This document shows positions 1 through 64,000 of a stretch of 64,000 bases of DNA, piece after piece; positions within the stretch are counted from its first letter, which is position 1, and every line of letters starts with the position of its first letter. The translations under genes and the position numbers were made by a program. Under the pieces are notes generated by a model. It did no database searches. It was not told the DNA's origin and saw nothing but the letters and a program-made list of their open reading frames with translations. Location of the stretch: positions 28,259-92,258 of the forward strand of contig JAZDOJ010000007.1 of NCBI GenBank assembly GCA_043798795.1, written 5' to 3'. The stretch is from Candidatus Omnitrophota bacterium (GTDB taxonomy: Bacteria; Omnitrophota; Gorgyraeia; Gygaellales; Profunditerraquicolaceae).

Positions 1-1
1 T

Positions 2-262
2 GTGGTGACCGCTGTCAAGGTCCCTCAGGGTATAGACGGAGAGAAGCTGGTCAAGAGCATGCGGGACACCTATGGCGTGACCATCGCGGGCGGACAGTCG
101 GAAATGAAAGGAAAGATTTTTAGGATTGCCCACATGGGTTATATCGAAGAGTTTGATATCATTTTGGGCATCTCTTGTTTAGAAAAAGTGTTACATCAGA
201 TGGGATACAAGTTCTCTTTAGGCGCGGGCGTCAAGGCCGCAGAGGAAATTTTCTTGAAATAA
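2..262 (+). CDS. C-terminal fragment of a class-V aminotransferase (phosphoserine / serine-pyruvate aminotransferase-like); 5' end lies outside the window
   Basis: Translation [32 protein letters not shown] resembles the C-terminal small domain of class-V aminotransferases; serA lies immediately downstream (serC-serA style pairing). Confidence 0.6.
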
Positions 263-317
263 GGTTAGAAACAGGCATAAAGGTACCCTTAGGAATCTAT
301 TATAACGGGAGTCAAAG

Positions 318-1904
318 ATGATCAAAATATTAGTAAGTGATCCGCTGTCGGAAGAAGGCCTCAAAATACTTAAAGATCGTAAGGAATTTCAGGTGGACGT
401 CAAGACAGATTTAAAACCGGATGCCTTAAAGGAGGCTATTAAGGATTATGATGCCCTTGTGGTCAGGAGCGCCACAAAAGTGACCAAAGATGTCCTTTCT
501 CAGGCGGCCAAGTTAAAAGTGATCGGCCGCGCCGGTGTCGGTTTGGATAATGTTGATTTAGAGGCTGCCACGCAAAAAGGCATCATCGTGATGAATACGC
601 CTGGCGGAAATACCATCTCGACGGCAGAGCATACCATGAGCTTGATTTTAGCGCTCTCCAGGAATATCCCGCAGGCAGACGTCTCTACAAAAAAAGGAGA
701 ATGGGAGCGTTCCAAATTTATGGGTGTGGAGCTTTATGGCAAGGTCTTGGGTATCGTGGGGTTCGGCAGGATTGGTTCAGAGGTAGCCAGGCGTGCTTTG
801 TCTTTCGGCATGAAAGTTCTGGCTTTTGATCCGTTTTTATCCCGGGAGGTGGCTCAGGGGATTGGTGTCGAACTGGTGGAATTAAAAGAGGCCCTGGAGA
901 AGTGCGACTATATCACGGTGCACACGCCTTTAACCGAAGAGACAAAGCACATGATATCCGCGAAAGAATTTGCCATGATGAAGAAAGGCGTACGCGTGGT
1001 CAATTGCGCCCGCGGAGGGATTATTGATGAGTTGGCTCTGGTTGAGGCGATCAAAGAAGGCAAGGTCGCAGGGGCTGCTCTGGATGTGTTTGAAAAAGAA
1101 CCCCTTGCCGCGGATAGCCCGCTTTTACAAGTTGACAATATCATTTTAACGCCCCATCTAGGGGCCTCGACGGAAGAAGCACAAGTGAACGTGGCCGTTG
1201 AGGTGGCCCAGATCGTTGCGGATGCGCTTCTGGGAAAGGGTATCCGTAATGCCGCGAATTACCCTTGTTTGGAGCCGGAGGTTTGCAAGATCATCGAGCC
1301 CTATATCAACCTGGCGGAAAAACTGGGTGCTTTTGGCAGCCAGTTAGCGGAAGGCAGGCTTCTCCAGTTGAATATCTCTTACAGCGGAGATTTCATCCAG
1401 CATGATCTGACGGCTGTGACACTGGCCTTGGTGAAGGGCGTTCTTTCTCCTATTTTACAGGAAACAGTCAACTTTATCAATGCCGTAGCCCTTGCCAAAG
1501 AAAGAGGCATCAAGATCAATGAGTCGAAAACGTCCCAGGAAGGGGAGTTCGTCACCCTGATCCAATTGGAAGTTAAGACCGATAAAGAAACCAGGAAAAT
1601 ATCTGGGACTCTTGCCTCCAATAAGCAGCCCAGGATCGTTAAGATCGACGGATGTTACGTGGAGATGATGCCTCTGGGGGAGGTCGTTTTCATCCAGAAT
1701 TGGGATAAACCGGGTATCATCGGTAACCTGGGTTCGCTTTTAGGCAAGCATAATATCAATATTGCCTCTATGACGTTCGGACGCGAAAAACCGGGCGCCA
1801 AGGCGATCAGCGTATTGAATGTGGACAGCCCTGTCTCAGCGGAGATCGCAGATAAAATAAAGAAGCTGGAGAATATCCTGGCGGTCAAAGTGATTAAGTT
1901 ATAA
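318..1904 (+). CDS. serA: D-3-phosphoglycerate dehydrogenase (long form with ACT regulatory domain)
   Basis: 528 aa; NAD-binding Rossmann motif GxGxxG (GIVGFGRIGSEVARRA); 2-hydroxyacid dehydrogenase catalytic region; C-terminal ASB/ACT-like tail. Confidence 0.9.
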   Translation: MIKILVSDPLSEEGLKILKDRKEFQVDVKTDLKPDALKEAIKDYDALVVRSATKVTKDVLSQAAKLKVIGRAGVGLDNVDLEAATQKGIIVMNTPGGNTISTAEHTMSLILALSRNIPQADVSTKKGEWERSKFMGVELYGKVLGIVGFGRIGSEVARRALSFGMKVLAFDPFLSREVAQGIGVELVELKEALEKCDYITVHTPLTEETKHMISAKEFAMMKKGVRVVNCARGGIIDELALVEAIKEGKVAGAALDVFEKEPLAADSPLLQVDNIILTPHLGASTEEAQVNVAVEVAQIVADALLGKGIRNAANYPCLEPEVCKIIEPYINLAEKLGAFGSQLAEGRLLQLNISYSGDFIQHDLTAVTLALVKGVLSPILQETVNFINAVALAKERGIKINESKTSQEGEFVTLIQLEVKTDKETRKISGTLASNKQPRIVKIDGCYVEMMPLGEVVFIQNWDKPGIIGNLGSLLGKHNINIASMTFGREKPGAKAISVLNVDSPVSAEIADKIKKLENILAVKVIKL

Positions 1905-3649
1905 TGGGAAGTCAAAAAGTAATGAAATTTCACCTCTTTGCTCTTTGCTTTCTACTTTTTTGCGGTACGGCTTATGCCAAGGAAATCGTCATCCTTTACA
2001 CCGGCGAGACGCACGCCATGCTCTACCCCTGCAGCTGTCCGAAGGGGCCAGATGGGGGTCTTGCGCGTCGAGCTACCCTGATCAAAGAAATGAAGGCCCG
2101 ACATCCAGATGCCCTTCTTTTGGATGCTGGTGCTTTTTTTGCAGGAGGCCTGTTGGATGAGTATGCCCAGAATACCCAGCTTGATATGGAGCGCACTGCC
2201 GTCAATCTGGAAGCCATGAAGAAGATGGGGTATGATGCTGTGGCCATAGGAGACAACGAATTCAATTTCGGGGAAAGCTTCCTTTTTGACGCTATCAGCA
2301 AGACGAACCTTCCCTTTTTATCGTGCAATGTCAGGACGCAACAGGCCGAGGGGGTCAAACCGTTCATCATTAAAGATGTGTCGGGCACGAAGATCGGCAT
2401 CATCGGGGTTACGAATCTGGCGGCTCGTAATAAATCAGGGACCTTGCGTTTCAGCGAGCCGAAGCAGGCGGTGAAAAAGGCCGTAGAAGAACTTAAAAGT
2501 ACCGGCGCGGATATCATTGTCCTCTTGAGTCAATTGGCAGAAAACGATGACCTGAGTCTAATAGAAGAGATTAAGGGGATAGATGTTTTGATAGGCTCCC
2601 ATCATCCTTTTAAGGATCAAGCCTTCGTCAAGTTTGAGAATACGCTCCTTTTAAAAACATTCTGGCAAGGCAGAAATCTGGGTGTCGCCACTTTAACCGT
2701 TGAAAACAACGAGTTGACAGAGTTTAAGGTTAATGAGGTGCGGTTATCGGATGAGGTCGCAGACGATGCGGATATTCCGGAGATTCTCCCGCGTTGTTTT
2801 TCCGATCAAAATTGCAGGAGGCAAGGTCTGGCAGGATCCTGCCGGAATCCGGGTACGCCGGAAGCCGATTGTTTATTCAGTGCAGGGCAAAGAATCAGTC
2901 TCGTCGTTATTACAGATAAGTCTTGCGTGACCTGCAATCCGGATGCGGTGATCGACCTTTTGAAGAAGGATTTTCCGGGTCTTGAGCCTGCCTATCTGTA
3001 TTATCCTGAGAAAAAAGCAAAGGACCTGATCAAAGACTTTGATATTTCCAGTTTACCCGCCTATCTCTTAAGCAAAGAAGCTGAAAAAGAAGAGAGATTC
3101 GAGAGTCTCAGAGAGAACTTTCAGGCCCAGGGAGATTTCTATCTGGTCAAACCGACATACAGCGGCATTTCTTACCTTTTTAATAGAAAAAAAATAAAAG
3201 GACGGCTGGATTTATTTATAAGCCTCTACGATCAGAACGCCGAAAAGCTGCTGGAGGTGATTAAGGATTTTAATCCTCAGCTCCATTTTTTGGTTAAGCG
3301 GGATCAGGCAGGATTCGATGCAGCTCAAGGAGAGCCCGAGGTCGAAGAATATTTGCGTGTTGTGTGCGTCCAAAAACATTACCCCCAAAAATTCTGGGAG
3401 TATATCCGTTGCCGCTCGAAGAATATCCACAGCACCTGGTGGGACGATTGTGCCTCTGATTTGGATGCGCGTAAGATCAAAACCTGCGCTAAAGGAGCCG
3501 AAGGCACCTCGCTTTTAAAGGACTATATAGGATTGAGCGAAGAGCTTCGCATCCTTTTCGGTCCAACGTACCTTTTAAATAACCAGGAAATATTTGTTTC
3601 TAACGGTGTGCCTAGCAAAGAAGAGCTGGAGGCCATCATCCAGAAGTGA
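1904..3649 (+). CDS. Secreted/exported hypothetical protein: N-terminal 5'-nucleotidase/metallophosphoesterase-like domain with degenerate metal ligands, plus C-terminal thioredoxin/DsbA-like region (CVTC motif)
   Basis: Signal peptide (MKFHLFALCFLLFCGTAYA); calcineurin-like motifs present but mutated (YTGETH for xxNDxH, LLDAGAFFAGG for GDxxxxG, GDNEFNFG for GNHEFD); SCVTCNPD thioredoxin-like CxxC. Confidence 0.45.
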   Translation: MGSQKVMKFHLFALCFLLFCGTAYAKEIVILYTGETHAMLYPCSCPKGPDGGLARRATLIKEMKARHPDALLLDAGAFFAGGLLDEYAQNTQLDMERTAVNLEAMKKMGYDAVAIGDNEFNFGESFLFDAISKTNLPFLSCNVRTQQAEGVKPFIIKDVSGTKIGIIGVTNLAARNKSGTLRFSEPKQAVKKAVEELKSTGADIIVLLSQLAENDDLSLIEEIKGIDVLIGSHHPFKDQAFVKFENTLLLKTFWQGRNLGVATLTVENNELTEFKVNEVRLSDEVADDADIPEILPRCFSDQNCRRQGLAGSCRNPGTPEADCLFSAGQRISLVVITDKSCVTCNPDAVIDLLKKDFPGLEPAYLYYPEKKAKDLIKDFDISSLPAYLLSKEAEKEERFESLRENFQAQGDFYLVKPTYSGISYLFNRKKIKGRLDLFISLYDQNAEKLLEVIKDFNPQLHFLVKRDQAGFDAAQGEPEVEEYLRVVCVQKHYPQKFWEYIRCRSKNIHSTWWDDCASDLDARKIKTCAKGAEGTSLLKDYIGLSEELRILFGPTYLLNNQEIFVSNGVPSKEELEAIIQK

Positions 3650-3662
3650 GGAGGCAAGAGAG

Positions 3663-4901
3663 ATGACCGATCAACCCAGAATTCATATTATTGATGTGAC
3701 GAACCGCGACGGCGTACAGACGTCCCGTATCTGCTTATCCAAGCTGCAGAAGACCATGATCAACTTGTATCTGAATGAGATGGGCGTGTTTCAGTCAGAA
3801 TTCGGCTTTCCGGTGACGCGCCATGAAACGAACTATTTAAACGCCAACCTCGAGCTGGCAGGGAAAAAAGTCCTTTTGCCCATTCGTCTGGGAGGATGGC
3901 TCAGGGCTACCCCAGAAGACGTCAAGACGGCTTTTCGGCTTGTCCCAAAACTGAAGCACCTGAACCTTTCCATTTCCACCTCTGACCAGATGATAATCCA
4001 TAAATTTAAAGGCAAGCTTGATCATTCCTCAGTGATAAAAGAGATGAGAGAGGGTGTTAAGCATGCTATTCAACAGGGGTGCGAATCTGTCGGTGTCAAT
4101 GCGGAAGACGCCTCGCGCACGAAGATGGATTATCTGATCGAGTTCTCCTCTGCCGCCAAAGAAGCAGGGGCCATGCGCATCCGTTATTGCGATACCTTAG
4201 GTTGCGATACACCTTTTACGATATACGAAAGAATAAGGCTCTTGGCGGAAGCCGTTTCTTTGCCTATAGAGATTCACTGCCACAATGATTTAGGTTTGGT
4301 GGTAGCCAATTCTCTTGCTGGAGCCAAGGCTGCCTTGGATTGCGGTTGCAACGCCTACATCAATACCTGTGTTAACGGAATGGGGGAAAGAGCGGGTAAT
4401 GCAGACCTGGTTTCCGTGATCCTGGCCATAAAATACGGTAACGGCATGCAGGATTACCCGTTGAGCGGATCCGTCAATCTTAAAATGGCCTGGAAGATTT
4501 GCAAGTACGCCTCTTATGCCTTTGGTGTCCCCATTCCTATCAATCAGCCGGGAATTGGCACAAATGCCTTTGCCCATGAATCGGGCATCCATGCGGATGG
4601 CGCCCTGAAGGACAGGCGCAACTACGAACTTTACGATTTTGAAGAACTGGGACGGGGAGACCCCGAGATCATTGAGACGGGCCGCAAGATTACCGCCGGA
4701 GAATATTCAGGGATAAAGGGTTTTAGAAACGTTTACGAAAAGTTGGAGGTCGCATTCAAAGACGACAAACAGGCCACGGAAGTTCTGGAGCTGGTCCGAT
4801 ACGCCAATGTTCATAACCAAAAACCTTTGGTGGATGAGGAGCTCAGGTTCATTGCGAAGTATCCGGATATCGCGCGTAAGATTTTTATGATGGCGCCTTA
4901 A
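3663..4901 (+). CDS. 2-isopropylmalate synthase / homocitrate synthase / citramalate synthase family (DRE-TIM HMGL-like) enzyme, short form without LeuA regulatory domain
   Basis: IIDVTNRDGVQT pyruvate-carboxyltransferase N-terminus, HCHNDLGLVVANSLAGAKAA and GERAGNADL motifs; ~413 aa from the ATG at 3663 preceded by GAGGAGG. Confidence 0.8.
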   Translation: MTDQPRIHIIDVTNRDGVQTSRICLSKLQKTMINLYLNEMGVFQSEFGFPVTRHETNYLNANLELAGKKVLLPIRLGGWLRATPEDVKTAFRLVPKLKHLNLSISTSDQMIIHKFKGKLDHSSVIKEMREGVKHAIQQGCESVGVNAEDASRTKMDYLIEFSSAAKEAGAMRIRYCDTLGCDTPFTIYERIRLLAEAVSLPIEIHCHNDLGLVVANSLAGAKAALDCGCNAYINTCVNGMGERAGNADLVSVILAIKYGNGMQDYPLSGSVNLKMAWKICKYASYAFGVPIPINQPGIGTNAFAHESGIHADGALKDRRNYELYDFEELGRGDPEIIETGRKITAGEYSGIKGFRNVYEKLEVAFKDDKQATEVLELVRYANVHNQKPLVDEELRFIAKYPDIARKIFMMAP

Positions 4902-6182
<1,281 letters not shown>

Positions 6183-6195
6183 GGCCATAAAAGGC

Positions 6196-6224
6196 TTGAC
6201 TATCCCTGAGGCCTGTGTTATATT
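6196..6224 (+). promoter_or_regulatory. Sigma70-like promoter (TTGACT - 17 bp - TATATT) upstream of the OmpA-like gene
   Basis: Near-consensus -35/-10 hexamers with 17-bp spacing read directly from the sequence, about 30 nt upstream of the AAAGGAGAAGG RBS and the ATG at 6257. Confidence 0.55.
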
Positions 6225-6256
6225 GGTTGTGTTCAATTTTAAAAGGAGAAGGTAAG

Positions 6257-6889
6257 ATGAAAAGCAGAATACTGATGTTCTTGGTGGTAGGTTTTCTGGT
6301 CTTGGCTTTATCGGGTTGCACGTTTATTTTCCAAAAGGGCAGACGTTCCGACGTGGAGAAGATCGAAGAGCTTTCGACTCAGTTGGACGAACTCAACCGT
6401 GCGAAGAGGCTTCTTGAAGACAGGCTGAGCCAGGAAATCAAGGATAAGCAGGTTAAGCTGGAGATGTTAGAAAAGGGATTAGTGATTACCGTCGTGGGTG
6501 ACCTTTTGTTTGATTCGGGCAAAGCCAAGGTAAGGTCTGAGGCCTATTCGGTACTGGATAAGGTTTCTACCGTTTTACAGGAGAATCTCGCCAGTTACAA
6601 CGTGGGTATCGAGGGCCACACGGATGACCAACCTATTAAATATTCTGGCTGGAAATCCAACTGGGAATTATCTGCTCATCGGGCCCTCAGTGTTTTAAAT
6701 TATCTGGAGAAGGAAAAAGGCATTGCCGGTTTTCGCCTATCGGCTATAGGTTACGGAGAGCATCATCCCGTTGCGTCCAATGATTCGGCGCAAGGCCGTC
6801 AGCTCAACCGCCGCGTTGAAATCATCGTTTTGCCCAAGCATGAAGGGACGCGCTCCTCGAAAGGATCTGCGGCACCAAAAGTCAAGTAA
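6257..6889 (+). CDS. OmpA/MotB-family peptidoglycan-binding lipoprotein with N-terminal coiled coil
   Basis: Lipobox LALSGC; OmpA-like C-terminal domain (NRRVEIIV) with coiled-coil linker; ATG at 6257 with strong SD, so the track's 6215 start is probably too far upstream. Confidence 0.8.
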   Translation: MKSRILMFLVVGFLVLALSGCTFIFQKGRRSDVEKIEELSTQLDELNRAKRLLEDRLSQEIKDKQVKLEMLEKGLVITVVGDLLFDSGKAKVRSEAYSVLDKVSTVLQENLASYNVGIEGHTDDQPIKYSGWKSNWELSAHRALSVLNYLEKEKGIAGFRLSAIGYGEHHPVASNDSAQGRQLNRRVEIIVLPKHEGTRSSKGSAAPKVK

Positions 6890-6902
6890 CCAGAGGTAGG
6901 GT

Positions 6903-7307
6903 GTGGAGGAAAACGTAAAATCAAGGCTTATTTTGATTCTGGGGGTCATGACGGTTATATTCTTTATCAGCACGGTGAGCTCTTGCGGTAATGCCTACAG
7001 GAATAAAATGGGGCAGGTTAAAGAGACGTTACAGCGCAAGGCTCTGGAGGAAAAACTGAATTTGATATCTCAGGAGAAAGTGAACCAAGAAGAGAATCTG
7101 GCTAGCCTGCAGAAACAGCTGGATGACGAGAAGGCCGGTCATGAGGCGACTCAAAAAGCACTGGTACAGGAGCAGCTCGTTAATCAAAGTTTGAAGGAAG
7201 AGCTGGTTAAAGTTACTAAACTGAAAGAGGCCCTTGAAGAGGATTTGAAAGAAGCCTTGGTTCAAGGCAAAGGGTCTTCGGCCACGAGTACAAAACCAAG
7301 GCAATAG
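6903..7307 (+). CDS. Membrane-anchored or lipoprotein coiled-coil protein; function unknown
   Basis: Hydrophobic N-terminus ending in a VSSC lipobox-like motif, followed by about 100 aa of heptad-rich E/K/L/Q sequence; start codon uncertain (GTG 6903 or ATG 6948). Confidence 0.5.
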   Translation: MEENVKSRLILILGVMTVIFFISTVSSCGNAYRNKMGQVKETLQRKALEEKLNLISQEKVNQEENLASLQKQLDDEKAGHEATQKALVQEQLVNQSLKEELVKVTKLKEALEEDLKEALVQGKGSSATSTKPRQ

Positions 7308-7375
7308 AGAAAGCCAATCATTCTTTAAAAGATGAGATAGAGGAGGCAGCAAGAAGGAAAGTGTATTTTTGCAGG

Positions 7376-7400
7376 AAGGGGATTCAATCCCCTTTTTTAT
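7376..7400 (+). terminator. Rho-independent terminator after the coiled-coil gene
   Basis: AAGGGGA-TTCAA-TCCCCTT 7-bp stem followed by TTTTAT. Confidence 0.6.
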
Positions 7401-7421
7401 TAGCGAGGAGGGCAAGAGACC

Positions 7422-8417
7422 ATGGCGCTATTCCGTAAGATAAAACAAAAAATCAAAGACCTGGTACAAAAAGAAAAGGCAAAAAAACAAGAATCAAAAA
7501 GGGTTCGCAGGGCCGAATCCCAAGAAATAAAAAAAGAAATCCTGGGGGCCCAGGAGATGGCTGTCGAACAGACAAAGTTCTCGCACCCGGAAACAGCACC
7601 TTTTCGTCGCACTCCTCCGACGGATCTGCCTTACCAATACGACCGGGATAGAATGATTCTCCAGGTAAGGGATCCCCGCTGGCTCCACACTTATTGGGAA
7701 GTCGCACCCCCTACCATTGAGAGGCTTAAGAATGATCTGCGGGAGGACTTTTTTAACGCCAAAAGGGTCTTACGCGTTTACGATGTCAGCGACATCGTTT
7801 TTAACGGAGAGAATGCGCACAGCCTTTTTGATATCCAGGTCAACGAATTTGCCAACAACTGGTATATCAACACGCAAGGCCCTGACCGCTCCTGGTGCGT
7901 TGATTTTGGATTATTGCTTGCTTCGGGAAGATTCATTACGATTGTGCGATCGAACGTGGTGCGCACACCTTTAGAGGGGCCTTCCTGGATTACCGACGAA
8001 GAATGGATGATCCCTGACGATATGTTCGCGCGCCTATACGGGATGGGATTTGGGCTGGGTCGCAGTTCCCCTGTGGGAAAGGCCTGGCAGGAGAGAGTGA
8101 GACAGGTGCTTTTTTCAGGAGCTATGGCCTCACCCGGTATGGCCTCGATGGCCAGTCCTGTTAAAAAAGAACTCAAACAAAGAAAATTCTGGCTTTTAGT
8201 TGATTGCGAATTGATTGTCTACGGAGCCACGGAGCCGGGTGCCAAGGTTTCGGTCCAGGGCAAGGAGGTCGCTTTAAGGCCGGATGGGACCTTTACCTTA
8301 AGGTTTGCTTTGCCGGATGGCAGGCAGGTCATGCCAGTTAAAGCTGTATCCTGCGATAAAGTGGAAGAGCGCACGATCACGCCCATTGTTTCCAGAGAAA
8401 CGAAAATCAGCATTTAA
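7422..8417 (+). CDS. DUF4912-family protein, the usual partner of GH57 branching enzymes
   Basis: DPRWLHTYWEV signature typical of DUF4912; sits immediately upstream of the GH57 gene. Confidence 0.7.
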   Translation: MALFRKIKQKIKDLVQKEKAKKQESKRVRRAESQEIKKEILGAQEMAVEQTKFSHPETAPFRRTPPTDLPYQYDRDRMILQVRDPRWLHTYWEVAPPTIERLKNDLREDFFNAKRVLRVYDVSDIVFNGENAHSLFDIQVNEFANNWYINTQGPDRSWCVDFGLLLASGRFITIVRSNVVRTPLEGPSWITDEEWMIPDDMFARLYGMGFGLGRSSPVGKAWQERVRQVLFSGAMASPGMASMASPVKKELKQRKFWLLVDCELIVYGATEPGAKVSVQGKEVALRPDGTFTLRFALPDGRQVMPVKAVSCDKVEERTITPIVSRETKISI

Positions 8418-8429
8418 CCCCTATCAGAT

Positions 8430-10010
8430 ATGTTAAAAGGATATCTTTGTCTCGTCTTGCACGGCCACCTTCCGTTTGTACGTCATCCGGAACACGAAAA
8501 CTTTCTGGAAGAGGATTGGCTTTACGAAGCGATCACGGAGACCTACATTCCGTTGATCTCTTGTTTCGAGAGATTATGCGAAGAGAAAGTGGATTTCCGT
8601 CTCACCATGACGTTAAGCCCTACGCTGATCTCTATGTTGAACGATCCGCTTCTCCAGGAACGCTACCTGAAACATATCAACAGGCTTATTGAATTAGCGC
8701 ATAAAGAGATCGAGAGGACTTCCTGGCAGGCCGCCTTTCAGAAGTTGGCGATTATGTATTTAAATCAGTTCTGTAAGGCGCGGGATACCTTTGAAAGATA
8801 TAACCGTCAATTAGTCAAGGCATTCAAAAATTTTCAGGATCTGGGAAAAATAGAGATTGTGACATGTGCCGCGACGCACGGTTACTTTCCTCTTATGGAT
8901 GTATGCAGGGCGTCTGTCAGGGCCCAGGTCAAGGTAGCTGTCAGCCAGTATGAATCTGTGTTTGGCAGGAAGCCACGGGGGATATGGCTGCCGGAATGCG
9001 GGTATCATCCCGGCCATGATGAGATTTTAAAGGAGGCCGGGATACGCTATTTCTTCAGTGATGCGCATGGGGTTTTACACGGCACCCCCAGGCCCAAATA
9101 CGGTGTATTTGCTCCGGTCTATTGCAAGGGTACGGGTGTCGCCTGTTTTGGTAGAGATCTGGAATCATCGAAACAGGTATGGAGTTCTATCGAAGGGTAT
9201 CCGGGTGATTATAATTACCGGGAATTTTATCGCGATATCGGTTTTGATCTGGAGTTCGATTACATCAGGCCCTACATCCATCCTGACGGTGTCCGGATCA
9301 ATACGGGGATCAAATATTACCGCATCACCGGCAACCAGAGTCCTAAGGAACCCTATGTCCCGGAATGGGCCACAGAGACGGCGGCTTCTCATGCCGGAAA
9401 TTTCATGTTCAATCGCCAAAAGCAGGCCGCGTACCTTTACGACTTTATGCAAAAACCGCCGATGTTCGTCTCTCCTTATGATGCCGAGCTGTTCGGCCAT
9501 TGGTGGTACGAAGGCCCCCAGTGGCTGGATTTTTTGATGAGAAAGATCGTCTTTGACCAGGATGAGTTGCGTCTTATCACTCCTTCGGAATATTTGGCCC
9601 AGAACCCGCGCCACCAGGTGATCACGCCCTCTTTATCCAGCTGGGGGTGGAAGGGATATAGCGAAATGTGGCTTCAGGGTTCCAATGACTGGATTTATCG
9701 GCATCTGCATGTGGCCTCTGACAGAATGACGGAATTAGCGAAAAGCTTCCCTCAGACGGATGGTTTGCTCAGAAGGGCCTTGAACCAGGCCTTGTGTGAG
9801 CTGCTTCTTGCCCAGAGTTCTGATTGGGCGTTCATCATGGGCACAGGAACGCATACGAGTTATGCGGTACGCCGCACCAAAGAACATCTCTTGAGATTCA
9901 GCCGCCTTTACGAAGATATCAAATCCAGCAGCATAGACCCAAACTGGTTATCCGATATCGAATACAAAGATAACCTATTTCCTAAAATAGATTACCGGGT
10001 CCATCAATAA
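8430..10010 (+). CDS. Glycoside hydrolase family 57 1,4-alpha-glucan branching enzyme
   Basis: LCLVLHGHLPFVRHPE N-terminal GH57 motif; 526 aa; Glu/Asp catalytic regions of GH57 present. Confidence 0.8.
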   Translation: MLKGYLCLVLHGHLPFVRHPEHENFLEEDWLYEAITETYIPLISCFERLCEEKVDFRLTMTLSPTLISMLNDPLLQERYLKHINRLIELAHKEIERTSWQAAFQKLAIMYLNQFCKARDTFERYNRQLVKAFKNFQDLGKIEIVTCAATHGYFPLMDVCRASVRAQVKVAVSQYESVFGRKPRGIWLPECGYHPGHDEILKEAGIRYFFSDAHGVLHGTPRPKYGVFAPVYCKGTGVACFGRDLESSKQVWSSIEGYPGDYNYREFYRDIGFDLEFDYIRPYIHPDGVRINTGIKYYRITGNQSPKEPYVPEWATETAASHAGNFMFNRQKQAAYLYDFMQKPPMFVSPYDAELFGHWWYEGPQWLDFLMRKIVFDQDELRLITPSEYLAQNPRHQVITPSLSSWGWKGYSEMWLQGSNDWIYRHLHVASDRMTELAKSFPQTDGLLRRALNQALCELLLAQSSDWAFIMGTGTHTSYAVRRTKEHLLRFSRLYEDIKSSSIDPNWLSDIEYKDNLFPKIDYRVHQ

Positions 10011-10018
10011 AACTCAAT

Positions 10019-10738
10019 ATGATAGACAAAGATAATCTTCCCAGGCATGTCGCTATCATCATGGACGGGAACGGCCGCTGGGCCAAAGAAAAAGGTTTGC
10101 CGCGTACAGCAGGTCACCGGGAAGGTATAAAACGCGTCCGGGAGATCGTTAAAGCGGCGGCAAAACGGGGGATTGAGGTGGTCACTTTTTTTGCTTTTTC
10201 TACAGAAAACTGGAGCCGGCCGAAGAAGGAAGTCGACATGCTGATACGTTCTCTGAAATTTTTTTTAGACCGCGAAGTCAAGGAATTAAACAAGAACAAT
10301 GTTCGGTTGAAGATCGTCGGCCGGCTGGCCCCCATCCCTGAGAGCCTGCTGAAGAAAGTAAGGGAAGCTGAGCACCTGACCCAAGAGAATACCGGCATCA
10401 CCATGGTCTTGGCTTTGAATTACGGTTCAAGGCAGGAGATATTGGATGCTGCTAAGAAATTCGCCGGTCAGGTCTTGTCGCAAGAAGTAACGATAGACGA
10501 TTTAAACGAAGAAAGGTTTAGCCAATACCTTTACACGGCGGGCCTGCCGGACCCGGATCTGTTGATCCGCACCAGCGGCGAGATGCGAATAAGCAATTTT
10601 CTGCTCTGGCAGCTCTCTTATGCCGAGCTTTATTTTCCTAAAAAATATTGGCCTGATTTTAAAGAAGAAGAACTTTCCAGGGCCCTGGAAGCTTACCAGA
10701 AACGAGAAAGAAGATTTGGCGGTATCCATGCAGACTAG
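10019..10738 (+). CDS. uppS: Undecaprenyl-diphosphate synthase (cis-prenyltransferase)
   Basis: HVAIIMDGNGRWA and RTSGEMRISNFLLWQ motifs. Confidence 0.95.
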   Translation: MIDKDNLPRHVAIIMDGNGRWAKEKGLPRTAGHREGIKRVREIVKAAAKRGIEVVTFFAFSTENWSRPKKEVDMLIRSLKFFLDREVKELNKNNVRLKIVGRLAPIPESLLKKVREAEHLTQENTGITMVLALNYGSRQEILDAAKKFAGQVLSQEVTIDDLNEERFSQYLYTAGLPDPDLLIRTSGEMRISNFLLWQLSYAELYFPKKYWPDFKEEELSRALEAYQKRERRFGGIHAD

Positions 10739-11522
10739 ACGAATCGTAAGTTCTGTCCTTCTTATCGCCCTCATCATTGTCGGGATTCAGATCGACTGGC
10801 TCTGCGGTCTCCTGGTCGCTTTATTTATCATCGGGGGGCTTTACGAATTCTTTACCATGCTGGAGCACAAAGGGATCAGCCTGTATAAATATTGCGGGAT
10901 AGGTATCGGCGCTATCATTCCTTTTTCCTTGATCTTTCGTTTTGAACTCACCAAGAGCTGGGAGTTGCTGTTTATCGTTTTGGCATTGTTGTTTCTCATT
11001 CTTATGCAGTTTCGGCGCAGAGAGAACTCAGGGGTGATCGTGGGAATTTCCACGACACTCTTCGGCATCCTCTATGTCTCCTGGTTCTTGAGTTTCCTTA
11101 TCAAGATAAGGTATCTGGCAGGAGGGCTGGGTTTGATCAGCAGCATCCTGTTGATTACCAAATTAGGCGATATCGGGGCGTATCTGGTGGGCTCGCGATT
11201 CGGTAAAAGGCCTCTTATTCCGCGCATCAGTCCCAACAAATCCGTCGAAGGGGCCTTAGGGGGATTGATTTTTAGTATCCTGGGGGCCTTGCTGAGCAGA
11301 GCCTTCTTAGGTTTTGCTTACGGACATCTTTTTTTCCTGGGTCTTTTTTTTGGGCTCTTAAGCCAATTAGGGGATTTGTCCGAGTCACTGATGAAGCGGG
11401 ATTGCCAGGTTAAGGATTCAGGATCGATCTTTCCTGGCTTGGGAGGCGCCTTGGATTCGGTGGACAGTCTCCTGTTTACGGCCCCTGTTTTTTATTTTTA
11501 CATGAGTATCATTTTAAAATGA
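10728..11522 (+). CDS. cdsA: Phosphatidate cytidylyltransferase
   Basis: Polytopic membrane protein with the CDS signature near the C-terminus (KRDxxVKDSGSIFPGHGGxLDRxDS-like); ATG at 10728 overlaps the uppS stop. Confidence 0.85.
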   Translation: MQTRRIVSSVLLIALIIVGIQIDWLCGLLVALFIIGGLYEFFTMLEHKGISLYKYCGIGIGAIIPFSLIFRFELTKSWELLFIVLALLFLILMQFRRRENSGVIVGISTTLFGILYVSWFLSFLIKIRYLAGGLGLISSILLITKLGDIGAYLVGSRFGKRPLIPRISPNKSVEGALGGLIFSILGALLSRAFLGFAYGHLFFLGLFFGLLSQLGDLSESLMKRDCQVKDSGSIFPGLGGALDSVDSLLFTAPVFYFYMSIILK

Positions 11523-12673
11523 CGTCTATCGTGCTGCTTGGCTCAACGGGTTCCATTGGTCAAAACGCGCTGGAAGTGGTGCGGCGGTTTCCGGACAAAT
11601 TCCGGGTGACAGGCTTAAGCACCCATTCCAATGTCGACCTTTTATCCAGGCAGATAAGCGAATTCCATCCTGAGTTTGTTTGCGTCAAAGACGCCTTGGT
11701 TGCGCAAAGTTTAGGGCGCAGGAAAAAGGCTGGACTTAAGATCCTGATAGGAGAGAAAGGGCTTAGTGAGTTGATTGAGAAGTCAAAAGCTAAAAAAGTC
11801 CTGTTGGCCATAAGTGGTTCCGGAGCCCTTCTACCCTTGCTAAAGGCTATTGATGAGGGAAAACAGATAGCCTTGGCGAATAAAGAGGCCATGGTCATGG
11901 CAGGCGCTCTTGTAATGAAAAAAGCCAAGGAGAAGAAAGTTGAGATCATTCCCATCGACAGCGAACAGTCAGCCATCTGGCAGTGTCTGGCTAAAGATAA
12001 ATCCAGCCCTCTGAAAACCATATATCTGACGGCTTCCGGCGGCCCCTTCAGACAGGTAAGCCAAAAAGCCCTCAAAGATATTTCTGTCAGGGAAGTTTTA
12101 AATCATCCCCGCTGGAAGATGGGAAAAAAGATTACGGTGGACTCGGCGACCCTCATGAACAAAGGGCTGGAACTTCTGGAAGCGATGTTCTTGTTTGACA
12201 TGCCTTGTGAGAAAATAAAAATAGTCGTTCATCCGCAAGCCATCGTCCATTCCATGGTTGAGTTCCTTGATGGTGTTATCCTGGCGCAGCTATCGGCGAC
12301 GGATATGCGTATTCCTATACAATACGCTTTGACGCACCCCTTGCGTCTTTCCAGCGGTTTTCCTCGCGTGGATTTCTTTAAACTAAGAGAGCTCTCTTTT
12401 TATAAGCCTGATTTCAAGAAGTTTCCCTGTTTAGGATTAGCCTATCGGGCGGCCCGCACCCTGGGGACCTTGCCGGCTGTCTTGAATGCTGCTAATGAAG
12501 TGTGCGTGGATGCGTTTTTGAGGCAAAGGATCAAATTTATTTCTATTCCCCAAATTATCGAGAAGGTCATGGACAGGCACCGCTCTACCCGGAATCCTGA
12601 TTTAGGCGAAATTTTACACGCGGATCAGTGGGCGAGGCTAGAAGCGGACCGCGTCATCGAAAATATGAATTAG
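11519..12673 (+). CDS. dxr: 1-deoxy-D-xylulose 5-phosphate reductoisomerase
   Basis: IVLLGSTGSIGQNALEVV NADPH-binding N-terminus; 384 aa; ATGA overlap with cdsA. Confidence 0.95.
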   Translation: MTSIVLLGSTGSIGQNALEVVRRFPDKFRVTGLSTHSNVDLLSRQISEFHPEFVCVKDALVAQSLGRRKKAGLKILIGEKGLSELIEKSKAKKVLLAISGSGALLPLLKAIDEGKQIALANKEAMVMAGALVMKKAKEKKVEIIPIDSEQSAIWQCLAKDKSSPLKTIYLTASGGPFRQVSQKALKDISVREVLNHPRWKMGKKITVDSATLMNKGLELLEAMFLFDMPCEKIKIVVHPQAIVHSMVEFLDGVILAQLSATDMRIPIQYALTHPLRLSSGFPRVDFFKLRELSFYKPDFKKFPCLGLAYRAARTLGTLPAVLNAANEVCVDAFLRQRIKFISIPQIIEKVMDRHRSTRNPDLGEILHADQWARLEADRVIENMN

Positions 12674-12679
12674 GTAAAT

Positions 12680-13771
12680 ATGCTGACATTTCTTATCTTT
12701 ATTCTTATCTTAAGCACGGTCATTGTCGTGCACGAATTCGGGCATTTTATGATGGCGAGAAGAATGGGTGTGCGCGTGGAGAAGTTTTCTTTGGGGTTTG
12801 GCCCTGCGCTCCTGAAGAAGAAAAAGGATGAGACAGAATATTGTCTGAGCGCTATTCCCTTGGGGGGCTACGTCAAGCTCGCCGGTGACAATCTGGAAGA
12901 ATATCAGGGGAAGAAGGATGAGTATTTGGCGCAGGCACCGGGCAGGCGGTTTCACGTTATTTTTTTTGGCCCCCTGCTTAATTATATTCTAGGACTGTTG
13001 CTTTTCTGGGTGATATTTGTTGTAGGTTATCCGTCCCTGACGACTCGGGTTGGCGGGCTGTTGGATGATTTCGGCGCCAAGGATGCAGGATTGCAAGTGG
13101 GAGACAAGATTGAAGCCGTAGACGGAAAGGCGGTGGTTCTTTGGGAGGAGCTCCAGAAGATTATTCAGAGCAAGAAAACCGCTGAAAAGGTAAGATTGAC
13201 GGTTCTGCGCGATGATGATAAGTTTGAGCTGGAGGTGCGCATAAGAGAAAAAAGCATGGACGATTCTTTAGGCCAGAAGCGTAGCGTCGGTTTATTGGGT
13301 ATAACGCCAGCTGATGAGATTATTACGGTCAAGCACGGTATCCTGGAATCTTTGGGCCTGGGGATCAGCAAGACTTGGGAGCTGACCGTCATGACCTATA
13401 AGGCATTAGGGTTTATGATCACAGGCAGGATTTCTATGCGCGAGTCGATCACGGGTCTACCCGGCATGTATTTTATAACTTCCAGAGCTGCCCAGATGGG
13501 GGTGGTGGCGATATTACATCTGGTAGCTGTTTTATCTTTGAGTCTGGCCATATTCAACCTTCTGCCCCTGCCGGTCCTTGACGGCGGACATATCCTTTTC
13601 CTGGGGGTCGAAAAAATAAGGGGGAAGGGTTTGAGTTTGAATGTGGATCGTCTGGTCACGCAGGTTGGGACCATGCTGATCCTGACTTTGGCCGTATTTG
13701 TAACCTATAATGACCTGGTGAGGTTTTACGGAGACAAGATAGACAAGGTTTGGGAGTGGTTTGTCAGGTGA
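12680..13771 (+). CDS. rseP: RIP site-2 zinc metalloprotease
   Basis: HEFGHF zinc motif, PDZ domain, LPLPVLDGGH motif; membrane protein. Confidence 0.9.
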   Translation: MLTFLIFILILSTVIVVHEFGHFMMARRMGVRVEKFSLGFGPALLKKKKDETEYCLSAIPLGGYVKLAGDNLEEYQGKKDEYLAQAPGRRFHVIFFGPLLNYILGLLLFWVIFVVGYPSLTTRVGGLLDDFGAKDAGLQVGDKIEAVDGKAVVLWEELQKIIQSKKTAEKVRLTVLRDDDKFELEVRIREKSMDDSLGQKRSVGLLGITPADEIITVKHGILESLGLGISKTWELTVMTYKALGFMITGRISMRESITGLPGMYFITSRAAQMGVVAILHLVAVLSLSLAIFNLLPLPVLDGGHILFLGVEKIRGKGLSLNVDRLVTQVGTMLILTLAVFVTYNDLVRFYGDKIDKVWEWFVR

Positions 13772-13777
13772 CGCCCT

Positions 13778-14845
13778 ATGAAGATCACAAGACGTAAATC
13801 CAGAATCGTGAAGATTGGTTCTGTTTCTATCGGAGGCACGTATCCGGTCGCCATCCAGTCTATGGTTAAGACCAAGACTTCTCGCATTGAGAAAGTGGTG
13901 AGAGAAATACAGGGCCTGGAAAGGGCCGGTTGCGAGATTGTCCGCGTTGCGGTCAAGGATTCATCCGATGCTTTGGGGATCAAAAAAATCAAACAAAGGG
14001 TGAATCTCCCTATTGTAGCGGATATCCATTTTGATTGGCGCTTAGGGATCAAGTCCATAGAGAGCGGAGCAGATAAGATCCGGTTGAATCCGGGCAATAT
14101 CTATAAAGAGACCCAGATCAAAGAAGTGGTGCGTGCCCTGAAGACCCACGGTGTGCCTTTACGTATTGGAGTTAACTCCGGTTCCGTAAGGAATCTCCGG
14201 GACAAAAGATCGAGCATGGCCGATAAATTAGTGACGAGTTGCCTAAATTATGTTAGGATAGTGGAGAAGCTAAAGTTCTTTGATATCGTCCTTTCCCTCA
14301 AGGGTTCTGGTTGTTTAGATACGCTAGAGGCTTACCGCAAGATGGCCAAATGTTGCGATTATCCTTTGCACCTAGGTGTGACGGCCACAGGCCTGAGCCT
14401 TCAGGGAGCTATCAAATCCAGTATCGCCATCGGCTCTCTTTTGTTGGATGGCATCGGCGATACTATCAGAATTTCTTTGACCGAGGAGCCCCGTCAGGAA
14501 GTGAAGGTAGCACAGATCATCCTGGAATCTTTGGGTCTCGGTACCTTCAGGCCGGAAATTATCAGTTGTCCGACCTGCGGCCGCTGCGAGGTGGATTTAG
14601 TTAAGATAGTAAAGGAACTAGAAAATAAATTATCGACTATACACTATAGACCATTGACCCATTCCCTCAAGGTCGCTGTGATGGGTTGCGTGGTGAACGG
14701 CCCTGGGGAGGCGAGGGAGGCGGATATCGGAATAGCCTTTGGTAAGAAAGAAGGGCTCTTGTTTAGAAACGGCAAGCCCATAAGAAAAATCACTTATGCT
14801 CAAGGTGTCACGGCCCTGCTTAAAGAGATGGAGGCAAAATGGTGA
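13778..14845 (+). CDS. ispG: 4-hydroxy-3-methylbut-2-enyl diphosphate synthase (GcpE)
   Basis: 355 aa; TIM-barrel N-terminal region and C-terminal CPTCGRC [4Fe-4S] motif. Confidence 0.95.
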   Translation: MKITRRKSRIVKIGSVSIGGTYPVAIQSMVKTKTSRIEKVVREIQGLERAGCEIVRVAVKDSSDALGIKKIKQRVNLPIVADIHFDWRLGIKSIESGADKIRLNPGNIYKETQIKEVVRALKTHGVPLRIGVNSGSVRNLRDKRSSMADKLVTSCLNYVRIVEKLKFFDIVLSLKGSGCLDTLEAYRKMAKCCDYPLHLGVTATGLSLQGAIKSSIAIGSLLLDGIGDTIRISLTEEPRQEVKVAQIILESLGLGTFRPEIISCPTCGRCEVDLVKIVKELENKLSTIHYRPLTHSLKVAVMGCVVNGPGEAREADIGIAFGKKEGLLFRNGKPIRKITYAQGVTALLKEMEAKW

Positions 14846-16101
14846 ATAAGGACTTTAAAGACAGGATCAGGCGAAAACTTATCGCCGATTATCGGGAAAT
14901 ACTCTCCAAGGAGTCCATTGATTCCAAACAGCTTGAAGGGGCTATTGGTTATATCTGGGATGAGATGATCCGTCGGGAAGGTATAGCGGTTTCGCAAGAA
15001 GAGAGGGCAAAAATAACCACGGATCTCATCCATGAATTCGCAGGGTTCGGGCCCCTGGAGACCCTTATGAAAGATCCTGTTGTCACCGAGATTATGGTCA
15101 ATGGCGCGGACAAGGTTTATGTGGAGCGTAACGGCAAGACCGAACGGACCCCCATTGTTTTTGAAAGTGAGCGGCAGCTTTTGAATCTGGTCGATAAAAT
15201 TCTCACCGCCACCCGCCGTCACGTCGATGAAAGCTATCCCTATACGGAAGTCGCTTTGAAAGACGGCTGCAGGGTCAACATTGTGATTCCACCCCTGGCT
15301 TTAGATGGTCCGATGTTGACCATCAGAAAATTCACAAAAGAGATCAATGCGGTGGAGGATTTGATAAACCTCAAAACCTTGGATAAGCGAATCAGTGATT
15401 TTCTCATTGCCTGCGTAAGAGCAAAGGTCAACATCATATTCTCGGGTGCGACGGGTGCTGGAAAGACTACGAGTCTTAATGTTTTTTCTTCTTATATCAA
15501 CAATGAAGAGCGCGTCATCACCATTGAAGATACGGCAGAACTGCGCCTGGATCAGGAACATGTGGTGCGGATGGAGGTCAAGCAGGCCAATATCGAAGGC
15601 AAGGGCGAGATCGGCATACGAGAGCTTTTTAAGAATTCTTTGCGCATGCGGCCGGACAGGATTATCTTGGGTGAAATCAGGGGTCAGGAAGCCCTGGATT
15701 TGCTTCAGTCCATCTGTTCCGGGCACAACGGCTCGCTTTCGGTCATCCACGCGAGTTCCCCTCAGGATGTCATCCGTCGTATTGAGGTGATGATTTTGAC
15801 TTCAGGGACGCCGATCCTTGAGCAGGTTATTCATCGTCAGATTGCCGCCGCCATCAATCTGATCATCCAACAGGAACAAATGGTGGATGGCTCAAGAAAG
15901 GTCACCCACGTCACTCAAATAAACGGCATGAAAGATGGACAAGTCGTCCTGGAGGATATTTTTCTTTATGCAAGCGAGGAAACAGGCTCAGGTCTTCCAG
16001 AGGTAGGCCGATGGAAGGCCACGGGCATCATCCCGGTGTTTTATCCTCAATTTAAAAAAGCAGGTGTCGATTTGCCAAGAGAGATATTCAATAAGGATTA
16101 G
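14839..16101 (+). CDS. CpaF/TadA-family type II/IV secretion ATPase (Flp-pilus assembly ATPase-like) with no partner genes
   Basis: Walker A IFSGATGAGKTT; Asp box, Walker B and His box regions typical of CpaF/VirB11; start overlaps the ispG stop by 7 nt (ATGGTGA). Confidence 0.8.
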   Translation: MVNKDFKDRIRRKLIADYREILSKESIDSKQLEGAIGYIWDEMIRREGIAVSQEERAKITTDLIHEFAGFGPLETLMKDPVVTEIMVNGADKVYVERNGKTERTPIVFESERQLLNLVDKILTATRRHVDESYPYTEVALKDGCRVNIVIPPLALDGPMLTIRKFTKEINAVEDLINLKTLDKRISDFLIACVRAKVNIIFSGATGAGKTTSLNVFSSYINNEERVITIEDTAELRLDQEHVVRMEVKQANIEGKGEIGIRELFKNSLRMRPDRIILGEIRGQEALDLLQSICSGHNGSLSVIHASSPQDVIRRIEVMILTSGTPILEQVIHRQIAAAINLIIQQEQMVDGSRKVTHVTQINGMKDGQVVLEDIFLYASEETGSGLPEVGRWKATGIIPVFYPQFKKAGVDLPREIFNKD

Positions 16102-16103
16102 AT

Positions 16104-17399
16104 ATGTTTTGGTCTAAGACGCTTATTCCTACGTTAAAGGAAGTTCCTCAGGAAACAGAATCCATTAGTCATCAGCTGCTTTTGCGCTCCGGCTGTGTCC
16201 GGATGCTTATGGCAGGGGTTTACTCCTACTTGCCTTTGGGTTTTAAGGTCTTAAAGAATATCGAAAAGATCATACGCCAAGAATTGAACAAGGCAGGAGC
16301 CAGTGAGCTGTTGCTTCCGGCTTTGCAGCCTATCGAGATCTGGCAGCGCTCAGGCCGCGATCAGGATTTAGGCGCGGTGATGGTCCGTTTCCAGGACAGA
16401 AAAGGCAGAAGCGTGTGTCTGGGCCCGACCCACGAAGAGGTCATCACGGATCTCGTCAAGAACCACGTGTCCAGTTATAGGCAGCTGCCCCTGGTTTTGT
16501 ATCAGATCCAGACGAAATTCCGGGATGAGATCCGGCCGCGTTCCGGGCTCATCAGGTCTTGCGAATTCATCATGAAAGATGCCTATAGTTTTGATGCGGA
16601 TTCCGCAGGCCTGGACAAAAATTATAAAGCGATGTTCGAGGCTTACAAAAAGATATTTAAGAGATGCGGGCTCGAAATTCTGATCACCGAGGCAGACCCC
16701 GGGGTCATGGGGGGTAACGTATCTCATGAATTTATGGTACCCAGCCGCGAGGGAGAGGATATCGTATGGTTGTGTCCAAGTTGTAAGCGTGTCAAAGCGT
16801 TCGGCCCGACGGATATGAACAAGGAGACAGGAGCCCCTGCGACAGGAGAAGAGGCTACAAAACAAACTTGTGACTGTGGCAGCTCCATGAATCCGATCAA
16901 CACCATTGAAGTCGGGCATATCTTTCAGTTGGGCACAAAATACAGCGCAAGCTTCAATGCCAATTTCCTCGATGCCGAGGGAAAGCTTAAGCCCCTCATC
17001 ATGGGTTGTTACGGAATAGGGGTCTCGCGTCTTGTATCCGGCATTGTGGCGCAAAATAACGACAAAGATGGTATCATCTGGCCCAAGGAAGTTTCTCCCT
17101 TTCAAGTGAGTATCCTTGTTTTGAGCGCAGAAGACCGAAAGTTGATGGATACAGCCCTTTCTGTTTATGAAGAGCTAGAAAGGCTGGGGTTTGATGTGCT
17201 AATGGATGACCGGCCGCAAGAAAGTTCGGGCGTCAAATTCAAAGACGCGGACCTGCTGGGGATTCCCCTACAGATCATCATCGGGAAGCAATCCCTGGAG
17301 AAGGAACTTTTAGAATTAAAAATAAGGCACTCTCAAGAAAAGAGGATGAAGCCAAGACCCGAGATCATAAAGGAAATAGAGATGTTTTTTCATGGATAG
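16104..17399 (+). CDS. proS: Prolyl-tRNA synthetase, bacterial type, short form lacking the INS editing domain
   Basis: N-terminus MFWSKTLIPTLKEVPQETESISHQLLLRSG aligns with bacterial ProRS; class II motifs; only 431 aa; Cys-rich insert CPSCKRV...CDCGS where INS would be. Confidence 0.85.
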   Translation: MFWSKTLIPTLKEVPQETESISHQLLLRSGCVRMLMAGVYSYLPLGFKVLKNIEKIIRQELNKAGASELLLPALQPIEIWQRSGRDQDLGAVMVRFQDRKGRSVCLGPTHEEVITDLVKNHVSSYRQLPLVLYQIQTKFRDEIRPRSGLIRSCEFIMKDAYSFDADSAGLDKNYKAMFEAYKKIFKRCGLEILITEADPGVMGGNVSHEFMVPSREGEDIVWLCPSCKRVKAFGPTDMNKETGAPATGEEATKQTCDCGSSMNPINTIEVGHIFQLGTKYSASFNANFLDAEGKLKPLIMGCYGIGVSRLVSGIVAQNNDKDGIIWPKEVSPFQVSILVLSAEDRKLMDTALSVYEELERLGFDVLMDDRPQESSGVKFKDADLLGIPLQIIIGKQSLEKELLELKIRHSQEKRMKPRPEIIKEIEMFFHG

Positions 17400-17859
17400 G
17401 CAGGAACGTATCGAAGAATTAAGAGGCACGATTCAGGAGTTTCTCAGCCGCCAGCATTTTGATCTCGTCGACCTTATTTACAGATTCGAAGGCCGGGATT
17501 TGTTCCTTAGGATTCTGGTGGACAAACCGGAAGGAGGGATCACGCTGGAGGATTGCGCGCATCTTAACAAAGAAATCAGTCTGTTGCTGGATGAAAAAGA
17601 TTTGGTGCAGCAAAGGTTCATCCTGGAGGTTTCCAGCCCAGGCCTGGACAGGCCCTTAAAGACAAAAAATGATTTTTCACGTTGTCTCAACAGGCAAGTC
17701 AAATTCTTTCTGAACGATGCGGCCCAGGGCCGATGGGAGTGGGAGGGTCTTATTCTTGAAGTCGAAGAGGATCGCGTCATCATTGGGGCGAAAGACACGA
17801 GGGTGACCTTGCCTTTGTCAAAGGTTGCCAAGGCAAAACAGATTATAGAAAATATTTAG
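17392..17859 (+). CDS. rimP: Ribosome maturation factor RimP
   Basis: 155 aa; conserved position immediately upstream of nusA; RimP N- and C-domain pattern. Confidence 0.8.
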   Translation: MDRQERIEELRGTIQEFLSRQHFDLVDLIYRFEGRDLFLRILVDKPEGGITLEDCAHLNKEISLLLDEKDLVQQRFILEVSSPGLDRPLKTKNDFSRCLNRQVKFFLNDAAQGRWEWEGLILEVEEDRVIIGAKDTRVTLPLSKVAKAKQIIENI

Positions 17860-17873
17860 AAATTGGAGTCAAA

Positions 17874-19085
17874 ATGAGTCAAGAATTATTAGCTATCATT
17901 GAGCAGATTGAAAGAGAAAAAGGCATCAAGAAGGAAGTTTTGATCAGTGCTGTGGAAAGCGCGCTGCTGAGTGCCGCCAAAAAAGTCATTGATGTTAAGC
18001 CTGATGAAGAACTTAAAGTCGAACTGGATACCAGTTCGGGGAAAGTCAAGGTCTTTAAAAACGAGGAAGAGGTTCGTTCTGTTGATTTCGGGCGGATAGC
18101 GGCTTCGACAGCTAGGCAGGTGATTATCCAGAAGATGCGCGAGGCCGAAAAGGATGTCGTTTTTAATGAATTCCAGGGCCGGGTCACGGAGATTGTCAGC
18201 GGTACGGTTTACCGATTTGAAAAAGGCAATATCATCGTGGATCTTCTGGGCAAGGCCGAAGGCCTGCTCCTTAAACGGGAACAGTCTCCTCGGGAAGAAT
18301 TCAAGCAGGGCCAACGGATCAGGGCTTATGTTGTTGAAGTCAAAAAAGATACCAAGGGGCCGCAGATCATGCTCTCCCGGGCCCATCCGAACCTGGTGAA
18401 AAAACTGTTTGAATTAGAGGTTCCGGAGATTTACGAAGGGATCGTCGAGATCAAGTCCATTTCCCGTCAGGCCGGAGAACGCACCAAGATTGCCGTTTGG
18501 TCTAAAAACGAAAAAGTGGATTCCGTAGGGGCCTGTGTGGGCGTGCGGGGAAACCGGGTCAGAAATATCGTGAATGAGCTGCAGGGAGAGAAGATCGATA
18601 TCGTGCGTTTTAGCGAAGATATCAGGGAATACATAAAAGCCGCCCTGTCCCCCGCAGAGGTCTCGGAGATAAAATTGGAAAAAGAGAATCTTAAGGCCAC
18701 GGTCATTGTGGACGATAGCCAGTTATCGCTGTCGATCGGTAAACACGGACAGAACGTGAGACTGGCTTCCCGACTGATTGGTTGGGAACTGGATATTCGA
18801 ACCAAGACAGCCCTTTTGGAAGCCGAGAAAGCCAAGAAAGCCGAGCAAGAGAAAGAGGAGGTTGCACCTTTGCCAAAAACAGAGAAGAAAAAGAAGAAAG
18901 AGGCCGTTTCCCTCCAACAGCTTTCAGGCATAGGAGAGAAGACTCTGGAAAACCTGAAGGCAGCCGGGATAAAATCCATCGAAGATCTTTTGAAGGCAGG
19001 CACTCCTGGCTTGACCAAGATAAAAGGCATTGGCGATAAGAAAGCGCAAAAATTAATCGAAGAAGCCAAGAATCTCAAGGCTTAA
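17874..19085 (+). CDS. nusA: Transcription termination/antitermination factor NusA
   Basis: N-terminal domain, S1 and tandem KH domains (GxxGxNVR), C-terminal HhH acidic repeat. Confidence 0.95.
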   Translation: MSQELLAIIEQIEREKGIKKEVLISAVESALLSAAKKVIDVKPDEELKVELDTSSGKVKVFKNEEEVRSVDFGRIAASTARQVIIQKMREAEKDVVFNEFQGRVTEIVSGTVYRFEKGNIIVDLLGKAEGLLLKREQSPREEFKQGQRIRAYVVEVKKDTKGPQIMLSRAHPNLVKKLFELEVPEIYEGIVEIKSISRQAGERTKIAVWSKNEKVDSVGACVGVRGNRVRNIVNELQGEKIDIVRFSEDIREYIKAALSPAEVSEIKLEKENLKATVIVDDSQLSLSIGKHGQNVRLASRLIGWELDIRTKTALLEAEKAKKAEQEKEEVAPLPKTEKKKKKEAVSLQQLSGIGEKTLENLKAAGIKSIEDLLKAGTPGLTKIKGIGDKKAQKLIEEAKNLKA

Positions 19086-19103
19086 GATAAAGGAATTTGA
19101 CTC

Positions 19104-21197
19104 ATGGCGAAATTAAAGGAAAAGAAAGTGGAGCACAAGAAGGTCAAGGTCGTAACGCAAAAGACCAAAAAAACGGTTGGCAATAAGCCCGTTAGACTTA
19201 AGGTTTCTTTAAAGCCCAAAGAGAAAGCCGCCCTTAAGCCTAAAAAACCCCTTTCTGTCAAACCAAAAATTGTCAGAAAAAAAGCAAAGATAGCTGCAGT
19301 TTCTCCTGCGCCTCCAATTTTGACCCAGGAGCCTCAGGTCAAGAAGGTCGTGTCGCCACCTCCACCTCCACCTCCACCTGCGCCTGAGCCGCGCGTGGCT
19401 CCCATCACAAAACCGGCTCCTCAAGAAGTCGCTGTTACCCCCGCCAAAGAGCTTGAGCTTGAATTTCCCATCACCCTAAAGGATTTAGCAGTTAAATTAC
19501 AGGAGAAGCCTTCCACATTGATAAAGATTCTTATGGATATGAGGATCATGGTAGGTATCAATCAGACCCTCGAGGAAGCCGTGGTCAGCAAGATCTGTGA
19601 AAAATATCAGTATGCGATCAAGAAGGCCCCTGACCAGGAGGAATTGGCCTTACGCCTGCATAAGGAGACGGATTCGCCTGAAAATCTAAAACCCCGCTTT
19701 CCTATTGTGACTCTTATGGGCCATGTCGATCATGGTAAAACGTCTTTATTGGACGCTATCAGGAAATCCAAGGTTGTCGATTCAGAGCATGGGGGGATCA
19801 CCCAGCATATCGGCGCTTACAAAGTGATTCTTCCTCACGGCGAGATAACGTTCCTGGACACACCTGGCCATGAGGCTTTTACGGCGATGCGCGCCCGCGG
19901 AGCCAGCATTACAGATATTGTCGTACTGGTGGTGGCTGCGGATGACGGCATGATGCCACAGACCGAGGAGGCTATTGATCATGCGCGTGCGGCTGGCGTA
20001 CCCATCATTGTGGCTGTCAATAAGATGGATAAGCCCCAGGCAGATATCGACCGCGTGAAGAAACAGCTTTCTAAGCTTGAGCTGGCAGCAGAGGACTGGG
20101 GAGGAAAAACGATCACGGTCCCAGTGTCGGCAAAGACAGGCCAGGGAATGGATGACCTCTTAGAGATGATTCTTTTGGAAGCCCAGATGTTGGAGCTTAA
20201 GGCTAATCCCGAACGCCCGGCATCTGGCGTGGTGATAGAGTCGAAAATGGCCAAAGGTAGAGGCCCCGTAGTCACTTTGCTCATTCATAGTGGTACGTTG
20301 CATCTAAATGAAAATATCATCGTCGGCACCTTTTACGGAAAAATAAGAGCCATGTTTAACGATAGAGGTCATTCCGTGACCAGCGTTGGCCCTTCTTCTC
20401 CCGTTGAGGTCCTGGGGATCTCCGGGATTCCTGCGGCCGGAGAGCCGTTTTTTGTGATTGAAGATGAAAAAGAGGCCAAGGGATTGGCTGCCGCACGCAT
20501 GGAAAAATTGAAGCTTCGCCAGATGAAATCCGTTAAAAGAGTGAGCCTTGAGGATCTCCATGCAGAAATAGAGGCCGGTAAGATTAAGGAATTGAAATTG
20601 ATCATCAAGGCAGATGTGCAAGGGTCTTTGGAGGCGATCAAGGACACCTTGAATAAAATCAATGCTTCTGAGATCAAACTCGATTTTATTCATATGGGGG
20701 TAGGCAATATCAATGCGTCGGATGCCATATTGGCTGTTGCCTCCAATGCTCTTATCCTGGGGTTCAATATCGCACAGGATGAAGGCTCCAAAGAGATCGC
20801 GGCTAAGGAAGGGCTTGACATCAGGATGTATAACATTATCTATGAGCTGGCTAATGATATCAAGGCAGCTTTGGAAGGCATGCTTGAGCCTAAGATCAAG
20901 AAGGTCTTTGTGGGCAGGGCAGAAATCAGGAAGGTGCTCAAGCTTTCAAGAGCCGGTACGGTAGCCGGCTGTTTTGTAGCGAAAGGTAAAATCAGCCGTA
21001 ACAACCTCATTCACCTGGTCAGAAACGACGAACTTGTCTTCGAGGGAAAACTATCTTCTTTAAAACGCTTCAAGGATGATGTCCGGGAGGTCAGCGAAGG
21101 TTTTGAATGCGGCTTAACCTTGGCCGGATTCGATGATGTGCATGAAGGGGACCTCGTTGAGGCGTTTGAGATAGAGAAAATAGCACGCAAGCTATGA
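19104..21197 (+). CDS. infB: Translation initiation factor IF-2
   Basis: G-domain motifs [24 protein letters not shown]; 697 aa; lysine-rich N-terminus with a poly-proline tract. Confidence 0.95.
19356..19379 (+). repeat. Hexanucleotide tandem repeat (CCACCT)x4 encoding the poly-Pro run in IF-2
   Basis: ccacctccacctccacctccacct read directly; encodes PPPPPPPP. Confidence 0.8.
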
Positions 21198-22174
21198 AAA
21201 AAAGAATCTTAAGCGGGATGCGTCCGACAGGTAAGTTGCATTTAGGCCACCTGGTGGGCGCCTTGGATAACTGGGTCAAGCTGCAGGAAGAATACGACAG
21301 TTTCTTTATGGTCGCAGACTGGCATGCCTTCATGTCCGAATATGAGAACACGAGGGAGTTGAAAGAGAACACGTTAGATAATGTCGTTGATTGGCTTGCC
21401 TGTGGCCTCGACCCCAAGAGGAGCACTCTCTTTATACAGTCCGAAGTCCCCGAGCACCTAGAATTATACATGATTTTTTCTATTGTAACGCCTCTCGGTC
21501 TTTTGGAGCGCTGCCCGACGTACAAAGAACAGCTGCGGGAACTCACGCACAGGGATTTGCACACCTTTGGATTCCTGGGTTATCCTGTTCTTCAGGCAGC
21601 GGATATCCTCATCTATAAAGCTGAGGTCGTTCCGGTGGGAGAAGACCAGCTTCCTCATCTGGAGCTGACCAGGCAGATCGCCAGAAAATTCAATCATCTT
21701 TATAAAAAAGATTATTTTTCCGAGCCGCAGGCACTCCTGACAAAGACCCAACGCCTTTTAGGGCTGGATGGAAGGAAGATGAGCAAGAGTTATAATAATT
21801 TTATTGCGTTATCGGAGGAGCCCTCTGTTATCCGAAAGAAAGTCGCGAACATGTTTACGGACCCTCAGAGGATTCGCTTGAGCGACCCTGGCCATCCGGA
21901 TAAATGCAATGTGCATTCTTATTATGCGGTCTTTGCCCCTGACAGAAAGAAGGAAGTGGATGAGCTCTGCCGCAAGGCTCAGATCGGCTGCACGGACTGC
22001 AAGAAAGAACTCGCCGAGAGACTCATCAGGGTCCTCGAGCCTGTCCAGAAGAAAAGAAACGAACTGCTCAAAGACAAGAATCAGATCTTTAAGATATTAG
22101 AAGAGGGTAAAAGTAAGGCTCAGTCCGTTGCAGGCAAGACTTTGTCGGAAGTCAAGAAATTGATCAATTTATAG
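21194..22174 (+). CDS. trpS: Tryptophanyl-tRNA synthetase
   Basis: HLGH-type motif (KLHLGHLVGAL) and KMSKS; 326 aa; ATGA overlap with infB. Confidence 0.95.
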   Translation: MKKRILSGMRPTGKLHLGHLVGALDNWVKLQEEYDSFFMVADWHAFMSEYENTRELKENTLDNVVDWLACGLDPKRSTLFIQSEVPEHLELYMIFSIVTPLGLLERCPTYKEQLRELTHRDLHTFGFLGYPVLQAADILIYKAEVVPVGEDQLPHLELTRQIARKFNHLYKKDYFSEPQALLTKTQRLLGLDGRKMSKSYNNFIALSEEPSVIRKKVANMFTDPQRIRLSDPGHPDKCNVHSYYAVFAPDRKKEVDELCRKAQIGCTDCKKELAERLIRVLEPVQKKRNELLKDKNQIFKILEEGKSKAQSVAGKTLSEVKKLINL

Positions 22175-22939
22175 ATGTCTTATAAGATAAAGTTAGAAAT
22201 ATTTGAAGGGCCGCTGGATCTCCTCTTGTATCTGGTCAAGAAAGATCACCTTAACATTTACGACATCCCTATTGCCAAAGTTACCGCGCAGTATCTTGAA
22301 TATTTGAATCTGATGCAGCTTTTAGATTTGAATATCGCCGGAGATTTTTTGGTGATGGCGGCGACCCTCATGCAGATTAAATCCAAAATGCTCCTGCCTC
22401 CTGAACCGCAAGAAGCCTCACAGGGCGAGCCTGAGGATCCCCGCGAGGAATTGGTGAAGCGATTGCTCGAATATGAAAGGTTCAAAGAGATTGCCGAATC
22501 TTTGCGTCAGAGAGAGACCAGCCAGAAAGAGGTGTTTAAACGGCCTAAAACAGAGATAGAAAAAGAGCTCCCCAGCGATGGGCGTGAGGTTTATTTTGAG
22601 GCGAGTATCTTTGATCTGATCCATGCCTTTACCAAAGCACTGAAAGATGTTCCCAAAGAAGTTTTTTACGAAGTCATCAAGGATGAATACACGATCGATG
22701 AGAAGATCCATGAGATCCTGCACCTTCTTCTGGAAAAGTCAACTATCCAGTTGACCCAGCTGTTTGGCAAGGCCAAAAGCAAGTTGGAGATTATTGTTAT
22801 ATTCCTGTCCATCCTGGAGCTCGTCAGGATGAAAGAGATTATCTGCCGACAAAGAGAACTGTTCCAGGACATCGAGATTTTAAGGAACAAAGAGAATATT
22901 ATCCCTTATGGCCGAAGAGACCAGAAAAACGCTTCTTAA
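22175..22939 (+). CDS. scpA: Segregation and condensation protein A
   Basis: N-terminus MSYKIKLEIFEGPLDLLLYLVKK typical of ScpA. Confidence 0.85.
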   Translation: MSYKIKLEIFEGPLDLLLYLVKKDHLNIYDIPIAKVTAQYLEYLNLMQLLDLNIAGDFLVMAATLMQIKSKMLLPPEPQEASQGEPEDPREELVKRLLEYERFKEIAESLRQRETSQKEVFKRPKTEIEKELPSDGREVYFEASIFDLIHAFTKALKDVPKEVFYEVIKDEYTIDEKIHEILHLLLEKSTIQLTQLFGKAKSKLEIIVIFLSILELVRMKEIICRQRELFQDIEILRNKENIIPYGRRDQKNAS

Positions 22940-23960
22940 GGGCCGGACTCCACCTTTCGTTCATGAGCCTCAAGAGACAGAAGAGGATGTTGTCCTCAAT
23001 ATTTCTTTAAGGCCGAAGAGATTGTCTGAGTTTGTCGGCCATAAAGAGATTGTGGATAATCTCAAAATATCCATTCAGGCGGCGAAACAAAGGAAGGAGC
23101 CCCTGGAGCATGTGTTATTAAGCGGCCCGCCGGGCTTAGGCAAGACGTCCCTTGCCCACATTGTCGCTCATGAGATGAGCTCCAAGATTACGGCCACCTC
23201 CGGACCCGCTATAGAGCGCGCCGGTGATTTGATAGGAATTCTCACCAATCTTGAAAAAGGGGACATCCTCTTTATTGACGAGATCCATCGGCTTTCCAAA
23301 GTGGTGGAAGAGTTTCTGTATCCGGCCATGGAGAGTTTTCAGATTGATTTTGTCATTGATAAGGGGCCTTATGCCAAGACCATCAAGTTTAACCTCAAGC
23401 CTTTTTCGCTGGTGGGAGCTACGACCCGAAGCGGCCTGTTAGCAGCGCCTCTGCGGGGGCGGTTCGGCATATTTTATAACTTGGATTTTTACAAGATAGA
23501 AGACCTGGCCAAGATCATCAAGCATTCCGCTAAGATTCTGAGCATGGATATAGAAGAGGAAGCGGCTTTTGAGATCGCCAGACGCAGCCGTGGCACGCCC
23601 CGCATTGCCAATAGGCTCCTGCGCCGGATCAGGGATTACGCCCAGGTCGCCAAAATAGCCACGGTCAACGCAGGATGTGCGGCCAAGACCCTGGATGAAT
23701 TGGGGATTGACAAGGCGGGCCTGGATGATTTGGACCGTAAGGTGCTGAAGTTGATTCTGGAATCTTACTCAGGTGGGCCCGTGGGTGTTGAGGCCTTGGC
23801 AGCCAGCCTGAATGAAGAAGTCGACACCATCGCCGATACGGTCGAACCGTATTTATTGAAAGCCGGATACCTGAAGCGCACCTCCCGCGGCCGCCTGGCC
23901 ACCAAATTGTCCTTTGAACACTTCGGCCTCAAATACGAAAAACAACCGGAATTATTCTAA
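22908..23960 (+). CDS. ruvB: Holliday junction branch-migration helicase RuvB
   Basis: LRPKRLSEFVGHKEI followed by LLSGPPGLGKTSLA Walker A; AAA+ and winged-helix C-terminus. Confidence 0.95.
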   Translation: MAEETRKTLLKGRTPPFVHEPQETEEDVVLNISLRPKRLSEFVGHKEIVDNLKISIQAAKQRKEPLEHVLLSGPPGLGKTSLAHIVAHEMSSKITATSGPAIERAGDLIGILTNLEKGDILFIDEIHRLSKVVEEFLYPAMESFQIDFVIDKGPYAKTIKFNLKPFSLVGATTRSGLLAAPLRGRFGIFYNLDFYKIEDLAKIIKHSAKILSMDIEEEAAFEIARRSRGTPRIANRLLRRIRDYAQVAKIATVNAGCAAKTLDELGIDKAGLDDLDRKVLKLILESYSGGPVGVEALAASLNEEVDTIADTVEPYLLKAGYLKRTSRGRLATKLSFEHFGLKYEKQPELF

Positions 23961-24022
23961 AGCGTTTCTAAACCCAATCTCAAAACGTTTCTAATCTTAA
24001 TCGTAAAACTGCTTTTTTCCAG

Positions 24023-24565
24023 ATGAAACTTTTACTCCATACCTGTTGCGCGCCGTGCGTGATTTATCCTTTGGAGAGGCTAAAGGCGCAAGGATATAGC
24101 GTCAGGGGATATTTTTACAACCCTAATATCCATCCCTTGAGCGAATACAAAAATCGTTTGAAAGCGGTCATGGATTTCAGCCATAAGCATAATCTGGAGA
24201 TGGTCCATCCGGAATACCATCCGGAGGAATTCTTTCAAGCCGTAAATCTAAAGGAAGATAGGCCCGAAAGATGCGCCATATGCTGGTCTTTAAGACTTCA
24301 AAGGTGCGCTTTGGCCGCAAAAGAAATGGGCTGCGGTTATTTTTCTACGACTCTGCTCGTCAGTCCCTATCAGGACCAGGAGAAACTAAAAGTCATAGGA
24401 AATGACATCTCCCGTGAAACAGGAGTGGAATTTCTTTATGAAGATTTTCGGCCCGGCTTTAAGATGGCGCATGAGCAGGCTAAGAACGAAGGGATCTATT
24501 GCCAGAAATATTGCGGATGTCTTTACTCAATGAAGCCCAGACTTACGTTCACTAACGTTCCGTAA
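24023..24565 (+). CDS. queH: Epoxyqueuosine reductase QueH (DUF208)
   Basis: MKLLLHTCCAPC N-terminal Cys cluster and CxxC...CGC pattern typical of QueH. Confidence 0.8.
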   Translation: MKLLLHTCCAPCVIYPLERLKAQGYSVRGYFYNPNIHPLSEYKNRLKAVMDFSHKHNLEMVHPEYHPEEFFQAVNLKEDRPERCAICWSLRLQRCALAAKEMGCGYFSTTLLVSPYQDQEKLKVIGNDISRETGVEFLYEDFRPGFKMAHEQAKNEGIYCQKYCGCLYSMKPRLTFTNVP

Positions 24566-24580
24566 GTCTGTGGCTGAATT

Positions 24581-24628
24581 GATCCTTGACATTTACACTT
24601 GAAAAATCATTTGAAAATGTCAAGGATC
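24581..24628. promoter_or_regulatory. Perfect 14-bp inverted repeat (GATCCTTGACATTT / AAATGTCAAGGATC) separated by 20 nt, downstream of queH
   Basis: Arms at 24581-24594 and 24615-24628 are exact reverse complements; each arm contains TTGACA. Confidence 0.6.
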
Positions 24629-24696
24629 CAATTCGCACTTATAACTTACTCACACTTTCAGTGTTCGTAAGTTATGTGCTCATTGGAAATCGAGAG

Positions 24697-24912
24697 ATGC
24701 AAGAAATCGGAAAAACATTAATTGTCTTCGGGATTATTTTAATAGGCCTCGGGTTTTTGCTGACATTTTTCAACAAAGTGCCTTTTTTGGGAACGCTTCC
24801 CGGGGATATTTACGTTGAAAAAAAGAATTTTACTTTTTATTTTCCCATTATGACGTCTATCGTGCTAAGTCTCATTCTGTCCCTCATATTTTGGCTAAGG
24901 TCTGGCCGATGA
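24697..24912 (+). CDS. Small DUF2905-family membrane protein
   Basis: Two TM helices and GTLPGDIYVEKKNFTFYFPI motif; internal ATG at 24697 preferred over the track start because the upstream part of the track ORF is hairpin-rich leader sequence. Confidence 0.6.
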   Translation: MQEIGKTLIVFGIILIGLGFLLTFFNKVPFLGTLPGDIYVEKKNFTFYFPIMTSIVLSLILSLIFWLRSGR

Positions 24913-26048
24913 AGCTTATCTGGAGAATCCTTTTTCTCATCTTTGTTATTCAGGCTAGCGCCGCAACCTGTCAGCAGGTTACCTGCGAGGAACCGTCCCG
25001 TTACGTGCGCGTGGCTGTTTTTCAGGAGGAACGCAGCCTTCGCGTTAAACTGAACGCCCCCTTTGAAATAACGGACTCCTCCGGGAGCATGATCCTAAAA
25101 GGCGATTCCCTGAAAACGACGGTCATCGCCCAAAAGGACAGGATCGTTTTAGCAGGTGAGTCTTTTAAGGTCTCAACCCTAATCATCCGGGTCGATTCCC
25201 CGAGCGTTATCAGCGTTAATGATCGGCTGTTCCGGGGCCAGATCCAGTTTATAAGAGGCAAGAAAGATACCCTGATCATCATCAACCTCATTGATTTAGA
25301 GGATTACGTCAAAGGAATTCTCTATCACGAAGTTTCTCATTATTGGCCTATGGAGGCTTTGATGGCCCAGGCCATCGTTTCCCGGACATATGCTTTGTAT
25401 CAAATGGAGGAAAACAAAGCGAAAGATTACGATGTCACCAGCGACATCTATTCTCAGGTTTACGGAGGCAGGACCTCTGAACGCTATCGGACCAACAGAG
25501 CCGTGGAGCAAACAAAAGGAAAAATTCTTAATTTTGAGGGAAAAGTTTTCCCGACTTATTTTTCGGCCACTTGCGCTGGGCACACAGAGAGGTCTGGTGA
25601 GCTCTGGAAGATAGATATGACGCCTCTTAAGGGTGTCGTGTGCGGATTCTGTAAAGACTCTCCCCATTTTCGTTGGCATTACGTTTTGTCACTGGAAGAG
25701 ATCCAGGAAAAGTTGTCCCAAGGAGGTATCCAGACAGGCCGCATAAAGGATTTGGTAATATTGGAACGTAATGAGTCCGGAAGAGTCAAGGGCCTTAAGA
25801 TCATAACCGCCGATGGAGAACAGGCCATTGCGGCCAAAGACTTCAGGAGTATGATTGGCGTTAATATCATAAGAAGTACCCGTTTTAACGTAAGCGTTAT
25901 CAATGAAGACGCTGTCTTTGAAGGGGCCGGCTGGGGGCATGGCGTCGGCCTCTGTCAATGGGGCGCTTATTTTATGGCCAAGCAGGGTCGCACGCACAAG
26001 GAAATCCTTACCTATTATTATCCTGGCTCACAGATGACGAATGACTGA
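24891..26048 (+). CDS. SpoIID/LytB-family amidase-enhancer domain protein
   Basis: Signal peptide; SpoIID signature YVKGILYHEVSHYWPMEALMAQAIVSRTYAL and CQWGAYFMAKQG near the C-terminus. Confidence 0.8.
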   Translation: MAKVWPMKLIWRILFLIFVIQASAATCQQVTCEEPSRYVRVAVFQEERSLRVKLNAPFEITDSSGSMILKGDSLKTTVIAQKDRIVLAGESFKVSTLIIRVDSPSVISVNDRLFRGQIQFIRGKKDTLIIINLIDLEDYVKGILYHEVSHYWPMEALMAQAIVSRTYALYQMEENKAKDYDVTSDIYSQVYGGRTSERYRTNRAVEQTKGKILNFEGKVFPTYFSATCAGHTERSGELWKIDMTPLKGVVCGFCKDSPHFRWHYVLSLEEIQEKLSQGGIQTGRIKDLVILERNESGRVKGLKIITADGEQAIAAKDFRSMIGVNIIRSTRFNVSVINEDAVFEGAGWGHGVGLCQWGAYFMAKQGRTHKEILTYYYPGSQMTND

Positions 26049-28863
<2,815 letters not shown>

Positions 28864-28866
28864 GGA

Positions 28867-29217
28867 ATGGATAAATTAAAAATGATTGAGGCTGATTTTA
28901 TCAAAAAAGAGATTCCAAAATTTAACGTGGGGGATACGGTTAAAATCCTGGTCAAGATCCCCGAAGGGCCTGACAGGGTGCGCCTGCATCCTTTTGAGGG
29001 CGTGGTGATTGCCAAGAAAGGTTCAGGGATAAGGGAGAGTTTTACCGTAAGAAAGGTTTCTTACGGAGAAGGGATCGAGCGCGTCTTTCCTACCTATTCA
29101 CCTAGTATTGAGCGTATCGAAGTCTTGCGTTCAGGTAAGGTCAAGAGGGCCAAGCTTTACTATTTAAGAGGCAAGGTCGGTAAACAAGCTACCAAGATCG
29201 AGAGCCGCGAAGAGTAG
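28867..29217 (+). CDS. rplS: 50S ribosomal protein L19
   Basis: 116 aa; [16 protein letters not shown] and RAKLYYLRG motifs. Confidence 0.95.
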
Positions 29218-29218
29218 C

Positions 29219-29821
29219 GTGCTTTATTTCGAGAGAAAATTCAGAAAAAAAGGATTTGAATTCATTATCGGCGTTGATGAGGCAGGCCGGGGCCCTTTAG
29301 CCGGGCCTGTGGTGGCAGCGGCTGTTAGCTTAAGACCCCACCGTTTTAAAAATCGCATTGATGATTCCAAGAAACTAACATTTTTAGCCCGGGAGAGAGC
29401 CTTCCAGGAGATTATTCTTAACTGCGTTTTTGGTATCGGGGTTGTCCCCGAGGCAACCATCGATCGGGTGAATATCTTAGAGGCCACGCGCTTAGCTATG
29501 CGACAGGCGATTCATCGTCTGATTATAAAATTAAAACCCAAAGGCGAAAGTCGCATTTGGGTTTTAATTGATGGGAATATGACCCTGGATATAGACTTTC
29601 CTTATTCGGGTATTGTCAAAGGGGACTCCAGGTCCAAGAGCATTGCCTGCGCCTCGATCCTCGCCAAAGTGACGCGGGACCGTATCATGGTTTCCTATGA
29701 CAAGACTTACCCTCAGTATCGATTCATTAAGCACAAAGGTTATCCCACGCAAGAACACCGAGATATATTGAGGAAGATGGGTCCTTGCTCCATTCATAGA
29801 AGGAGTTTTTGCTGTGTCTAA
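29219..29821 (+). CDS. rnhB: Ribonuclease HII
   Basis: IGVDEAGRGPLAGPVVAAAV active-site motif; GTG start. Confidence 0.9.
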   Translation: MLYFERKFRKKGFEFIIGVDEAGRGPLAGPVVAAAVSLRPHRFKNRIDDSKKLTFLARERAFQEIILNCVFGIGVVPEATIDRVNILEATRLAMRQAIHRLIIKLKPKGESRIWVLIDGNMTLDIDFPYSGIVKGDSRSKSIACASILAKVTRDRIMVSYDKTYPQYRFIKHKGYPTQEHRDILRKMGPCSIHRRSFCCV

Positions 29822-30194
29822 AAGAAGCGTATGCCTGGGGCAAAATGGGGAAGATTTAGCTGTTGGCTTCCTGAAAGAAAACGGTTATAAGATTCTGCAT
29901 AGAAATTTTAAAACCAGGTTGGGAGAGATAGATATCATCGGCATGGATCAGGATACACTTTGTTTCATCGAAGTCAAAACTAGGAACTCTCTCAGGTGCG
30001 GCGAGCCGCAAGAGGCTATTTCTTCTTTTAAGCAGAGGCAGATGTCCAAAGCAGCGCTCCTGTTTCTTAAAGGACATCATCTTCTGGATGCTAAAGCCAG
30101 GTTCGATGTGGTTTCCGTTATCTGTTTAGATAAAACGCCAACATTCGATTTGATCAAGAATGCTTTTGAACTGGAGGCAAGCTATGTTATCTGA
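29814..30194 (+). CDS. yraN: YraN-family (UPF0102) endonuclease
   Basis: GEDLAVGFLKENGYKILHRNFKTRLGEIDIIGMDQDTLCFIEVKTR signature. Confidence 0.85.
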   Translation: MSKRSVCLGQNGEDLAVGFLKENGYKILHRNFKTRLGEIDIIGMDQDTLCFIEVKTRNSLRCGEPQEAISSFKQRQMSKAALLFLKGHHLLDAKARFDVVSVICLDKTPTFDLIKNAFELEASYVI

Positions 30195-31878
30195 TATCAA
30201 AATTGCCCAGAAAGCAAAAATAGTCCCGATAGAGAATATCGCCAAGAAATTAAAAATCGATAAACGATTCCTTGTGCCTTACGGCCGGCATATGGCCAAG
30301 ATCGATTTGGGTATTCTGGATAAAATTAAGAATAGGAAATCAGGAAAATATGTTTTGGTAACCGCTATAACACCCACGCCTTTAGGAGAAGGCAAGACCG
30401 TCACGACCATAGGTCTCTCCATGGCTTTGAATCGATTAGGTCGGTTAACCTCAACCTGCATCAGGCAGCCGTCGCTGGGGCCTGTCTTTGGTATAAAAGG
30501 AGGGGCAGCTGGCGGTGGGTATTCCCAGGTTTTGCCCATGGAGAATTTTAATCTTCATTTTACCGGAGACGTGCATGCGGTTGGCCTGGCGCATAATCTG
30601 GCTGCTGCTTTTTTGGATAATTCTCTCTTCAAAGGAAACAAGCTCGGGATCGATCCCGAGCAGATAACCTGGAGACGGGTGGTAGATGTCAGCGACCGCT
30701 CTTTAAGGAATGTCAAGATCGGTTTGGGCTCAAAAGACGACGGGGTTCCCCGGGACAGCGGCTTTGATATAACGGTGGCTTCCGAAATCATGGCTATTTT
30801 GGCCTTGAGTTCCGGTTTAACGGACTTGCGTAAACGTCTGGGGCAAATCGTCGTGGCCCATACCCAGGACGGCAGACTCGTCACCTGTGAAGACCTGCAA
30901 GTGGCCGGGGCCATGGCTGTTCTCATGAAAGAGGCCATAAAACCTAATTTGATTCAGACGATCGAAAATACCCCTTGTTTTGTGCACGCCGGCCCTTTTG
31001 CGAATATCGCCCATGGCAATAACTCCATATTAGAGGACCGCATAGCTCTGAGGTTATCCGAGTATGTGGTGACAGAAGCCGGCTTTGGAGCGGATTGCGG
31101 GGCAGAGAAATTCTTTGATATAAAATGTCGCGCAAGCGGCCTGGCGCCTCATGCCGTAGCCATGGTCTGTTCTGTCAGGGCTTTAAAAGCGCATAGCGGC
31201 CGATTTAAGGTTGTCGCGGGTAAACCTTTAGATCCAGCTTTAACGCAAGAGAACTTAGATGCTATAGAGGAAGGAGTTTGTAACCTGCAGAAACAGATTG
31301 AGAATGTTTCTCTCTTTGGTGTACCGGTGGTGGTTGCCGTCAATCGATTTACCTCTGATACAAAAAGAGAAATAGAATTTGTAAGGAAAAAAGCCCTGGA
31401 GTTCGGAGCCTTTGACTGTTGTGTCAGCGAAGTATGGGCCAAGGGTTCCTCAGGAGGTCTGGAGCTGGCTAAGAGCATCATGGCCGCAGCCAAAGAGAAG
31501 AGCCGTTTTAAATTTCTATATCCGTTAGATATTTCCATAAAGGAGAAGATCGAAACCATCGCGACAAAAATATACGGGGCCAAGAATGTCGAATATGCAG
31601 GCCTGGCTGAGGAGAAAATTAAGGTTTACACAGAGCAGGGTTATGATAGACTACCTATCTGTATGGCCAAAACACACCTTTCTTTATCGCATGACCCTCA
31701 CCTTAAAGGAAGGCCTCGAGATTTTACGCTTCCCATCAGAGATATCCGGGCATCCATCGGTGCAGGATTTTTATATCCTCTTTGTGGGGAAATGAAAACC
31801 ATGCCGGCGCTGCCCAGCCACCCTGCAGGAGAGAAGATTGATATCGACAAGAGTGGGAATATTGTGGGTTTATCATGA
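30184..31878 (+). CDS. fhs: Formate--tetrahydrofolate ligase
   Basis: MLSDIKIAQKAKI start, PTPLGEGKTVTTIGL P-loop, 560+ aa typical of FTHFS. Confidence 0.95.
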   Translation: MLSDIKIAQKAKIVPIENIAKKLKIDKRFLVPYGRHMAKIDLGILDKIKNRKSGKYVLVTAITPTPLGEGKTVTTIGLSMALNRLGRLTSTCIRQPSLGPVFGIKGGAAGGGYSQVLPMENFNLHFTGDVHAVGLAHNLAAAFLDNSLFKGNKLGIDPEQITWRRVVDVSDRSLRNVKIGLGSKDDGVPRDSGFDITVASEIMAILALSSGLTDLRKRLGQIVVAHTQDGRLVTCEDLQVAGAMAVLMKEAIKPNLIQTIENTPCFVHAGPFANIAHGNNSILEDRIALRLSEYVVTEAGFGADCGAEKFFDIKCRASGLAPHAVAMVCSVRALKAHSGRFKVVAGKPLDPALTQENLDAIEEGVCNLQKQIENVSLFGVPVVVAVNRFTSDTKREIEFVRKKALEFGAFDCCVSEVWAKGSSGGLELAKSIMAAAKEKSRFKFLYPLDISIKEKIETIATKIYGAKNVEYAGLAEEKIKVYTEQGYDRLPICMAKTHLSLSHDPHLKGRPRDFTLPIRDIRASIGAGFLYPLCGEMKTMPALPSHPAGEKIDIDKSGNIVGLS

Positions 31879-32441
31879 TCATGTATAAAGACGGTTCCAT
31901 CAGGAAATATTTAGACGATTTGGCTGCTAAGCTAAGCGCTCCCGGCGGAGGTTCTGCGGCGGCGTTAACGGCAGGGTTGGGAGCCAGTCTTATCAGTATG
32001 GTGGTGAACTTTACTTTAGGTAAACCCAAGTACGCTCCCTTTGAGAGGGATTTAAAAAAGATCCTAAAAAAATCGGAAGAGCTGCGTGAAAAATTCTTAG
32101 ACCTCGTTGATTTAGACGTAGTCGCCTATAAATCCAAGAACATAAGAGACGCCCTGGATATCCCCTTTATGGTGTGCCGCCTTTGTTTTGAAGCCATAAA
32201 GTTATGCCCGGGCCTCATTAAGAAAGGCAATATTTACTTGATAAGCGACGTCATGGTGGCTGGGATTCTACTGGAATCGGCTTTTGCTTCGGCATGTGCC
32301 AACGTCGAGATAAACCTGAAATCATTAGATGATAAGTCCTTAACCAAATCCGTAAGAAAAGAATTAGAGAAGAAAGCCAGATGGATGAAAAAGATCCGAA
32401 GAGACACGGAGGTTAAAGTTGGCAAAATTATTAGAGGGTAA
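31875..32441 (+). CDS. fchA: Methenyltetrahydrofolate cyclohydrolase (FTCD C-terminal, cyclodeaminase-family domain)
   Basis: LSAPGGGSAAALTAGLGASL motif typical of the FTCD_C / FchA family; ATGA overlap with fhs. Confidence 0.8.
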   Translation: MIMYKDGSIRKYLDDLAAKLSAPGGGSAAALTAGLGASLISMVVNFTLGKPKYAPFERDLKKILKKSEELREKFLDLVDLDVVAYKSKNIRDALDIPFMVCRLCFEAIKLCPGLIKKGNIYLISDVMVAGILLESAFASACANVEINLKSLDDKSLTKSVRKELEKKARWMKKIRRDTEVKVGKIIRG

Positions 32442-33270
32442 GCCGTTAGCGGATCAGATCAAAGAGAAGATGAAAGAGGAGGTTGCTGGTTTAAGCAATA
32501 AGCCGGTCCTGGCGAGTATCATGGTGGGAGAGAATGCAGGGGCAGCTAGCTATGTAAGATCGCAAGCTAAAGCAGCAGAAAACTTAGGGATTGTTTATCA
32601 ATTGCATACATTAAGCGCTGATACGGCGGAAGAGACCCTCATTGAATTTATTCAAAAATTAAATTCTGATAAATCTATACACGGCATTATCGTTCAGATG
32701 CCCTTACCTGTTTCTATTGATTACAAAAAGATAAGCCAATTCATCCTTCCTGAAAAGGATATCGAAGGGATGCATCCGGCGAATATGGGCAAGATTGTTT
32801 TCGGCAAAGCCGGACTCCTGCCCTGTACGCCCCAGGCGGTGATGGAATTGCTGAATGTAAGCGGGGTCGATCTTTACGGTAAAGAGGTGGTTATCGTAGG
32901 ACACAGCGAGATAGTCGGCAAACCATTAGCCCTGCTCTTATTGGAGAAATTGGCCACGGTGACCGTATGCCACATCGGCACAAGCCAGGCAGGGAAATTA
33001 GAGGAGCATGTCCGAAAGGCCGAAGTCTTGGTCGTCGCCGTAGGCAAGGCAGGCCTTATCAGGGGAGAATGGATTAAAGAGGGTGCGGTGGTCATCGATG
33101 TAGGGATCAACCGCGTCGGCGATAAAATCGTAGGGGATGTGGAGTTCGAAGGTGCGCAAATGCGCGCCTCTTGGATCACCCCTGTACCCGGCGGCGTCGG
33201 ACCTCTGACCGTGATCATGCTGATGCGCAATTGCGTTGAAGCCGCCAAGGAGCAAAAAGCGACCAGATGA
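32419..33270 (+). CDS. folD: Bifunctional 5,10-methylene-THF dehydrogenase / methenyl-THF cyclohydrolase
   Basis: 283 aa; GKPLADQIKEK N-terminus, VVIVGHSEIVGKPLALLL NAD(P)-binding motif, PVPGGVGPLT C-terminus; TTG start. Confidence 0.95.
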   Translation: MAKLLEGKPLADQIKEKMKEEVAGLSNKPVLASIMVGENAGAASYVRSQAKAAENLGIVYQLHTLSADTAEETLIEFIQKLNSDKSIHGIIVQMPLPVSIDYKKISQFILPEKDIEGMHPANMGKIVFGKAGLLPCTPQAVMELLNVSGVDLYGKEVVIVGHSEIVGKPLALLLLEKLATVTVCHIGTSQAGKLEEHVRKAEVLVVAVGKAGLIRGEWIKEGAVVIDVGINRVGDKIVGDVEFEGAQMRASWITPVPGGVGPLTVIMLMRNCVEAAKEQKATR

Positions 33271-33890
33271 AGAAAATATTTAAGGATTTAGGGTTAGATT
33301 TTATGTTCATGCGCCGCAAACCCATCGTTGAGTATGGTTTTCTGGAAAGCGGTTACGGTTTCTTCCTTTTTTATAATCACACCCAACTGGATTTAAGGAT
33401 GCTGATCCAGAAGTTTCCGGAGATCATCGAAGGCAGGCATCTGCTCGTCACCTCCATATCCTCGGGAAAGATCGAAAAGGAAACGTTTGATAACTACGTT
33501 GCCAAAGGAGTTTCTTGCGAATACGCGCAGGGCAATCTTATCGTCGCCCCGGAACATACAAAGGATTTCATCCATTTCCTGTTTTCTCGAGGGCCGGGTG
33601 GCAGCACCATCTATTTTCTTCATCACAGGCCTCATGCCGCGGATATGGAAAACAAAACAATTTACGGGATCCCGGCTTTGCCTGTCAGCATTAAAATATT
33701 CAAGGCGCAAAGAATCGACAAGCCCTTGCTGGATATATTGCTGAGAGAAATGGACAGCATGGGCGTCTCTTTTTATTATGATAATAATTGGATGGAGGCT
33801 ATCTGTGCCATGAGGCGGAGCCACCTGTTTGAAGAAATAAAAGTCTATTTTCATTACAACTGTCACCTTAGAGAGATTCATTTCACTTAA
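33267..33890 (+). CDS. Uncharacterised 207-aa cytoplasmic protein translationally coupled between folD and metF
   Basis: No recognisable motif; start overlaps the folD stop (ATGA) and its stop overlaps the metF start (TAATG), so it is part of the C1 operon. Confidence 0.6.
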   Translation: MKKIFKDLGLDFMFMRRKPIVEYGFLESGYGFFLFYNHTQLDLRMLIQKFPEIIEGRHLLVTSISSGKIEKETFDNYVAKGVSCEYAQGNLIVAPEHTKDFIHFLFSRGPGGSTIYFLHHRPHAADMENKTIYGIPALPVSIKIFKAQRIDKPLLDILLREMDSMGVSFYYDNNWMEAICAMRRSHLFEEIKVYFHYNCHLREIHFT

Positions 33891-34759
33891 TGACGTTCAG
33901 GGAAAAAATCCTAGCGGGTCAATTTTTACTTACTTCCGAAATCGGGCCACCGAAGGGGATTGATACAGGCCGGATTCTGGAAGACGCTGAACTCATCCGT
34001 TCAAGGGTCGATGCGATCAATGTCACGGACCTTCAGAGTTCTGTGATGCGGCTGGGGTCCCTTGCGGTTTGCAGTCTTTTAAAGCAAAAAGGCTTTGAGC
34101 CGATATTTCAGGTGACCTGCCGCGACAGGAACCGTTTAGCCCTCCAGTCCGATATTCTTTCCGCAGCGAGTCTAGGGATAGAGAACCTTCTGATTTTAAC
34201 CGGAGACCACCCGGCCTTAGGGGACCATCCGGAGGCAAAACCCGTATTTGATCTGGATTCCGTTCAACTTTTGCAGGTGGTGCAGAGGTTGCAGGAGGGT
34301 TTTGATATGAAAGGAAACCCGTTAGAGGGTCCATCCCCGAAATTCTTGGCAGGGGCCGTGGTCAATCCCGGAGCAGATCCTTTAGAGCCTCAGATTATCA
34401 AGATGGAGCAAAAAATTCAGGCCGGTGCCCAGTTTTTCCAAACCCAGGCCATTTATGACGTGAAGATTTTTGAGAATTTCTTAAGCAAGGTCAAGCATTT
34501 AAAGGTCCCGATATTAGGGGGGATCGTTTTATTGAAATCTGCGGGGATGGCTAGATACATGAACAAGAATGTGGCAGGGGTGTCTGTCCCTGAGCATTTG
34601 ATCAAGGAAATGGAAGAGACGAAAGATAAGTCAGGACAGTCTGTCGCGATTGCGGCCCGCCTCATCAAAGAACTTAAACCCATGTGTCAGGGGGTTCACA
34701 TCATGCCCATTGGCTGGGATAAGAAAGTTCCGCTCGTGCTGGATGCCGCAGGATTATAA
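33890..34759 (+). CDS. metF: 5,10-methylenetetrahydrofolate reductase (acetogen-type MetF)
   Basis: MTFREKILAGQFLLTSEIGPPKG N-terminus typical of MTHFR; 289 aa. Confidence 0.9.
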   Translation: MTFREKILAGQFLLTSEIGPPKGIDTGRILEDAELIRSRVDAINVTDLQSSVMRLGSLAVCSLLKQKGFEPIFQVTCRDRNRLALQSDILSAASLGIENLLILTGDHPALGDHPEAKPVFDLDSVQLLQVVQRLQEGFDMKGNPLEGPSPKFLAGAVVNPGADPLEPQIIKMEQKIQAGAQFFQTQAIYDVKIFENFLSKVKHLKVPILGGIVLLKSAGMARYMNKNVAGVSVPEHLIKEMEETKDKSGQSVAIAARLIKELKPMCQGVHIMPIGWDKKVPLVLDAAGL

Positions 34760-34775
34760 ATAGAAGGGGAGCCTT

Positions 34776-36683
34776 ATGTCAAATATCGAGCAGAAATCAA
34801 TAGATTTAGCGACTCTGGAAGTTTTAAAAAAAGCCCAGGAGGAAAGCATCAAGACGACGTGGGATCGTCTGGAAGCGCAGCAGCCGCAGTGCGGATTCGG
34901 ACAGCTGGGCGTTTGCTGCACGGTCTGTAGCATGGGGCCTTGCCGCATTGACCCTTTTGGCGAGGGGGCTCAGGTCGGCGTGTGCGGGGCCAATGCCGAT
35001 ACCATTGCCGCAAGAAACCTGGCGCGTAAGATCGCTGTCGGTGCTTCAGCGCATTCAGACCACGGCCGGGATGTGGCGCATACCCTTTCTTTGTTATCTG
35101 AGGGGCACGCGCATGATTACGATATAACCGATATCACAAAATTCAAGAGTTTGGCCGAGGAGTTCCAAATTGACGTCAATAAACCTAAAGAGGAAATTCT
35201 CAAAGAGCTTTCCCAAAAATTGCTGCAGGAATTCGGAAAGCAGGAAGGAGAGTTGACCTTTATAAAACGGGCTCCCAAGAAGCGCCAGCAGATCTGGAAG
35301 AAATTGGGCATCACGCCTCGTGGCATTGACAGAGAAATCGTCGAGTTATTGCATACGACACATATGGGCGTGGATAACGATTATAAGAATCTTATGCTCA
35401 CAGGGATGCGTTGCGCTTTATCCGACGGTTGGGGAGGTTCCATGGTTGCCACGGACGTTCAGGATGTCATCTTAGGCAGTCCGCAACCCATAAGAGGCAA
35501 GGTCAATCTGGGCGTATTAAAAGAAGACTATGTCAATATCGTGGTGCATGGTCACGAACCGATTTTATCTGAGATGGCTGTTAAAGTCAGCCAGGATCCG
35601 GAATTGTTAAAGTTAGCCAAAGGCCTGGGTGCCGAAGGGATCAATTTGGCAGGTATCTGTTGCACGGCGAATGAGGTGCTGATGCGTCATGGCATTTCTG
35701 TGGTCGGTAACTTCTTGCAGCAGGAATTAGCGATTATTACGGGTGCGGTTGAACTGATGATGGTGGATGTGCAGTGTATCATGCCGGCCTTGCAGGAAAC
35801 GTCAGCCTGTTTTCACACGAAACTGGTCACCACGAGTCCCAAGGCGCGTTTTCCCGGAGTCACCCACATCGAATTTGAATCAAAAAGCGCTTATGAGGTG
35901 GCCAAACAGATTATCAAGATGGGTGTCGAGAATTTTGCCAACCGCAATAAAGCAAGAGTGAATATCCCAAAACAGGAGATGGATCTGGTGGCGGGTTTCA
36001 CCAAGGAGATCATCTTCCAGATTTTAGGGGGAAGGTACAGGGCAACCTACAAGCCGTTAAATGAAGCGATTATTTCCGGCAGGCTGCGCGGTTTAGCAGG
36101 GGTGGTGGGGTGCAATAATCCCAAACAGACGCACGATTATTTTCATACGGAGCTGGTAAAAGAACTGATTAAGAATGATGTCCTGGTTTTACAGACAGGC
36201 TGTGCTGCGATTGCCTGCGCAAAACAAGGTTTACTCATCCCGGAAGCAGCCAAAGAATACGCCGGGAAAGGCTTACAGGAAATATGCGAAGCCGTAGGAA
36301 TCCCGCCTGTGCTGCACCTTGGCTCTTGCGTGGATAATTCCCGGATTTTAACCGCAGCCTCATACATTATTCAGGAAGGCGGCCTGGGAGAAGATTTATC
36401 AGATATCCCTGCAGCAGGATGCGCTCCGGAATGGATGTCCGAGAAGGCCATCACCATCGGTTTCTATTTCATGGCCTCAGGAGTTTACACGATCTTTGGA
36501 GCCAGTCCCTTTGCTACTCTGGGCAGCAAAAATTTAACGGATTATCTGACCAAAGAGATAGAAGGGGTGGTGGGCGCAAGATTCGAATTCTGCGATGACC
36601 CTCTGGAGATGGCCAAGCTTATGATCGCGCATATTGACAAAAAACGCCAAGCGTTGAAATTGAAACCTGTGATGTACGCGTAA
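34776..36683 (+). CDS. cooS: Anaerobic Ni-dependent carbon monoxide dehydrogenase catalytic subunit (CooS/AcsA)
   Basis: CGFGQLGVCCTVCSMGPCRI B/D-cluster cysteine motif; 635 aa; C-cluster ligand regions present. Confidence 0.95.
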   Translation: MSNIEQKSIDLATLEVLKKAQEESIKTTWDRLEAQQPQCGFGQLGVCCTVCSMGPCRIDPFGEGAQVGVCGANADTIAARNLARKIAVGASAHSDHGRDVAHTLSLLSEGHAHDYDITDITKFKSLAEEFQIDVNKPKEEILKELSQKLLQEFGKQEGELTFIKRAPKKRQQIWKKLGITPRGIDREIVELLHTTHMGVDNDYKNLMLTGMRCALSDGWGGSMVATDVQDVILGSPQPIRGKVNLGVLKEDYVNIVVHGHEPILSEMAVKVSQDPELLKLAKGLGAEGINLAGICCTANEVLMRHGISVVGNFLQQELAIITGAVELMMVDVQCIMPALQETSACFHTKLVTTSPKARFPGVTHIEFESKSAYEVAKQIIKMGVENFANRNKARVNIPKQEMDLVAGFTKEIIFQILGGRYRATYKPLNEAIISGRLRGLAGVVGCNNPKQTHDYFHTELVKELIKNDVLVLQTGCAAIACAKQGLLIPEAAKEYAGKGLQEICEAVGIPPVLHLGSCVDNSRILTAASYIIQEGGLGEDLSDIPAAGCAPEWMSEKAITIGFYFMASGVYTIFGASPFATLGSKNLTDYLTKEIEGVVGARFEFCDDPLEMAKLMIAHIDKKRQALKLKPVMYA

Positions 36684-36690
36684 GGGGCCC

Positions 36691-37146
36691 ATGAAAAATC
36701 TCTATTACGATGTCAAGAAATGCTTAGGATGCAAATCCTGCGAGATAGCCTGTAGCCTCGCTCATTCCGTGATACAGGACCTGTTCAAGGCCGTCAAGGA
36801 AAGCAAATTGACTTTACCCAGAAAGAAAGTCGCAACGTCCAAGGGTAAGAATTATCCTGTGAGCTGCCGTCATTGCCAGGAGCCTAAGTGCGTGGATGCC
36901 TGTATGGCCTGCGCTTTAAGTTTTGATCAGGAGAAGGGCCTTGTCTTACACGACGAGGAGCGTTGCGTGGGTTGCTGGATGTGCGTGATGGTCTGTCCCT
37001 ATGGCGCCATTCGGCCGAGCCTTAAGGATAAAATTCCTATACGCTGCGATAAATGCAAGGATAAGGACGAACCGGCTTGCGTCAAGGCCTGCCCGACGGG
37101 CGCCATCATCTGGCAGGAGGCCCAAGTTTTCAAAGGAGTCAAATGA
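36691..37146 (+). CDS. cooF: CooF-like 4Fe-4S ferredoxin
   Basis: Multiple CxxCxxCxxxCP ferredoxin motifs in 151 aa. Confidence 0.85.
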   Translation: MKNLYYDVKKCLGCKSCEIACSLAHSVIQDLFKAVKESKLTLPRKKVATSKGKNYPVSCRHCQEPKCVDACMACALSFDQEKGLVLHDEERCVGCWMCVMVCPYGAIRPSLKDKIPIRCDKCKDKDEPACVKACPTGAIIWQEAQVFKGVK

Positions 37147-38408
37147 AGCATTTTATTATTATCGGTAATTCTGCGGCGGGGATCGCGGCGGCGGAGCAGA
37201 TCCGCAAAATCGACGCGCAATCTCAGCTGACCATGATCTCCGATGAGGAATATCCTTCTTACTGCCGCTGTCTGATTTCGTATTATTTGGCCGCAGAGGT
37301 TAAAGAAGAGAAGATGTTCTATCGGGGGAAGAGTTTTTATAAGGAAAACAATATCGAACTCCTCCTGGGGAAGAAAGTGGCGAGGGTGGATGCGAAGAAG
37401 AATCGCGTTATCCTCGAAGATAAGACGGCCTTGGGCTTTGACGCCCTTCTCATCGCAACAGGCTCAAGCCCTAAATTTCCGCAGACCGCCGGGATCAAAA
37501 AGACAGGCGTATTCGGTTTCCGGACCCTTAAGAACGCCAAAGATATTGAAGGCCTGCTTCCGGTCACTAAGTCCGCCTGCGTGTTGGGGGGAGGCCTTGT
37601 GGGGCTTAAAGCCGCGTATGCGCTCAAAAAAAGAAACGTGGATGTGAAGGTCATCGTGAAGTCCAAGCAGGTCTTATCGCAGATGCTTGATTTTGAAGCA
37701 GCTTCTTTCGTCCTGAAGAGATTAGAAGAGAACGGGATTGAGGTTCTTTTGGGACAGGACGCCGAGGAGATTATCGGTAACGGAGACATCAAAGCCGTCA
37801 AGCTCGATTCAGGAAAAGCCCTGGGTTGTTCTCTGATAGTCGTCGGCAAGGGGGTGGCCCCGAATATCGACTTAGTCAAGGAGAGCGATATAAAATTTAA
37901 CGAAGGGATCCTCTCGGATGAGTTTTTGAGGAGCAATATCCCCTCTGTTTATGCGGCAGGAGACGTTTGCGAAAGCTTTGACCTGACGCTGGGCGAGCAC
38001 ACCGTTAATGCCCTCTGGCCGATAGCCGTTGAACAGGGCAGGATCGCCGGGCAGAATATGGCTGGAGAGAAAATAAAATATGACGGGTCCCTGGGTATCA
38101 ATTCTATCGAATTCTTTGGTTTGCCGGTTATCTCTTTAGGCATATACAAAAAGAAGGAAGGAGAGGCTGGCTTCGAGGAGATGAAGACAGCAGATGAAAA
38201 GAACAATCTTTATAAAAGAGTGCTCTTAAAAAATAACATCATCGTGGGCACCCTCCTGGTGGGTGATATAAAAAATAGCGGTATTTTCTTAAGACTGATG
38301 AGAGAACGTCTCGATGTCAGGCCCGTTAAAGAGAGATTGCTCAGTGAAGGCTTTGGATATCCGGATATCATTGACTTAGTGAAAGAGAAGGAGAAGATTT
38401 ATGTCTAA
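37143..38408 (+). CDS. FAD-dependent pyridine nucleotide-disulfide oxidoreductase (CODH-associated NAD(P)H oxidoreductase-like)
   Basis: IIIGNSAAGIAAAEQI FAD-binding motif and a second GGGLVGLKAA NAD-binding motif; ATGA overlap with cooF; this protein family is commonly encoded next to cooS-cooF. Confidence 0.8.
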   Translation: MKHFIIIGNSAAGIAAAEQIRKIDAQSQLTMISDEEYPSYCRCLISYYLAAEVKEEKMFYRGKSFYKENNIELLLGKKVARVDAKKNRVILEDKTALGFDALLIATGSSPKFPQTAGIKKTGVFGFRTLKNAKDIEGLLPVTKSACVLGGGLVGLKAAYALKKRNVDVKVIVKSKQVLSQMLDFEAASFVLKRLEENGIEVLLGQDAEEIIGNGDIKAVKLDSGKALGCSLIVVGKGVAPNIDLVKESDIKFNEGILSDEFLRSNIPSVYAAGDVCESFDLTLGEHTVNALWPIAVEQGRIAGQNMAGEKIKYDGSLGINSIEFFGLPVISLGIYKKKEGEAGFEEMKTADEKNNLYKRVLLKNNIIVGTLLVGDIKNSGIFLRLMRERLDVRPVKERLLSEGFGYPDIIDLVKEKEKIYV

Positions 38409-40581
38409 GGAAGTTGCTGCTTCGGTTATCAGAGGTGCTAAAGATATTTTTCAGCAGGCTTCCCAATTTTTGGATAAGGCCATTAAAGAGAAGGGGGCTG
38501 AGTGCAAGATCGGGTTTCCGGAAACAGCCTTTTATCTGCCGATGGCCAATGCCTTATTAGGCGCTAAGGTTGAAACCATTAAAGACGTTTCTCCTATATT
38601 AGAACATGCCCGCACGCTGCTCCCTGCGGTGCCTACGGATAAGGTCTGGCTTCCTTATTTAGGGGACGCTTTGAATGCCGGAATGTCCACGTTATTCTGC
38701 GAAGAAATCATTCTGGCCCTGCGTTACCTTTACGGACAAGAGCCCCAGAAAGACTGTAACGGTTTCTTTACCGATACGATCATGCGTTCTCTGGGTATCC
38801 AGTTAGTCGATGGACGCATGCCTGGATTTGCCGCCATCCTCGGGGCAGCCCCTGATAACAAAATCGCGGTTGAAATCGTGCGGCAGCTGCAGGAAAGAAA
38901 TATCCTTATTTTTGTCGGCTCCTCGGTTAAAGGCAGGTCCATCATCGATCAACTGATCGAAGAGAATGTGCAGATGGGCTGGGACAACTATATTGTCCCT
39001 TACGGCCGAGATACGATATCGGCGAATTTCCCTTTGAACTGGGCGATCCGTTCAGCCCTGACCTTCGGCGGGCTCAAGCCTGGTCAGGCCGAGAAGTGCC
39101 TCATGTACACCAAGGAAAGGGTTTTTGCCTTTGGTCTGGTTTTAGGGGAACTCGATGACGCTAAGTATGCGACCGGTGCCGGCGCTATCAATATGGGATT
39201 TCCTATCATTGCGGACACCGATATCCCGGAAATAAAGCCTTCCGGCATCACCACCTATGAGGCCCTGGTCAAAGAATTAGACTATAAGAAAATCGTCGCG
39301 CGCTGTATCGAGGTCAGGGGTGTCAAGGTCAGGATCGCCCATATCCCCATCCCTGTTTCTTATGCGGCCGCTTTTGAGGGGGAACGGGTGAGGAAGGAAA
39401 ATTTGTATGTGGAGTTCGGAAGCAAGGCAAGCCTTTCCTTCGAATATTTGACGACAAAAAAGACGGAAGAGGTGGAGGACGCAAAAGTCGAGCTCATCGG
39501 CCCTGACATCGACGCGCTTGAGCCGGGCAAGAAATCTTTGCCCCTGGCTATCATCGTCGAGGTTGCCGGACGGAAGATGCAGAAGGATTTTGAGCCGATC
39601 CTGGAACGCCAGATCCACCGTTTTGTTAATTATGCCATGGGCCTGATGCACGTGGGTCAGCGCGATATGAACTGGATCAGGATCAGCCAGGATGCCTTTC
39701 AGAAAGGGTTTCGGTTGAAGCATCTGGGCGTGATTCTTCACGCCATGCTTCATCAGGAATATAGCGCTATCGTCGATAAAATACAGGTGAAGATCTATAC
39801 CCTGCTTCAAGACGTGGAAAAACTTATTGAGCAGGCCAAGAAAACTTACGACGAGCGCGACGAAAGGATCAGCGGCATGACGGATGAGAGCGTGGATACG
39901 TTTTATTCATGTTTATTATGTCAATCCTTTGCGCCGAATCATGTTTGCATAGTTACGCCCGAACGCTTAGGGTTATGCGGGGCTTATTCCTGGTTGGATG
40001 CCAAGGCCTCTTTCGAGATCACACCGACTGGACCCAACCAACCCGTCCTCAAAGGCGCCGTGACGGACGAAAGATTGGGCCAATGGAAGAACGTGAACGA
40101 CTTTTTGTTACAGAAATCCAACAAGAGTATTGAAAAGGTGAGTATGTATTCTCTGATGGATTCTCCTCAGTCTTCCTGCGGTTGTTTTGAATGCATTGTT
40201 GCCATCATCCCGGAAGCCAACGGTGTGATGGTGGTCCATCGGGACCATTCGGGGATGACTCCCTCGGGGATGACTTTTACGACCCTCGCGGGTTCCGTGG
40301 GAGGGGGTGTTCAGACACCCGGATTCTTAGGCGTGGGGAAATTGTACATACTCAGCAAAAAGTTTATCTCTGCGGAAGGGGGCCTCAAGCGCCTTGTCTG
40401 GATGCCTAAGGAACTAAAGGAACTCCTAGGAGAAAAACTTAAAGCGCGCTGCCAAGAGATAGGAATTCCTGATTTTGTGGAGAAAATTGCTGATGAAACC
40501 CAGGCGACCAGCTCTCAGGAGTTAGTCCAGTTCTTAACCCAGGTCAAACATCCTGCTCTGGATTTGGAACCCATGATATGA
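38401..40581 (+). CDS. acsB: Acetyl-CoA synthase catalytic subunit (bacterial AcsB, CODH/ACS alpha)
   Basis: 726 aa; A-cluster ligands CLLCQSFAPNHVCIVTPERLGLC (Cx2Cx8Cx9C) and Ni-site SCGCFEC; start overlaps the upstream gene by 8 nt. Confidence 0.9.
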   Translation: MSKEVAASVIRGAKDIFQQASQFLDKAIKEKGAECKIGFPETAFYLPMANALLGAKVETIKDVSPILEHARTLLPAVPTDKVWLPYLGDALNAGMSTLFCEEIILALRYLYGQEPQKDCNGFFTDTIMRSLGIQLVDGRMPGFAAILGAAPDNKIAVEIVRQLQERNILIFVGSSVKGRSIIDQLIEENVQMGWDNYIVPYGRDTISANFPLNWAIRSALTFGGLKPGQAEKCLMYTKERVFAFGLVLGELDDAKYATGAGAINMGFPIIADTDIPEIKPSGITTYEALVKELDYKKIVARCIEVRGVKVRIAHIPIPVSYAAAFEGERVRKENLYVEFGSKASLSFEYLTTKKTEEVEDAKVELIGPDIDALEPGKKSLPLAIIVEVAGRKMQKDFEPILERQIHRFVNYAMGLMHVGQRDMNWIRISQDAFQKGFRLKHLGVILHAMLHQEYSAIVDKIQVKIYTLLQDVEKLIEQAKKTYDERDERISGMTDESVDTFYSCLLCQSFAPNHVCIVTPERLGLCGAYSWLDAKASFEITPTGPNQPVLKGAVTDERLGQWKNVNDFLLQKSNKSIEKVSMYSLMDSPQSSCGCFECIVAIIPEANGVMVVHRDHSGMTPSGMTFTTLAGSVGGGVQTPGFLGVGKLYILSKKFISAEGGLKRLVWMPKELKELLGEKLKARCQEIGIPDFVEKIADETQATSSQELVQFLTQVKHPALDLEPMI

Positions 40582-40589
40582 TTATTTAC

Positions 40590-40617
40590 TTGACGGGCTA
40601 AGTTAAAAGTGTATAAT
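40590..40617 (+). promoter_or_regulatory. Sigma70-like promoter TTGACG - 16 bp - TATAAT immediately after acsB
   Basis: Perfect -10 hexamer and 5/6 -35 read directly; implies the downstream TPR gene starts at the ATG at 40633, not the track's GTG at 40609. Confidence 0.55.
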
Positions 40618-40632
40618 AACTTCAAGAAGCCC

Positions 40633-41487
40633 ATGCTTATTAATTCCTGCCGAAATTTCATCATACCTATCACCCTAATGGGTTGTGTTGTTTTTAGTTC
40701 CATCGATTTCCTTTTCGCCCAGGGCATAGAGAACTTGCCGTTTGACAATAAAGGTTACGTTCAAACAGGCAAGGCGCCTGAGAAAAAAAAGGGGACCGTC
40801 CTTTTAAAAGAAGGCGATATTCTCGGCTCGCAAGATGAAAAGAAGTTGACGGCCTTGCAGAAACACGCCAGGATCTATCGCGATCAGGGCTGCGCCCTTC
40901 AGAGCATAGGCAACTTGGATGAGGCCATGGTCTTATATCAAAAAGCCGCGGAATTCGACCCGTCTTATGCCATTGTCCACAATGACTTGGGGATTGTCTA
41001 TGAGACCAAAGGGATGCTGGAGCGCGCTGAAAAGAGTTACTTGAGAGCCACCCAAACAGACCCCCGTTTTTTAAGTCCTTATTCAAACCTCGCTCTTCTT
41101 TATGAAAATAAGCGCGACCTGGATAAAGCAAAGATTTATTGGGAGAAAAGGGCGCAGATGGGTTTGGGGGATGATCCCTGGACGCAAAGGGCACGAAAGC
41201 GCCTGGAAGATATTCGCCTGGTACTCTCGGACCGCCCCCTGGAAGATATCAGGGAGAGAGAGGTGGCGGGTTTCATAAAAGATGTCGAGAATCAAAAACG
41301 CCATTTTAAAAAAGATGATAAAAAGGAAAAGGTAAACAGACTTTTTGAAAAAGCAAAAATGAGTTACAAGGCAGGTGAATACGCCACGGCCATTAAAGAA
41401 GCTTTAGACGCCCAGCTGCTGGACCCCTCGAATAAACAAATCGAGACGTTCATCGAAGAAGCCCAATTGAGAGCGCTGTTAAAATAG
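40633..41487 (+). CDS. Secreted or membrane TPR-repeat protein
   Basis: Hydrophobic N-terminus followed by several TPR units (AxxYxxALxxDPxxxxA patterns). Confidence 0.7.
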   Translation: MLINSCRNFIIPITLMGCVVFSSIDFLFAQGIENLPFDNKGYVQTGKAPEKKKGTVLLKEGDILGSQDEKKLTALQKHARIYRDQGCALQSIGNLDEAMVLYQKAAEFDPSYAIVHNDLGIVYETKGMLERAEKSYLRATQTDPRFLSPYSNLALLYENKRDLDKAKIYWEKRAQMGLGDDPWTQRARKRLEDIRLVLSDRPLEDIREREVAGFIKDVENQKRHFKKDDKKEKVNRLFEKAKMSYKAGEYATAIKEALDAQLLDPSNKQIETFIEEAQLRALLK

Positions 41488-41537
41488 AGGGCCTCAAGAG
41501 TCCGATCCTACCACATTAAAATTCCTTATGTTCATTA

Positions 41538-44075
41538 ATGGATAAGAAGGTATTGTATTTGATCGATGCGACGGCTTTCTGTTACCGGGCCTTTTACGCG
41601 CTCAAGGGCCTTGCGACGTCTTTCGGCCAACCCACAAATGCTGTCTATGGGTTCGTTGTGATGTTGCGCAAGATCTTAAAAGAAAAAAATCCGCAGTATC
41701 TAGCCGTCTGCTTTGACGTCTCCCGGGACACCTTCCGAAAAAAAAAATTCGCCGAGTATAAGATCCACAGGCCCCCTATGCCGGAAGGGCTCACTAGTCA
41801 GATCCCTTTGATTAAACAGGTAATTCAGGCCCAGGGTATCGCCTCTGTCGAAAAGCAGGGTTTTGAGGCGGATGATATCATCGCGACAATCGCCCACAGG
41901 GCTAAAATAGAAAATTTTTCTACGGTGATCGTTAGTTCCGATAAGGATATTTTGCAGTTGGTCAACGAAAACACGGTCGTTTACAGCCCTTCGAAGGATG
42001 AGGACCAGACCTATACCCCGCAAGAGGTGCGAGAGCGTTTCGGCGTAGCCCCAGAAAGAATCCCTGACATCATGGCGTTGATGGGGGATGATGTGGATAA
42101 CATCCCGGGGGTGCGGGGAATCGGAGAAAAGACAGCCGTTCAATTAATTAAGGAATTCGGTTCTTTGAAGAAGTTGGTGGATGGCGCGGATCAAATCAAA
42201 CAGGAGAAGACCCGTAGGGTCATCTTGGATAGCCTGGATAGAATCCGCTTGAACAAAGAATTGGCAATGTTAGACCAAAACGTCGATGTCGCCATCGATT
42301 TAGAATCCCTGAAAATCAAAGATCCCGATCAGAAAGAGCTTTTCCGGTTATTCAAGTATCTCGAATTCAAAAAGTTCTCAGATGATATCAGGCCTAAAGA
42401 AGGCATTTCGGCAGAGGTGCCGTTATCCAGTATCCAGGATGAGGCTTTAGCGGATCTTGTAAAAGATGAGGAAGAGTTGGTTCTCTTTGGAATGTCCCAG
42501 GAGAATCTGGTTGTTAAAAAAGACAACAAGGCCTTTAAAATAAAAAACGCAAGGTCGAACCTTAAAAGTCTATTAGAGAACCCCAAGGTAGGTAAGATTG
42601 GCCATGACCTTAAAGAAATGAAATTGGCCTTGGCCCAGGAGGGAATCGATTTGAAGGGCCTCAAGTTTGATACGATGGTGGCAGCCTATCTCTTGAATCC
42701 TTCCAAAGCCCAGTACTCTCTTGCCGATATCGCCTGGGATTATCTGAATGAATTATCGGCTAAACTTATCGATGGCGCCCAGGCTGTGGTCTTGATTGAC
42801 CGATTGAAGCCTCATTTAGAGAAAGAGCTTAAAGAAAAAGATCTACTTGACCTTTTTGAAAAGTTAGAGATGCCTCTCGTGGAGGTTCTGGCGGCCATGC
42901 AGTTGACCGGGATAAAATTAGACGTGCCGGTCCTGGAACAGCTGTCCAGGGATATAGAAAAAAGATTGATCAAGCTGATCGAAGCCATTTATGAAAAAAG
43001 CGGTTGTTCCTTCAACATAAATTCTCCCAAGCAATTAAGGCAGATTTTGTTTGAGAACTTAAAATTACCGGTGGTCAAGAGAAGCAAGACCGGCCCCTCA
43101 ACAGATGAGGAGGTACTGAAGAGTTTGAGTGATAAGCACGAGCTGCCGAGGCTGTTGCTGGAGTACCGACAACTCACCAAGCTGAAGAACACCTATGTGG
43201 ATACGCTGCCTGCTTTGGTGAATCCCAGGACAGGCAGGCTGCATACCTCTTTCAATCAGACGGCGACCGAAACGGGAAGGCTTAGCTCCAGTAACCCCAA
43301 TCTGCAAAATTTGCCCGTAAAGACGGATATCGCGAAAGTCATAAGAAAAGCTGTCATTTCTTCAGATGAGGACAGTTATCTTCTGTCCTGTGATTATTCT
43401 CAGATAGAATTAAGGGTCCTGGCCCATTTATCCAAAGACGAGAACCTGACCTTGAGTTTTAAAGAAAACAGGGATATCCATAAGGCCACCGCCGCCTTAG
43501 TCTATGGTTTAGAGGAAAAAGATATCACCGGGCCTATGCGCGAAGTCGCCAAAAGGGTCAATTTCGGCATCGTCTACGGTCTTTCGTCTTTCGGGTTAAG
43601 CAGGGATTTAAACATTTCTCTTGAAGAGGCGCAGAGATTCATCGACGCTTATTTTCTAAGGTACCCGGGTGTCCAAGAATACATTCAGCACCAGATACAA
43701 AAAGCGAAAGAAAAAGGTTTTGTGACGACACTCTTAGGCAGGAGAAGGTATATTCCTCAAATCCATGACAAGAATCAGGGCATCCGGCAGTTTGCCCAGC
43801 GTCAGGCCGTCAATACCCCCATTCAGGGCACGGCCTCTGATCTCATCAAACTCGCCATGGTCCAGATACACGACCAGATTCGCCTTAGGCATTTTCGCTC
43901 ATCGATGATCCTGCAGATTCATGACGAGCTCCTGTTCGATGTCAAAAGCGATGAATTTGAAGCCCTGGAGAAACTGGTGAAAGACAGGATGGAAAATGTA
44001 TTACAGCTGGATGTGCCCATCAAAGTGGATATCAAGAAAGGCAAAAATTGGCTGGATATGGAGGAAATCAAATGA
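41538..44075 (+). CDS. polA: DNA polymerase I
   Basis: 5'-3' exonuclease N-terminus (VLYLIDATAFCYRAFYAL), pol A motifs DYSQIELR, RRxAKxxNFGIxYG and HDEL-like motif C; 845 aa. Confidence 0.95.
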   Translation: MDKKVLYLIDATAFCYRAFYALKGLATSFGQPTNAVYGFVVMLRKILKEKNPQYLAVCFDVSRDTFRKKKFAEYKIHRPPMPEGLTSQIPLIKQVIQAQGIASVEKQGFEADDIIATIAHRAKIENFSTVIVSSDKDILQLVNENTVVYSPSKDEDQTYTPQEVRERFGVAPERIPDIMALMGDDVDNIPGVRGIGEKTAVQLIKEFGSLKKLVDGADQIKQEKTRRVILDSLDRIRLNKELAMLDQNVDVAIDLESLKIKDPDQKELFRLFKYLEFKKFSDDIRPKEGISAEVPLSSIQDEALADLVKDEEELVLFGMSQENLVVKKDNKAFKIKNARSNLKSLLENPKVGKIGHDLKEMKLALAQEGIDLKGLKFDTMVAAYLLNPSKAQYSLADIAWDYLNELSAKLIDGAQAVVLIDRLKPHLEKELKEKDLLDLFEKLEMPLVEVLAAMQLTGIKLDVPVLEQLSRDIEKRLIKLIEAIYEKSGCSFNINSPKQLRQILFENLKLPVVKRSKTGPSTDEEVLKSLSDKHELPRLLLEYRQLTKLKNTYVDTLPALVNPRTGRLHTSFNQTATETGRLSSSNPNLQNLPVKTDIAKVIRKAVISSDEDSYLLSCDYSQIELRVLAHLSKDENLTLSFKENRDIHKATAALVYGLEEKDITGPMREVAKRVNFGIVYGLSSFGLSRDLNISLEEAQRFIDAYFLRYPGVQEYIQHQIQKAKEKGFVTTLLGRRRYIPQIHDKNQGIRQFAQRQAVNTPIQGTASDLIKLAMVQIHDQIRLRHFRSSMILQIHDELLFDVKSDEFEALEKLVKDRMENVLQLDVPIKVDIKKGKNWLDMEEIK

Positions 44076-45460
44076 AGATACTTTTCGCATCAAGCGAGGT
44101 GGTTCCTTTTGCCAAGACCGGCGGCCTGGCGGATGTGGCCGGTGCCTTACCTTTAGCCCTGGAAGAATTGGGAGAAGAGGTTATCATAACGCTTCCCCGC
44201 TACAAGGCCATTACGGACACCCGGTTTAAAATCCAGAGGCTGAAAGAAAATGTTTCTTTTTCAGTTATAGGCAGGAATATCAAGGTTTATTTTATCGAAA
44301 ATGATAAATATTTTTCCCGGGACGGTCTGTATCAGGATAAAGGCACTGATTTTGAAGATAATCTGGAGAGATTTTCCTATTACTGCGCGAGGTCCTTGGA
44401 GCTATTAAAAGAAATCAATTTCAAGGCGGATATCATCCATGTGCATGATTGGCAGGCCAGTCTCATCCCGGTCTATTTAAAGACCCGGTATGCCCAGGAT
44501 CCTTTTTTCAAGAAGACCCGGGTCCTGCTTACGGTTCACAACATCGGCTATCAAGGGCTTTTTCCTAAAGAGGAATTTCCTGAACTCGGTTTGAATGAGG
44601 AAGTGTTTAGCATAGAGGGCCTGGAGTATTACGGCAAGATCAATATCCTTAAAGGGGGCCTTGAGTTCTCGGATCTCATCAATACGGTCAGTCCTACGTA
44701 TGCCTCAGAGATCCGGACAAAGGAATTCGGCTTCGGTCTGGAGGGCGTCCTGAATAAACGAAAGGAGCGGCTCTTTGGTATATTGAACGGGCTGGACTAT
44801 AAAATCTGGAACCCTGAGACAGATCCCTCGATCGCCAAGAATTTTTCTCTTAAGGACTTAGCAGGCAAGCAAAAGAATAAAGAAGATCTGCAAAAGATCT
44901 GTCCCTTGCCCGTTTCCTCCGATACGCCGCTGATCGGTATTGTTTCCAGGTTAGCCCAGCAGAAAGGTTTTGATATAATGGCAGAGGGACTCGAGCGCAT
45001 TTGCAAGATGAAACTACAGCTTGTGATTTTGGGAACAGGGGATTTGAAATACCACAAGGTCCTGCAGGATTTGGTTAAGATTTATCCAAAGGTTATTTCT
45101 TTGCACCTGAAGTTTGACGATACTCTCGCGCATAAGATATACGCGGGATCCGATATTTTTCTCATGCCGTCTCGATACGAACCCTGCGGATTGGGCCAGA
45201 TGATCAGTTTCAGGTATGGCACCCTGCCGTTGGTGTTTAAGACGGGAGGCCTGGCGGATACAGTCAACAGGGATAACGGATTCGTCTTTGAGCACTATAC
45301 GAAAGAGGATCTCATTAAGACTATCACCAGGGCGCTTGCTGCATACGGGAACAAAGAAAAATGGACAAGGCTTGTTGCAGGCGCTATGAAGAGCAATTTC
45401 TCTTGGGAAGAGTCTGCCAAAAAGTATCTCGAACTTTATGCCAAGGCAAAATCTATGTAA
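44072..45460 (+). CDS. glgA: Glycogen synthase (ADP-glucose type)
   Basis: MKILFASSEVVPFAKTGGLADV N-terminus with K-T-G-G-L motif; GT5 family; ATGA overlap with polA. Confidence 0.95.
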   Translation: MKILFASSEVVPFAKTGGLADVAGALPLALEELGEEVIITLPRYKAITDTRFKIQRLKENVSFSVIGRNIKVYFIENDKYFSRDGLYQDKGTDFEDNLERFSYYCARSLELLKEINFKADIIHVHDWQASLIPVYLKTRYAQDPFFKKTRVLLTVHNIGYQGLFPKEEFPELGLNEEVFSIEGLEYYGKINILKGGLEFSDLINTVSPTYASEIRTKEFGFGLEGVLNKRKERLFGILNGLDYKIWNPETDPSIAKNFSLKDLAGKQKNKEDLQKICPLPVSSDTPLIGIVSRLAQQKGFDIMAEGLERICKMKLQLVILGTGDLKYHKVLQDLVKIYPKVISLHLKFDDTLAHKIYAGSDIFLMPSRYEPCGLGQMISFRYGTLPLVFKTGGLADTVNRDNGFVFEHYTKEDLIKTITRALAAYGNKEKWTRLVAGAMKSNFSWEESAKKYLELYAKAKSM

Positions 45461-46070
45461 AAAAAGAATCATTCTGGGTGTAACAGGCGTGTTTGGCAGC
45501 GGTAAGACCACCGTCTCTAAGATCTTTAAGTCTTTCGGAGTTGACGTCATCGATGCAGATAGGATTGCCCATCGCTGCCTGAACCAAGATCCTCATGCGC
45601 GCAAGAAGGTTATTCGTACGTTTGGCACAAAGATTCTGGATGCGCATGGTCGAATAAGCCGAAAAAAATTAGCCAAGGTAGTTTTTAGTAACAGAATTTC
45701 ATTACGGAGGCTCAACAGGATTTTGCATCCGGCTATCATCAGAATCATAAAAGGAAAGATGGGACTTTCCCGTTCAAGGGTTGTTGTCTTGGATGCGCCT
45801 CTCTTGCTGGAGGCGGGATTAAAAACTGTGGTAGACAAGCTAGTGGTGGTAACGATTACCCCGCCCAAGCAGCTTGAGAGGATCGCGAAAAGAGATTCCT
45901 TGGAACCTCAAGCCGTAAAGGTGCGGACCAGGAGTCAGATTCCCCAATCCCAAAAGGTGCAGTTGGCGGATTTTATCATAGATAACAGCGGCAGTCTCAA
46001 GAATACAAAAAGACAGGTGAAGGATGTTTGGAGCAAGTTGAACTTATCCCTCACACCCGAAAGGCGGTAG
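45438..46070 (+). CDS. coaE: Dephospho-CoA kinase
   Basis: ILGVTGVFGSGKTTV P-loop; about 200 aa; exact start uncertain (overlaps the glgA end). Confidence 0.85.
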   Translation: MPRQNLCKKRIILGVTGVFGSGKTTVSKIFKSFGVDVIDADRIAHRCLNQDPHARKKVIRTFGTKILDAHGRISRKKLAKVVFSNRISLRRLNRILHPAIIRIIKGKMGLSRSRVVVLDAPLLLEAGLKTVVDKLVVVTITPPKQLERIAKRDSLEPQAVKVRTRSQIPQSQKVQLADFIIDNSGSLKNTKRQVKDVWSKLNLSLTPERR

Positions 46071-46085
46071 ATGGGTGCTTGGGAT

Positions 46086-46119
46086 TAATTTGCTGAATCC
46101 GCTATAGCGGGCAAATTAA
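46086..46119 (+). promoter_or_regulatory. Nested palindrome in the rho leader: outer 9-bp stem TTAATTTGC/GCAAATTAA enclosing the perfect 12-bp palindrome CCGCTATAGCGG; the 3' arm abuts the SD
   Basis: Read directly from the sequence; the AGGAGG SD follows at 46119-46124 and the GTG start at 46130. Confidence 0.55.
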
Positions 46120-46129
46120 GGAGGAAAGA

Positions 46130-47386
46130 GTGGAAAAATTAGATATCGGAAACTTAAAAGACATGAAGATCATCGAGCTGAGTAAATTGGCTAGGGAACT
46201 CAATGTGAACGGCACGAGCGGCCTCAAGAAACAGGACCTCATTTTTAAAGTTCTTCAGGCCCAGGCCGAGAAAGAGGGGCTCATGTTCGGTGAGGGGATT
46301 TTAGAGATATTGCCCGAAGGATTCGGCTTTTTAAGGAGCCCGAACTACAATTACCTGCCCTGTCCGGACGACATTTATATTTCTCCGTCACAGATAAGGA
46401 AATTTGATTTGAGGACGGGAGACACGGTCAGCGGCCAGATCCGGCCGCCTAAGGAGGGGGAGAAATATTTTGCGCTTCTCAAAGTGGAGGCGGTGAACTT
46501 TGAGAATCCGGAAGAGGTCAAGGAAAAAGTCCTGTTCGATAATCTCACCCCTGTTTATCCGCGTGCCCCCTTTAATCTGGAGACAAAGCCGGAAGAGATA
46601 TCCATGCGGGTGATGAGTCTGCTGACACCCATCGGCAAAGGCCAGCGAGGGCTGATTGTTGCTCAACCTTATAGCGGTAAGACCGTTCTTTTGCAGAAGA
46701 TTGCCAATGCCATAACCGCCAATACGCCGGATGTGGTCTTGATTGTGCTTCTGATAGACGAACGGCCGGAGGAAGTGACCGATATGCAAAGAAACGTTAA
46801 GGGAGAAGTTATCTCATCCACCTTTGACGAGCCGCCGGAACGCCATGTGCAAGTTGCTGAGATCGTTCTTGAAAAAGCCAAAAGGCTCGTTGAGCATAAG
46901 AGGGATGTGGTGGTGCTTCTGGACAGTATCACGCGCCTGGCGCGGGCGTATAACTCCGTTATACCGCACAGCGGAAAAGTCCTCTCAGGGGGTATCGACT
47001 CCAATGCCCTTCAAAAACCAAAAAGATTTTTTGGGGCGGCGCGTGCCATTGAAGAGGGAGGAAGCCTGACCATCATTGCTACGGCACTGGTTGAGACCGG
47101 AAGCCGCATGGATGACGTGATCTTCGAGGAATTTAAAGGCACGGGTAATATGGAATTGCAGTTGGACAGGAATTTATTTCAGCGCCGGATTTACCCTGCC
47201 ATGGATATCAAACGTTCCAATACCCGACACGAAGAATTGCTGGTGAAACAGGAGCAATTACAGAAGATCTGGATCTTAAGGAAAGTCCTGAATGAGCTGA
47301 GCAACGTGGAGGCGATGGAGCTTCTCATTGAGAAGCTTTCCAAGACGAAGAATAACGAAGAGTTTTTGAACAGCATGAATCAATAA
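46130..47386 (+). CDS. rho: Transcription termination factor Rho
   Basis: N-terminal RNA-binding OB domain ([14 protein letters not shown]), Walker [17 protein letters not shown]- and R-loops; GTG start. Confidence 0.95.
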
Positions 47387-47400
47387 TGAGTTTACGGTTA

Positions 47401-47461
47401 CCCCCCCAGCTCAGTTAAATTTAAGGGGGGATCCCGCCAGCTATCAGATATCAGGGCGGGA
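47401..47461 (+). other. Two tandem GC-rich hairpins (C7...G6 and TCCCGCC...GGCGGGA) between rho and rpmE, without a U-tract
   Basis: Stems read directly: 47401-47407 pairs with 47425-47430; 47432-47438 pairs with 47455-47461. Confidence 0.5.
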
Positions 47462-47463
47462 AA

Positions 47464-47482
47464 AGTTCAGACTTCAAAGTAG
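47464..47482 (+). repeat. 7-bp periodic AGTTCAN-like repeats (AGTTCAG ACTTCAA AGTAG) upstream of rpmE
   Basis: Read directly; same motif family as the repeats at 53227, 55074 and (inverted) 49241. Confidence 0.5.
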
Positions 47483-47496
47483 AAAGGAAAAAGAAA

Positions 47497-47700
47497 ATGA
47501 AAGATAAGATTCATCCGAATTATAAAGAGTGCACGATTGTCTGCGCCTGCGGAGAGACCATCCATACGCGTTCCACCAAACCCAGTATCCGCGTCGAGAT
47601 ATGTTCTAAGTGCCATCCGTTTTTTACGGGGAAGCAAAAATTCGTGGATTCCGCGGGCCGTGTGGATAAATTCCTGAAAAAGTACGGCAAGAAAAGCTAA
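47497..47700 (+). CDS. rpmE: 50S ribosomal protein L31
   Basis: [28 protein letters not shown] with Cys zinc-ribbon; 67 aa. Confidence 0.95.
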
Positions 47701-47706
47701 GATTAT

Positions 47707-48771
47707 ATGTTTGAACAGTTACAAAAGTCAGAACAGCGCTATGGAGAATTAGAGCAGCTTTTGGCCTCATCCGACGTCATCTCTGACAAGGATAGTTACC
47801 ATAAGTTAGCTAAAGAGTTTTCGGATCTTAAAGACACGGTTTCATTCTTCAGGGAATATAAAAGGATCGCCAAGGAGATGGAGGACCTGGCAGCGGTGCT
47901 CAAAGAGAAGCACGATAAGGAGTTCGTTGATTTAGCCAAAGAAGAACTTCAGGATTTAGAAGCCCGTAAAACTCATTTAGAGGAAAGCTTGAAGGTGGCC
48001 TTGGCCGGTGAAGATCGAGATAGCGGAAGGGATGTCATCGTAGAGATAAGGCAGGGTACAGGAGGGGATGAAGCGGGATTGTTTGCGGCGGATCTTTACC
48101 GGATGTACGTTAAATATGCGGCTCATAAAGGCTGGATGGTGGAATCTATGTCTTCTAGTTCTAATGAGGCCGGCGGATTGAAAGAGGTTATTTTTAGCGT
48201 CAAAGGAAAAGAGGCGTACAGAAGGCTTAAATTTGAAAGCGGTGTCCATCGCGTGCAACGTGTGCCCGTGACAGAGGCCTCGGGCCGGATTCATACGTCT
48301 ACGGCAACCGTTGTTGTCCTGATCGAACCGGAAAAAACGGACCTGGTCATCGATGCGAAAGACCTCAAGATTGACACCTATCGGTCCAGCGGCCCCGGTG
48401 GCCAGCATATGCAGAAAACCGACTCGGCCGTCAGGATTACGCATATTCCCTCAGGCGTTGTGGTCGCTTGTCAGGATGAGCGTTCCCAGCTTAAGAATAA
48501 GCTCAAGGCCATGAGGATTCTTGGGGCCAAGCTCCTGGATATGAAAAAAGAGCAGGAATGCAGGAAATTATCTCAGGCGCGCAAGTCCCAGATCGGCACG
48601 GGTGACCGCAGTGAAAAAATCCGCACGTATAATTTTCCAGATCGCAGAGTCACCGACCACCGCATCAATTTTACCCTGCACCGGTTAGAGGCCGTCCTGG
48701 AGGGAGAGCTGGATGAATTATCGGAAGCCCTGATCAGGGCTCAAGAAGAAAAAGCAAAGGAGACAGGATAA
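47707..48771 (+). CDS. prfA: Peptide chain release factor 1
   Basis: GGQ motif (SSGPGGQHMQKT) and PxT-type recognition region. Confidence 0.95.
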   Translation: MFEQLQKSEQRYGELEQLLASSDVISDKDSYHKLAKEFSDLKDTVSFFREYKRIAKEMEDLAAVLKEKHDKEFVDLAKEELQDLEARKTHLEESLKVALAGEDRDSGRDVIVEIRQGTGGDEAGLFAADLYRMYVKYAAHKGWMVESMSSSSNEAGGLKEVIFSVKGKEAYRRLKFESGVHRVQRVPVTEASGRIHTSTATVVVLIEPEKTDLVIDAKDLKIDTYRSSGPGGQHMQKTDSAVRITHIPSGVVVACQDERSQLKNKLKAMRILGAKLLDMKKEQECRKLSQARKSQIGTGDRSEKIRTYNFPDRRVTDHRINFTLHRLEAVLEGELDELSEALIRAQEEKAKETG

Positions 48772-48775
48772 AGGC

Positions 48776-49582
48776 ATGAACGAAGCCGAACTCACTTTTA
48801 CACAGATTTTGGATTATAGTCGGTCGGACCTGTATCAAAACAGGCATTCATTTTTGGAGAAAGGTCAAGCCTCTTTGATAGCTTCCGTATTAAAAAGAAG
48901 AATTCATGGAGAACCGCTGCCGTATATTCTGAAAAAGACAGAATTCATGGGTCTGGAATTTAAAGTGAACAGGTGCGTACTTATCCCCAGGCCGGAGACG
49001 GAAATCTTGGTTGAGACGGCCCTAAAATATGTCACCACGTCACCACGTCACCACGTCACCCGCGTGAACATTTTGGATGTAGGTACAGGTTCGGGATGTA
49101 TTGCCATAAGTCTGGCTAAATTTCTACCAGATACGGATATAACAGCTACGGATATTTCAGAAAGGGCGATAGAAATCGCCAGGCAGAATGCGCTCATCCA
49201 TAATGTAGAAATCAATTTTTTATGCAGTGATTTGTTTGACAACTACGAACTACGAACTATGAACTATGAACTCATCATCTCTAATCCTCCCTACGTTCGC
49301 ACGCAAGATTTGAATTCTCTGCAGCCTGAGATTAGCTACGAGCCTCGGATCGCTTTGGATGGGGGGCAAGACGGAATGGATTTTTACCGCCGCATCATAA
49401 AGGAAGCCCCGAATCATTTAGAGAAAGAAGGCTTTTTACTCCTTGAGATCGGGTACGCTCAATTAGAACCCATAAGAATGCTATTCAAGAAGTCAGGAAG
49501 TTTAAAGATCATGGACGTTGTTAAAGACTATAATAACATCGATAGAATCATAGTAGCCAGAAAAATGAATAGACTGAGGTGA
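48776..49582 (+). CDS. prmC: Release-factor glutamine N5-methyltransferase (HemK/PrmC)
   Basis: SAM motif LDVGTGSGCIAISLA and NPPY catalytic motif; contains two in-frame tandem-repeat tracts. Confidence 0.9.
   Translation: MNEAELTFTQILDYSRSDLYQNRHSFLEKGQASLIASVLKRRIHGEPLPYILKKTEFMGLEFKVNRCVLIPRPETEILVETALKYVTTSPRHHVTRVNILDVGTGSGCIAISLAKFLPDTDITATDISERAIEIARQNALIHNVEINFLCSDLFDNYELRTMNYELIISNPPYVRTQDLNSLQPEISYEPRIALDGGQDGMDFYRRIIKEAPNHLEKEGFLLLEIGYAQLEPIRMLFKKSGSLKIMDVVKDYNNIDRIIVARKMNRLR
49031..49060 (+). repeat. 8-bp tandem repeat (GTCACCAC)x3.75 inside the prmC coding sequence (encodes VTTSPRHHVT)
   Basis: gtcaccacgtcaccacgtcaccacgtcacc read directly. Confidence 0.85.
49241..49275 (-). repeat. 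Five tandem 7-bp units inside prmC whose reverse complement reads AGTTCAT AGTTCAT AGTTCGT AGTTCGT AGTTG
   Basis: aactacgaactacgaactatgaactatgaactcat on the plus strand; same motif as the intergenic AGTTCAN repeats. Confidence 0.8.
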
Positions 49583-49588
49583 TGAAAG

Positions 49589-50851
49589 ATGGATAAGCTG
49601 ATCATAGAAGGGGGAGAGCGATTATCAGGGGAAGTGACGGTGTCAGGGGCCAAGAATGCCGTGCTTCCCATTTTGGCAGCAACTTTATTGACCGAGGATG
49701 CCTGTGTCATCCGGGGCGCACCTTATCTGCGGGATACCCAAACCATGGTCAAGATCTTGCGTTCTTTAGGAAAGGTCGCTGAATTTGACAAGGGCGTCAT
49801 CAGTCTGGTATCGGGTCGAAGCGTCAACTACACGGCGGATTATAAGCTCGTTTCGACCATGCGGGCTTCTTTTTGTGTCCTCGGTCCTCTTTTGGCAAAA
49901 TTTAAAAAGGCCAAAGTCTCTCTGCCGGGCGGTTGCGTTATCGGGGTCAGGCCCGTGGACTTGCATGTGAAAGGATTAAAAGCCCTGGGTGCTGGTATTG
50001 ATATTGATTCAGGTTATATCGTGGCAAAGGCGGACAGGCTTAAAGGCAGCCGTATCTATTTGGGCGGTGTTTGCGGTTCATCGGTCTTGGCAACAGATAA
50101 TGTGATGATGGCAGCGGTTCTTGCCCGAGGCAGGACGATTATCGAATCTGCGGCCTGCGAGCCGGAGGTCGTGGATTTAGCGGAGTTTTTGATCAAGATG
50201 GGAGCTAAAATAAAAGGTCATGGTACTCCGACCATAGAAATCGAGGGGGTCAAGCATCTGCATGGAGCGACCCACACCATCATCCCCGACAGAATAGAGG
50301 CCGGCACCTTGATGGTCGCAGCTTTGATTACGCGGGGAGATATCCTGATCAAAAATGTCTTTTTGCATCATTTGGGTGCGGTGATAGACAAATTAGAGGA
50401 AGCAGGGGCCTCTGTCCATAAGACGGACAGTTCCGTGCGGGTACGCGCCCGAAAAAGACTGAAGCCCGTGAACGTCACGACCCTGCCTTATCCTGGTTTT
50501 CCTACAGATATGCAGGCACAGATCATGGGATTGATGAGCGTGACGCAGGGTATCAGCGTTATCACCGAGAAGATTTATCCCGACAGGTTTATGCATGTGG
50601 CTGAGCTGAATCGTATGGGCGCCCATATTCAGAGAGAGGGGCCGCACGCCATTGTGGAGGGTGTCAAGGGTTTATCCGGCGCGCCGGTGATGGCCTCGGA
50701 TTTACGCGCATCCGCCTGTCTTATTCTGGCAGGCCTGGCGGCCAAGGGAAAGACGACTGTTTCCAGAATCTATCATTTGGAGCGCGGATACGAAAACATC
50801 GATGAGAAATTGCGTCGGTTAGGCGCCAGGGTGTGGAGGGAGAAAGAATAG
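49589..50851 (+). CDS. murA: UDP-N-acetylglucosamine 1-carboxyvinyltransferase
   Basis: MDKLIIEGG N-terminus, active-site Cys region (KVSLPGGCVIGVRPVDLH); 420 aa. Confidence 0.95.
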   Translation: MDKLIIEGGERLSGEVTVSGAKNAVLPILAATLLTEDACVIRGAPYLRDTQTMVKILRSLGKVAEFDKGVISLVSGRSVNYTADYKLVSTMRASFCVLGPLLAKFKKAKVSLPGGCVIGVRPVDLHVKGLKALGAGIDIDSGYIVAKADRLKGSRIYLGGVCGSSVLATDNVMMAAVLARGRTIIESAACEPEVVDLAEFLIKMGAKIKGHGTPTIEIEGVKHLHGATHTIIPDRIEAGTLMVAALITRGDILIKNVFLHHLGAVIDKLEEAGASVHKTDSSVRVRARKRLKPVNVTTLPYPGFPTDMQAQIMGLMSVTQGISVITEKIYPDRFMHVAELNRMGAHIQREGPHAIVEGVKGLSGAPVMASDLRASACLILAGLAAKGKTTVSRIYHLERGYENIDEKLRRLGARVWREKE

Positions 50852-50854
50852 GCC

Positions 50855-51418
50855 ATGATTCTTATGATCGATAACTACGATTCCTTCACCTTTAACCTGG
50901 TTCAGTATCTCAAGATTTTGGGCCAAGAGGTCAAGGTATTCAGAAACGATAAGATAACCCTGGAAGGCATCAGGAAGCTGGACCCTGAGAGAATCGTTAT
51001 TTCTCCCGGCCCCGGTCGTCCGGAAGGCGCAGGAATTTCCTGCGATTGCATAAGAGAATTCGCAGGGAAAATTCCTCTTTTGGGCGTATGTCTGGGCCAC
51101 CAATGTTTAGGGTTCGTTTATGGGGGGCACATTGGGTCTGCCAAAAGACTGATGCACGGAAAGATTTCGCGCATCTATCATAACGGGAAGGATATCTTTA
51201 AAGGCATCTCCAATCCCTTTGAGGCCACGCGTTACCATTCTTTGGTGGTTGAAAGAAAGGGGCTTCCGGATTGCCTGGAGATAACCGCCTGGACGCAAGA
51301 TAAAGAAATCATGGGGCTCAAGCATAAGAAATGCCCTCTCTGGGGCGTGCAATTCCATCCGGAATCCATTTTAACCAAGGCGGGTTTAAATATTTTAGCC
51401 AATTTCTTAAGAGAATGA
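50855..51418 (+). CDS. trpG: Anthranilate/aminodeoxychorismate synthase glutamine amidotransferase component II
   Basis: Class I GATase triad (GVCLGHQ ... H-x-E: WGVQFHPES); 187 aa. Confidence 0.9.
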
Positions 51419-52428
51419 TCCAACAGATCATAGAGTCGTTATCACAAGGTCAAAACTTAAGCAGCGCTTTCATGCAGTCCGTCATGGAAGAGATCATGAC
51501 CGGCAAAGTGGATACACAGGATATTGTTTCCTTTTTGACCCACTTAAGCCGTAAGGGCGAGACGGTGGAAGAGTTGACAGCCGCCGCTCTCATCATGCGC
51601 CAATACGCGACAAGCATACGTTCGTCGAAACATCAAGTGATTCTGGATACCTGCGGTACGGGCGGTGATCAGTCTGGCCTCTTTAATGTTTCTACGGCTG
51701 TTGCGTTTGTGGCTGCCGGTTGTGGCATTGCCGTGGCTAAACACGGAAATCGTTCGGTCTCCAGTTGTTGCGGCAGCGCGGATATCCTGGAAGCTTTAGG
51801 CATCGATATCCTGATGAGCAAAGAAAAAATTGAAAAGTGCTTAGATGGGATCGGCATCGCTTTTTTATTCGCTCAAAATCTGCATCCGGCCATGAAATAT
51901 GCCATGCCGGCAAGAAAACAGATTGGAAAAAGGACGATGTTTAATATCCTGGGCCCCCTGACGAACCCCGCAGGAGCCACGCACCAGTTGATCGGCGTCT
52001 TTGATAAGCGTTGGACTCAAGTGCTGGCTGAGGTGCTGGGTAACCTGGAGAGCGTTCACAGCCTTATCGTTCACAGCGAAGACGGCCTGGATGAAATAAG
52101 CACGATCGCAAAGACGCACGTTTCTGAGCAGCATAAAGGCACCATTAGAAATTACCAGCTGGACAGTGAGGCGTTCGGATTGAGAAGAGCCAGGCGGGAA
52201 GACCTGACAGGAGGAACGGTTCAGGATAATGCCAGGATATTGGTAGAGATCTTAAAGGGAGAGCCAGGTCCCAGGCGGGAGATTGTTTTATTGAATGCCG
52301 CAGCAGCTATTTACGTAGCAGATAAAGTCTCTTCCATCCAGGAGGCCCTCATACTTGCTCAAGAGTCCATTGATTCTGGTAAGGCTTATGAGAAGCTGGA
52401 ATTGATGAAGGCCTATTCTACAAGATGA
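51415..52428 (+). CDS. trpD: Anthranilate phosphoribosyltransferase
   Basis: [25 protein letters not shown] and KHGNRSVSS motifs; ATGA overlap with trpG. Confidence 0.95.
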
Positions 52429-53213
52429 AAAAGACAGATACGCTCAAAGAGATCGTTGCGAAAAAGAAGAAAAGGATCGCTTTGGCCAGGCAGCAATTTC
52501 CCGAAGAGGATTTAAAGGCTCGGTTAATGAACTTGGCGCCGACAAGGTCTCTGATGGAAGCGATCCATAAGCCCCGCACCATTTCCCTGATCGCCGAAAT
52601 AAAGAAACAGTCTCCTTCCCGTGGCACGATCCGTCAGGATTTCAACCACATGGAGATTGCCAAGGCCTATCAGGAGACAGGAGTCCAGGCTGTATCCGTC
52701 TTGACCGAAGAGGATTATTTCGCAGGAAGCCTTTCCACTATGAGCGAAGTCAGGAATCTGGTTGAGGCCCCTATCTTAAGAAAAGATTTTGTTTTGGAAC
52801 CCTATCAGATCTATGAGTCGCGTCTTTTCGGGGCCGATGCCATCCTGTTGATTGCGGACCTGTTGACCAAAGACAAGATATCAGAATTCCTGCAGATGGC
52901 CTCAGATCTGAAGATGCAGTGCCTGGTGGAGGTTCATACGGAAAAGGAGCTAAAAAAGGTTTTGAATCTGGATGTGCCGTTGATCGGCATCAATAATCGC
53001 GACCTCCATACGCTGGAAGTTGATTTTAAGACTACGGAGAGGCTTTTTCCTTTAATTCCAAAGGATAAAATCGTGGTCGTGGAAAGTGGGGTCAAGAGCT
53101 ATTCCGACGTCTTGTTTCTGAAAATCCTCGGGGTAGCAGCGGTCTTGATCGGCGAGGCCTTTATGGAGGCCCCCGATATAAAGAAAAAAATTGAAGAAGT
53201 GATGGGATGGTAG
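52425..53213 (+). CDS. trpC: Indole-3-glycerol phosphate synthase
   Basis: IAEIKKQSPSRG and LIGINNRDL motifs; 262 aa. Confidence 0.95.
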   Translation: MKKTDTLKEIVAKKKKRIALARQQFPEEDLKARLMNLAPTRSLMEAIHKPRTISLIAEIKKQSPSRGTIRQDFNHMEIAKAYQETGVQAVSVLTEEDYFAGSLSTMSEVRNLVEAPILRKDFVLEPYQIYESRLFGADAILLIADLLTKDKISEFLQMASDLKMQCLVEVHTEKELKKVLNLDVPLIGINNRDLHTLEVDFKTTERLFPLIPKDKIVVVESGVKSYSDVLFLKILGVAAVLIGEAFMEAPDIKKKIEEVMGW

Positions 53214-53226
53214 AGCCTAATTCAGA

Positions 53227-53243
53227 GTTCAGAGTAAACAAGT
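53227..53243 (+). repeat. AATTCAG AGTTCAG AGT 7-bp periodic repeat in the trpC-trpF spacer
   Basis: Read directly; same family as the repeats at 55074-55097. Confidence 0.5.
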
Positions 53244-53856
53244 GGTTAAGGTCAAGATATGCGGGATCACCAACTTAAAAGACGCCCTAGCTGCTCAAGA
53301 AGCAGGTTGCGATGCGCTCGGGTTTGTATTCTACAGGAAAAGCAAACGTTATATCTTACCCCTTAAAGCCAGGGGTATCATCAGGGTTTTGGATAAGGAC
53401 ATCCTGAAAGTCGGCGTGTTTGTAGATGCGAAAGAGAAAACAATAAAAAATATTGCGAACTCCTGTGCTCTTGATATACTACAGTTTCACGGCAAAGAAA
53501 CGCCTGCGTTCTGCCTGAAGTTTGCTGGATTCAAGGTCATAAAGGCGCTCAGGGTCAAAGATAAGATAAATCGGACTGACGTCCTAAGATATAAGACCTT
53601 CGGCTATTTGTTCGATACATACGTAAAGAAGCATCCGGGGGGCACAGGTAGGACCTTTGAGTGGAGTTTATTAAAGTTTTCTAATAAATTAAAGAAACAG
53701 GTATTCTTATCAGGTGGGTTAGACAAGGGAAACGTAAAAAAAGCCATAAGGATCGTGCGGCCAGCCTGGGTGGATGTTTCAAGTTCCGTCGAATCAAAGC
53801 CCGGCAGGAAAGACCATCAAAGGTTGCGTGCCTTTATCAAAGCTGCCAAAATATAA
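53242..53856 (+). CDS. trpF: Phosphoribosylanthranilate isomerase
   Basis: VKICGITNLKDALAAQEAGCDALGFVF N-terminus; GTG start. Confidence 0.9.
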   Translation: MVKVKICGITNLKDALAAQEAGCDALGFVFYRKSKRYILPLKARGIIRVLDKDILKVGVFVDAKEKTIKNIANSCALDILQFHGKETPAFCLKFAGFKVIKALRVKDKINRTDVLRYKTFGYLFDTYVKKHPGGTGRTFEWSLLKFSNKLKKQVFLSGGLDKGNVKKAIRIVRPAWVDVSSSVESKPGRKDHQRLRAFIKAAKI

Positions 53857-53879
53857 ATTTTTAAGTGAGGATCATTTAG

Positions 53880-55070
53880 ATGAAGAAGATGTTACCGGAT
53901 AAGAAAGGGCATTTCGGGGAATTCGGGGGCAGGTTTGTGCCGGAGACCCTCATTTATGCCCTGGATGAACTGGAGCGTGAATTCAGGAAGGCCAGGCACG
54001 ACAGAAAATTCAACCGCGAGCTGGATTATTATCTTAAGGAGTATGCGGGCCGGCCCACGCCTTTGTATTTTGCGAAGAATCTGAGTCGACTCTTGGGCGG
54101 AATAAAGGTTTATTTGAAAAGAGAGGATCTGTTGCATACGGGCGCGCACAAGATCAACAATACGCTGGGACAGGTTTTGCTGGCGCTTCGGATGAAAAAG
54201 TCACGCGTCATCGCAGAGACGGGCGCGGGGCAGCATGGCGTGGCTACGGCAACCGTGGCGGCGTTGTTTGGCTTGACGTGTGATATTTACATGGGGGAAG
54301 AAGATATAAGACGGCAGAGCCTCAATGTTTATCGTATGAAATTATTAGGTAGCCGCGTCATTCCGGTCGCAAGCGGGACAAAGACGCTCAAGGATGCCAT
54401 GACCGAGGCTTTAAGGGATTGGGTGACGAATGTGCGTAAGACCCATTATATCATAGGTTCTGTTGCAGGTCCCCATCCGTATCCGGTCATGGTGCGTGAT
54501 TTTCAGGCCGTCATCGGTCGGGAGGCAAGGTCTCAGATTCTCAAGAAAGAAAGCCGGCTCCCCGATTATCTGGTGGCATGCGTCGGCGGGGGCAGTAATG
54601 CCATGGGTTTGTTCCATCCTTTCTTTAATGATAAAAAGGTCAAAATGCTTGGTGTTGAGGCTGCGGGAACAGGGCTTGCTTCCGGCCGGCACTCCGCCAG
54701 TCTGGTTGCGGGAAGGCCGGGAGTCTTACACGGCTCAAAATCCGACCTTCTGGAAGATAGATTCGGTCAGATTAAAAACGCCTACTCGATTGCTCCAGGC
54801 CTGGATTATCCGGGCGTAGGCCCTGAGCATGCCTATTATAAAAGAATAGGCCGGGCGCGGTATGTCGCGGTTAGAGATGAAGAGGCCCTGGAAGGTTTTA
54901 AGCTTCTTTCGGAGGTAGAAGGGATTATTCCTGCCCTTGAGCCAGCGCATGCGATTTTTTATCTGAAGAAATTGAGAGGCAAAATAAATAAGAACTCCCT
55001 TATCATCGTCTGCCTTTCGGGAAGAGGGGATAAAGATACGCCTGTCGTAGCTCAGAGATTGAGATTATAA
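53880..55070 (+). CDS. trpB: Tryptophan synthase beta chain
   Basis: PLP-lysine region HTGAHKINN, and [10 protein letters not shown]. Confidence 0.95.
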
Positions 55071-55073
55071 GAG

Positions 55074-55097
55074 AGTTCATAGTTCAAAGTTCATAGT
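55074..55097 (+). repeat. AGTTCAT AGTTCAA AGTTCAT AGT: 3.4 tandem copies of a 7-bp unit in the trpB-trpA spacer
   Basis: Read directly from 55074-55097. Confidence 0.85.
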
Positions 55098-55122
55098 AAA
55101 ATCAAAATCAAGAACAAAAACA

Positions 55123-55908
55123 ATGAACAGAATTGATAAAAAGTTCAGGGAATTAAGAAGGGCGCATAAAAAAGCTTTTATTGCTTTCATCACTGCCGGA
55201 TACCCAAATTTACAAACGACCCGGAAACTTATCCTAGAATTTGCCAAAAAAGGCGTGGATATAATCGAACTGGGAGTGCCCTTTTCGGACCCCTTGGCAG
55301 ATGGCCCCATCATCCAGGAGGCCTCCCAAAAATCCCTAGAAAGAAATACACATCTTATAGACATCCTGCGCTTGGTTAAAGGCGTACGCCATTCCGTTGA
55401 TATCCCCCTTTGCCTTATGACCTACTTCAATCCCGTATTCTGTTTTGGTGAAAAAAAGTTTATTGATCAGGCGGCATCTTGCGGGGTGGATGGTTTGATT
55501 CTTCCGGACCTCACGCCCGAGGAAGGAATATCTTTCGCGCGCTACGCCCGAAAGAAGGAGTTGAATATTATCTATTTTCTTTCACCTACCAGCACACCCA
55601 AAAGAATGAAATATATATCGGGCATCTCTCGAGGCTTTATTTATTATGTTTCTTTGACGGGCGTCACCGGTGCAAGAAAGGATCTGCCAACGGACATCAT
55701 CCAAAAGATTCGCGCGATTAAAAAAATAACGGCAAAATCCGTCTGCGTGGGGTTCGGCGTATCCCGTCCGGAACAGGTCAGGCAGATTCAGAAATTCGCC
55801 GATGGTGTTATCGTCGGAAGCGCTATCATCCAGAAGATAAAGCAGCATATCCAAGACCCTCGCCTTGTCCAGAAAGTCAGCCAATTCGTCTCTTATCTTA
55901 AGTCTTAA
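55123..55908 (+). CDS. trpA: Tryptophan synthase alpha chain
   Basis: FITAGYPNL, ELGVPFSDPLADGPIIQ and GFGVS motifs. Confidence 0.95.
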   Translation: MNRIDKKFRELRRAHKKAFIAFITAGYPNLQTTRKLILEFAKKGVDIIELGVPFSDPLADGPIIQEASQKSLERNTHLIDILRLVKGVRHSVDIPLCLMTYFNPVFCFGEKKFIDQAASCGVDGLILPDLTPEEGISFARYARKKELNIIYFLSPTSTPKRMKYISGISRGFIYYVSLTGVTGARKDLPTDIIQKIRAIKKITAKSVCVGFGVSRPEQVRQIQKFADGVIVGSAIIQKIKQHIQDPRLVQKVSQFVSYLKS

Positions 55909-55910
55909 CC

Positions 55911-57179
55911 ATGTATAAAAAGACACTTTTACATAATGGTTTAAGGGTCGTTAGTCACCGTATGCCGGCCATGCAATCCGTGGCTTTGGGTATCTGGATT
56001 AAGGTAGGGGGCCGATATGAATCGGGACGCAACAAAGGCATATCTCATTTTCTAGAGCACCTTCTATTTAAAGGGAGCAAGAAATTCTCTTATCGTAAAC
56101 TTAAGGAATCCATTGAGGGGGTGGGAGGATCTCTCAATGGGTTCACCTCAGAAGAGTTTACCTGTTATTTGGCTAAGATACCGTCGCGCCACATAGAGAT
56201 CGCTTGGGATGTTTTGTCGGATATGGCTTTGAATCCGCTTCTGCCGGCCCAAGAAGTAGAAAAAGAAAGGACCGTTATTCTAGAAGAAATCAAGATGTAC
56301 AAAGACCAGCCCCAGGCGTATGTCTATGAATTACTAGTGGGATTGCTTTGGCCGGCTCAACCTCTGGGAACTCCCATTATTGGTACGAGGGACTCCGTCA
56401 CCAAGATGAAAAGAGGAGAAATTCTTTCCTTCAAGGAACGATTTTATACTCCTCTTAATATGGTGATCAGTGCTGCCGGTCAGCTGAAACACGAAAAGCT
56501 CGTGAGGCTGGCACAGAGGACCTTTTCTGATGTCCAAGAAGGCTCTCCCAACGATTTTGTAAGAGCCAAAGAAAATCAGGAATCGCCCTCCCTCAAGATT
56601 TTCCACAAGGAAACAGAACAGAGCCACATGGCTTTAGGATTTCACAGCCTTAAACGGGATCACTCGTTACGGCACGCGTTGGGGATCCTGAATATTGTTT
56701 TGGGCGCGAATATGTCCAGTCGTCTGTTTAATGAGATCAGGGAGAAGAGGGGGTTGGCCTATGAAATCGGCACACTCGTAAAGCGCTATCTGGACACAGG
56801 GGTCTTTCTGGTGCATGCAGGAATAGATAACGCAAGAGTCCAAGAAGCCGTTTCATTGATCTTAGGGCAGCTGAAGCTTTGTAAAAAAGAGTTGATCAGC
56901 ACAGATGAATTCAGGCGTGCCAAGGAATTTTATCTGGGGCAGCTGATGCTGGCTTTGGAAGATACGCTGGACCACATGCTCTGGATCGGCGAGACCACCA
57001 TAAGCCTGGGGCGCTCTTACACGCCAAGCGAAATCATCAAAGAGGTCGATAAGGTCAACAGAGAAGATGTGCGGTTGGCGGCGAGAGCCATTTTTCAGGA
57101 AAGAAAACTCAAAATGGCCCTGATCGGCCCTTTGCAGGACAGTCACCATAAAATCCAGAAGGAGCTAAGGATCGATTGA
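55911..57179 (+). CDS. M16-family zinc peptidase (insulinase/pitrilysin-like)
   Basis: Inverted zinc motif HFLEHLLFKG (HxxEH) and downstream Glu; 422 aa. Confidence 0.85.
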   Translation: MYKKTLLHNGLRVVSHRMPAMQSVALGIWIKVGGRYESGRNKGISHFLEHLLFKGSKKFSYRKLKESIEGVGGSLNGFTSEEFTCYLAKIPSRHIEIAWDVLSDMALNPLLPAQEVEKERTVILEEIKMYKDQPQAYVYELLVGLLWPAQPLGTPIIGTRDSVTKMKRGEILSFKERFYTPLNMVISAAGQLKHEKLVRLAQRTFSDVQEGSPNDFVRAKENQESPSLKIFHKETEQSHMALGFHSLKRDHSLRHALGILNIVLGANMSSRLFNEIREKRGLAYEIGTLVKRYLDTGVFLVHAGIDNARVQEAVSLILGQLKLCKKELISTDEFRRAKEFYLGQLMLALEDTLDHMLWIGETTISLGRSYTPSEIIKEVDKVNREDVRLAARAIFQERKLKMALIGPLQDSHHKIQKELRID

Positions 57180-58204
57180 TGGATTCGGTATTGACCCTGC
57201 CTAACATCCTTTTATTGTTAATTCTGGCGCTCGTATCCTTTCTCTTTTCCGCATCGGAAACATCCGTCATTAAATTAAGCAAAATAAAACTGCGCCATAT
57301 GGTGGCTAAGGGCGTCAAGCGGGCTAAGTACGTCCAGCGCCTGGTGGCCAATCTCGACAAGTTTATTGTGGGGATCCTGGTGGGTAACAATTTCGTCAAT
57401 ATCGCCATCTCCGCCATCGTGACGGCTATCTTTGTCAGCTTCCTTGGTTTTCGCTGGGGGATTATTGCGGCTACCCTCGTGACCAGTCTGTTCATTCTGA
57501 TTTTTTGCGAGATAGCCCCCAAGATCTTAGCCATCAAGCTTACGGAGAAGATGGCTTTATGGACAGCTCCCTTTATGGGAGTGTTCCTTAAGGTCTTTCA
57601 TCCCATCATCATCATTTTTACCGGAATAAGCAACCTTATTTTAAGAATATTCAATATCACTTCTCCCAAGAGGTCCCCCTTGATAACCGAAGAGGAGCTG
57701 AAACTGATGATTGAGATCGGCAGGGAGGAAGGGGTTGTAAGCGATGAAGAAAGGAAGATGTTGTATCGCATTTTCAAATTCGGGGATACTCAGTTGAAGG
57801 AGGTGATGATCCCCAAGGATAAAATCGTCGCGGTGAATCTTAAGGTGACGGCGGAAGAGCTCTTGAATATCTTTGTCGAAGAAGGCCATGCCAGGTTACC
57901 GGTTTATGAGGAATCCATGGACAGGATCATAGGCATCATCTATGCGAGCGACCTTCTTTATCTAATCAGGGACAAGGGCCTTTTCCTGATCCAGGACCAC
58001 ATACACGAGCCGCGTTATGTAAGAACAACCATGCGCGTGAATGAACTTCTGCTGGATTTTCAAAAGGACAAGATCCAGATCGCCATCGTGGTGGATGAGC
58101 ATAAAAATACCTTGGGCCTGGTGACTCTGGAGGACTTGCTTGAGGAAATTGTGGGGGAGATCGAAGAGAGGCATGTGAACCACGCCCCTAAAAATAAAAG
58201 TTAA
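57179..58204 (+). CDS. DUF21 (CNNM) transmembrane + tandem CBS domain protein (CorC/TlyC family) lacking the C-terminal CorC_HlyC domain
   Basis: Four TM helices, then a CBS pair; ends at LEDLLEEIVGEIEE, where a CorC_HlyC domain would normally begin. Confidence 0.8.
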   Translation: MDSVLTLPNILLLLILALVSFLFSASETSVIKLSKIKLRHMVAKGVKRAKYVQRLVANLDKFIVGILVGNNFVNIAISAIVTAIFVSFLGFRWGIIAATLVTSLFILIFCEIAPKILAIKLTEKMALWTAPFMGVFLKVFHPIIIIFTGISNLILRIFNITSPKRSPLITEEELKLMIEIGREEGVVSDEERKMLYRIFKFGDTQLKEVMIPKDKIVAVNLKVTAEELLNIFVEEGHARLPVYEESMDRIIGIIYASDLLYLIRDKGLFLIQDHIHEPRYVRTTMRVNELLLDFQKDKIQIAIVVDEHKNTLGLVTLEDLLEEIVGEIEERHVNHAPKNKS

Positions 58205-58235
58205 AGAAGCTGGGCGCATTTTACCTACGAATCTG

Positions 58236-58264
58236 TTGACACGCATGTGAACCTGTGATAAGAT
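58236..58264 (+). promoter_or_regulatory. Sigma70-like promoter TTGACA - 17 bp - TAAGAT upstream of the small zinc-ribbon ORF
   Basis: Consensus -35 with 17-bp spacer read directly; AGGAGG SD at 58298-58304. Confidence 0.5.
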
Positions 58265-58307
58265 TGTAAAAGTATTTAAGAACTTAAGGTTAAAAAGAGG
58301 AGGAGCA

Positions 58308-58457
58308 ATGGCAGAAAAAGGTTATTGCGTCAAATGCAAAGGTAAAAAGGAAATGAAGGATGAGCAAAAAGTGACCATGAAAAATAAGCGTTTAGCCATG
58401 AAAGGGAAATGCCCTGATTGCGGAACGGGCATGTACAAGATTCTAGGAAACAAATAG
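58308..58457 (+). CDS. Small (49 aa) Lys-rich zinc-ribbon protein (C-x2-C ... C-x2-C), absent from the ORF track
   Basis: MAEKGYCVKCKGKKEMKDEQKVTMKNKRLAMKGKCPDCGTGMYKILGNK; perfect AAAGAGGAGGAG SD 5 nt upstream of the ATG. Confidence 0.65.
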   Translation: MAEKGYCVKCKGKKEMKDEQKVTMKNKRLAMKGKCPDCGTGMYKILGNK

Positions 58458-58482
58458 TCGTTTTTAAGGAGGTCGACTACTC

Positions 58483-58845
58483 ATAGAGCCAAAGGATTTA
58501 GCATTTCGCATCACAGCGGCAGCCAGAGCCAAAAAAGCGCAGAAGGTTCTGGTTTTGGATATGCGTCGAGCTTCCAGCTTCTGTGATTACTTTGTTATCT
58601 TAAGTGGCACCTCCCTCAGGCACGTGAACGCCCTGGCGCAGGCCATAGAGGCTGTTTTAAATAAAGACAGGATAAAATCTCTCTCAAAGGTGTCACCTAA
58701 CGACGAATCCGGCTGGGTGGTCTTAGATTATGTGAGCGTCGTCGTTCATATCTTTTATAAACCGATGAGAGAGTTTTATTCTTTAGAGCGCCTCTGGTCG
58801 GACGCCAAAAGGGTACGGGTTCCTCGAAGCATTCCTACCGCTTAA
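58483..58845 (+). CDS. rsfS: Ribosomal silencing factor RsfS (Iojap); start codon uncertain and non-canonical
   Basis: DYFVILSGTSLRHVNALAQAI and VVLDYVSVVVHIF motifs; conserved N-terminal region (DLAFRITAAARAKKAQKVLVLDM) lies in-frame upstream of the track's TTG, and the frame is open from 58468 with no ATG. Confidence 0.7.
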   Translation: MEPKDLAFRITAAARAKKAQKVLVLDMRRASSFCDYFVILSGTSLRHVNALAQAIEAVLNKDRIKSLSKVSPNDESGWVVLDYVSVVVHIFYKPMREFYSLERLWSDAKRVRVPRSIPTA

Positions 58846-58853
58846 AAACCATC

Positions 58854-60491
58854 ATGAAGCAGAGCATTCAGGATGTTTTGATAAAAATAACGGGTGAGGC
58901 CTTGAAGGAGCTTGAGGTCGCTCAAGAGGCCCCTGTGGATATTTATCTTGATTTTCCAACAGACGTGCGCTTCGGAGATTTATCGACCAGCATTGCCCTT
59001 CGTTTGAGTAAGCAGGTTCAAAAACCTGCGGCCGAAATTGCCCGGACTTTGGTCGATTCCATAAGGAAACAGTTGGCCATGAGCCCTGCCCGAAATGTGG
59101 TCCAGCAGGTCAAGGTTGAGGGAGCCGGTTTCATCAATTTTTATTTAGAAGACGGATATTTTTATGAGCAGTTAAAGGATTTGTTAACGAGGGGGGATGA
59201 GGCTCTAAAAGCGGACCTCGGGAGAGGGAAAACTGTTCTGATTGAGTTTGTCAGCGCCAATCCCACAGGTCCTTTATCGGTGGCTCACGCCCGGCAGGCA
59301 GCTGTCGGAGATTCTTTAGCCAATATTTTGGATTTCTTGAACTTCAAGGTCAAAAGGGAATATTACCTGAATGACGAAGGGAATCAGATCGAAATCCTGG
59401 GTCGTTCCGTTGAGCTGAGGCTTAAGGAACTGGAGGGGGAGAAAATTGATTTTCCTCAAGACCATTATCAGGGAGACTACATTTACGATATAGCCAGAAA
59501 ATTCAAAACAGAAGATCCAGAGTCCAAGAATCTGGGGGAATTTGCGGCGGATTATTTATCGGATATTATAAAAAAAGAGCTGGGTGATTTTGGAGTGCGG
59601 TTTGATTTCTGGTATTCCCAGAAGAAACTCCGGGAGAGCGGCTCCATCGGTCAGGCGCTCGAGGGATTAAAGCAAAAAGGATTTCTCTATGAGCAGGAGG
59701 GGGCCCTGTGGTTTAAGTCTACTGAATTCGGGGATGATAAGGACAGGGTGGTGGTCAAGAGCGACGGTGCGTATACGTACTTAGCTCCCGATATGGCTTA
59801 TCATCAGGACAAATACGCGCGTGGCTTTCACTGGCTGATCAATCTCTGGGGCCCTGACCATCACGGTTACATCAGAAGGCTCAAAGCCGCTGTCCAGGCC
59901 ATGGGCCATGAATCGATGAGCCTGACGATCTTGATCGTGCAATTAGCGTCTCTGTTTAAGGATGGCCAGTCCTTGGAGATGTCCACACGCAAAGGTCAAT
60001 ACATTTCCCTCAGAGAAGTTCTGGATGAAGTGGGCGTGGATGCCGCCCGGTTCTTTTTTCTGATGCGCCGGATCTCCAGCCACCTGGATTTTGATTTGGG
60101 GTTGGCCAAGAAACAAACGCCTGAGAACCCCGTTTATTATATTCAGTACGCCCATGCCCGCATCTGCAGCATCCTTAAAGAAAGCTCTCTCAGATTAAAT
60201 AAAGAGGCGTCCTTGTCCCTCCTTAAGGAAAAAGAAGAAATAAACCTGATAAAGAAATTACTACAGTTCCCGTACATATTGAATATTTGCTTGATGACCA
60301 CAGACCCTTATATGTTGACAGTATACCTTCAGGAGCTTTCCGAGACCTTCCATAAGTTTTATGACCTGCACCGCGTTCTGGGCCAGGAAAAGGCGCTGAC
60401 AGAAGCGAGGCTTTCTCTCATCGAGGCCACCCGGCTCGTTATTGCTCAAGGGTTAGAACTCCTGGGAGTTTCCAGGCCCCAGAGCATGTAA
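58854..60491 (+). CDS. argS: Arginyl-tRNA synthetase
   Basis: Class I HIGH-type motif (SANPTGPLSVAHAR), anticodon-binding DALR C-terminus; 545 aa. Confidence 0.95.
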   Translation: MKQSIQDVLIKITGEALKELEVAQEAPVDIYLDFPTDVRFGDLSTSIALRLSKQVQKPAAEIARTLVDSIRKQLAMSPARNVVQQVKVEGAGFINFYLEDGYFYEQLKDLLTRGDEALKADLGRGKTVLIEFVSANPTGPLSVAHARQAAVGDSLANILDFLNFKVKREYYLNDEGNQIEILGRSVELRLKELEGEKIDFPQDHYQGDYIYDIARKFKTEDPESKNLGEFAADYLSDIIKKELGDFGVRFDFWYSQKKLRESGSIGQALEGLKQKGFLYEQEGALWFKSTEFGDDKDRVVVKSDGAYTYLAPDMAYHQDKYARGFHWLINLWGPDHHGYIRRLKAAVQAMGHESMSLTILIVQLASLFKDGQSLEMSTRKGQYISLREVLDEVGVDAARFFFLMRRISSHLDFDLGLAKKQTPENPVYYIQYAHARICSILKESSLRLNKEASLSLLKEKEEINLIKKLLQFPYILNICLMTTDPYMLTVYLQELSETFHKFYDLHRVLGQEKALTEARLSLIEATRLVIAQGLELLGVSRPQSM

Positions 60492-60499
60492 GCTGATCC

Positions 60500-62188
60500 A
60501 TGCCTAGCCATAAAATCTTAAAAATCGCAAAACCTTCTAACAGCCTGTGTGATCAGCTCAACAAAGAATTAGGGTTGCCGGAAATACTGGCCCAGATTCT
60601 CATTAACAGGGGGATAAGCACAGCCCAGGAGGCTGAAAGGTTCCTGAATGTCAACCCCGAACATCTTTTGGACCCTTTTCTCTTCAAGGATATGCGAAAG
60701 GCCGTCAGCCGTATCCAGGGGGCAGGCCGGGACAAAGAGGAGGTCATGGTCTTTGGAGATTATGATGCGGATGGGATAACCGCCTTGGTCCTTTTAAAGG
60801 ACACACTTAAGAAAATAGGGGTGGAAGCGCTCCATTACCTGCCGCATCGGATTAAGGAGGGGTATGGCCTGAACAAAAATATCGTCAGGCATATCCTGAA
60901 AACAAAAGTCAAGCTTTTGATCACCGTTGACTGCGGGATAAGCAACCACGAGGAAATCGAGGAGTTGAAACGTCACCACATAGATGTGATTATCACCGAC
61001 CATCATGAGTCGGCAACCGAGAGGCTTCCCCATGCTTTCGGTATCCTGAATCCCAAAACCAAAACAAGCGGTTACCCGTTCCGGGACCTGGCAGGGGTGG
61101 GCGTATCTTATAAGCTTTGTCAGGCCTTAAGCGATTCTCCTTTGACAGAGGATCTGGATTTAGTCTCCCTAGGGACTATCGCGGACTGCGTGCCGTTGAC
61201 AGGAGAAAACCGTATCATTGCCAAAGAAGGCCTCAAGCAGCTTGCGCAGACAGGAAGGGAGGGCTTGCGGGCTCTTATAGAGAACGCCGGAATCAGCGGT
61301 CGTAAGTTCACCTCAACTTTCGTCAGCTTTATCCTTGGTCCCCGTATCAATGCCAGCGGCCGGATGGATACGCCTGAGACTTCCCTCAATCTCTTGATGA
61401 GCCGGACGCCGGAAGAGGCCCAAAGGTACGCGAAGGTCATTGAAGGCCACAATCGGCAGCGGCAAAAAATAGAGAACAGGATCCTGGATGAGGCCCAGGA
61501 CCTGATTGATAAAGAGGTTAATTTTAAGGAACATAAAATCATCGTTATTGCCAAGGAGGATTGGCATCAGGGCGTGTTGGGTATCGTGGCCTCAAGACTG
61601 GCGGATCGATTTTACAGGCCGGCGATCGTGATCTCTTTGGATGAGAAATTATGCAAGGGTTCAGGCCGCTCCATTAAGAATTTTCATCTTTTGCAGGCGC
61701 TAACGGAGTGTAAAGAATTTCTGGATAGTTTTGGCGGGCATAGCCACGCGGCGGGCCTGGTGATTACCAAGGACAGCATAGAAGATTTTAAGCGCAGCAT
61801 CAACGAACTGGCTCATCAGCGCTTATCTATCGAGGACCTGTTGCCAAGTCTCGATATCGATATGGAGCTGGCCCTTTCGGATTTGAATGAAGCAACCGTC
61901 ACCGCGTTTGACAGATTGGAACCTTTTGGGGCAGGAAATCCCGAACCTTTATTTTTTTCAAGAAATTTAAGAAGGAAATCAGAACCTCAGGTTTTAAGCC
62001 GGGAGACTCTGAAATTCTGGGTCACGGATGGCCTAGCGACCTATCAGGCCATTGGTTTTGGTATGGGTCCTTTGAAGGATAACCTTTTAGAATCAGAAAG
62101 TTTCGATCTGGTTTATACAGCGCGCATAGACAACTGGGCGGGGGAGACCTCTGTTCTTTTGGAAATCAAAGATATATTTTTTAAGTGA
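60500..62188 (+). CDS. recJ: Single-stranded-DNA-specific exonuclease RecJ
   Basis: DHH motifs (VFGDYDADGITA, ITDHH), DHHA1 region GGHSHAAG, C-terminal OB domain. Confidence 0.95.
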   Translation: MPSHKILKIAKPSNSLCDQLNKELGLPEILAQILINRGISTAQEAERFLNVNPEHLLDPFLFKDMRKAVSRIQGAGRDKEEVMVFGDYDADGITALVLLKDTLKKIGVEALHYLPHRIKEGYGLNKNIVRHILKTKVKLLITVDCGISNHEEIEELKRHHIDVIITDHHESATERLPHAFGILNPKTKTSGYPFRDLAGVGVSYKLCQALSDSPLTEDLDLVSLGTIADCVPLTGENRIIAKEGLKQLAQTGREGLRALIENAGISGRKFTSTFVSFILGPRINASGRMDTPETSLNLLMSRTPEEAQRYAKVIEGHNRQRQKIENRILDEAQDLIDKEVNFKEHKIIVIAKEDWHQGVLGIVASRLADRFYRPAIVISLDEKLCKGSGRSIKNFHLLQALTECKEFLDSFGGHSHAAGLVITKDSIEDFKRSINELAHQRLSIEDLLPSLDIDMELALSDLNEATVTAFDRLEPFGAGNPEPLFFSRNLRRKSEPQVLSRETLKFWVTDGLATYQAIGFGMGPLKDNLLESESFDLVYTARIDNWAGETSVLLEIKDIFFK

Positions 62189-62190
62189 GC

Positions 62191-62418
62191 CTAGACCTTA
62201 TGCAGGTTTTCTTTTTTAATGCATTTGGTGCATACGTAGACTCTCTTGGGATGGCCTTTGATGAGGATGCGCATTTTTTGAAGGTTCGGCAGGAATTTAC
62301 GCATGGTCCAGCGGGCGATCTTGCTGCCGGTTCCGCCCTTGGCTTTATACTGGCCTTTTCGGGTGATGACTTTTCCGGATAATTCACCCTTTCCGCATAA
62401 CGCACATTTTTTTAACAT
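62191..62418 (-). CDS. rpmB: 50S ribosomal protein L28 (zinc-ribbon form); the only minus-strand gene in the window
   Basis: RKFLPNLQ core motif and CxxC...CxxC; 75 aa; GGAGAGG SD upstream on the minus strand. Confidence 0.6.
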   Translation of the reverse strand: MLKKCALCGKGELSGKVITRKGQYKAKGGTGSKIARWTMRKFLPNLQKMRILIKGHPKRVYVCTKCIKKENLHKV

Positions 62419-62452
62419 TGCATTCCTCTCCTTATTAGGAAGATAAGTATAC

Positions 62453-62481
62453 TTGAAATTTGGATATTGTCAAGATAGAAT
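62453..62481 (+). promoter_or_regulatory. Sigma70-like promoter TTGAAA - 17 bp - TAGAAT upstream of the UvrD-like helicase gene, in the rpmB-divergent region
   Basis: Hexamers and spacer read directly; about 30 nt upstream of the ATG at 62512. Confidence 0.5.
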
Positions 62482-62511
62482 AATGAGGGATTGACTCGGC
62501 GATAGAAAACG

Positions 62512-64000
62512 ATGAACGATATTCTGGAGGGTCTCAATAAGGAGCAGGAGGAGGCGGTGACGCACCGCCAAGGGCCTCTTTTGATCATTGCCGGCGCCGG
62601 AACGGGAAAAACCACGGTCATCACCCGCAGGATCGCCTGGCTTTTATCCAGCGGCCTGGCCAAGACGAACGAAATATTAGCCCTGACCTTTACGGATAAG
62701 GCCGCTGCCCAGATGCTGGAACGCGTGGATATCCTTGTGCCTTACGGCTATACGGATATCTGGATCTCGACCTTTCATGCCTTTGGAGATAGGCTTTTAA
62801 GAGAGAATGCCCTTATCGCCGGCCTGGATCCGGATTTTAAAGTCTTAACCCGGCCTGAGGCCGCGGTTTTTTTCCGTGAACATCTTTTTGAGTTTAATCT
62901 TTCCTACTACCGGCCCTTATCCGACCCCACGCGCTTCATTGAAGCCCTGATTCAGGTGTTTAGCCGCGCCAAAGACGAAGATATCTCTCCCCAAGAATAC
63001 CTTGATTTTGCCGCAAACCTTATGCAGAGGTCAAAAGAGCATTCAGAGGATGAGGCCCTGAAGGAGGAGGCCTTGCAGCAGTTGGATGTGGCGAAGGCCT
63101 ATTGCTTATATCAGGAGCTTCTTTCTAAATTCGGTGCCGTAGATTTTGGGAATCAATTCTTTTTAGGATTAAAACTCTTAAGAGAGCATCCTTTAATCCT
63201 AAAAAGATACCAGCAGCAGTTCAAATACATTCTGGTGGATGAGTTTCAGGATACCAACTTCGCGCAGTTCCAGATGGTCAAATTATTGGTCGGGCAGGAT
63301 AAGAATATTGCGGTGGTTGCCGACGATGACCAGTGCATCTATCGCTGGCGGGGCGCTGCTTACAGCAACGTGTTGAATTTTATGGAGAGTTTTCCGCAGG
63401 CCCAAAAGGTCAGCCTTATTCAGAACTACCGCTCTACGCAGCAACTCCTGGATAGCGCCTATCGGCTTATCCAGAATAATAATCCGGAGCGCTTTGAGGT
63501 GAAGGCTGGAATCGATAAAAAGCTTATCGCTGTTTCGAAGAAAGGTTCGAGACTTGAGTCTTTGCATTTTGAGAGCCATTCAGCAGAATCCGATTGGGTG
63601 GCGCAAACTATCAAAAAGAAGGTCGATTCCGGAAAATTCCACTATAAGGACTTTGCGATCCTTGTGCGTGCCAACTCAGACGCCCAGGCTTTTTTGCAGG
63701 CATTGAACATGCAGGGTCTGCCGTGGCAATTCAGCGGCGCCCAGGGGTTGTATTCCAGGGAAGAGGTCAAGTTGTGCATCCATTTCTTGCGCGTCACGGC
63801 CAATGCCTCGGATTCTTTAAGCCTTTATTATCTGGTCTCAAGCGAAGTCTATGACCTGAATCTTTCTGACCTGTCTTTATGCATGCATTATGCGAAACGC
63901 AGGAATAAATCGCTCTGTTTTGTATTTGAGAACATCGAAACGATCCAAGAGTTATCCGAGGTAAGCCCCACAAGCCGCGAAAAGATCAGAAAGGTTTTGG
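62512..64000 (+). CDS. UvrD/PcrA/Rep-family ATP-dependent DNA helicase (N-terminal ~496 aa; continues past the window end); not in the ORF track because it has no in-window stop
   Basis: Walker A AGAGTGKTTVI; motifs Ia-III (ALTFTDKAAAQM, VDEFQDTN, DDDQCIYRWRGA, NYRST). Confidence 0.85.
   Translation, partial: MNDILEGLNKEQEEAVTHRQGPLLIIAGAGTGKTTVITRRIAWLLSSGLAKTNEILALTFTDKAAAQMLERVDILVPYGYTDIWISTFHAFGDRLLRENALIAGLDPDFKVLTRPEAAVFFREHLFEFNLSYYRPLSDPTRFIEALIQVFSRAKDEDISPQEYLDFAANLMQRSKEHSEDEALKEEALQQLDVAKAYCLYQELLSKFGAVDFGNQFFLGLKLLREHPLILKRYQQQFKYILVDEFQDTNFAQFQMVKLLVGQDKNIAVVADDDQCIYRWRGAAYSNVLNFMESFPQAQKVSLIQNYRSTQQLLDSAYRLIQNNNPERFEVKAGIDKKLIAVSKKGSRLESLHFESHSAESDWVAQTIKKKVDSGKFHYKDFAILVRANSDAQAFLQALNMQGLPWQFSGAQGLYSREEVKLCIHFLRVTANASDSLSLYYLVSSEVYDLNLSDLSLCMHYAKRRNKSLCFVFENIETIQELSEVSPTSREKIRKVL

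Follow-up and report, generated by a model that had tools for sequence, protein, structure and literature searches.

The co-oriented genes rho-rpmE-prfA-prmC-murA-trpGDCFBA of a Ca. Omnitrophota MAG contig carry tandem copies of one heptamer, AGTTCAN, in three spacers and, inverted, in one coding sequence. This locus raises the question of whether such arrays are conserved sites acting on trp and rpmE or simple-sequence repeats that became spacers between genes. We analyzed a 64-kb stretch of this contig (all of it called the window below) along with related loci. NCBIfam matches identified rho, rpmE, prmC, murA, trpC, trpF, trpB, trpA, and trmD; murA, which encodes 420 aa, separates prmC from trpG.

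Heptamer arrays in the window and in the lineage

The AGTTCAN arrays of the window, and two coding arrays that we consider related phenomena, are as follows.

47464-47482, plus strand: weak array AGTTCAG ACTTCAA AGTAG in the rho-rpmE spacer, with one unit altered; the weakest of the sites
49241-49272, minus strand: AGTTCAN array in inverted orientation within the prmC coding sequence, (AGTTCAT)2(AGTTCGT)2 as read on the minus strand
53219-53235, plus strand: trpC-trpF array AATTCAG AGTTCAG AGT, ending 6 nt before the trpF GTG
55074-55097, plus strand: trpB-trpA array AGTTCAT AGTTCAA AGTTCAT AGT, 3.4 copies
49031-49060, plus strand: octamer array (GTCACCAC)3.8 in a linker loop of prmC (aa about 86-95), the first of two prmC hot spots; related phenomenon
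28383-28417, plus strand: five period-7 units, CAAGTCA CTGGTCA GAAGTCA CCGGTCA CAAGTCA, in a trmD loop; related phenomenon

The four AGTTCAN loci span 7.7 kb of the window. The three intergenic arrays have 2.1-3.4 copies, all in sense orientation, and the distance from array end to start codon is 6 nt for trpF, 14 nt for rpmE, and 25 nt for trpA (ATG at 55123). The trpB-trpA array begins 4 nt past the trpB stop codon (TAA, 55068-55070), and the rpmE array lies between a terminator-like hairpin (CCCGCC...GGCGGG) that follows rho and the rpmE Shine-Dalgarno sequence. Along the trpB-trpA array, the NAG triplets GAG, UAG, AAG, and UAG stand 7 nt apart at 55073, 55080, 55087, and 55094; TAG is found only where N is T, which places it in two frames, at 55080 and 55094.

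A first-pass annotation, made from the window alone, had described these arrays, and its observation was partly confirmed as a whole. Its sequences for 55074-55097 and 47464-47482 read back exactly, and the inverted copy that it reported inside prmC is there. The trpC-trpF array has the sequence that it gave, at 53219-53235 and not at 53227-53243, a placement 8 nt too high. Its description of the arrays as standing just upstream of a ribosome-binding site is right for rpmE (AGGA at 47485-47488, 8 nt before the ATG) and wrong for trpF and trpA, which are without a clear Shine-Dalgarno sequence.

One explanation is chance likeness, by which unrelated low-complexity fragments happen to resemble each other. 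Two of the sites, 47464 and 53219, are short, as this would suggest, and they fail the array-strength simulation on their own. In addition, an a-posteriori family test with lenient settings (two units of any 6-mer core, one mismatch allowed) was not significant, with families of 4-5 loci arising in most random sequences. We judged this test too lenient and replaced it with a 17-nt pattern and an array-strength simulation; given its outcome, the longer pattern and the comparison with relatives carry the case, especially for the two short sites. The 17-nt pattern AGTTCANAGTTCANAGT, allowing up to three mismatches, has 7 matches in the window vs 1.12 expected, none of 100 shuffles reaches 7, and all seven matches fall at the four AGTTCAN loci. 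Hence, the tandem heptamer is commoner in the window than shuffled expectation, a comparison that the first-pass annotation had proposed for the whole genome. Similarly, AGTTCANAGTTCA with at most one mismatch has 6 matches vs 0.31 expected; the hexamer AGTTCA alone is not enriched (24 vs 28.8 expected).

For array strength, we found strong period-7 arrays (at least 11 of 12 period-7 matches) in the window only at 49240-49273 and 55074-55093. In 90% of Markov simulation runs an array of this strength did not arise, and 0.7% of runs had two, so both stretches are longer than expected, as long simple-sequence repeats (SSRs) are. These two strongest period-7 arrays of the window carry one unit, AGTTCAN, as reverse complements, and this unit was found again at homologous positions in four relatives (L003, L004, L125, and L146). 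Chance likeness is therefore already disfavoured, and we regard it as extremely unlikely.

For the lineage, we ran TRF on 978 kb from 88 related loci in partial genomes; the syntenic loci of relatives were reached through TrpA homologues and by scanning metagenomes with a MurA alignment. Among the TRF periods in this census, 7 is the commonest. We found 72 period-7 arrays with at least three copies vs 3.0 in Markov shuffles of the 978 kb; the arrays at other periods number 17 (period 6), 12 (period 8), and 10 (period 9). Counting units as shared when at least 6 of 7 positions match in any rotation or strand, 33% of pairs of arrays at different loci of a genome share a unit vs 3.7% of pairs between genomes, the pairs not being independent. 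The AGTTC family appears in the four relatives at the array hot spots of the window. The occurrence at four loci, this recurrence, and varying copy number support the first-pass description of a dispersed micro-repeat. Two close pairs of relatives were compared. Between L149 and L150 (89.5% nucleotide identity), there is a 42-nt indel (6 x 7 nt) within an array-armed hairpin; L001 and L002, compared for population-level slippage, are essentially identical.

Beyond the lineage, AGTTCAN arrays occur in many phyla among the matches listed in a contig scan. Viral contigs contain 92 stretches with the AGTTCAN pattern vs 40 and 61 for two composition-matched control heptamers (1.5-2.3 times); since this excess is only modest, the unit is not universally special. 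A literature search for tandem repeats in Omnitrophota found no relevant paper.

Arrays in coding DNA differ from intergenic ones in their stop codons. Across the clade, 11 of 31 intergenic arrays contain TAG in the sense-strand unit vs 2.6 expected; among coding arrays, TAG is in 1 of 32 and its complement in 6 of 32. The inverted prmC array encodes NYELRTMNYEL (codons about 156-166, just before NPPY), and its C/T unit variants, a mixture of AACTACG and AACTATG, avoid an in-frame TGA. Orthologous prmC arrays are present in L003, L004, L134, L146, and L150. At the rho-rpmE spacer, the AGTTCAN array is absent from L003, L004, and L127.

Spacers at the trp gene junctions

The comparison with relatives was most informative at the two trp junctions, where the window has the following features.

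53207-53248, plus strand: block in 7-nt phase at the trpC-trpF junction, ATGGTAG AGCCTAA TTCAGAG TTCAGAG TAAACAA GTGGTTA
55071-55122, plus strand: whole trpB-trpA spacer, 52 nt, inserted where relatives have an ATGA stop/start overlap
55098-55122, plus strand: A-rich tail of that spacer, AAAATC AAAATC AAGAAC AAAAAC A, with a 6-7-nt period

At trpC-trpF, the ATGGTAA-type 4-nt overlap of the two genes is kept in 12 relatives and is, judging from the sequences, the ancestral state. Heptamer-built spacers of 26-48 nt take its place in the window, L003, L001, L146, L127, L128, and L159. In the window, the stop heptamer of trpC and the start heptamer of trpF are exactly 35 nt apart (5 x 7), and these two flanking heptamers of the block are, to all appearance, duplicated copies of the ancestral ATGGTAA stop/start overlap. 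The trpC-trpF arrays begin at the trpC stop codon, in phase, and are bracketed by the two copies of the junction heptamer. Their units vary by genome (AGTTCAG, AGTTCGK, TAGTTCA/TAGTCGA, TTAGTCG, GTGTTAG, and TAAGCTA). The array homologous to that of the window is AGTTCGG AGTTCGT AGT in L003; the L128 units GTGTTAG/GTGCTAG match the junction heptamer of that genome, GTGGTAG, in 6 of 7 positions; and each L159 unit begins with the TAA stop codon of its genome. A concatenated-protein tree places the genomes with trpC-trpF arrays on three or more branches, each with sister genomes that keep the overlap.

At trpB-trpA, ATAAGAG (55067) and the start heptamer ATGAACA (55123) are 56 nt (8 x 7) apart, and the spacer is free of ATG, GTG, TTG, and Shine-Dalgarno sequences. 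Its A-rich tail is weakly complementary to the array through GAAC, AAC, and AUGAAC. The ATGA overlap is found in place of the spacer in L001, L002, L003, L126, and L208 (82-90% TrpA identity). L125 (87% TrpA identity) has a homologous spacer, ...TAAGGAGTG AGTTCAT AGT AAAACCAAAAACAAAACCC ATG, with 1.4 copies of the unit vs 3.4 in the window. Hence, copy number varies among relatives, which the first-pass annotation had proposed to check. At this junction, L004 has an insert of 198 nt that is unrelated and contains other heptamers and hairpins.

Proposed slippage and the alternatives to it

On balance, we take the arrays to be lineage-typical heptanucleotide SSRs that serve as slippage-made spacers and are not conserved sites, a reading that we hold with moderate confidence. 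They would originate by slipped-strand mispairing or tandem duplication at overlapping stop/start junctions (ATGA for trpB/trpA, ATGGTAA for trpC/trpF). Once the junction heptamer was duplicated, one copy could stay the stop and the other the start, and the event would be harmless. The inner copies of the unit would then drift and become homogenized, and the arrays would lengthen and shorten in 7-nt steps. The duplicates of the junction heptamer that flank the arrays, together with the 7-nt phase, point to such a birth in situ. From these sequence patterns we infer slippage as the mechanism, and we likewise infer, and favor, a passive role as spacers that would uncouple neighboring genes.

On the polycistronic mRNA, each array would form an A/U-rich, unstructured spacer free of start codons, with NAG or TAG every 7 nt. 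Since the spacer replaces a stop/start overlap, ribosomes would have to re-initiate, or load independently of a Shine-Dalgarno sequence, to translate the downstream cistron. Where the unit lies in coding DNA, as in the prmC loop, it would survive only as variants, and in an orientation, free of stop codons.

Several observations run against slippage. Local slippage alone does not explain a unit common to four loci within 7.7 kb, nor does it explain the unit sharing within genomes (33% vs 3.7%). The sense-strand enrichment of TAG could reflect selection and not descent from stop codons. Across deep divergence, the same junctions and two prmC loops keep or regain arrays, which is unusual for neutral microsatellites. 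Finally, the window and L125 have the trpB-trpA spacer in common and are not sisters, in a TrpBA tree that is weakly resolved.

A different explanation makes the arrays the cis component of a system specific to the lineage: each Omnitrophota genome would prefer a 7-nt unit of its own (AGTTCAN here), since a co-evolving factor would recognize that unit and seed or homogenize it at dispersed sites. The factor might be an oligomeric protein that binds NAG-N4 in RNA or DNA, or a templated repeat-adding enzyme, and its target sites would include gene junctions and the two fixed prmC loops. We consider this quite unlikely; if true, the arrays would be a post-transcriptional or genome-maintenance network and not slippage debris.

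The first-pass annotation had suggested a direct-repeat element bound by protein or RNA, and its interpretation was partly supported as a whole; for this element we found no positive support. The trpB-trpA spacer is absent in most close relatives, the units of the trpC-trpF spacer drift between genomes, no conserved structure was seen, and Rfam 15 families gave no match at gathering score in the whole 64-kb window. We found no HutP- or TRAP-like gene either: tblastn with HutP and TRAP (MtrB) queries gave no match in the window and the 978 kb of partial genomes, which is weak evidence. A scan of 46000-56500 for promoter and terminator consensus sequences found none at the arrays, with counts at or below shuffle levels.

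In its most specific form, this proposal holds that the arrays are periodic (NAG-N4)n RNA sites, read by an oligomeric protein in the manner of HutP or TRAP, that tune translation of the downstream cistron. The four NAG triplets of the trpB-trpA array have the 7-nt spacing of HutP XAG sites (PMC2425495), and the three intergenic arrays are all in sense orientation and precede start codons by 6-25 nt. A TAG is retained at each 7-nt step as the 4-nt spacer varies in the trpC-trpF arrays of L003, L146, L127, and L128 and in the rho-rpmE array of L129; unit sharing within genomes would suit a co-evolving factor; and MacGregor put forward a like idea for TAACTGA repeats (PMC4679880). However, the sites are dispensable, as most close relatives are without the trpB-trpA spacer and many without the trpC-trpF spacer, and copy number spans 1.4 to 5. 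L159 has TAA, its own stop codon, and not TAG; the trpC-trpF units of the window have GAG; and many arrays in the same genomes have no NAG in the unit at all (GTCACCAC, CAAAATC). A second site, linker, or terminator stem of the hut type is also missing. We therefore think RNA sites of this kind unlikely.

Array-armed hairpins in relatives suggest another origin, in which REP- or MITE-like mobile hairpins with heptamer arms were inserted at gene junctions and spread by an element-specific mechanism, and the arrays are what is left of them, as solo arms or in decayed form. L001 has two near-identical copies of about 170 bp, at prmC-murA and murA-trpG, and L004 has similar ones. A GGGTCAATAG...ATAGACCC hairpin is found at rho-rpmE (L003, L129) and at murA-trpG (L129, L149, L150, L159), and L192 has a hairpin within prmC. 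The arrays of one genome have units in common, and the window shares an insert with the non-sister L125. The spacer tail of the window, AAAATCAAAATCAAGAAC, also resembles CAAAATTCAAAACAAGAA of L004 at the same junction. These hairpins do not extend to the window, which lacks both inverted partner arrays and the core motif of the relatives and has weak folds, and a REP- or MITE-like palindromic element was rejected for it. Moreover, the arrays keep the phase of the local junction heptamer and have duplicates of it on either side, and no transposase, RAYT, or target-site signature was identified. Hence, we regard mobile hairpins as improbable.

A last alternative concerns trpA only: the array would be the 5' arm of a weak hairpin in which GUUCAU pairs with the AUGAAC start, and a ribosome at the trpB stop codon would melt the hairpin and so couple the two genes. 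In the 71-nt context of 55060-55130, the units are predicted to pair with GAAC, AAC, and AUGAAC at a minimum free energy of -8.5 kcal/mol (z -2.3, 4 of 200 shuffles as good), and the left arm begins 4 nt beyond the trpB stop. Spacers of relatives commonly have array-armed hairpins, too. However, this is not the dominant fold in a 131-nt context, the antisense strand folds slightly better (-10.8 kcal/mol), the homologous spacer of L125 is less structured than its shuffles (z +1.8), and the idea is inapplicable to the trpF and rpmE arrays. We find such a coupling hairpin very unlikely.

Folding was also examined for the spacers in general. The trpB-trpA spacer alone folds at -1.3 kcal/mol, and the spacers of the window are not more structured than shuffles. 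For 97 operon spacers, the sense strand folds better in 55 vs the antisense strand in 25; for those containing arrays, the numbers are 11 vs 6, which is not significant, so folding gives no RNA-level proof.

The practical upshot is that the AGTTCAN arrays are not to be read as a conserved regulatory element of trp or rpmE. This Omnitrophota operon is instead a natural series, which runs from overlaps to opened junctions in 7-nt phase to copy-number differences among close relatives. The series gives a concrete model of how arrays may be born, by duplication of a stop/start heptamer, and of how genes may be uncoupled, and it exposes two features that slippage alone leaves unaccounted for: genome-specific units across loci and the prmC hot spots.

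Comparison with known systems

TRAP sites lie in the trp leader or over the start site, and the arrays share the trp context with them. TRAP needs about 9-11 (G/U)AG triplets with 2-3-nt spacers (PMC2425495). We rejected a TRAP-like trp attenuation site, since there are only four triplets, with 4-nt spacers, and no MtrB match in the window and the 978 kb. HutP reads three XAG triplets per face, with A and G specific, at 7-nt spacing, and it needs two three-triplet sites with a 12-17-nt linker around a G-C-rich terminator stem (PMC2425495). The trpB-trpA array is like a HutP site in having NAG every 7 nt on the sense strand, with three XAG at 7-nt spacing present there; a HutP-type antiterminator site was rejected since this is a single site with neither stem nor terminator. 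In addition, unlike the sites of HutP and TRAP, those described here are not conserved between relatives.

Like the phase-variation SSRs of host-adapted bacteria, the arrays have a unit length that is not a multiple of three and a copy number that differs among relatives. We rejected a phase-variation contingency SSR, as the spacer arrays are intercistronic, outside promoter spacers and 5' coding ends, have no promoter consensus, and by gaining or losing one unit would switch neither a frame nor a promoter.

The short tandemly repeated repetitive (STRR) sequences are tandem heptanucleotide families, with few units per genome, that are mostly non-coding and whose mechanism of spread is unknown; the cyanobacterial ones were reportedly described by Mazel et al. 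in 1990. Their arrays are usually longer than AGTTCAN arrays and very numerous, and their canonical hosts are (heterocystous) cyanobacteria. We know of no described link between STRR and gene-junction overlaps. The window resembles them in that tandem heptamers of few families are dispersed in one genome, with AGTTCAN at four loci. Canonical STRR membership was rejected, given the host (Ca. Omnitrophota) and the unit AGTTCAN. STRR have been used for fingerprinting (PMC5088731).

Heptanucleotides are the most abundant class of long SSRs in many bacteria, and polymerase slippage was proposed for them (Mrazek 2007, as summarized in PMC4679880). Long SSRs are a statistical category, not a defined element, and as summarized there the category is silent on units common to several loci or on hot spots like those of prmC. 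In Geobacter metallireducens, Aklujkar 2009 (PMC2700814) described repeat families with 7-nt units (GGACCGG; MTYCTGA) in tandem runs of four or five, along with 8-nt units; they lie inside genes as well as between them, in part as opposite-strand pairs, and a role as regulator sites was proposed, not shown. The G. metallireducens units are GC-rich, with about 16-49 copies per family, and belong to another phylum, and evidence on origin or copy number is not given (PMC2700814).

The closest described case is that of the TAACTGA heptamers, which repeat in marine Beggiatoaceae, some Cyanobacteria, and Bacteroidetes (MacGregor 2015, PMC4679880). They occur as 2-6 tandem copies at many dispersed loci, mostly intergenic, with scores to hundreds of sets per genome (PMC4679880). 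Their forward units precede start codons by a few nt, at genes that often lack a Shine-Dalgarno sequence, and contain stops in all three frames; copies in open reading frames are reversed and in peripheral loops (PMC4679880). The AGTTCAN arrays are similar: tandem heptamers that are dispersed (four loci counted in 64 kb), with 2.1-3.4 copies in intergenic sense orientation 6-25 nt before a start codon. The prmC copy, within an open reading frame, is reversed. The AGTTCAN arrays differ in unit and phylum, and their stop codon (TAG) is there only if N is T, not in all three frames; the window has no TAACTGA array, TAACTGATAACTGA with up to two mismatches being without a match there. They differ, too, in that relatives give direct comparative evidence here that arrays arose from heptamers at stop/start overlaps and that their copy number changes. 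Dispersed heptanucleotide repeats (STRR, TAACTGA, those of Geobacter) have been known for decades without an agreed origin or function. The arrays of this operon belong to this known kind, and the evidence for their birth at overlaps is unusually clear.

Tandem arrays in prmC and trmD

Short-period tandem arrays lie inside two genes of the window, prmC and trmD, at the following positions:

49031-49060, tandem array in prmC
49241-49272, tandem array in prmC
28383-28417, period-7 array in a loop of trmD, five units (CAAGTCA CTGGTCA GAAGTCA CCGGTCA CAAGTCA)

We compared prmC among Omnitrophota genomes with MurA at 55-100% identity and observed that two shared loops, at ~aa 88-93 and ~aa 156-162, hold 7- or 8-nt tandem arrays across the orthologues. 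Loci from other genomes with such prmC arrays are L001, L003, L004, L127, L129, L132, L134, L140, L145, L146, L149, L150, L165, L170, L185, L190 and L192. In the census of 978 kb from 88 loci of Omnitrophota relatives, prmC holds 32 period-7/8 arrays, and the adjacent genes hold almost none. The array units are genome-specific, and their 4-5 copies are often 100% homogeneous. L149 and L150 share 89.5% nucleotide identity, and their prmC arrays are unrelated to each other.

A GTCA core is common to the trmD units, the window's prmC octamer GTCACCAC and many prmC arrays of the relatives; units with GTCA numbered 13, relative to 1.9 expected.

Hairpin elements and a small ORF at operon junctions of relatives

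In the relatives, hairpins were found at junctions between neighboring genes of the rho-rpmE-prfA-prmC-murA-trpGDCFBA order:

L001, 2190-2350 and 3640-3800, MITE-like hairpin elements of ~150-170 bp
L004, 3470-3600, 4885-5025 and 9800-9990, MITE-like hairpin elements of ~150-170 bp
L003, ~665-690, small hairpin of the GGGTCAATAG...ATAGACCC family
L129, ~7825-7860 and ~11280-11365, same small family
L149, L150 and L159, murA/trpG spacers, same small family
L127, 2167-2239, rho/rpmE spacer hairpin with tandem-octamer arms (GTGTCAAW)4 and (ACTTTGAT)4

MITE-like elements occupy prmC/murA, murA/trpG and trpB/trpA spacers among these relatives. They have a CTGCCTGCCGRCAGGCAGG core, and their arms consist of A-rich units resembling heptamers (CAAAATC/AAATCCA). 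L001 carries its element in two near-identical copies. The CTGCCTGCCGRCAGGCAGG core was not found in the window.

The arms of the small GGGTCAATAG...ATAGACCC hairpin are TAGTCAA/TAGTCTA heptamers, and its junction varies by genome (rho/rpmE or murA/trpG). Comparing L149 with L150, we found a 42-nt (6 x 7) expansion of this hairpin that involves both arms. For the L127 hairpin, the fold of the sense strand is far stronger (-40.8 vs -25.6 kcal/mol) because of the G.U-type asymmetry of the arms, and GGTGTCA is also the unit of the prmC array in the same genome.

We also observed an additional small ORF, starting MKKCPYCAEEIQDEA..., in the trpF/trpB spacers of L129, L138, L142, L156, L159 and L127. 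The encoded peptide appears to be zinc-ribbon-like, its tail being hydrophobic, and the ORF is absent in the window.

Other repeats and a gene identity in the window

Additional repeats were located in the window:

23952-24009, 2.5 copies of a ~23-nt motif with AACGTTTCTAA, in the spacer that precedes the ORF at 24023-24565
24581-24628 and 24641-24675, two palindromes near this repeat
19356-19379, (CCACCT)4, in frame and encoding the proline run PPPPPPPP

The (CCACCT)4 array is an ordinary coding hexamer repeat. Between prmC and trpG, the 420-aa EPSP-synthase-family gene at 49589-50851 is murA by its TIGR01072 match (561 bits) and not aroA.

AGTTCAN arrays in other phyla

Arrays of AGTTCAN, the heptamer of the window's own tandem arrays, were sought outside Omnitrophota by a pattern scan of genome contigs, with 120 loci among the matches listed. 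Of 139 arrays among these matches, 31 fall within ORFs that are 150 aa or longer, all but one of the 31 (30) in the sense orientation. Four Acidobacteriota/Pyrinomonadaceae loci (L015, L029, L039 and L080) have intergenic inverted pairs of (AGTTCAA)4-5 that form perfect hairpins, and L055 has a tandem block at 2300-2790 of four ~105-bp units, each with (AGTTCAA)3-4.

AGTTCAN arrays also flank, or are just upstream of, genes assigned to PF05635 (E 2e-38), the family of 23S rRNA intervening-sequence proteins, at 5-6 of the 120 loci among the matches listed, in Acidobacteriota, Thermodesulfovibrionales, Ignavibacteria and other hosts. These include L077, L076, L114, L064 and L083 (3626-4100). In L083, inverted arrays lie to either side of the PF05635 gene.

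Follow-up and report, generated by a model that had tools for sequence, protein, structure and literature searches.

The short open reading frame at positions 58308–58457 (+ strand) of the window, which is the whole 64,000-nucleotide stretch of Candidatus Omnitrophota DNA analysed here, is a genuine gene, strongly constrained by purifying selection, and its product is a single-domain Cys4 zinc ribbon of the Pfam family DUF5679. In the Omnitrophota this gene carries a conserved near-consensus sigma-70 promoter and a strong, exposed Shine-Dalgarno site, and it is the first gene of a conserved DUF5679–rsfS–argS(–recJ) array in which the downstream genes have no comparable promoter. As regards function, the reading favoured here, to which about an even chance is assigned, is that the protein is an abundant small nucleic-acid binder heading the operon, with DNA as its likelier ligand. 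The features of the locus are as follows.

58236–58241, + strand: −35 hexamer TTGACA, found by consensus scan
58256–58264, + strand: extended −10 (TG-A-TAAGAT), 17-nt spacer from the −35; the −10 TAAGAT itself lies at 58259–58264, and the TG at 58256–58257 ends the spacer
58271–58307, + strand: short, unstructured 5′ UTR, drawn from an inferred transcription start near 58271 and holding the Shine-Dalgarno site
58294–58305, + strand: Shine-Dalgarno site AAAGAGGAGGAG (GAGGAGGAG)
58308–58457, + strand: DUF5679 coding sequence (ORF with ATG start, 49 aa, PF18930 match, dN/dS about 0.08)
58465–58472, + strand: Shine-Dalgarno site of rsfS, TAAGGAGG
58483–58845, + strand: rsfS, ribosome silencing factor (Pfam RsfS PF02410, E 1.5e-28; TIGR00090, E 1.7e-28)
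58854–60491, + strand: argS, third gene of the triad (ORF; tblastn synteny; Arg_tRNA_synt Pfam domains on the orthologue at locus L096)
60500–62188, + strand: recJ-like gene (ORF; synteny in loci L001–L043; named from a reading of the sequence)

The frame encodes the product MAEKGYCVKCKGKKEMKDEQKVTMKNKRLAMKGKCPDCGTGMYKILGNK, in which the cysteines form two pairs (C7-x2-C10 and C35-x2-C38) and 13 lysines and one arginine stand against five acidic residues, with a pI of 9.66 and a net charge of about +8.5. Among the 116 ATG-started ORFs of 40–70 aa in the 64-kb window it alone has two CxxC motifs. The match to DUF5679 (PF18930) scores 56.1 bits, where the gathering cutoff is 27 (E 3.9e-15), and aligns residues 6–45 with positions 1–40 of the 40-position profile. 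Searches of NCBIfam and PHROGs gave nothing significant, and tblastn against phage genomes gave one weak match only. The AlphaFold2 model shows five beta strands in a zinc ribbon (mean pLDDT 79), with weak fold matches to Cren7 and to the NrdR zinc ribbon. An antisense ORF of 43 aa (58322–58453, − strand) wholly overlaps the gene and was rejected as a shadow of the lysine-rich frame; the Pfam match and the selection analysis at 58308–58457 concern the + strand frame only.

Word-index searches returned 1132 and 1731 homologues of the 49-aa protein, the best of them 80–98% identical and several deposited from Candidatus Omnitrophota MAGs under the name ‘DUF5679 domain-containing protein’, while an exact-sequence look-up found no record of the window protein itself. 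A profile search of 1.84 billion cluster representatives recovered 4199 homologue clusters (50% identity) at E ≤ 1e-3. Across the Candidatus Omnitrophota the orthologues are 75–94% identical, with 20 positions, the four cysteines among them, invariant in 32 sequences. Among 17 diverse members, which include domains fused to topoisomerase, C7, C10, C35, C38, K9, G33 and T40 never vary, and conservation is 90% or more at Y6, V8 and A30; position 43 of DUF5679 proteins is usually Tyr or Phe. In 66 codon-aligned orthologues taken from genome loci the mean pN was 0.16 against a mean pS of 0.83, the synonymous sites being saturated, and the 367 unsaturated pairs among them gave a median dN/dS of 0.08. 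The initial annotation had proposed a genuine small coding gene for a basic Cys4 zinc ribbon, and both proposals are borne out by the full-length Pfam match, the low dN/dS, the basic pI and the four cysteines; the ORF, promoter, Shine-Dalgarno site and CxxC pairs that it had read from the sequence were all found where it had placed them. It had named a lack of homologues and of conserved cysteine pairs as what would speak against it, and thousands of homologues were found, with the four cysteines invariant. Its description of the protein as unannotated did not survive, as this is no orphan but a full-length PF18930 member whose near-identical orthologues were already deposited under the DUF5679 name.

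DUF5679 is an uncharacterised zinc-ribbon domain family found in bacteria, archaea and some viruses. The window protein shares with its members the YCVKC...GxCPxCGT motifs and the single-domain format of 46–50 aa, and no feature distinguishes it from them; it is the Omnitrophota-specific context, namely the promoter and the operon with rsfS and argS, that adds to what is known of the family. Literature searches on DUF5679 and PF18930 found no functional description of the family, and sequence and profile searches of the PDB found no solved structure of a member. Copies from the Woesearchaeota/Nanoarchaeota and the Patescibacteria are approximately 75–85% identical to the Omnitrophota protein (DPANN archaeal loci L070, L071, L081–L083 and L095; Patescibacteria loci L068 and L084–L087), and one of the archaeal contigs also bears an archaeal TFB gene and an archaeal-type ProRS. 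Because this identity between bacteria and archaea occurs in a patchily distributed family, it implies horizontal transfer together with very tight constraint on almost every residue, and it suggests that a very tightly constrained protein of 47 aa has passed between the two domains.

The window promoter has 10 of 12 consensus matches in addition to its extended −10. When the 140 nt before the DUF5679 gene were scored in 57 Omnitrophota loci, the top sigma-70 match was 10.0/12 on average, and a promoter of at least 10/12 was present in this interval in 79% of them, compared with 2.2% of 1200 random 140-nt windows and with 0–5% upstream of each of trpA, the M16 peptidase gene, the CNNM gene, rsfS, argS and recJ. 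A TG preceded the −10 in 54% of the orthologous loci scoring at least 10/12. An AGGAGG-type core was found within 20 nt of the DUF5679 start in 52 of 54 loci, as against 0–2 loci for each neighbouring gene, and both signals are thus specific to the DUF5679 gene among its neighbours. The leader RNA folds with −1.1 kcal/mol, no better than shuffled sequences, and had no match in Rfam. No other + strand promoter of at least 10/12 was found between 58264 and 62188, the end of recJ. The claim of the initial annotation that the gene has its own promoter and a strong Shine-Dalgarno site is therefore upheld for the window, with its TTGACA-17-(TG)TAAGAT, and for the orthologous loci. Since promoter and Shine-Dalgarno site are conserved, the leader is unstructured and no further promoter of this quality follows, we infer that the gene is highly expressed, its protein being made in large amounts, and that its promoter also serves rsfS, argS and recJ.

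When one genome from each GTDB species was scanned, at least 550 relatives were recovered, and 80 loci were retained. In tblastn searches with the window proteins, DUF5679 was followed by rsfS, and usually then by argS, in 66 of the 80 loci, all of them Omnitrophota-like. The gene upstream of DUF5679 encodes a CNNM/CBS (CorC-type) protein, and the full order trpA–M16–CNNM–DUF5679–rsfS–argS–recJ is kept in the close clade (L001–L043), where the recJ-like gene is probably the last of the transcription unit. In more distant Omnitrophota (L044–L059 and L096) the flanks differ and RsfS is only 35–45% identical, and the triad is still kept, with DUF5679 at 71–85% identity; over the phylum DUF5679 is much more conserved than its neighbours (75–94% against 35–70%). 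The spacer between DUF5679 and rsfS is 0–35 nt in approximately 60% of loci, and in the window it is 25 nt long and has neither a hairpin nor a terminator. In the remaining 40% or so the spacer is 45–209 nt and holds stable GC-rich hairpins, some followed by T runs (for instance L003, L008, L010, L029, L037 and L057), and these hairpins may be partial terminators or attenuators lowering transcription of rsfS and argS relative to the DUF5679 gene.

Among the 14 loci that lack rsfS are members of the Dehalococcoidia, Planctomycetota, Patescibacteria, Nanoarchaeota and Lentisphaerae as well as a MAG labelled Bacteroidota, and eight further contexts retrieved by exact-protein look-up brought the contexts from other phyla to approximately 20. 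Outside the Omnitrophota the DUF5679 gene is monocistronic (Patescibacteria, DPANN archaea, Planctomycetota and Chloroflexota) and has unrelated neighbours, namely Ham1, an NDK-like gene, ProRS, EF-P, SufE/Zip, thioredoxin reductase and an S-layer protein; among these approximately 20 contexts neither a ribosomal-protein operon nor any pattern of translation genes was seen. The linkage of DUF5679 with rsfS is thus real but specific to one phylum. The position upstream of rsfS noted by the initial annotation is in this way confirmed by gene order over deep divergence within that phylum. It should also be noted that in L048 and L075 the DUF5679 gene is directly followed by a gene for a protein of approximately 410–420 aa, which in L048 carries nucleoside-diphosphate-kinase domains, and that the cluster representative P0369 resembles a DUF5679 domain with an NDK fragment, the NDK match being just below the Pfam cutoff; L064 was grouped with these three in the NDK-related observation.

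The rsfS frame opens after the TAA at 58465–58467, and its first ATG, GTG or TTG lies 24 codons into the conserved N-terminus. In the 43 same-clade loci (L001–L043) the codon aligned to the ATA at 58483 is ATA in 35, ATC in four and ATT in one, with a Shine-Dalgarno site approximately 5–12 nt upstream of it in nearly all, and an in-frame canonical start further upstream is absent in 38 and present in five. In a more distant Omnitrophota clade the start is GTG. Initiation of rsfS in the window therefore apparently takes place at a conserved non-canonical ATA codon, to judge from these alignments. A conserved AUA start would keep the output of RsfS low relative to that of the upstream cistron, and it could, as with infC, place RsfS synthesis under the influence of IF3 as well.

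Such an arrangement brings in the possibility that the small ORF is a leader cistron, whose translation controls rsfS and argS through translational coupling or attenuation and whose peptide has no role in trans. The short spacers, the hairpins of the longer ones and a weak AUA start, for which translation of the preceding cistron might be needed, are compatible with it. It is nevertheless considered extremely improbable, as the amino-acid sequence itself is under strong selection (dN/dS 0.08), the product folds into a domain that Pfam recognises, rsfS is provided with a Shine-Dalgarno site of its own, and in many phyla and in archaea the gene stands by itself with no rsfS. The idea of a leader peptide was rejected on account of these standalone orthologues.

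The initial annotation had suggested a ribosome-associated function from the position before rsfS. In this explanation DUF5679 would be a lineage-specific small zinc-ribbon ribosomal protein, likened to the Cys4 forms of bL31, bL32, bL33, bL36 and bS18, or a hibernation partner working with RsfS. In its favour are the retention of DUF5679–rsfS–argS in 66 of 80 loci, even in clades with a diverged RsfS and other flanks, the ribosomal-protein-like size, charge and zinc ribbon, the higher conservation of DUF5679 than of its neighbours and the strong expression signals of its gene. Zinc-ribbon ribosomal proteins (bL33, bL32, bL36, eL42, eS31 and aS34) do resemble DUF5679 in size, charge and zinc-ribbon architecture, with a faint similarity around the second knuckle, KGKCPxCGT. 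DUF5679 differs from them in having no significant sequence or fold match to them, in lying outside ribosomal operons and in its patchy spread across domains. No ribosomal family was found at E < 1 in Pfam or NCBIfam, no PDB chain matched the 49-aa protein significantly and no solved ribosome structure with a DUF5679 protein was seen. The best PDB match was to the archaeal ribosomal protein aS34 (E 0.032), over the last 19 residues only, and the PDB profile search gave bL33 (PF00471) at E 0.9–9, with eS31 and generic zinc fingers likewise below threshold. The aS34 protein is a 72-aa, two-zinc RING-like protein restricted to Thermoprotei and without bacterial homologues (PMC11698992); only one of its zinc knuckles aligns, and it was dropped as a candidate.

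Further points weigh against a ribosomal role. The synteny with rsfS is gone outside the Omnitrophota, the gene was never found in a ribosomal-protein operon in the sampled contexts, bacteria and archaea have near-identical copies despite their different ribosome surfaces, and the recurrent fusion partner of the domain is topoisomerase I and no protein of translation. Of the earlier suggestion there thus stands the synteny, within the Omnitrophota, whereas a ribosomal-family match did not appear and the fusion points to DNA; a ribosomal role is accordingly considered rather unlikely. Against the favoured nucleic-acid reading with DNA as ligand, the phylum-wide DUF5679–rsfS–argS order, retained down to 35% RsfS identity, argues for some link to translation.

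The domain architectures of the family carry most of the case for DNA. A search with P0266 as query gave, among its best 120 clusters, more than 100 in which PF18930 is joined to Toprim, with or without Topoisom_bac; those that bear a name are called DNA topoisomerase I and come from Anaerolineae/Chloroflexota. P0427 and P0433 have DUF5679 (4–43) first, then Toprim (64–173) and Topoisom_bac (from 188), and in P0266 two DUF5679 copies precede the topoisomerase I N-terminus. Chloroflexota topoisomerase I with one or two such N-terminal ribbons before Toprim was seen in P0266, P0387, P0427, P0433 and P0443 and in over 100 clusters besides; the literature searches brought up no account of such an architecture. 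DNA topoisomerase I is the only recurrent fusion partner of DUF5679, and the fusion is confined to one phylum. The window protein is 34–46% identical to the fused domains and has the family-wide invariant residues in common with them, the covalent link to the catalytic core being a property seen for the family and not for the window protein itself. In P0245 and P0247, RGRP (AT-hook-like) motifs lie between or next to the DUF5679 copies.

Tandem proteins with 2–7 copies were also observed, some with 4–7 ribbons; the multi-copy representatives are P0241, P0242, P0243, P0343, P0261 and P0279. An FGE-sulfatase domain is joined to two of the multi-copy proteins, and others combine two ribbons with a C-terminal transmembrane helix.

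The zinc ribbons of topoisomerase I itself (PF01396, Zn_ribbon_Top1; COG0551) are a further comparison. They share with DUF5679 four cysteines, a length of approximately 40 aa, basic and aromatic residues and an occurrence in tandem arrays, and one DUF5679 orthologue has been labelled with the COG0551 name by JGI. DUF5679 differs in that its fusion is N-terminal and not C-terminal, and in the longer spacing of its cysteine pairs (24 residues). No Pfam match to PF01396 was found in the 49-aa protein, and hhalign against a topoisomerase I with three PF01396 copies gave a probability of 33% (E 4.6e-4, 32 columns).

The topoisomerase I fusion points to DNA and away from the ribosome, and it is because of this fusion, the RGRP linkers and the tandem arrays that DNA is taken as the likelier ligand. 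The near-identical copies in archaea and bacteria would fit a ligand common to both domains, such as DNA. The fusion falls short of proving a DNA ligand, since the zinc ribbons of topoisomerase I have RNA polymerase and RNA among their binding partners as well; those at the C-terminus of the E. coli enzyme dock onto RNA polymerase. DUF5679 could in the same manner be a protein–protein adaptor serving the machinery of transcription or DNA topology, its ribbon docking onto RNA polymerase or topoisomerase I and binding no nucleic acid itself. The stable N-terminal fusion in the Chloroflexota fits an adaptor, as do the presence of topA two genes upstream of DUF5679 in L073 and the tight constraint on nearly every residue, as is typical where a protein contacts a partner that is itself highly conserved. 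The net charge of +8.5 and the Lys-rich hairpins are more typical of contact with nucleic acid, the archaeal copies remain 75–85% identical despite a different RNA polymerase and different topoisomerases, and the contexts sampled showed no recurring neighbourhood with rpo genes or topA, so that an adaptor role is regarded as distinctly unlikely.

In the favoured reading, that of a nucleic-acid binder, one zinc ion held by C7, C10, C35 and C38 would staple the five-stranded beta structure, and the protein would act as a small basic nucleic-acid-binding module. Y6, the Tyr or Phe at position 43 and a Lys/Arg surface (K9, K25 and R28) are the candidate contacts with the nucleic acid, and single- or double-stranded DNA would be the likelier ligand. 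The protein may then be a nucleoid- or topology-associated accessory factor. Its association with rsfS would, on this reading, reflect co-transcription from a shared strong promoter, with RsfS throttled by its AUA start, and not a shared ribosomal function.

The small chromatin proteins of Crenarchaeota of the Cren7 and Sul7d type were also compared with regard to their SH3-like five-stranded fold, Cren7 being one of the weak fold matches. A bolder proposal is that DUF5679 is a chromatin-like protein or nucleic-acid chaperone, very abundant and shared horizontally among the ultra-small-celled Omnitrophota, Patescibacteria and DPANN archaea, which in the Omnitrophota would be wired together with the AUA-initiated RsfS into a growth-state operon coupling the state of the nucleoid to ribosome silencing. 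This proposal is speculative and is thought unlikely.

At present the window gene counts as one unexceptional member of an already catalogued family whose function is uncharacterised. The family is very widespread (approximately 4,200 clusters at 50% identity) and unusually constrained, and the present analysis adds to it the lead given by the fusion with topoisomerase I, the conservation of promoter and operon and of the protein across domains, and the AUA start of rsfS. Binding of DNA or other nucleic acid, as the fusion suggests, is a testable lead, and the conserved strong promoter heading the rsfS–argS operon gives the gene a defined expression context. If the protein proves to be a major component of the nucleoid or associated with the ribosome, it would fill a gap in the cell biology of the uncultivated Omnitrophota, Patescibacteria and DPANN archaea.
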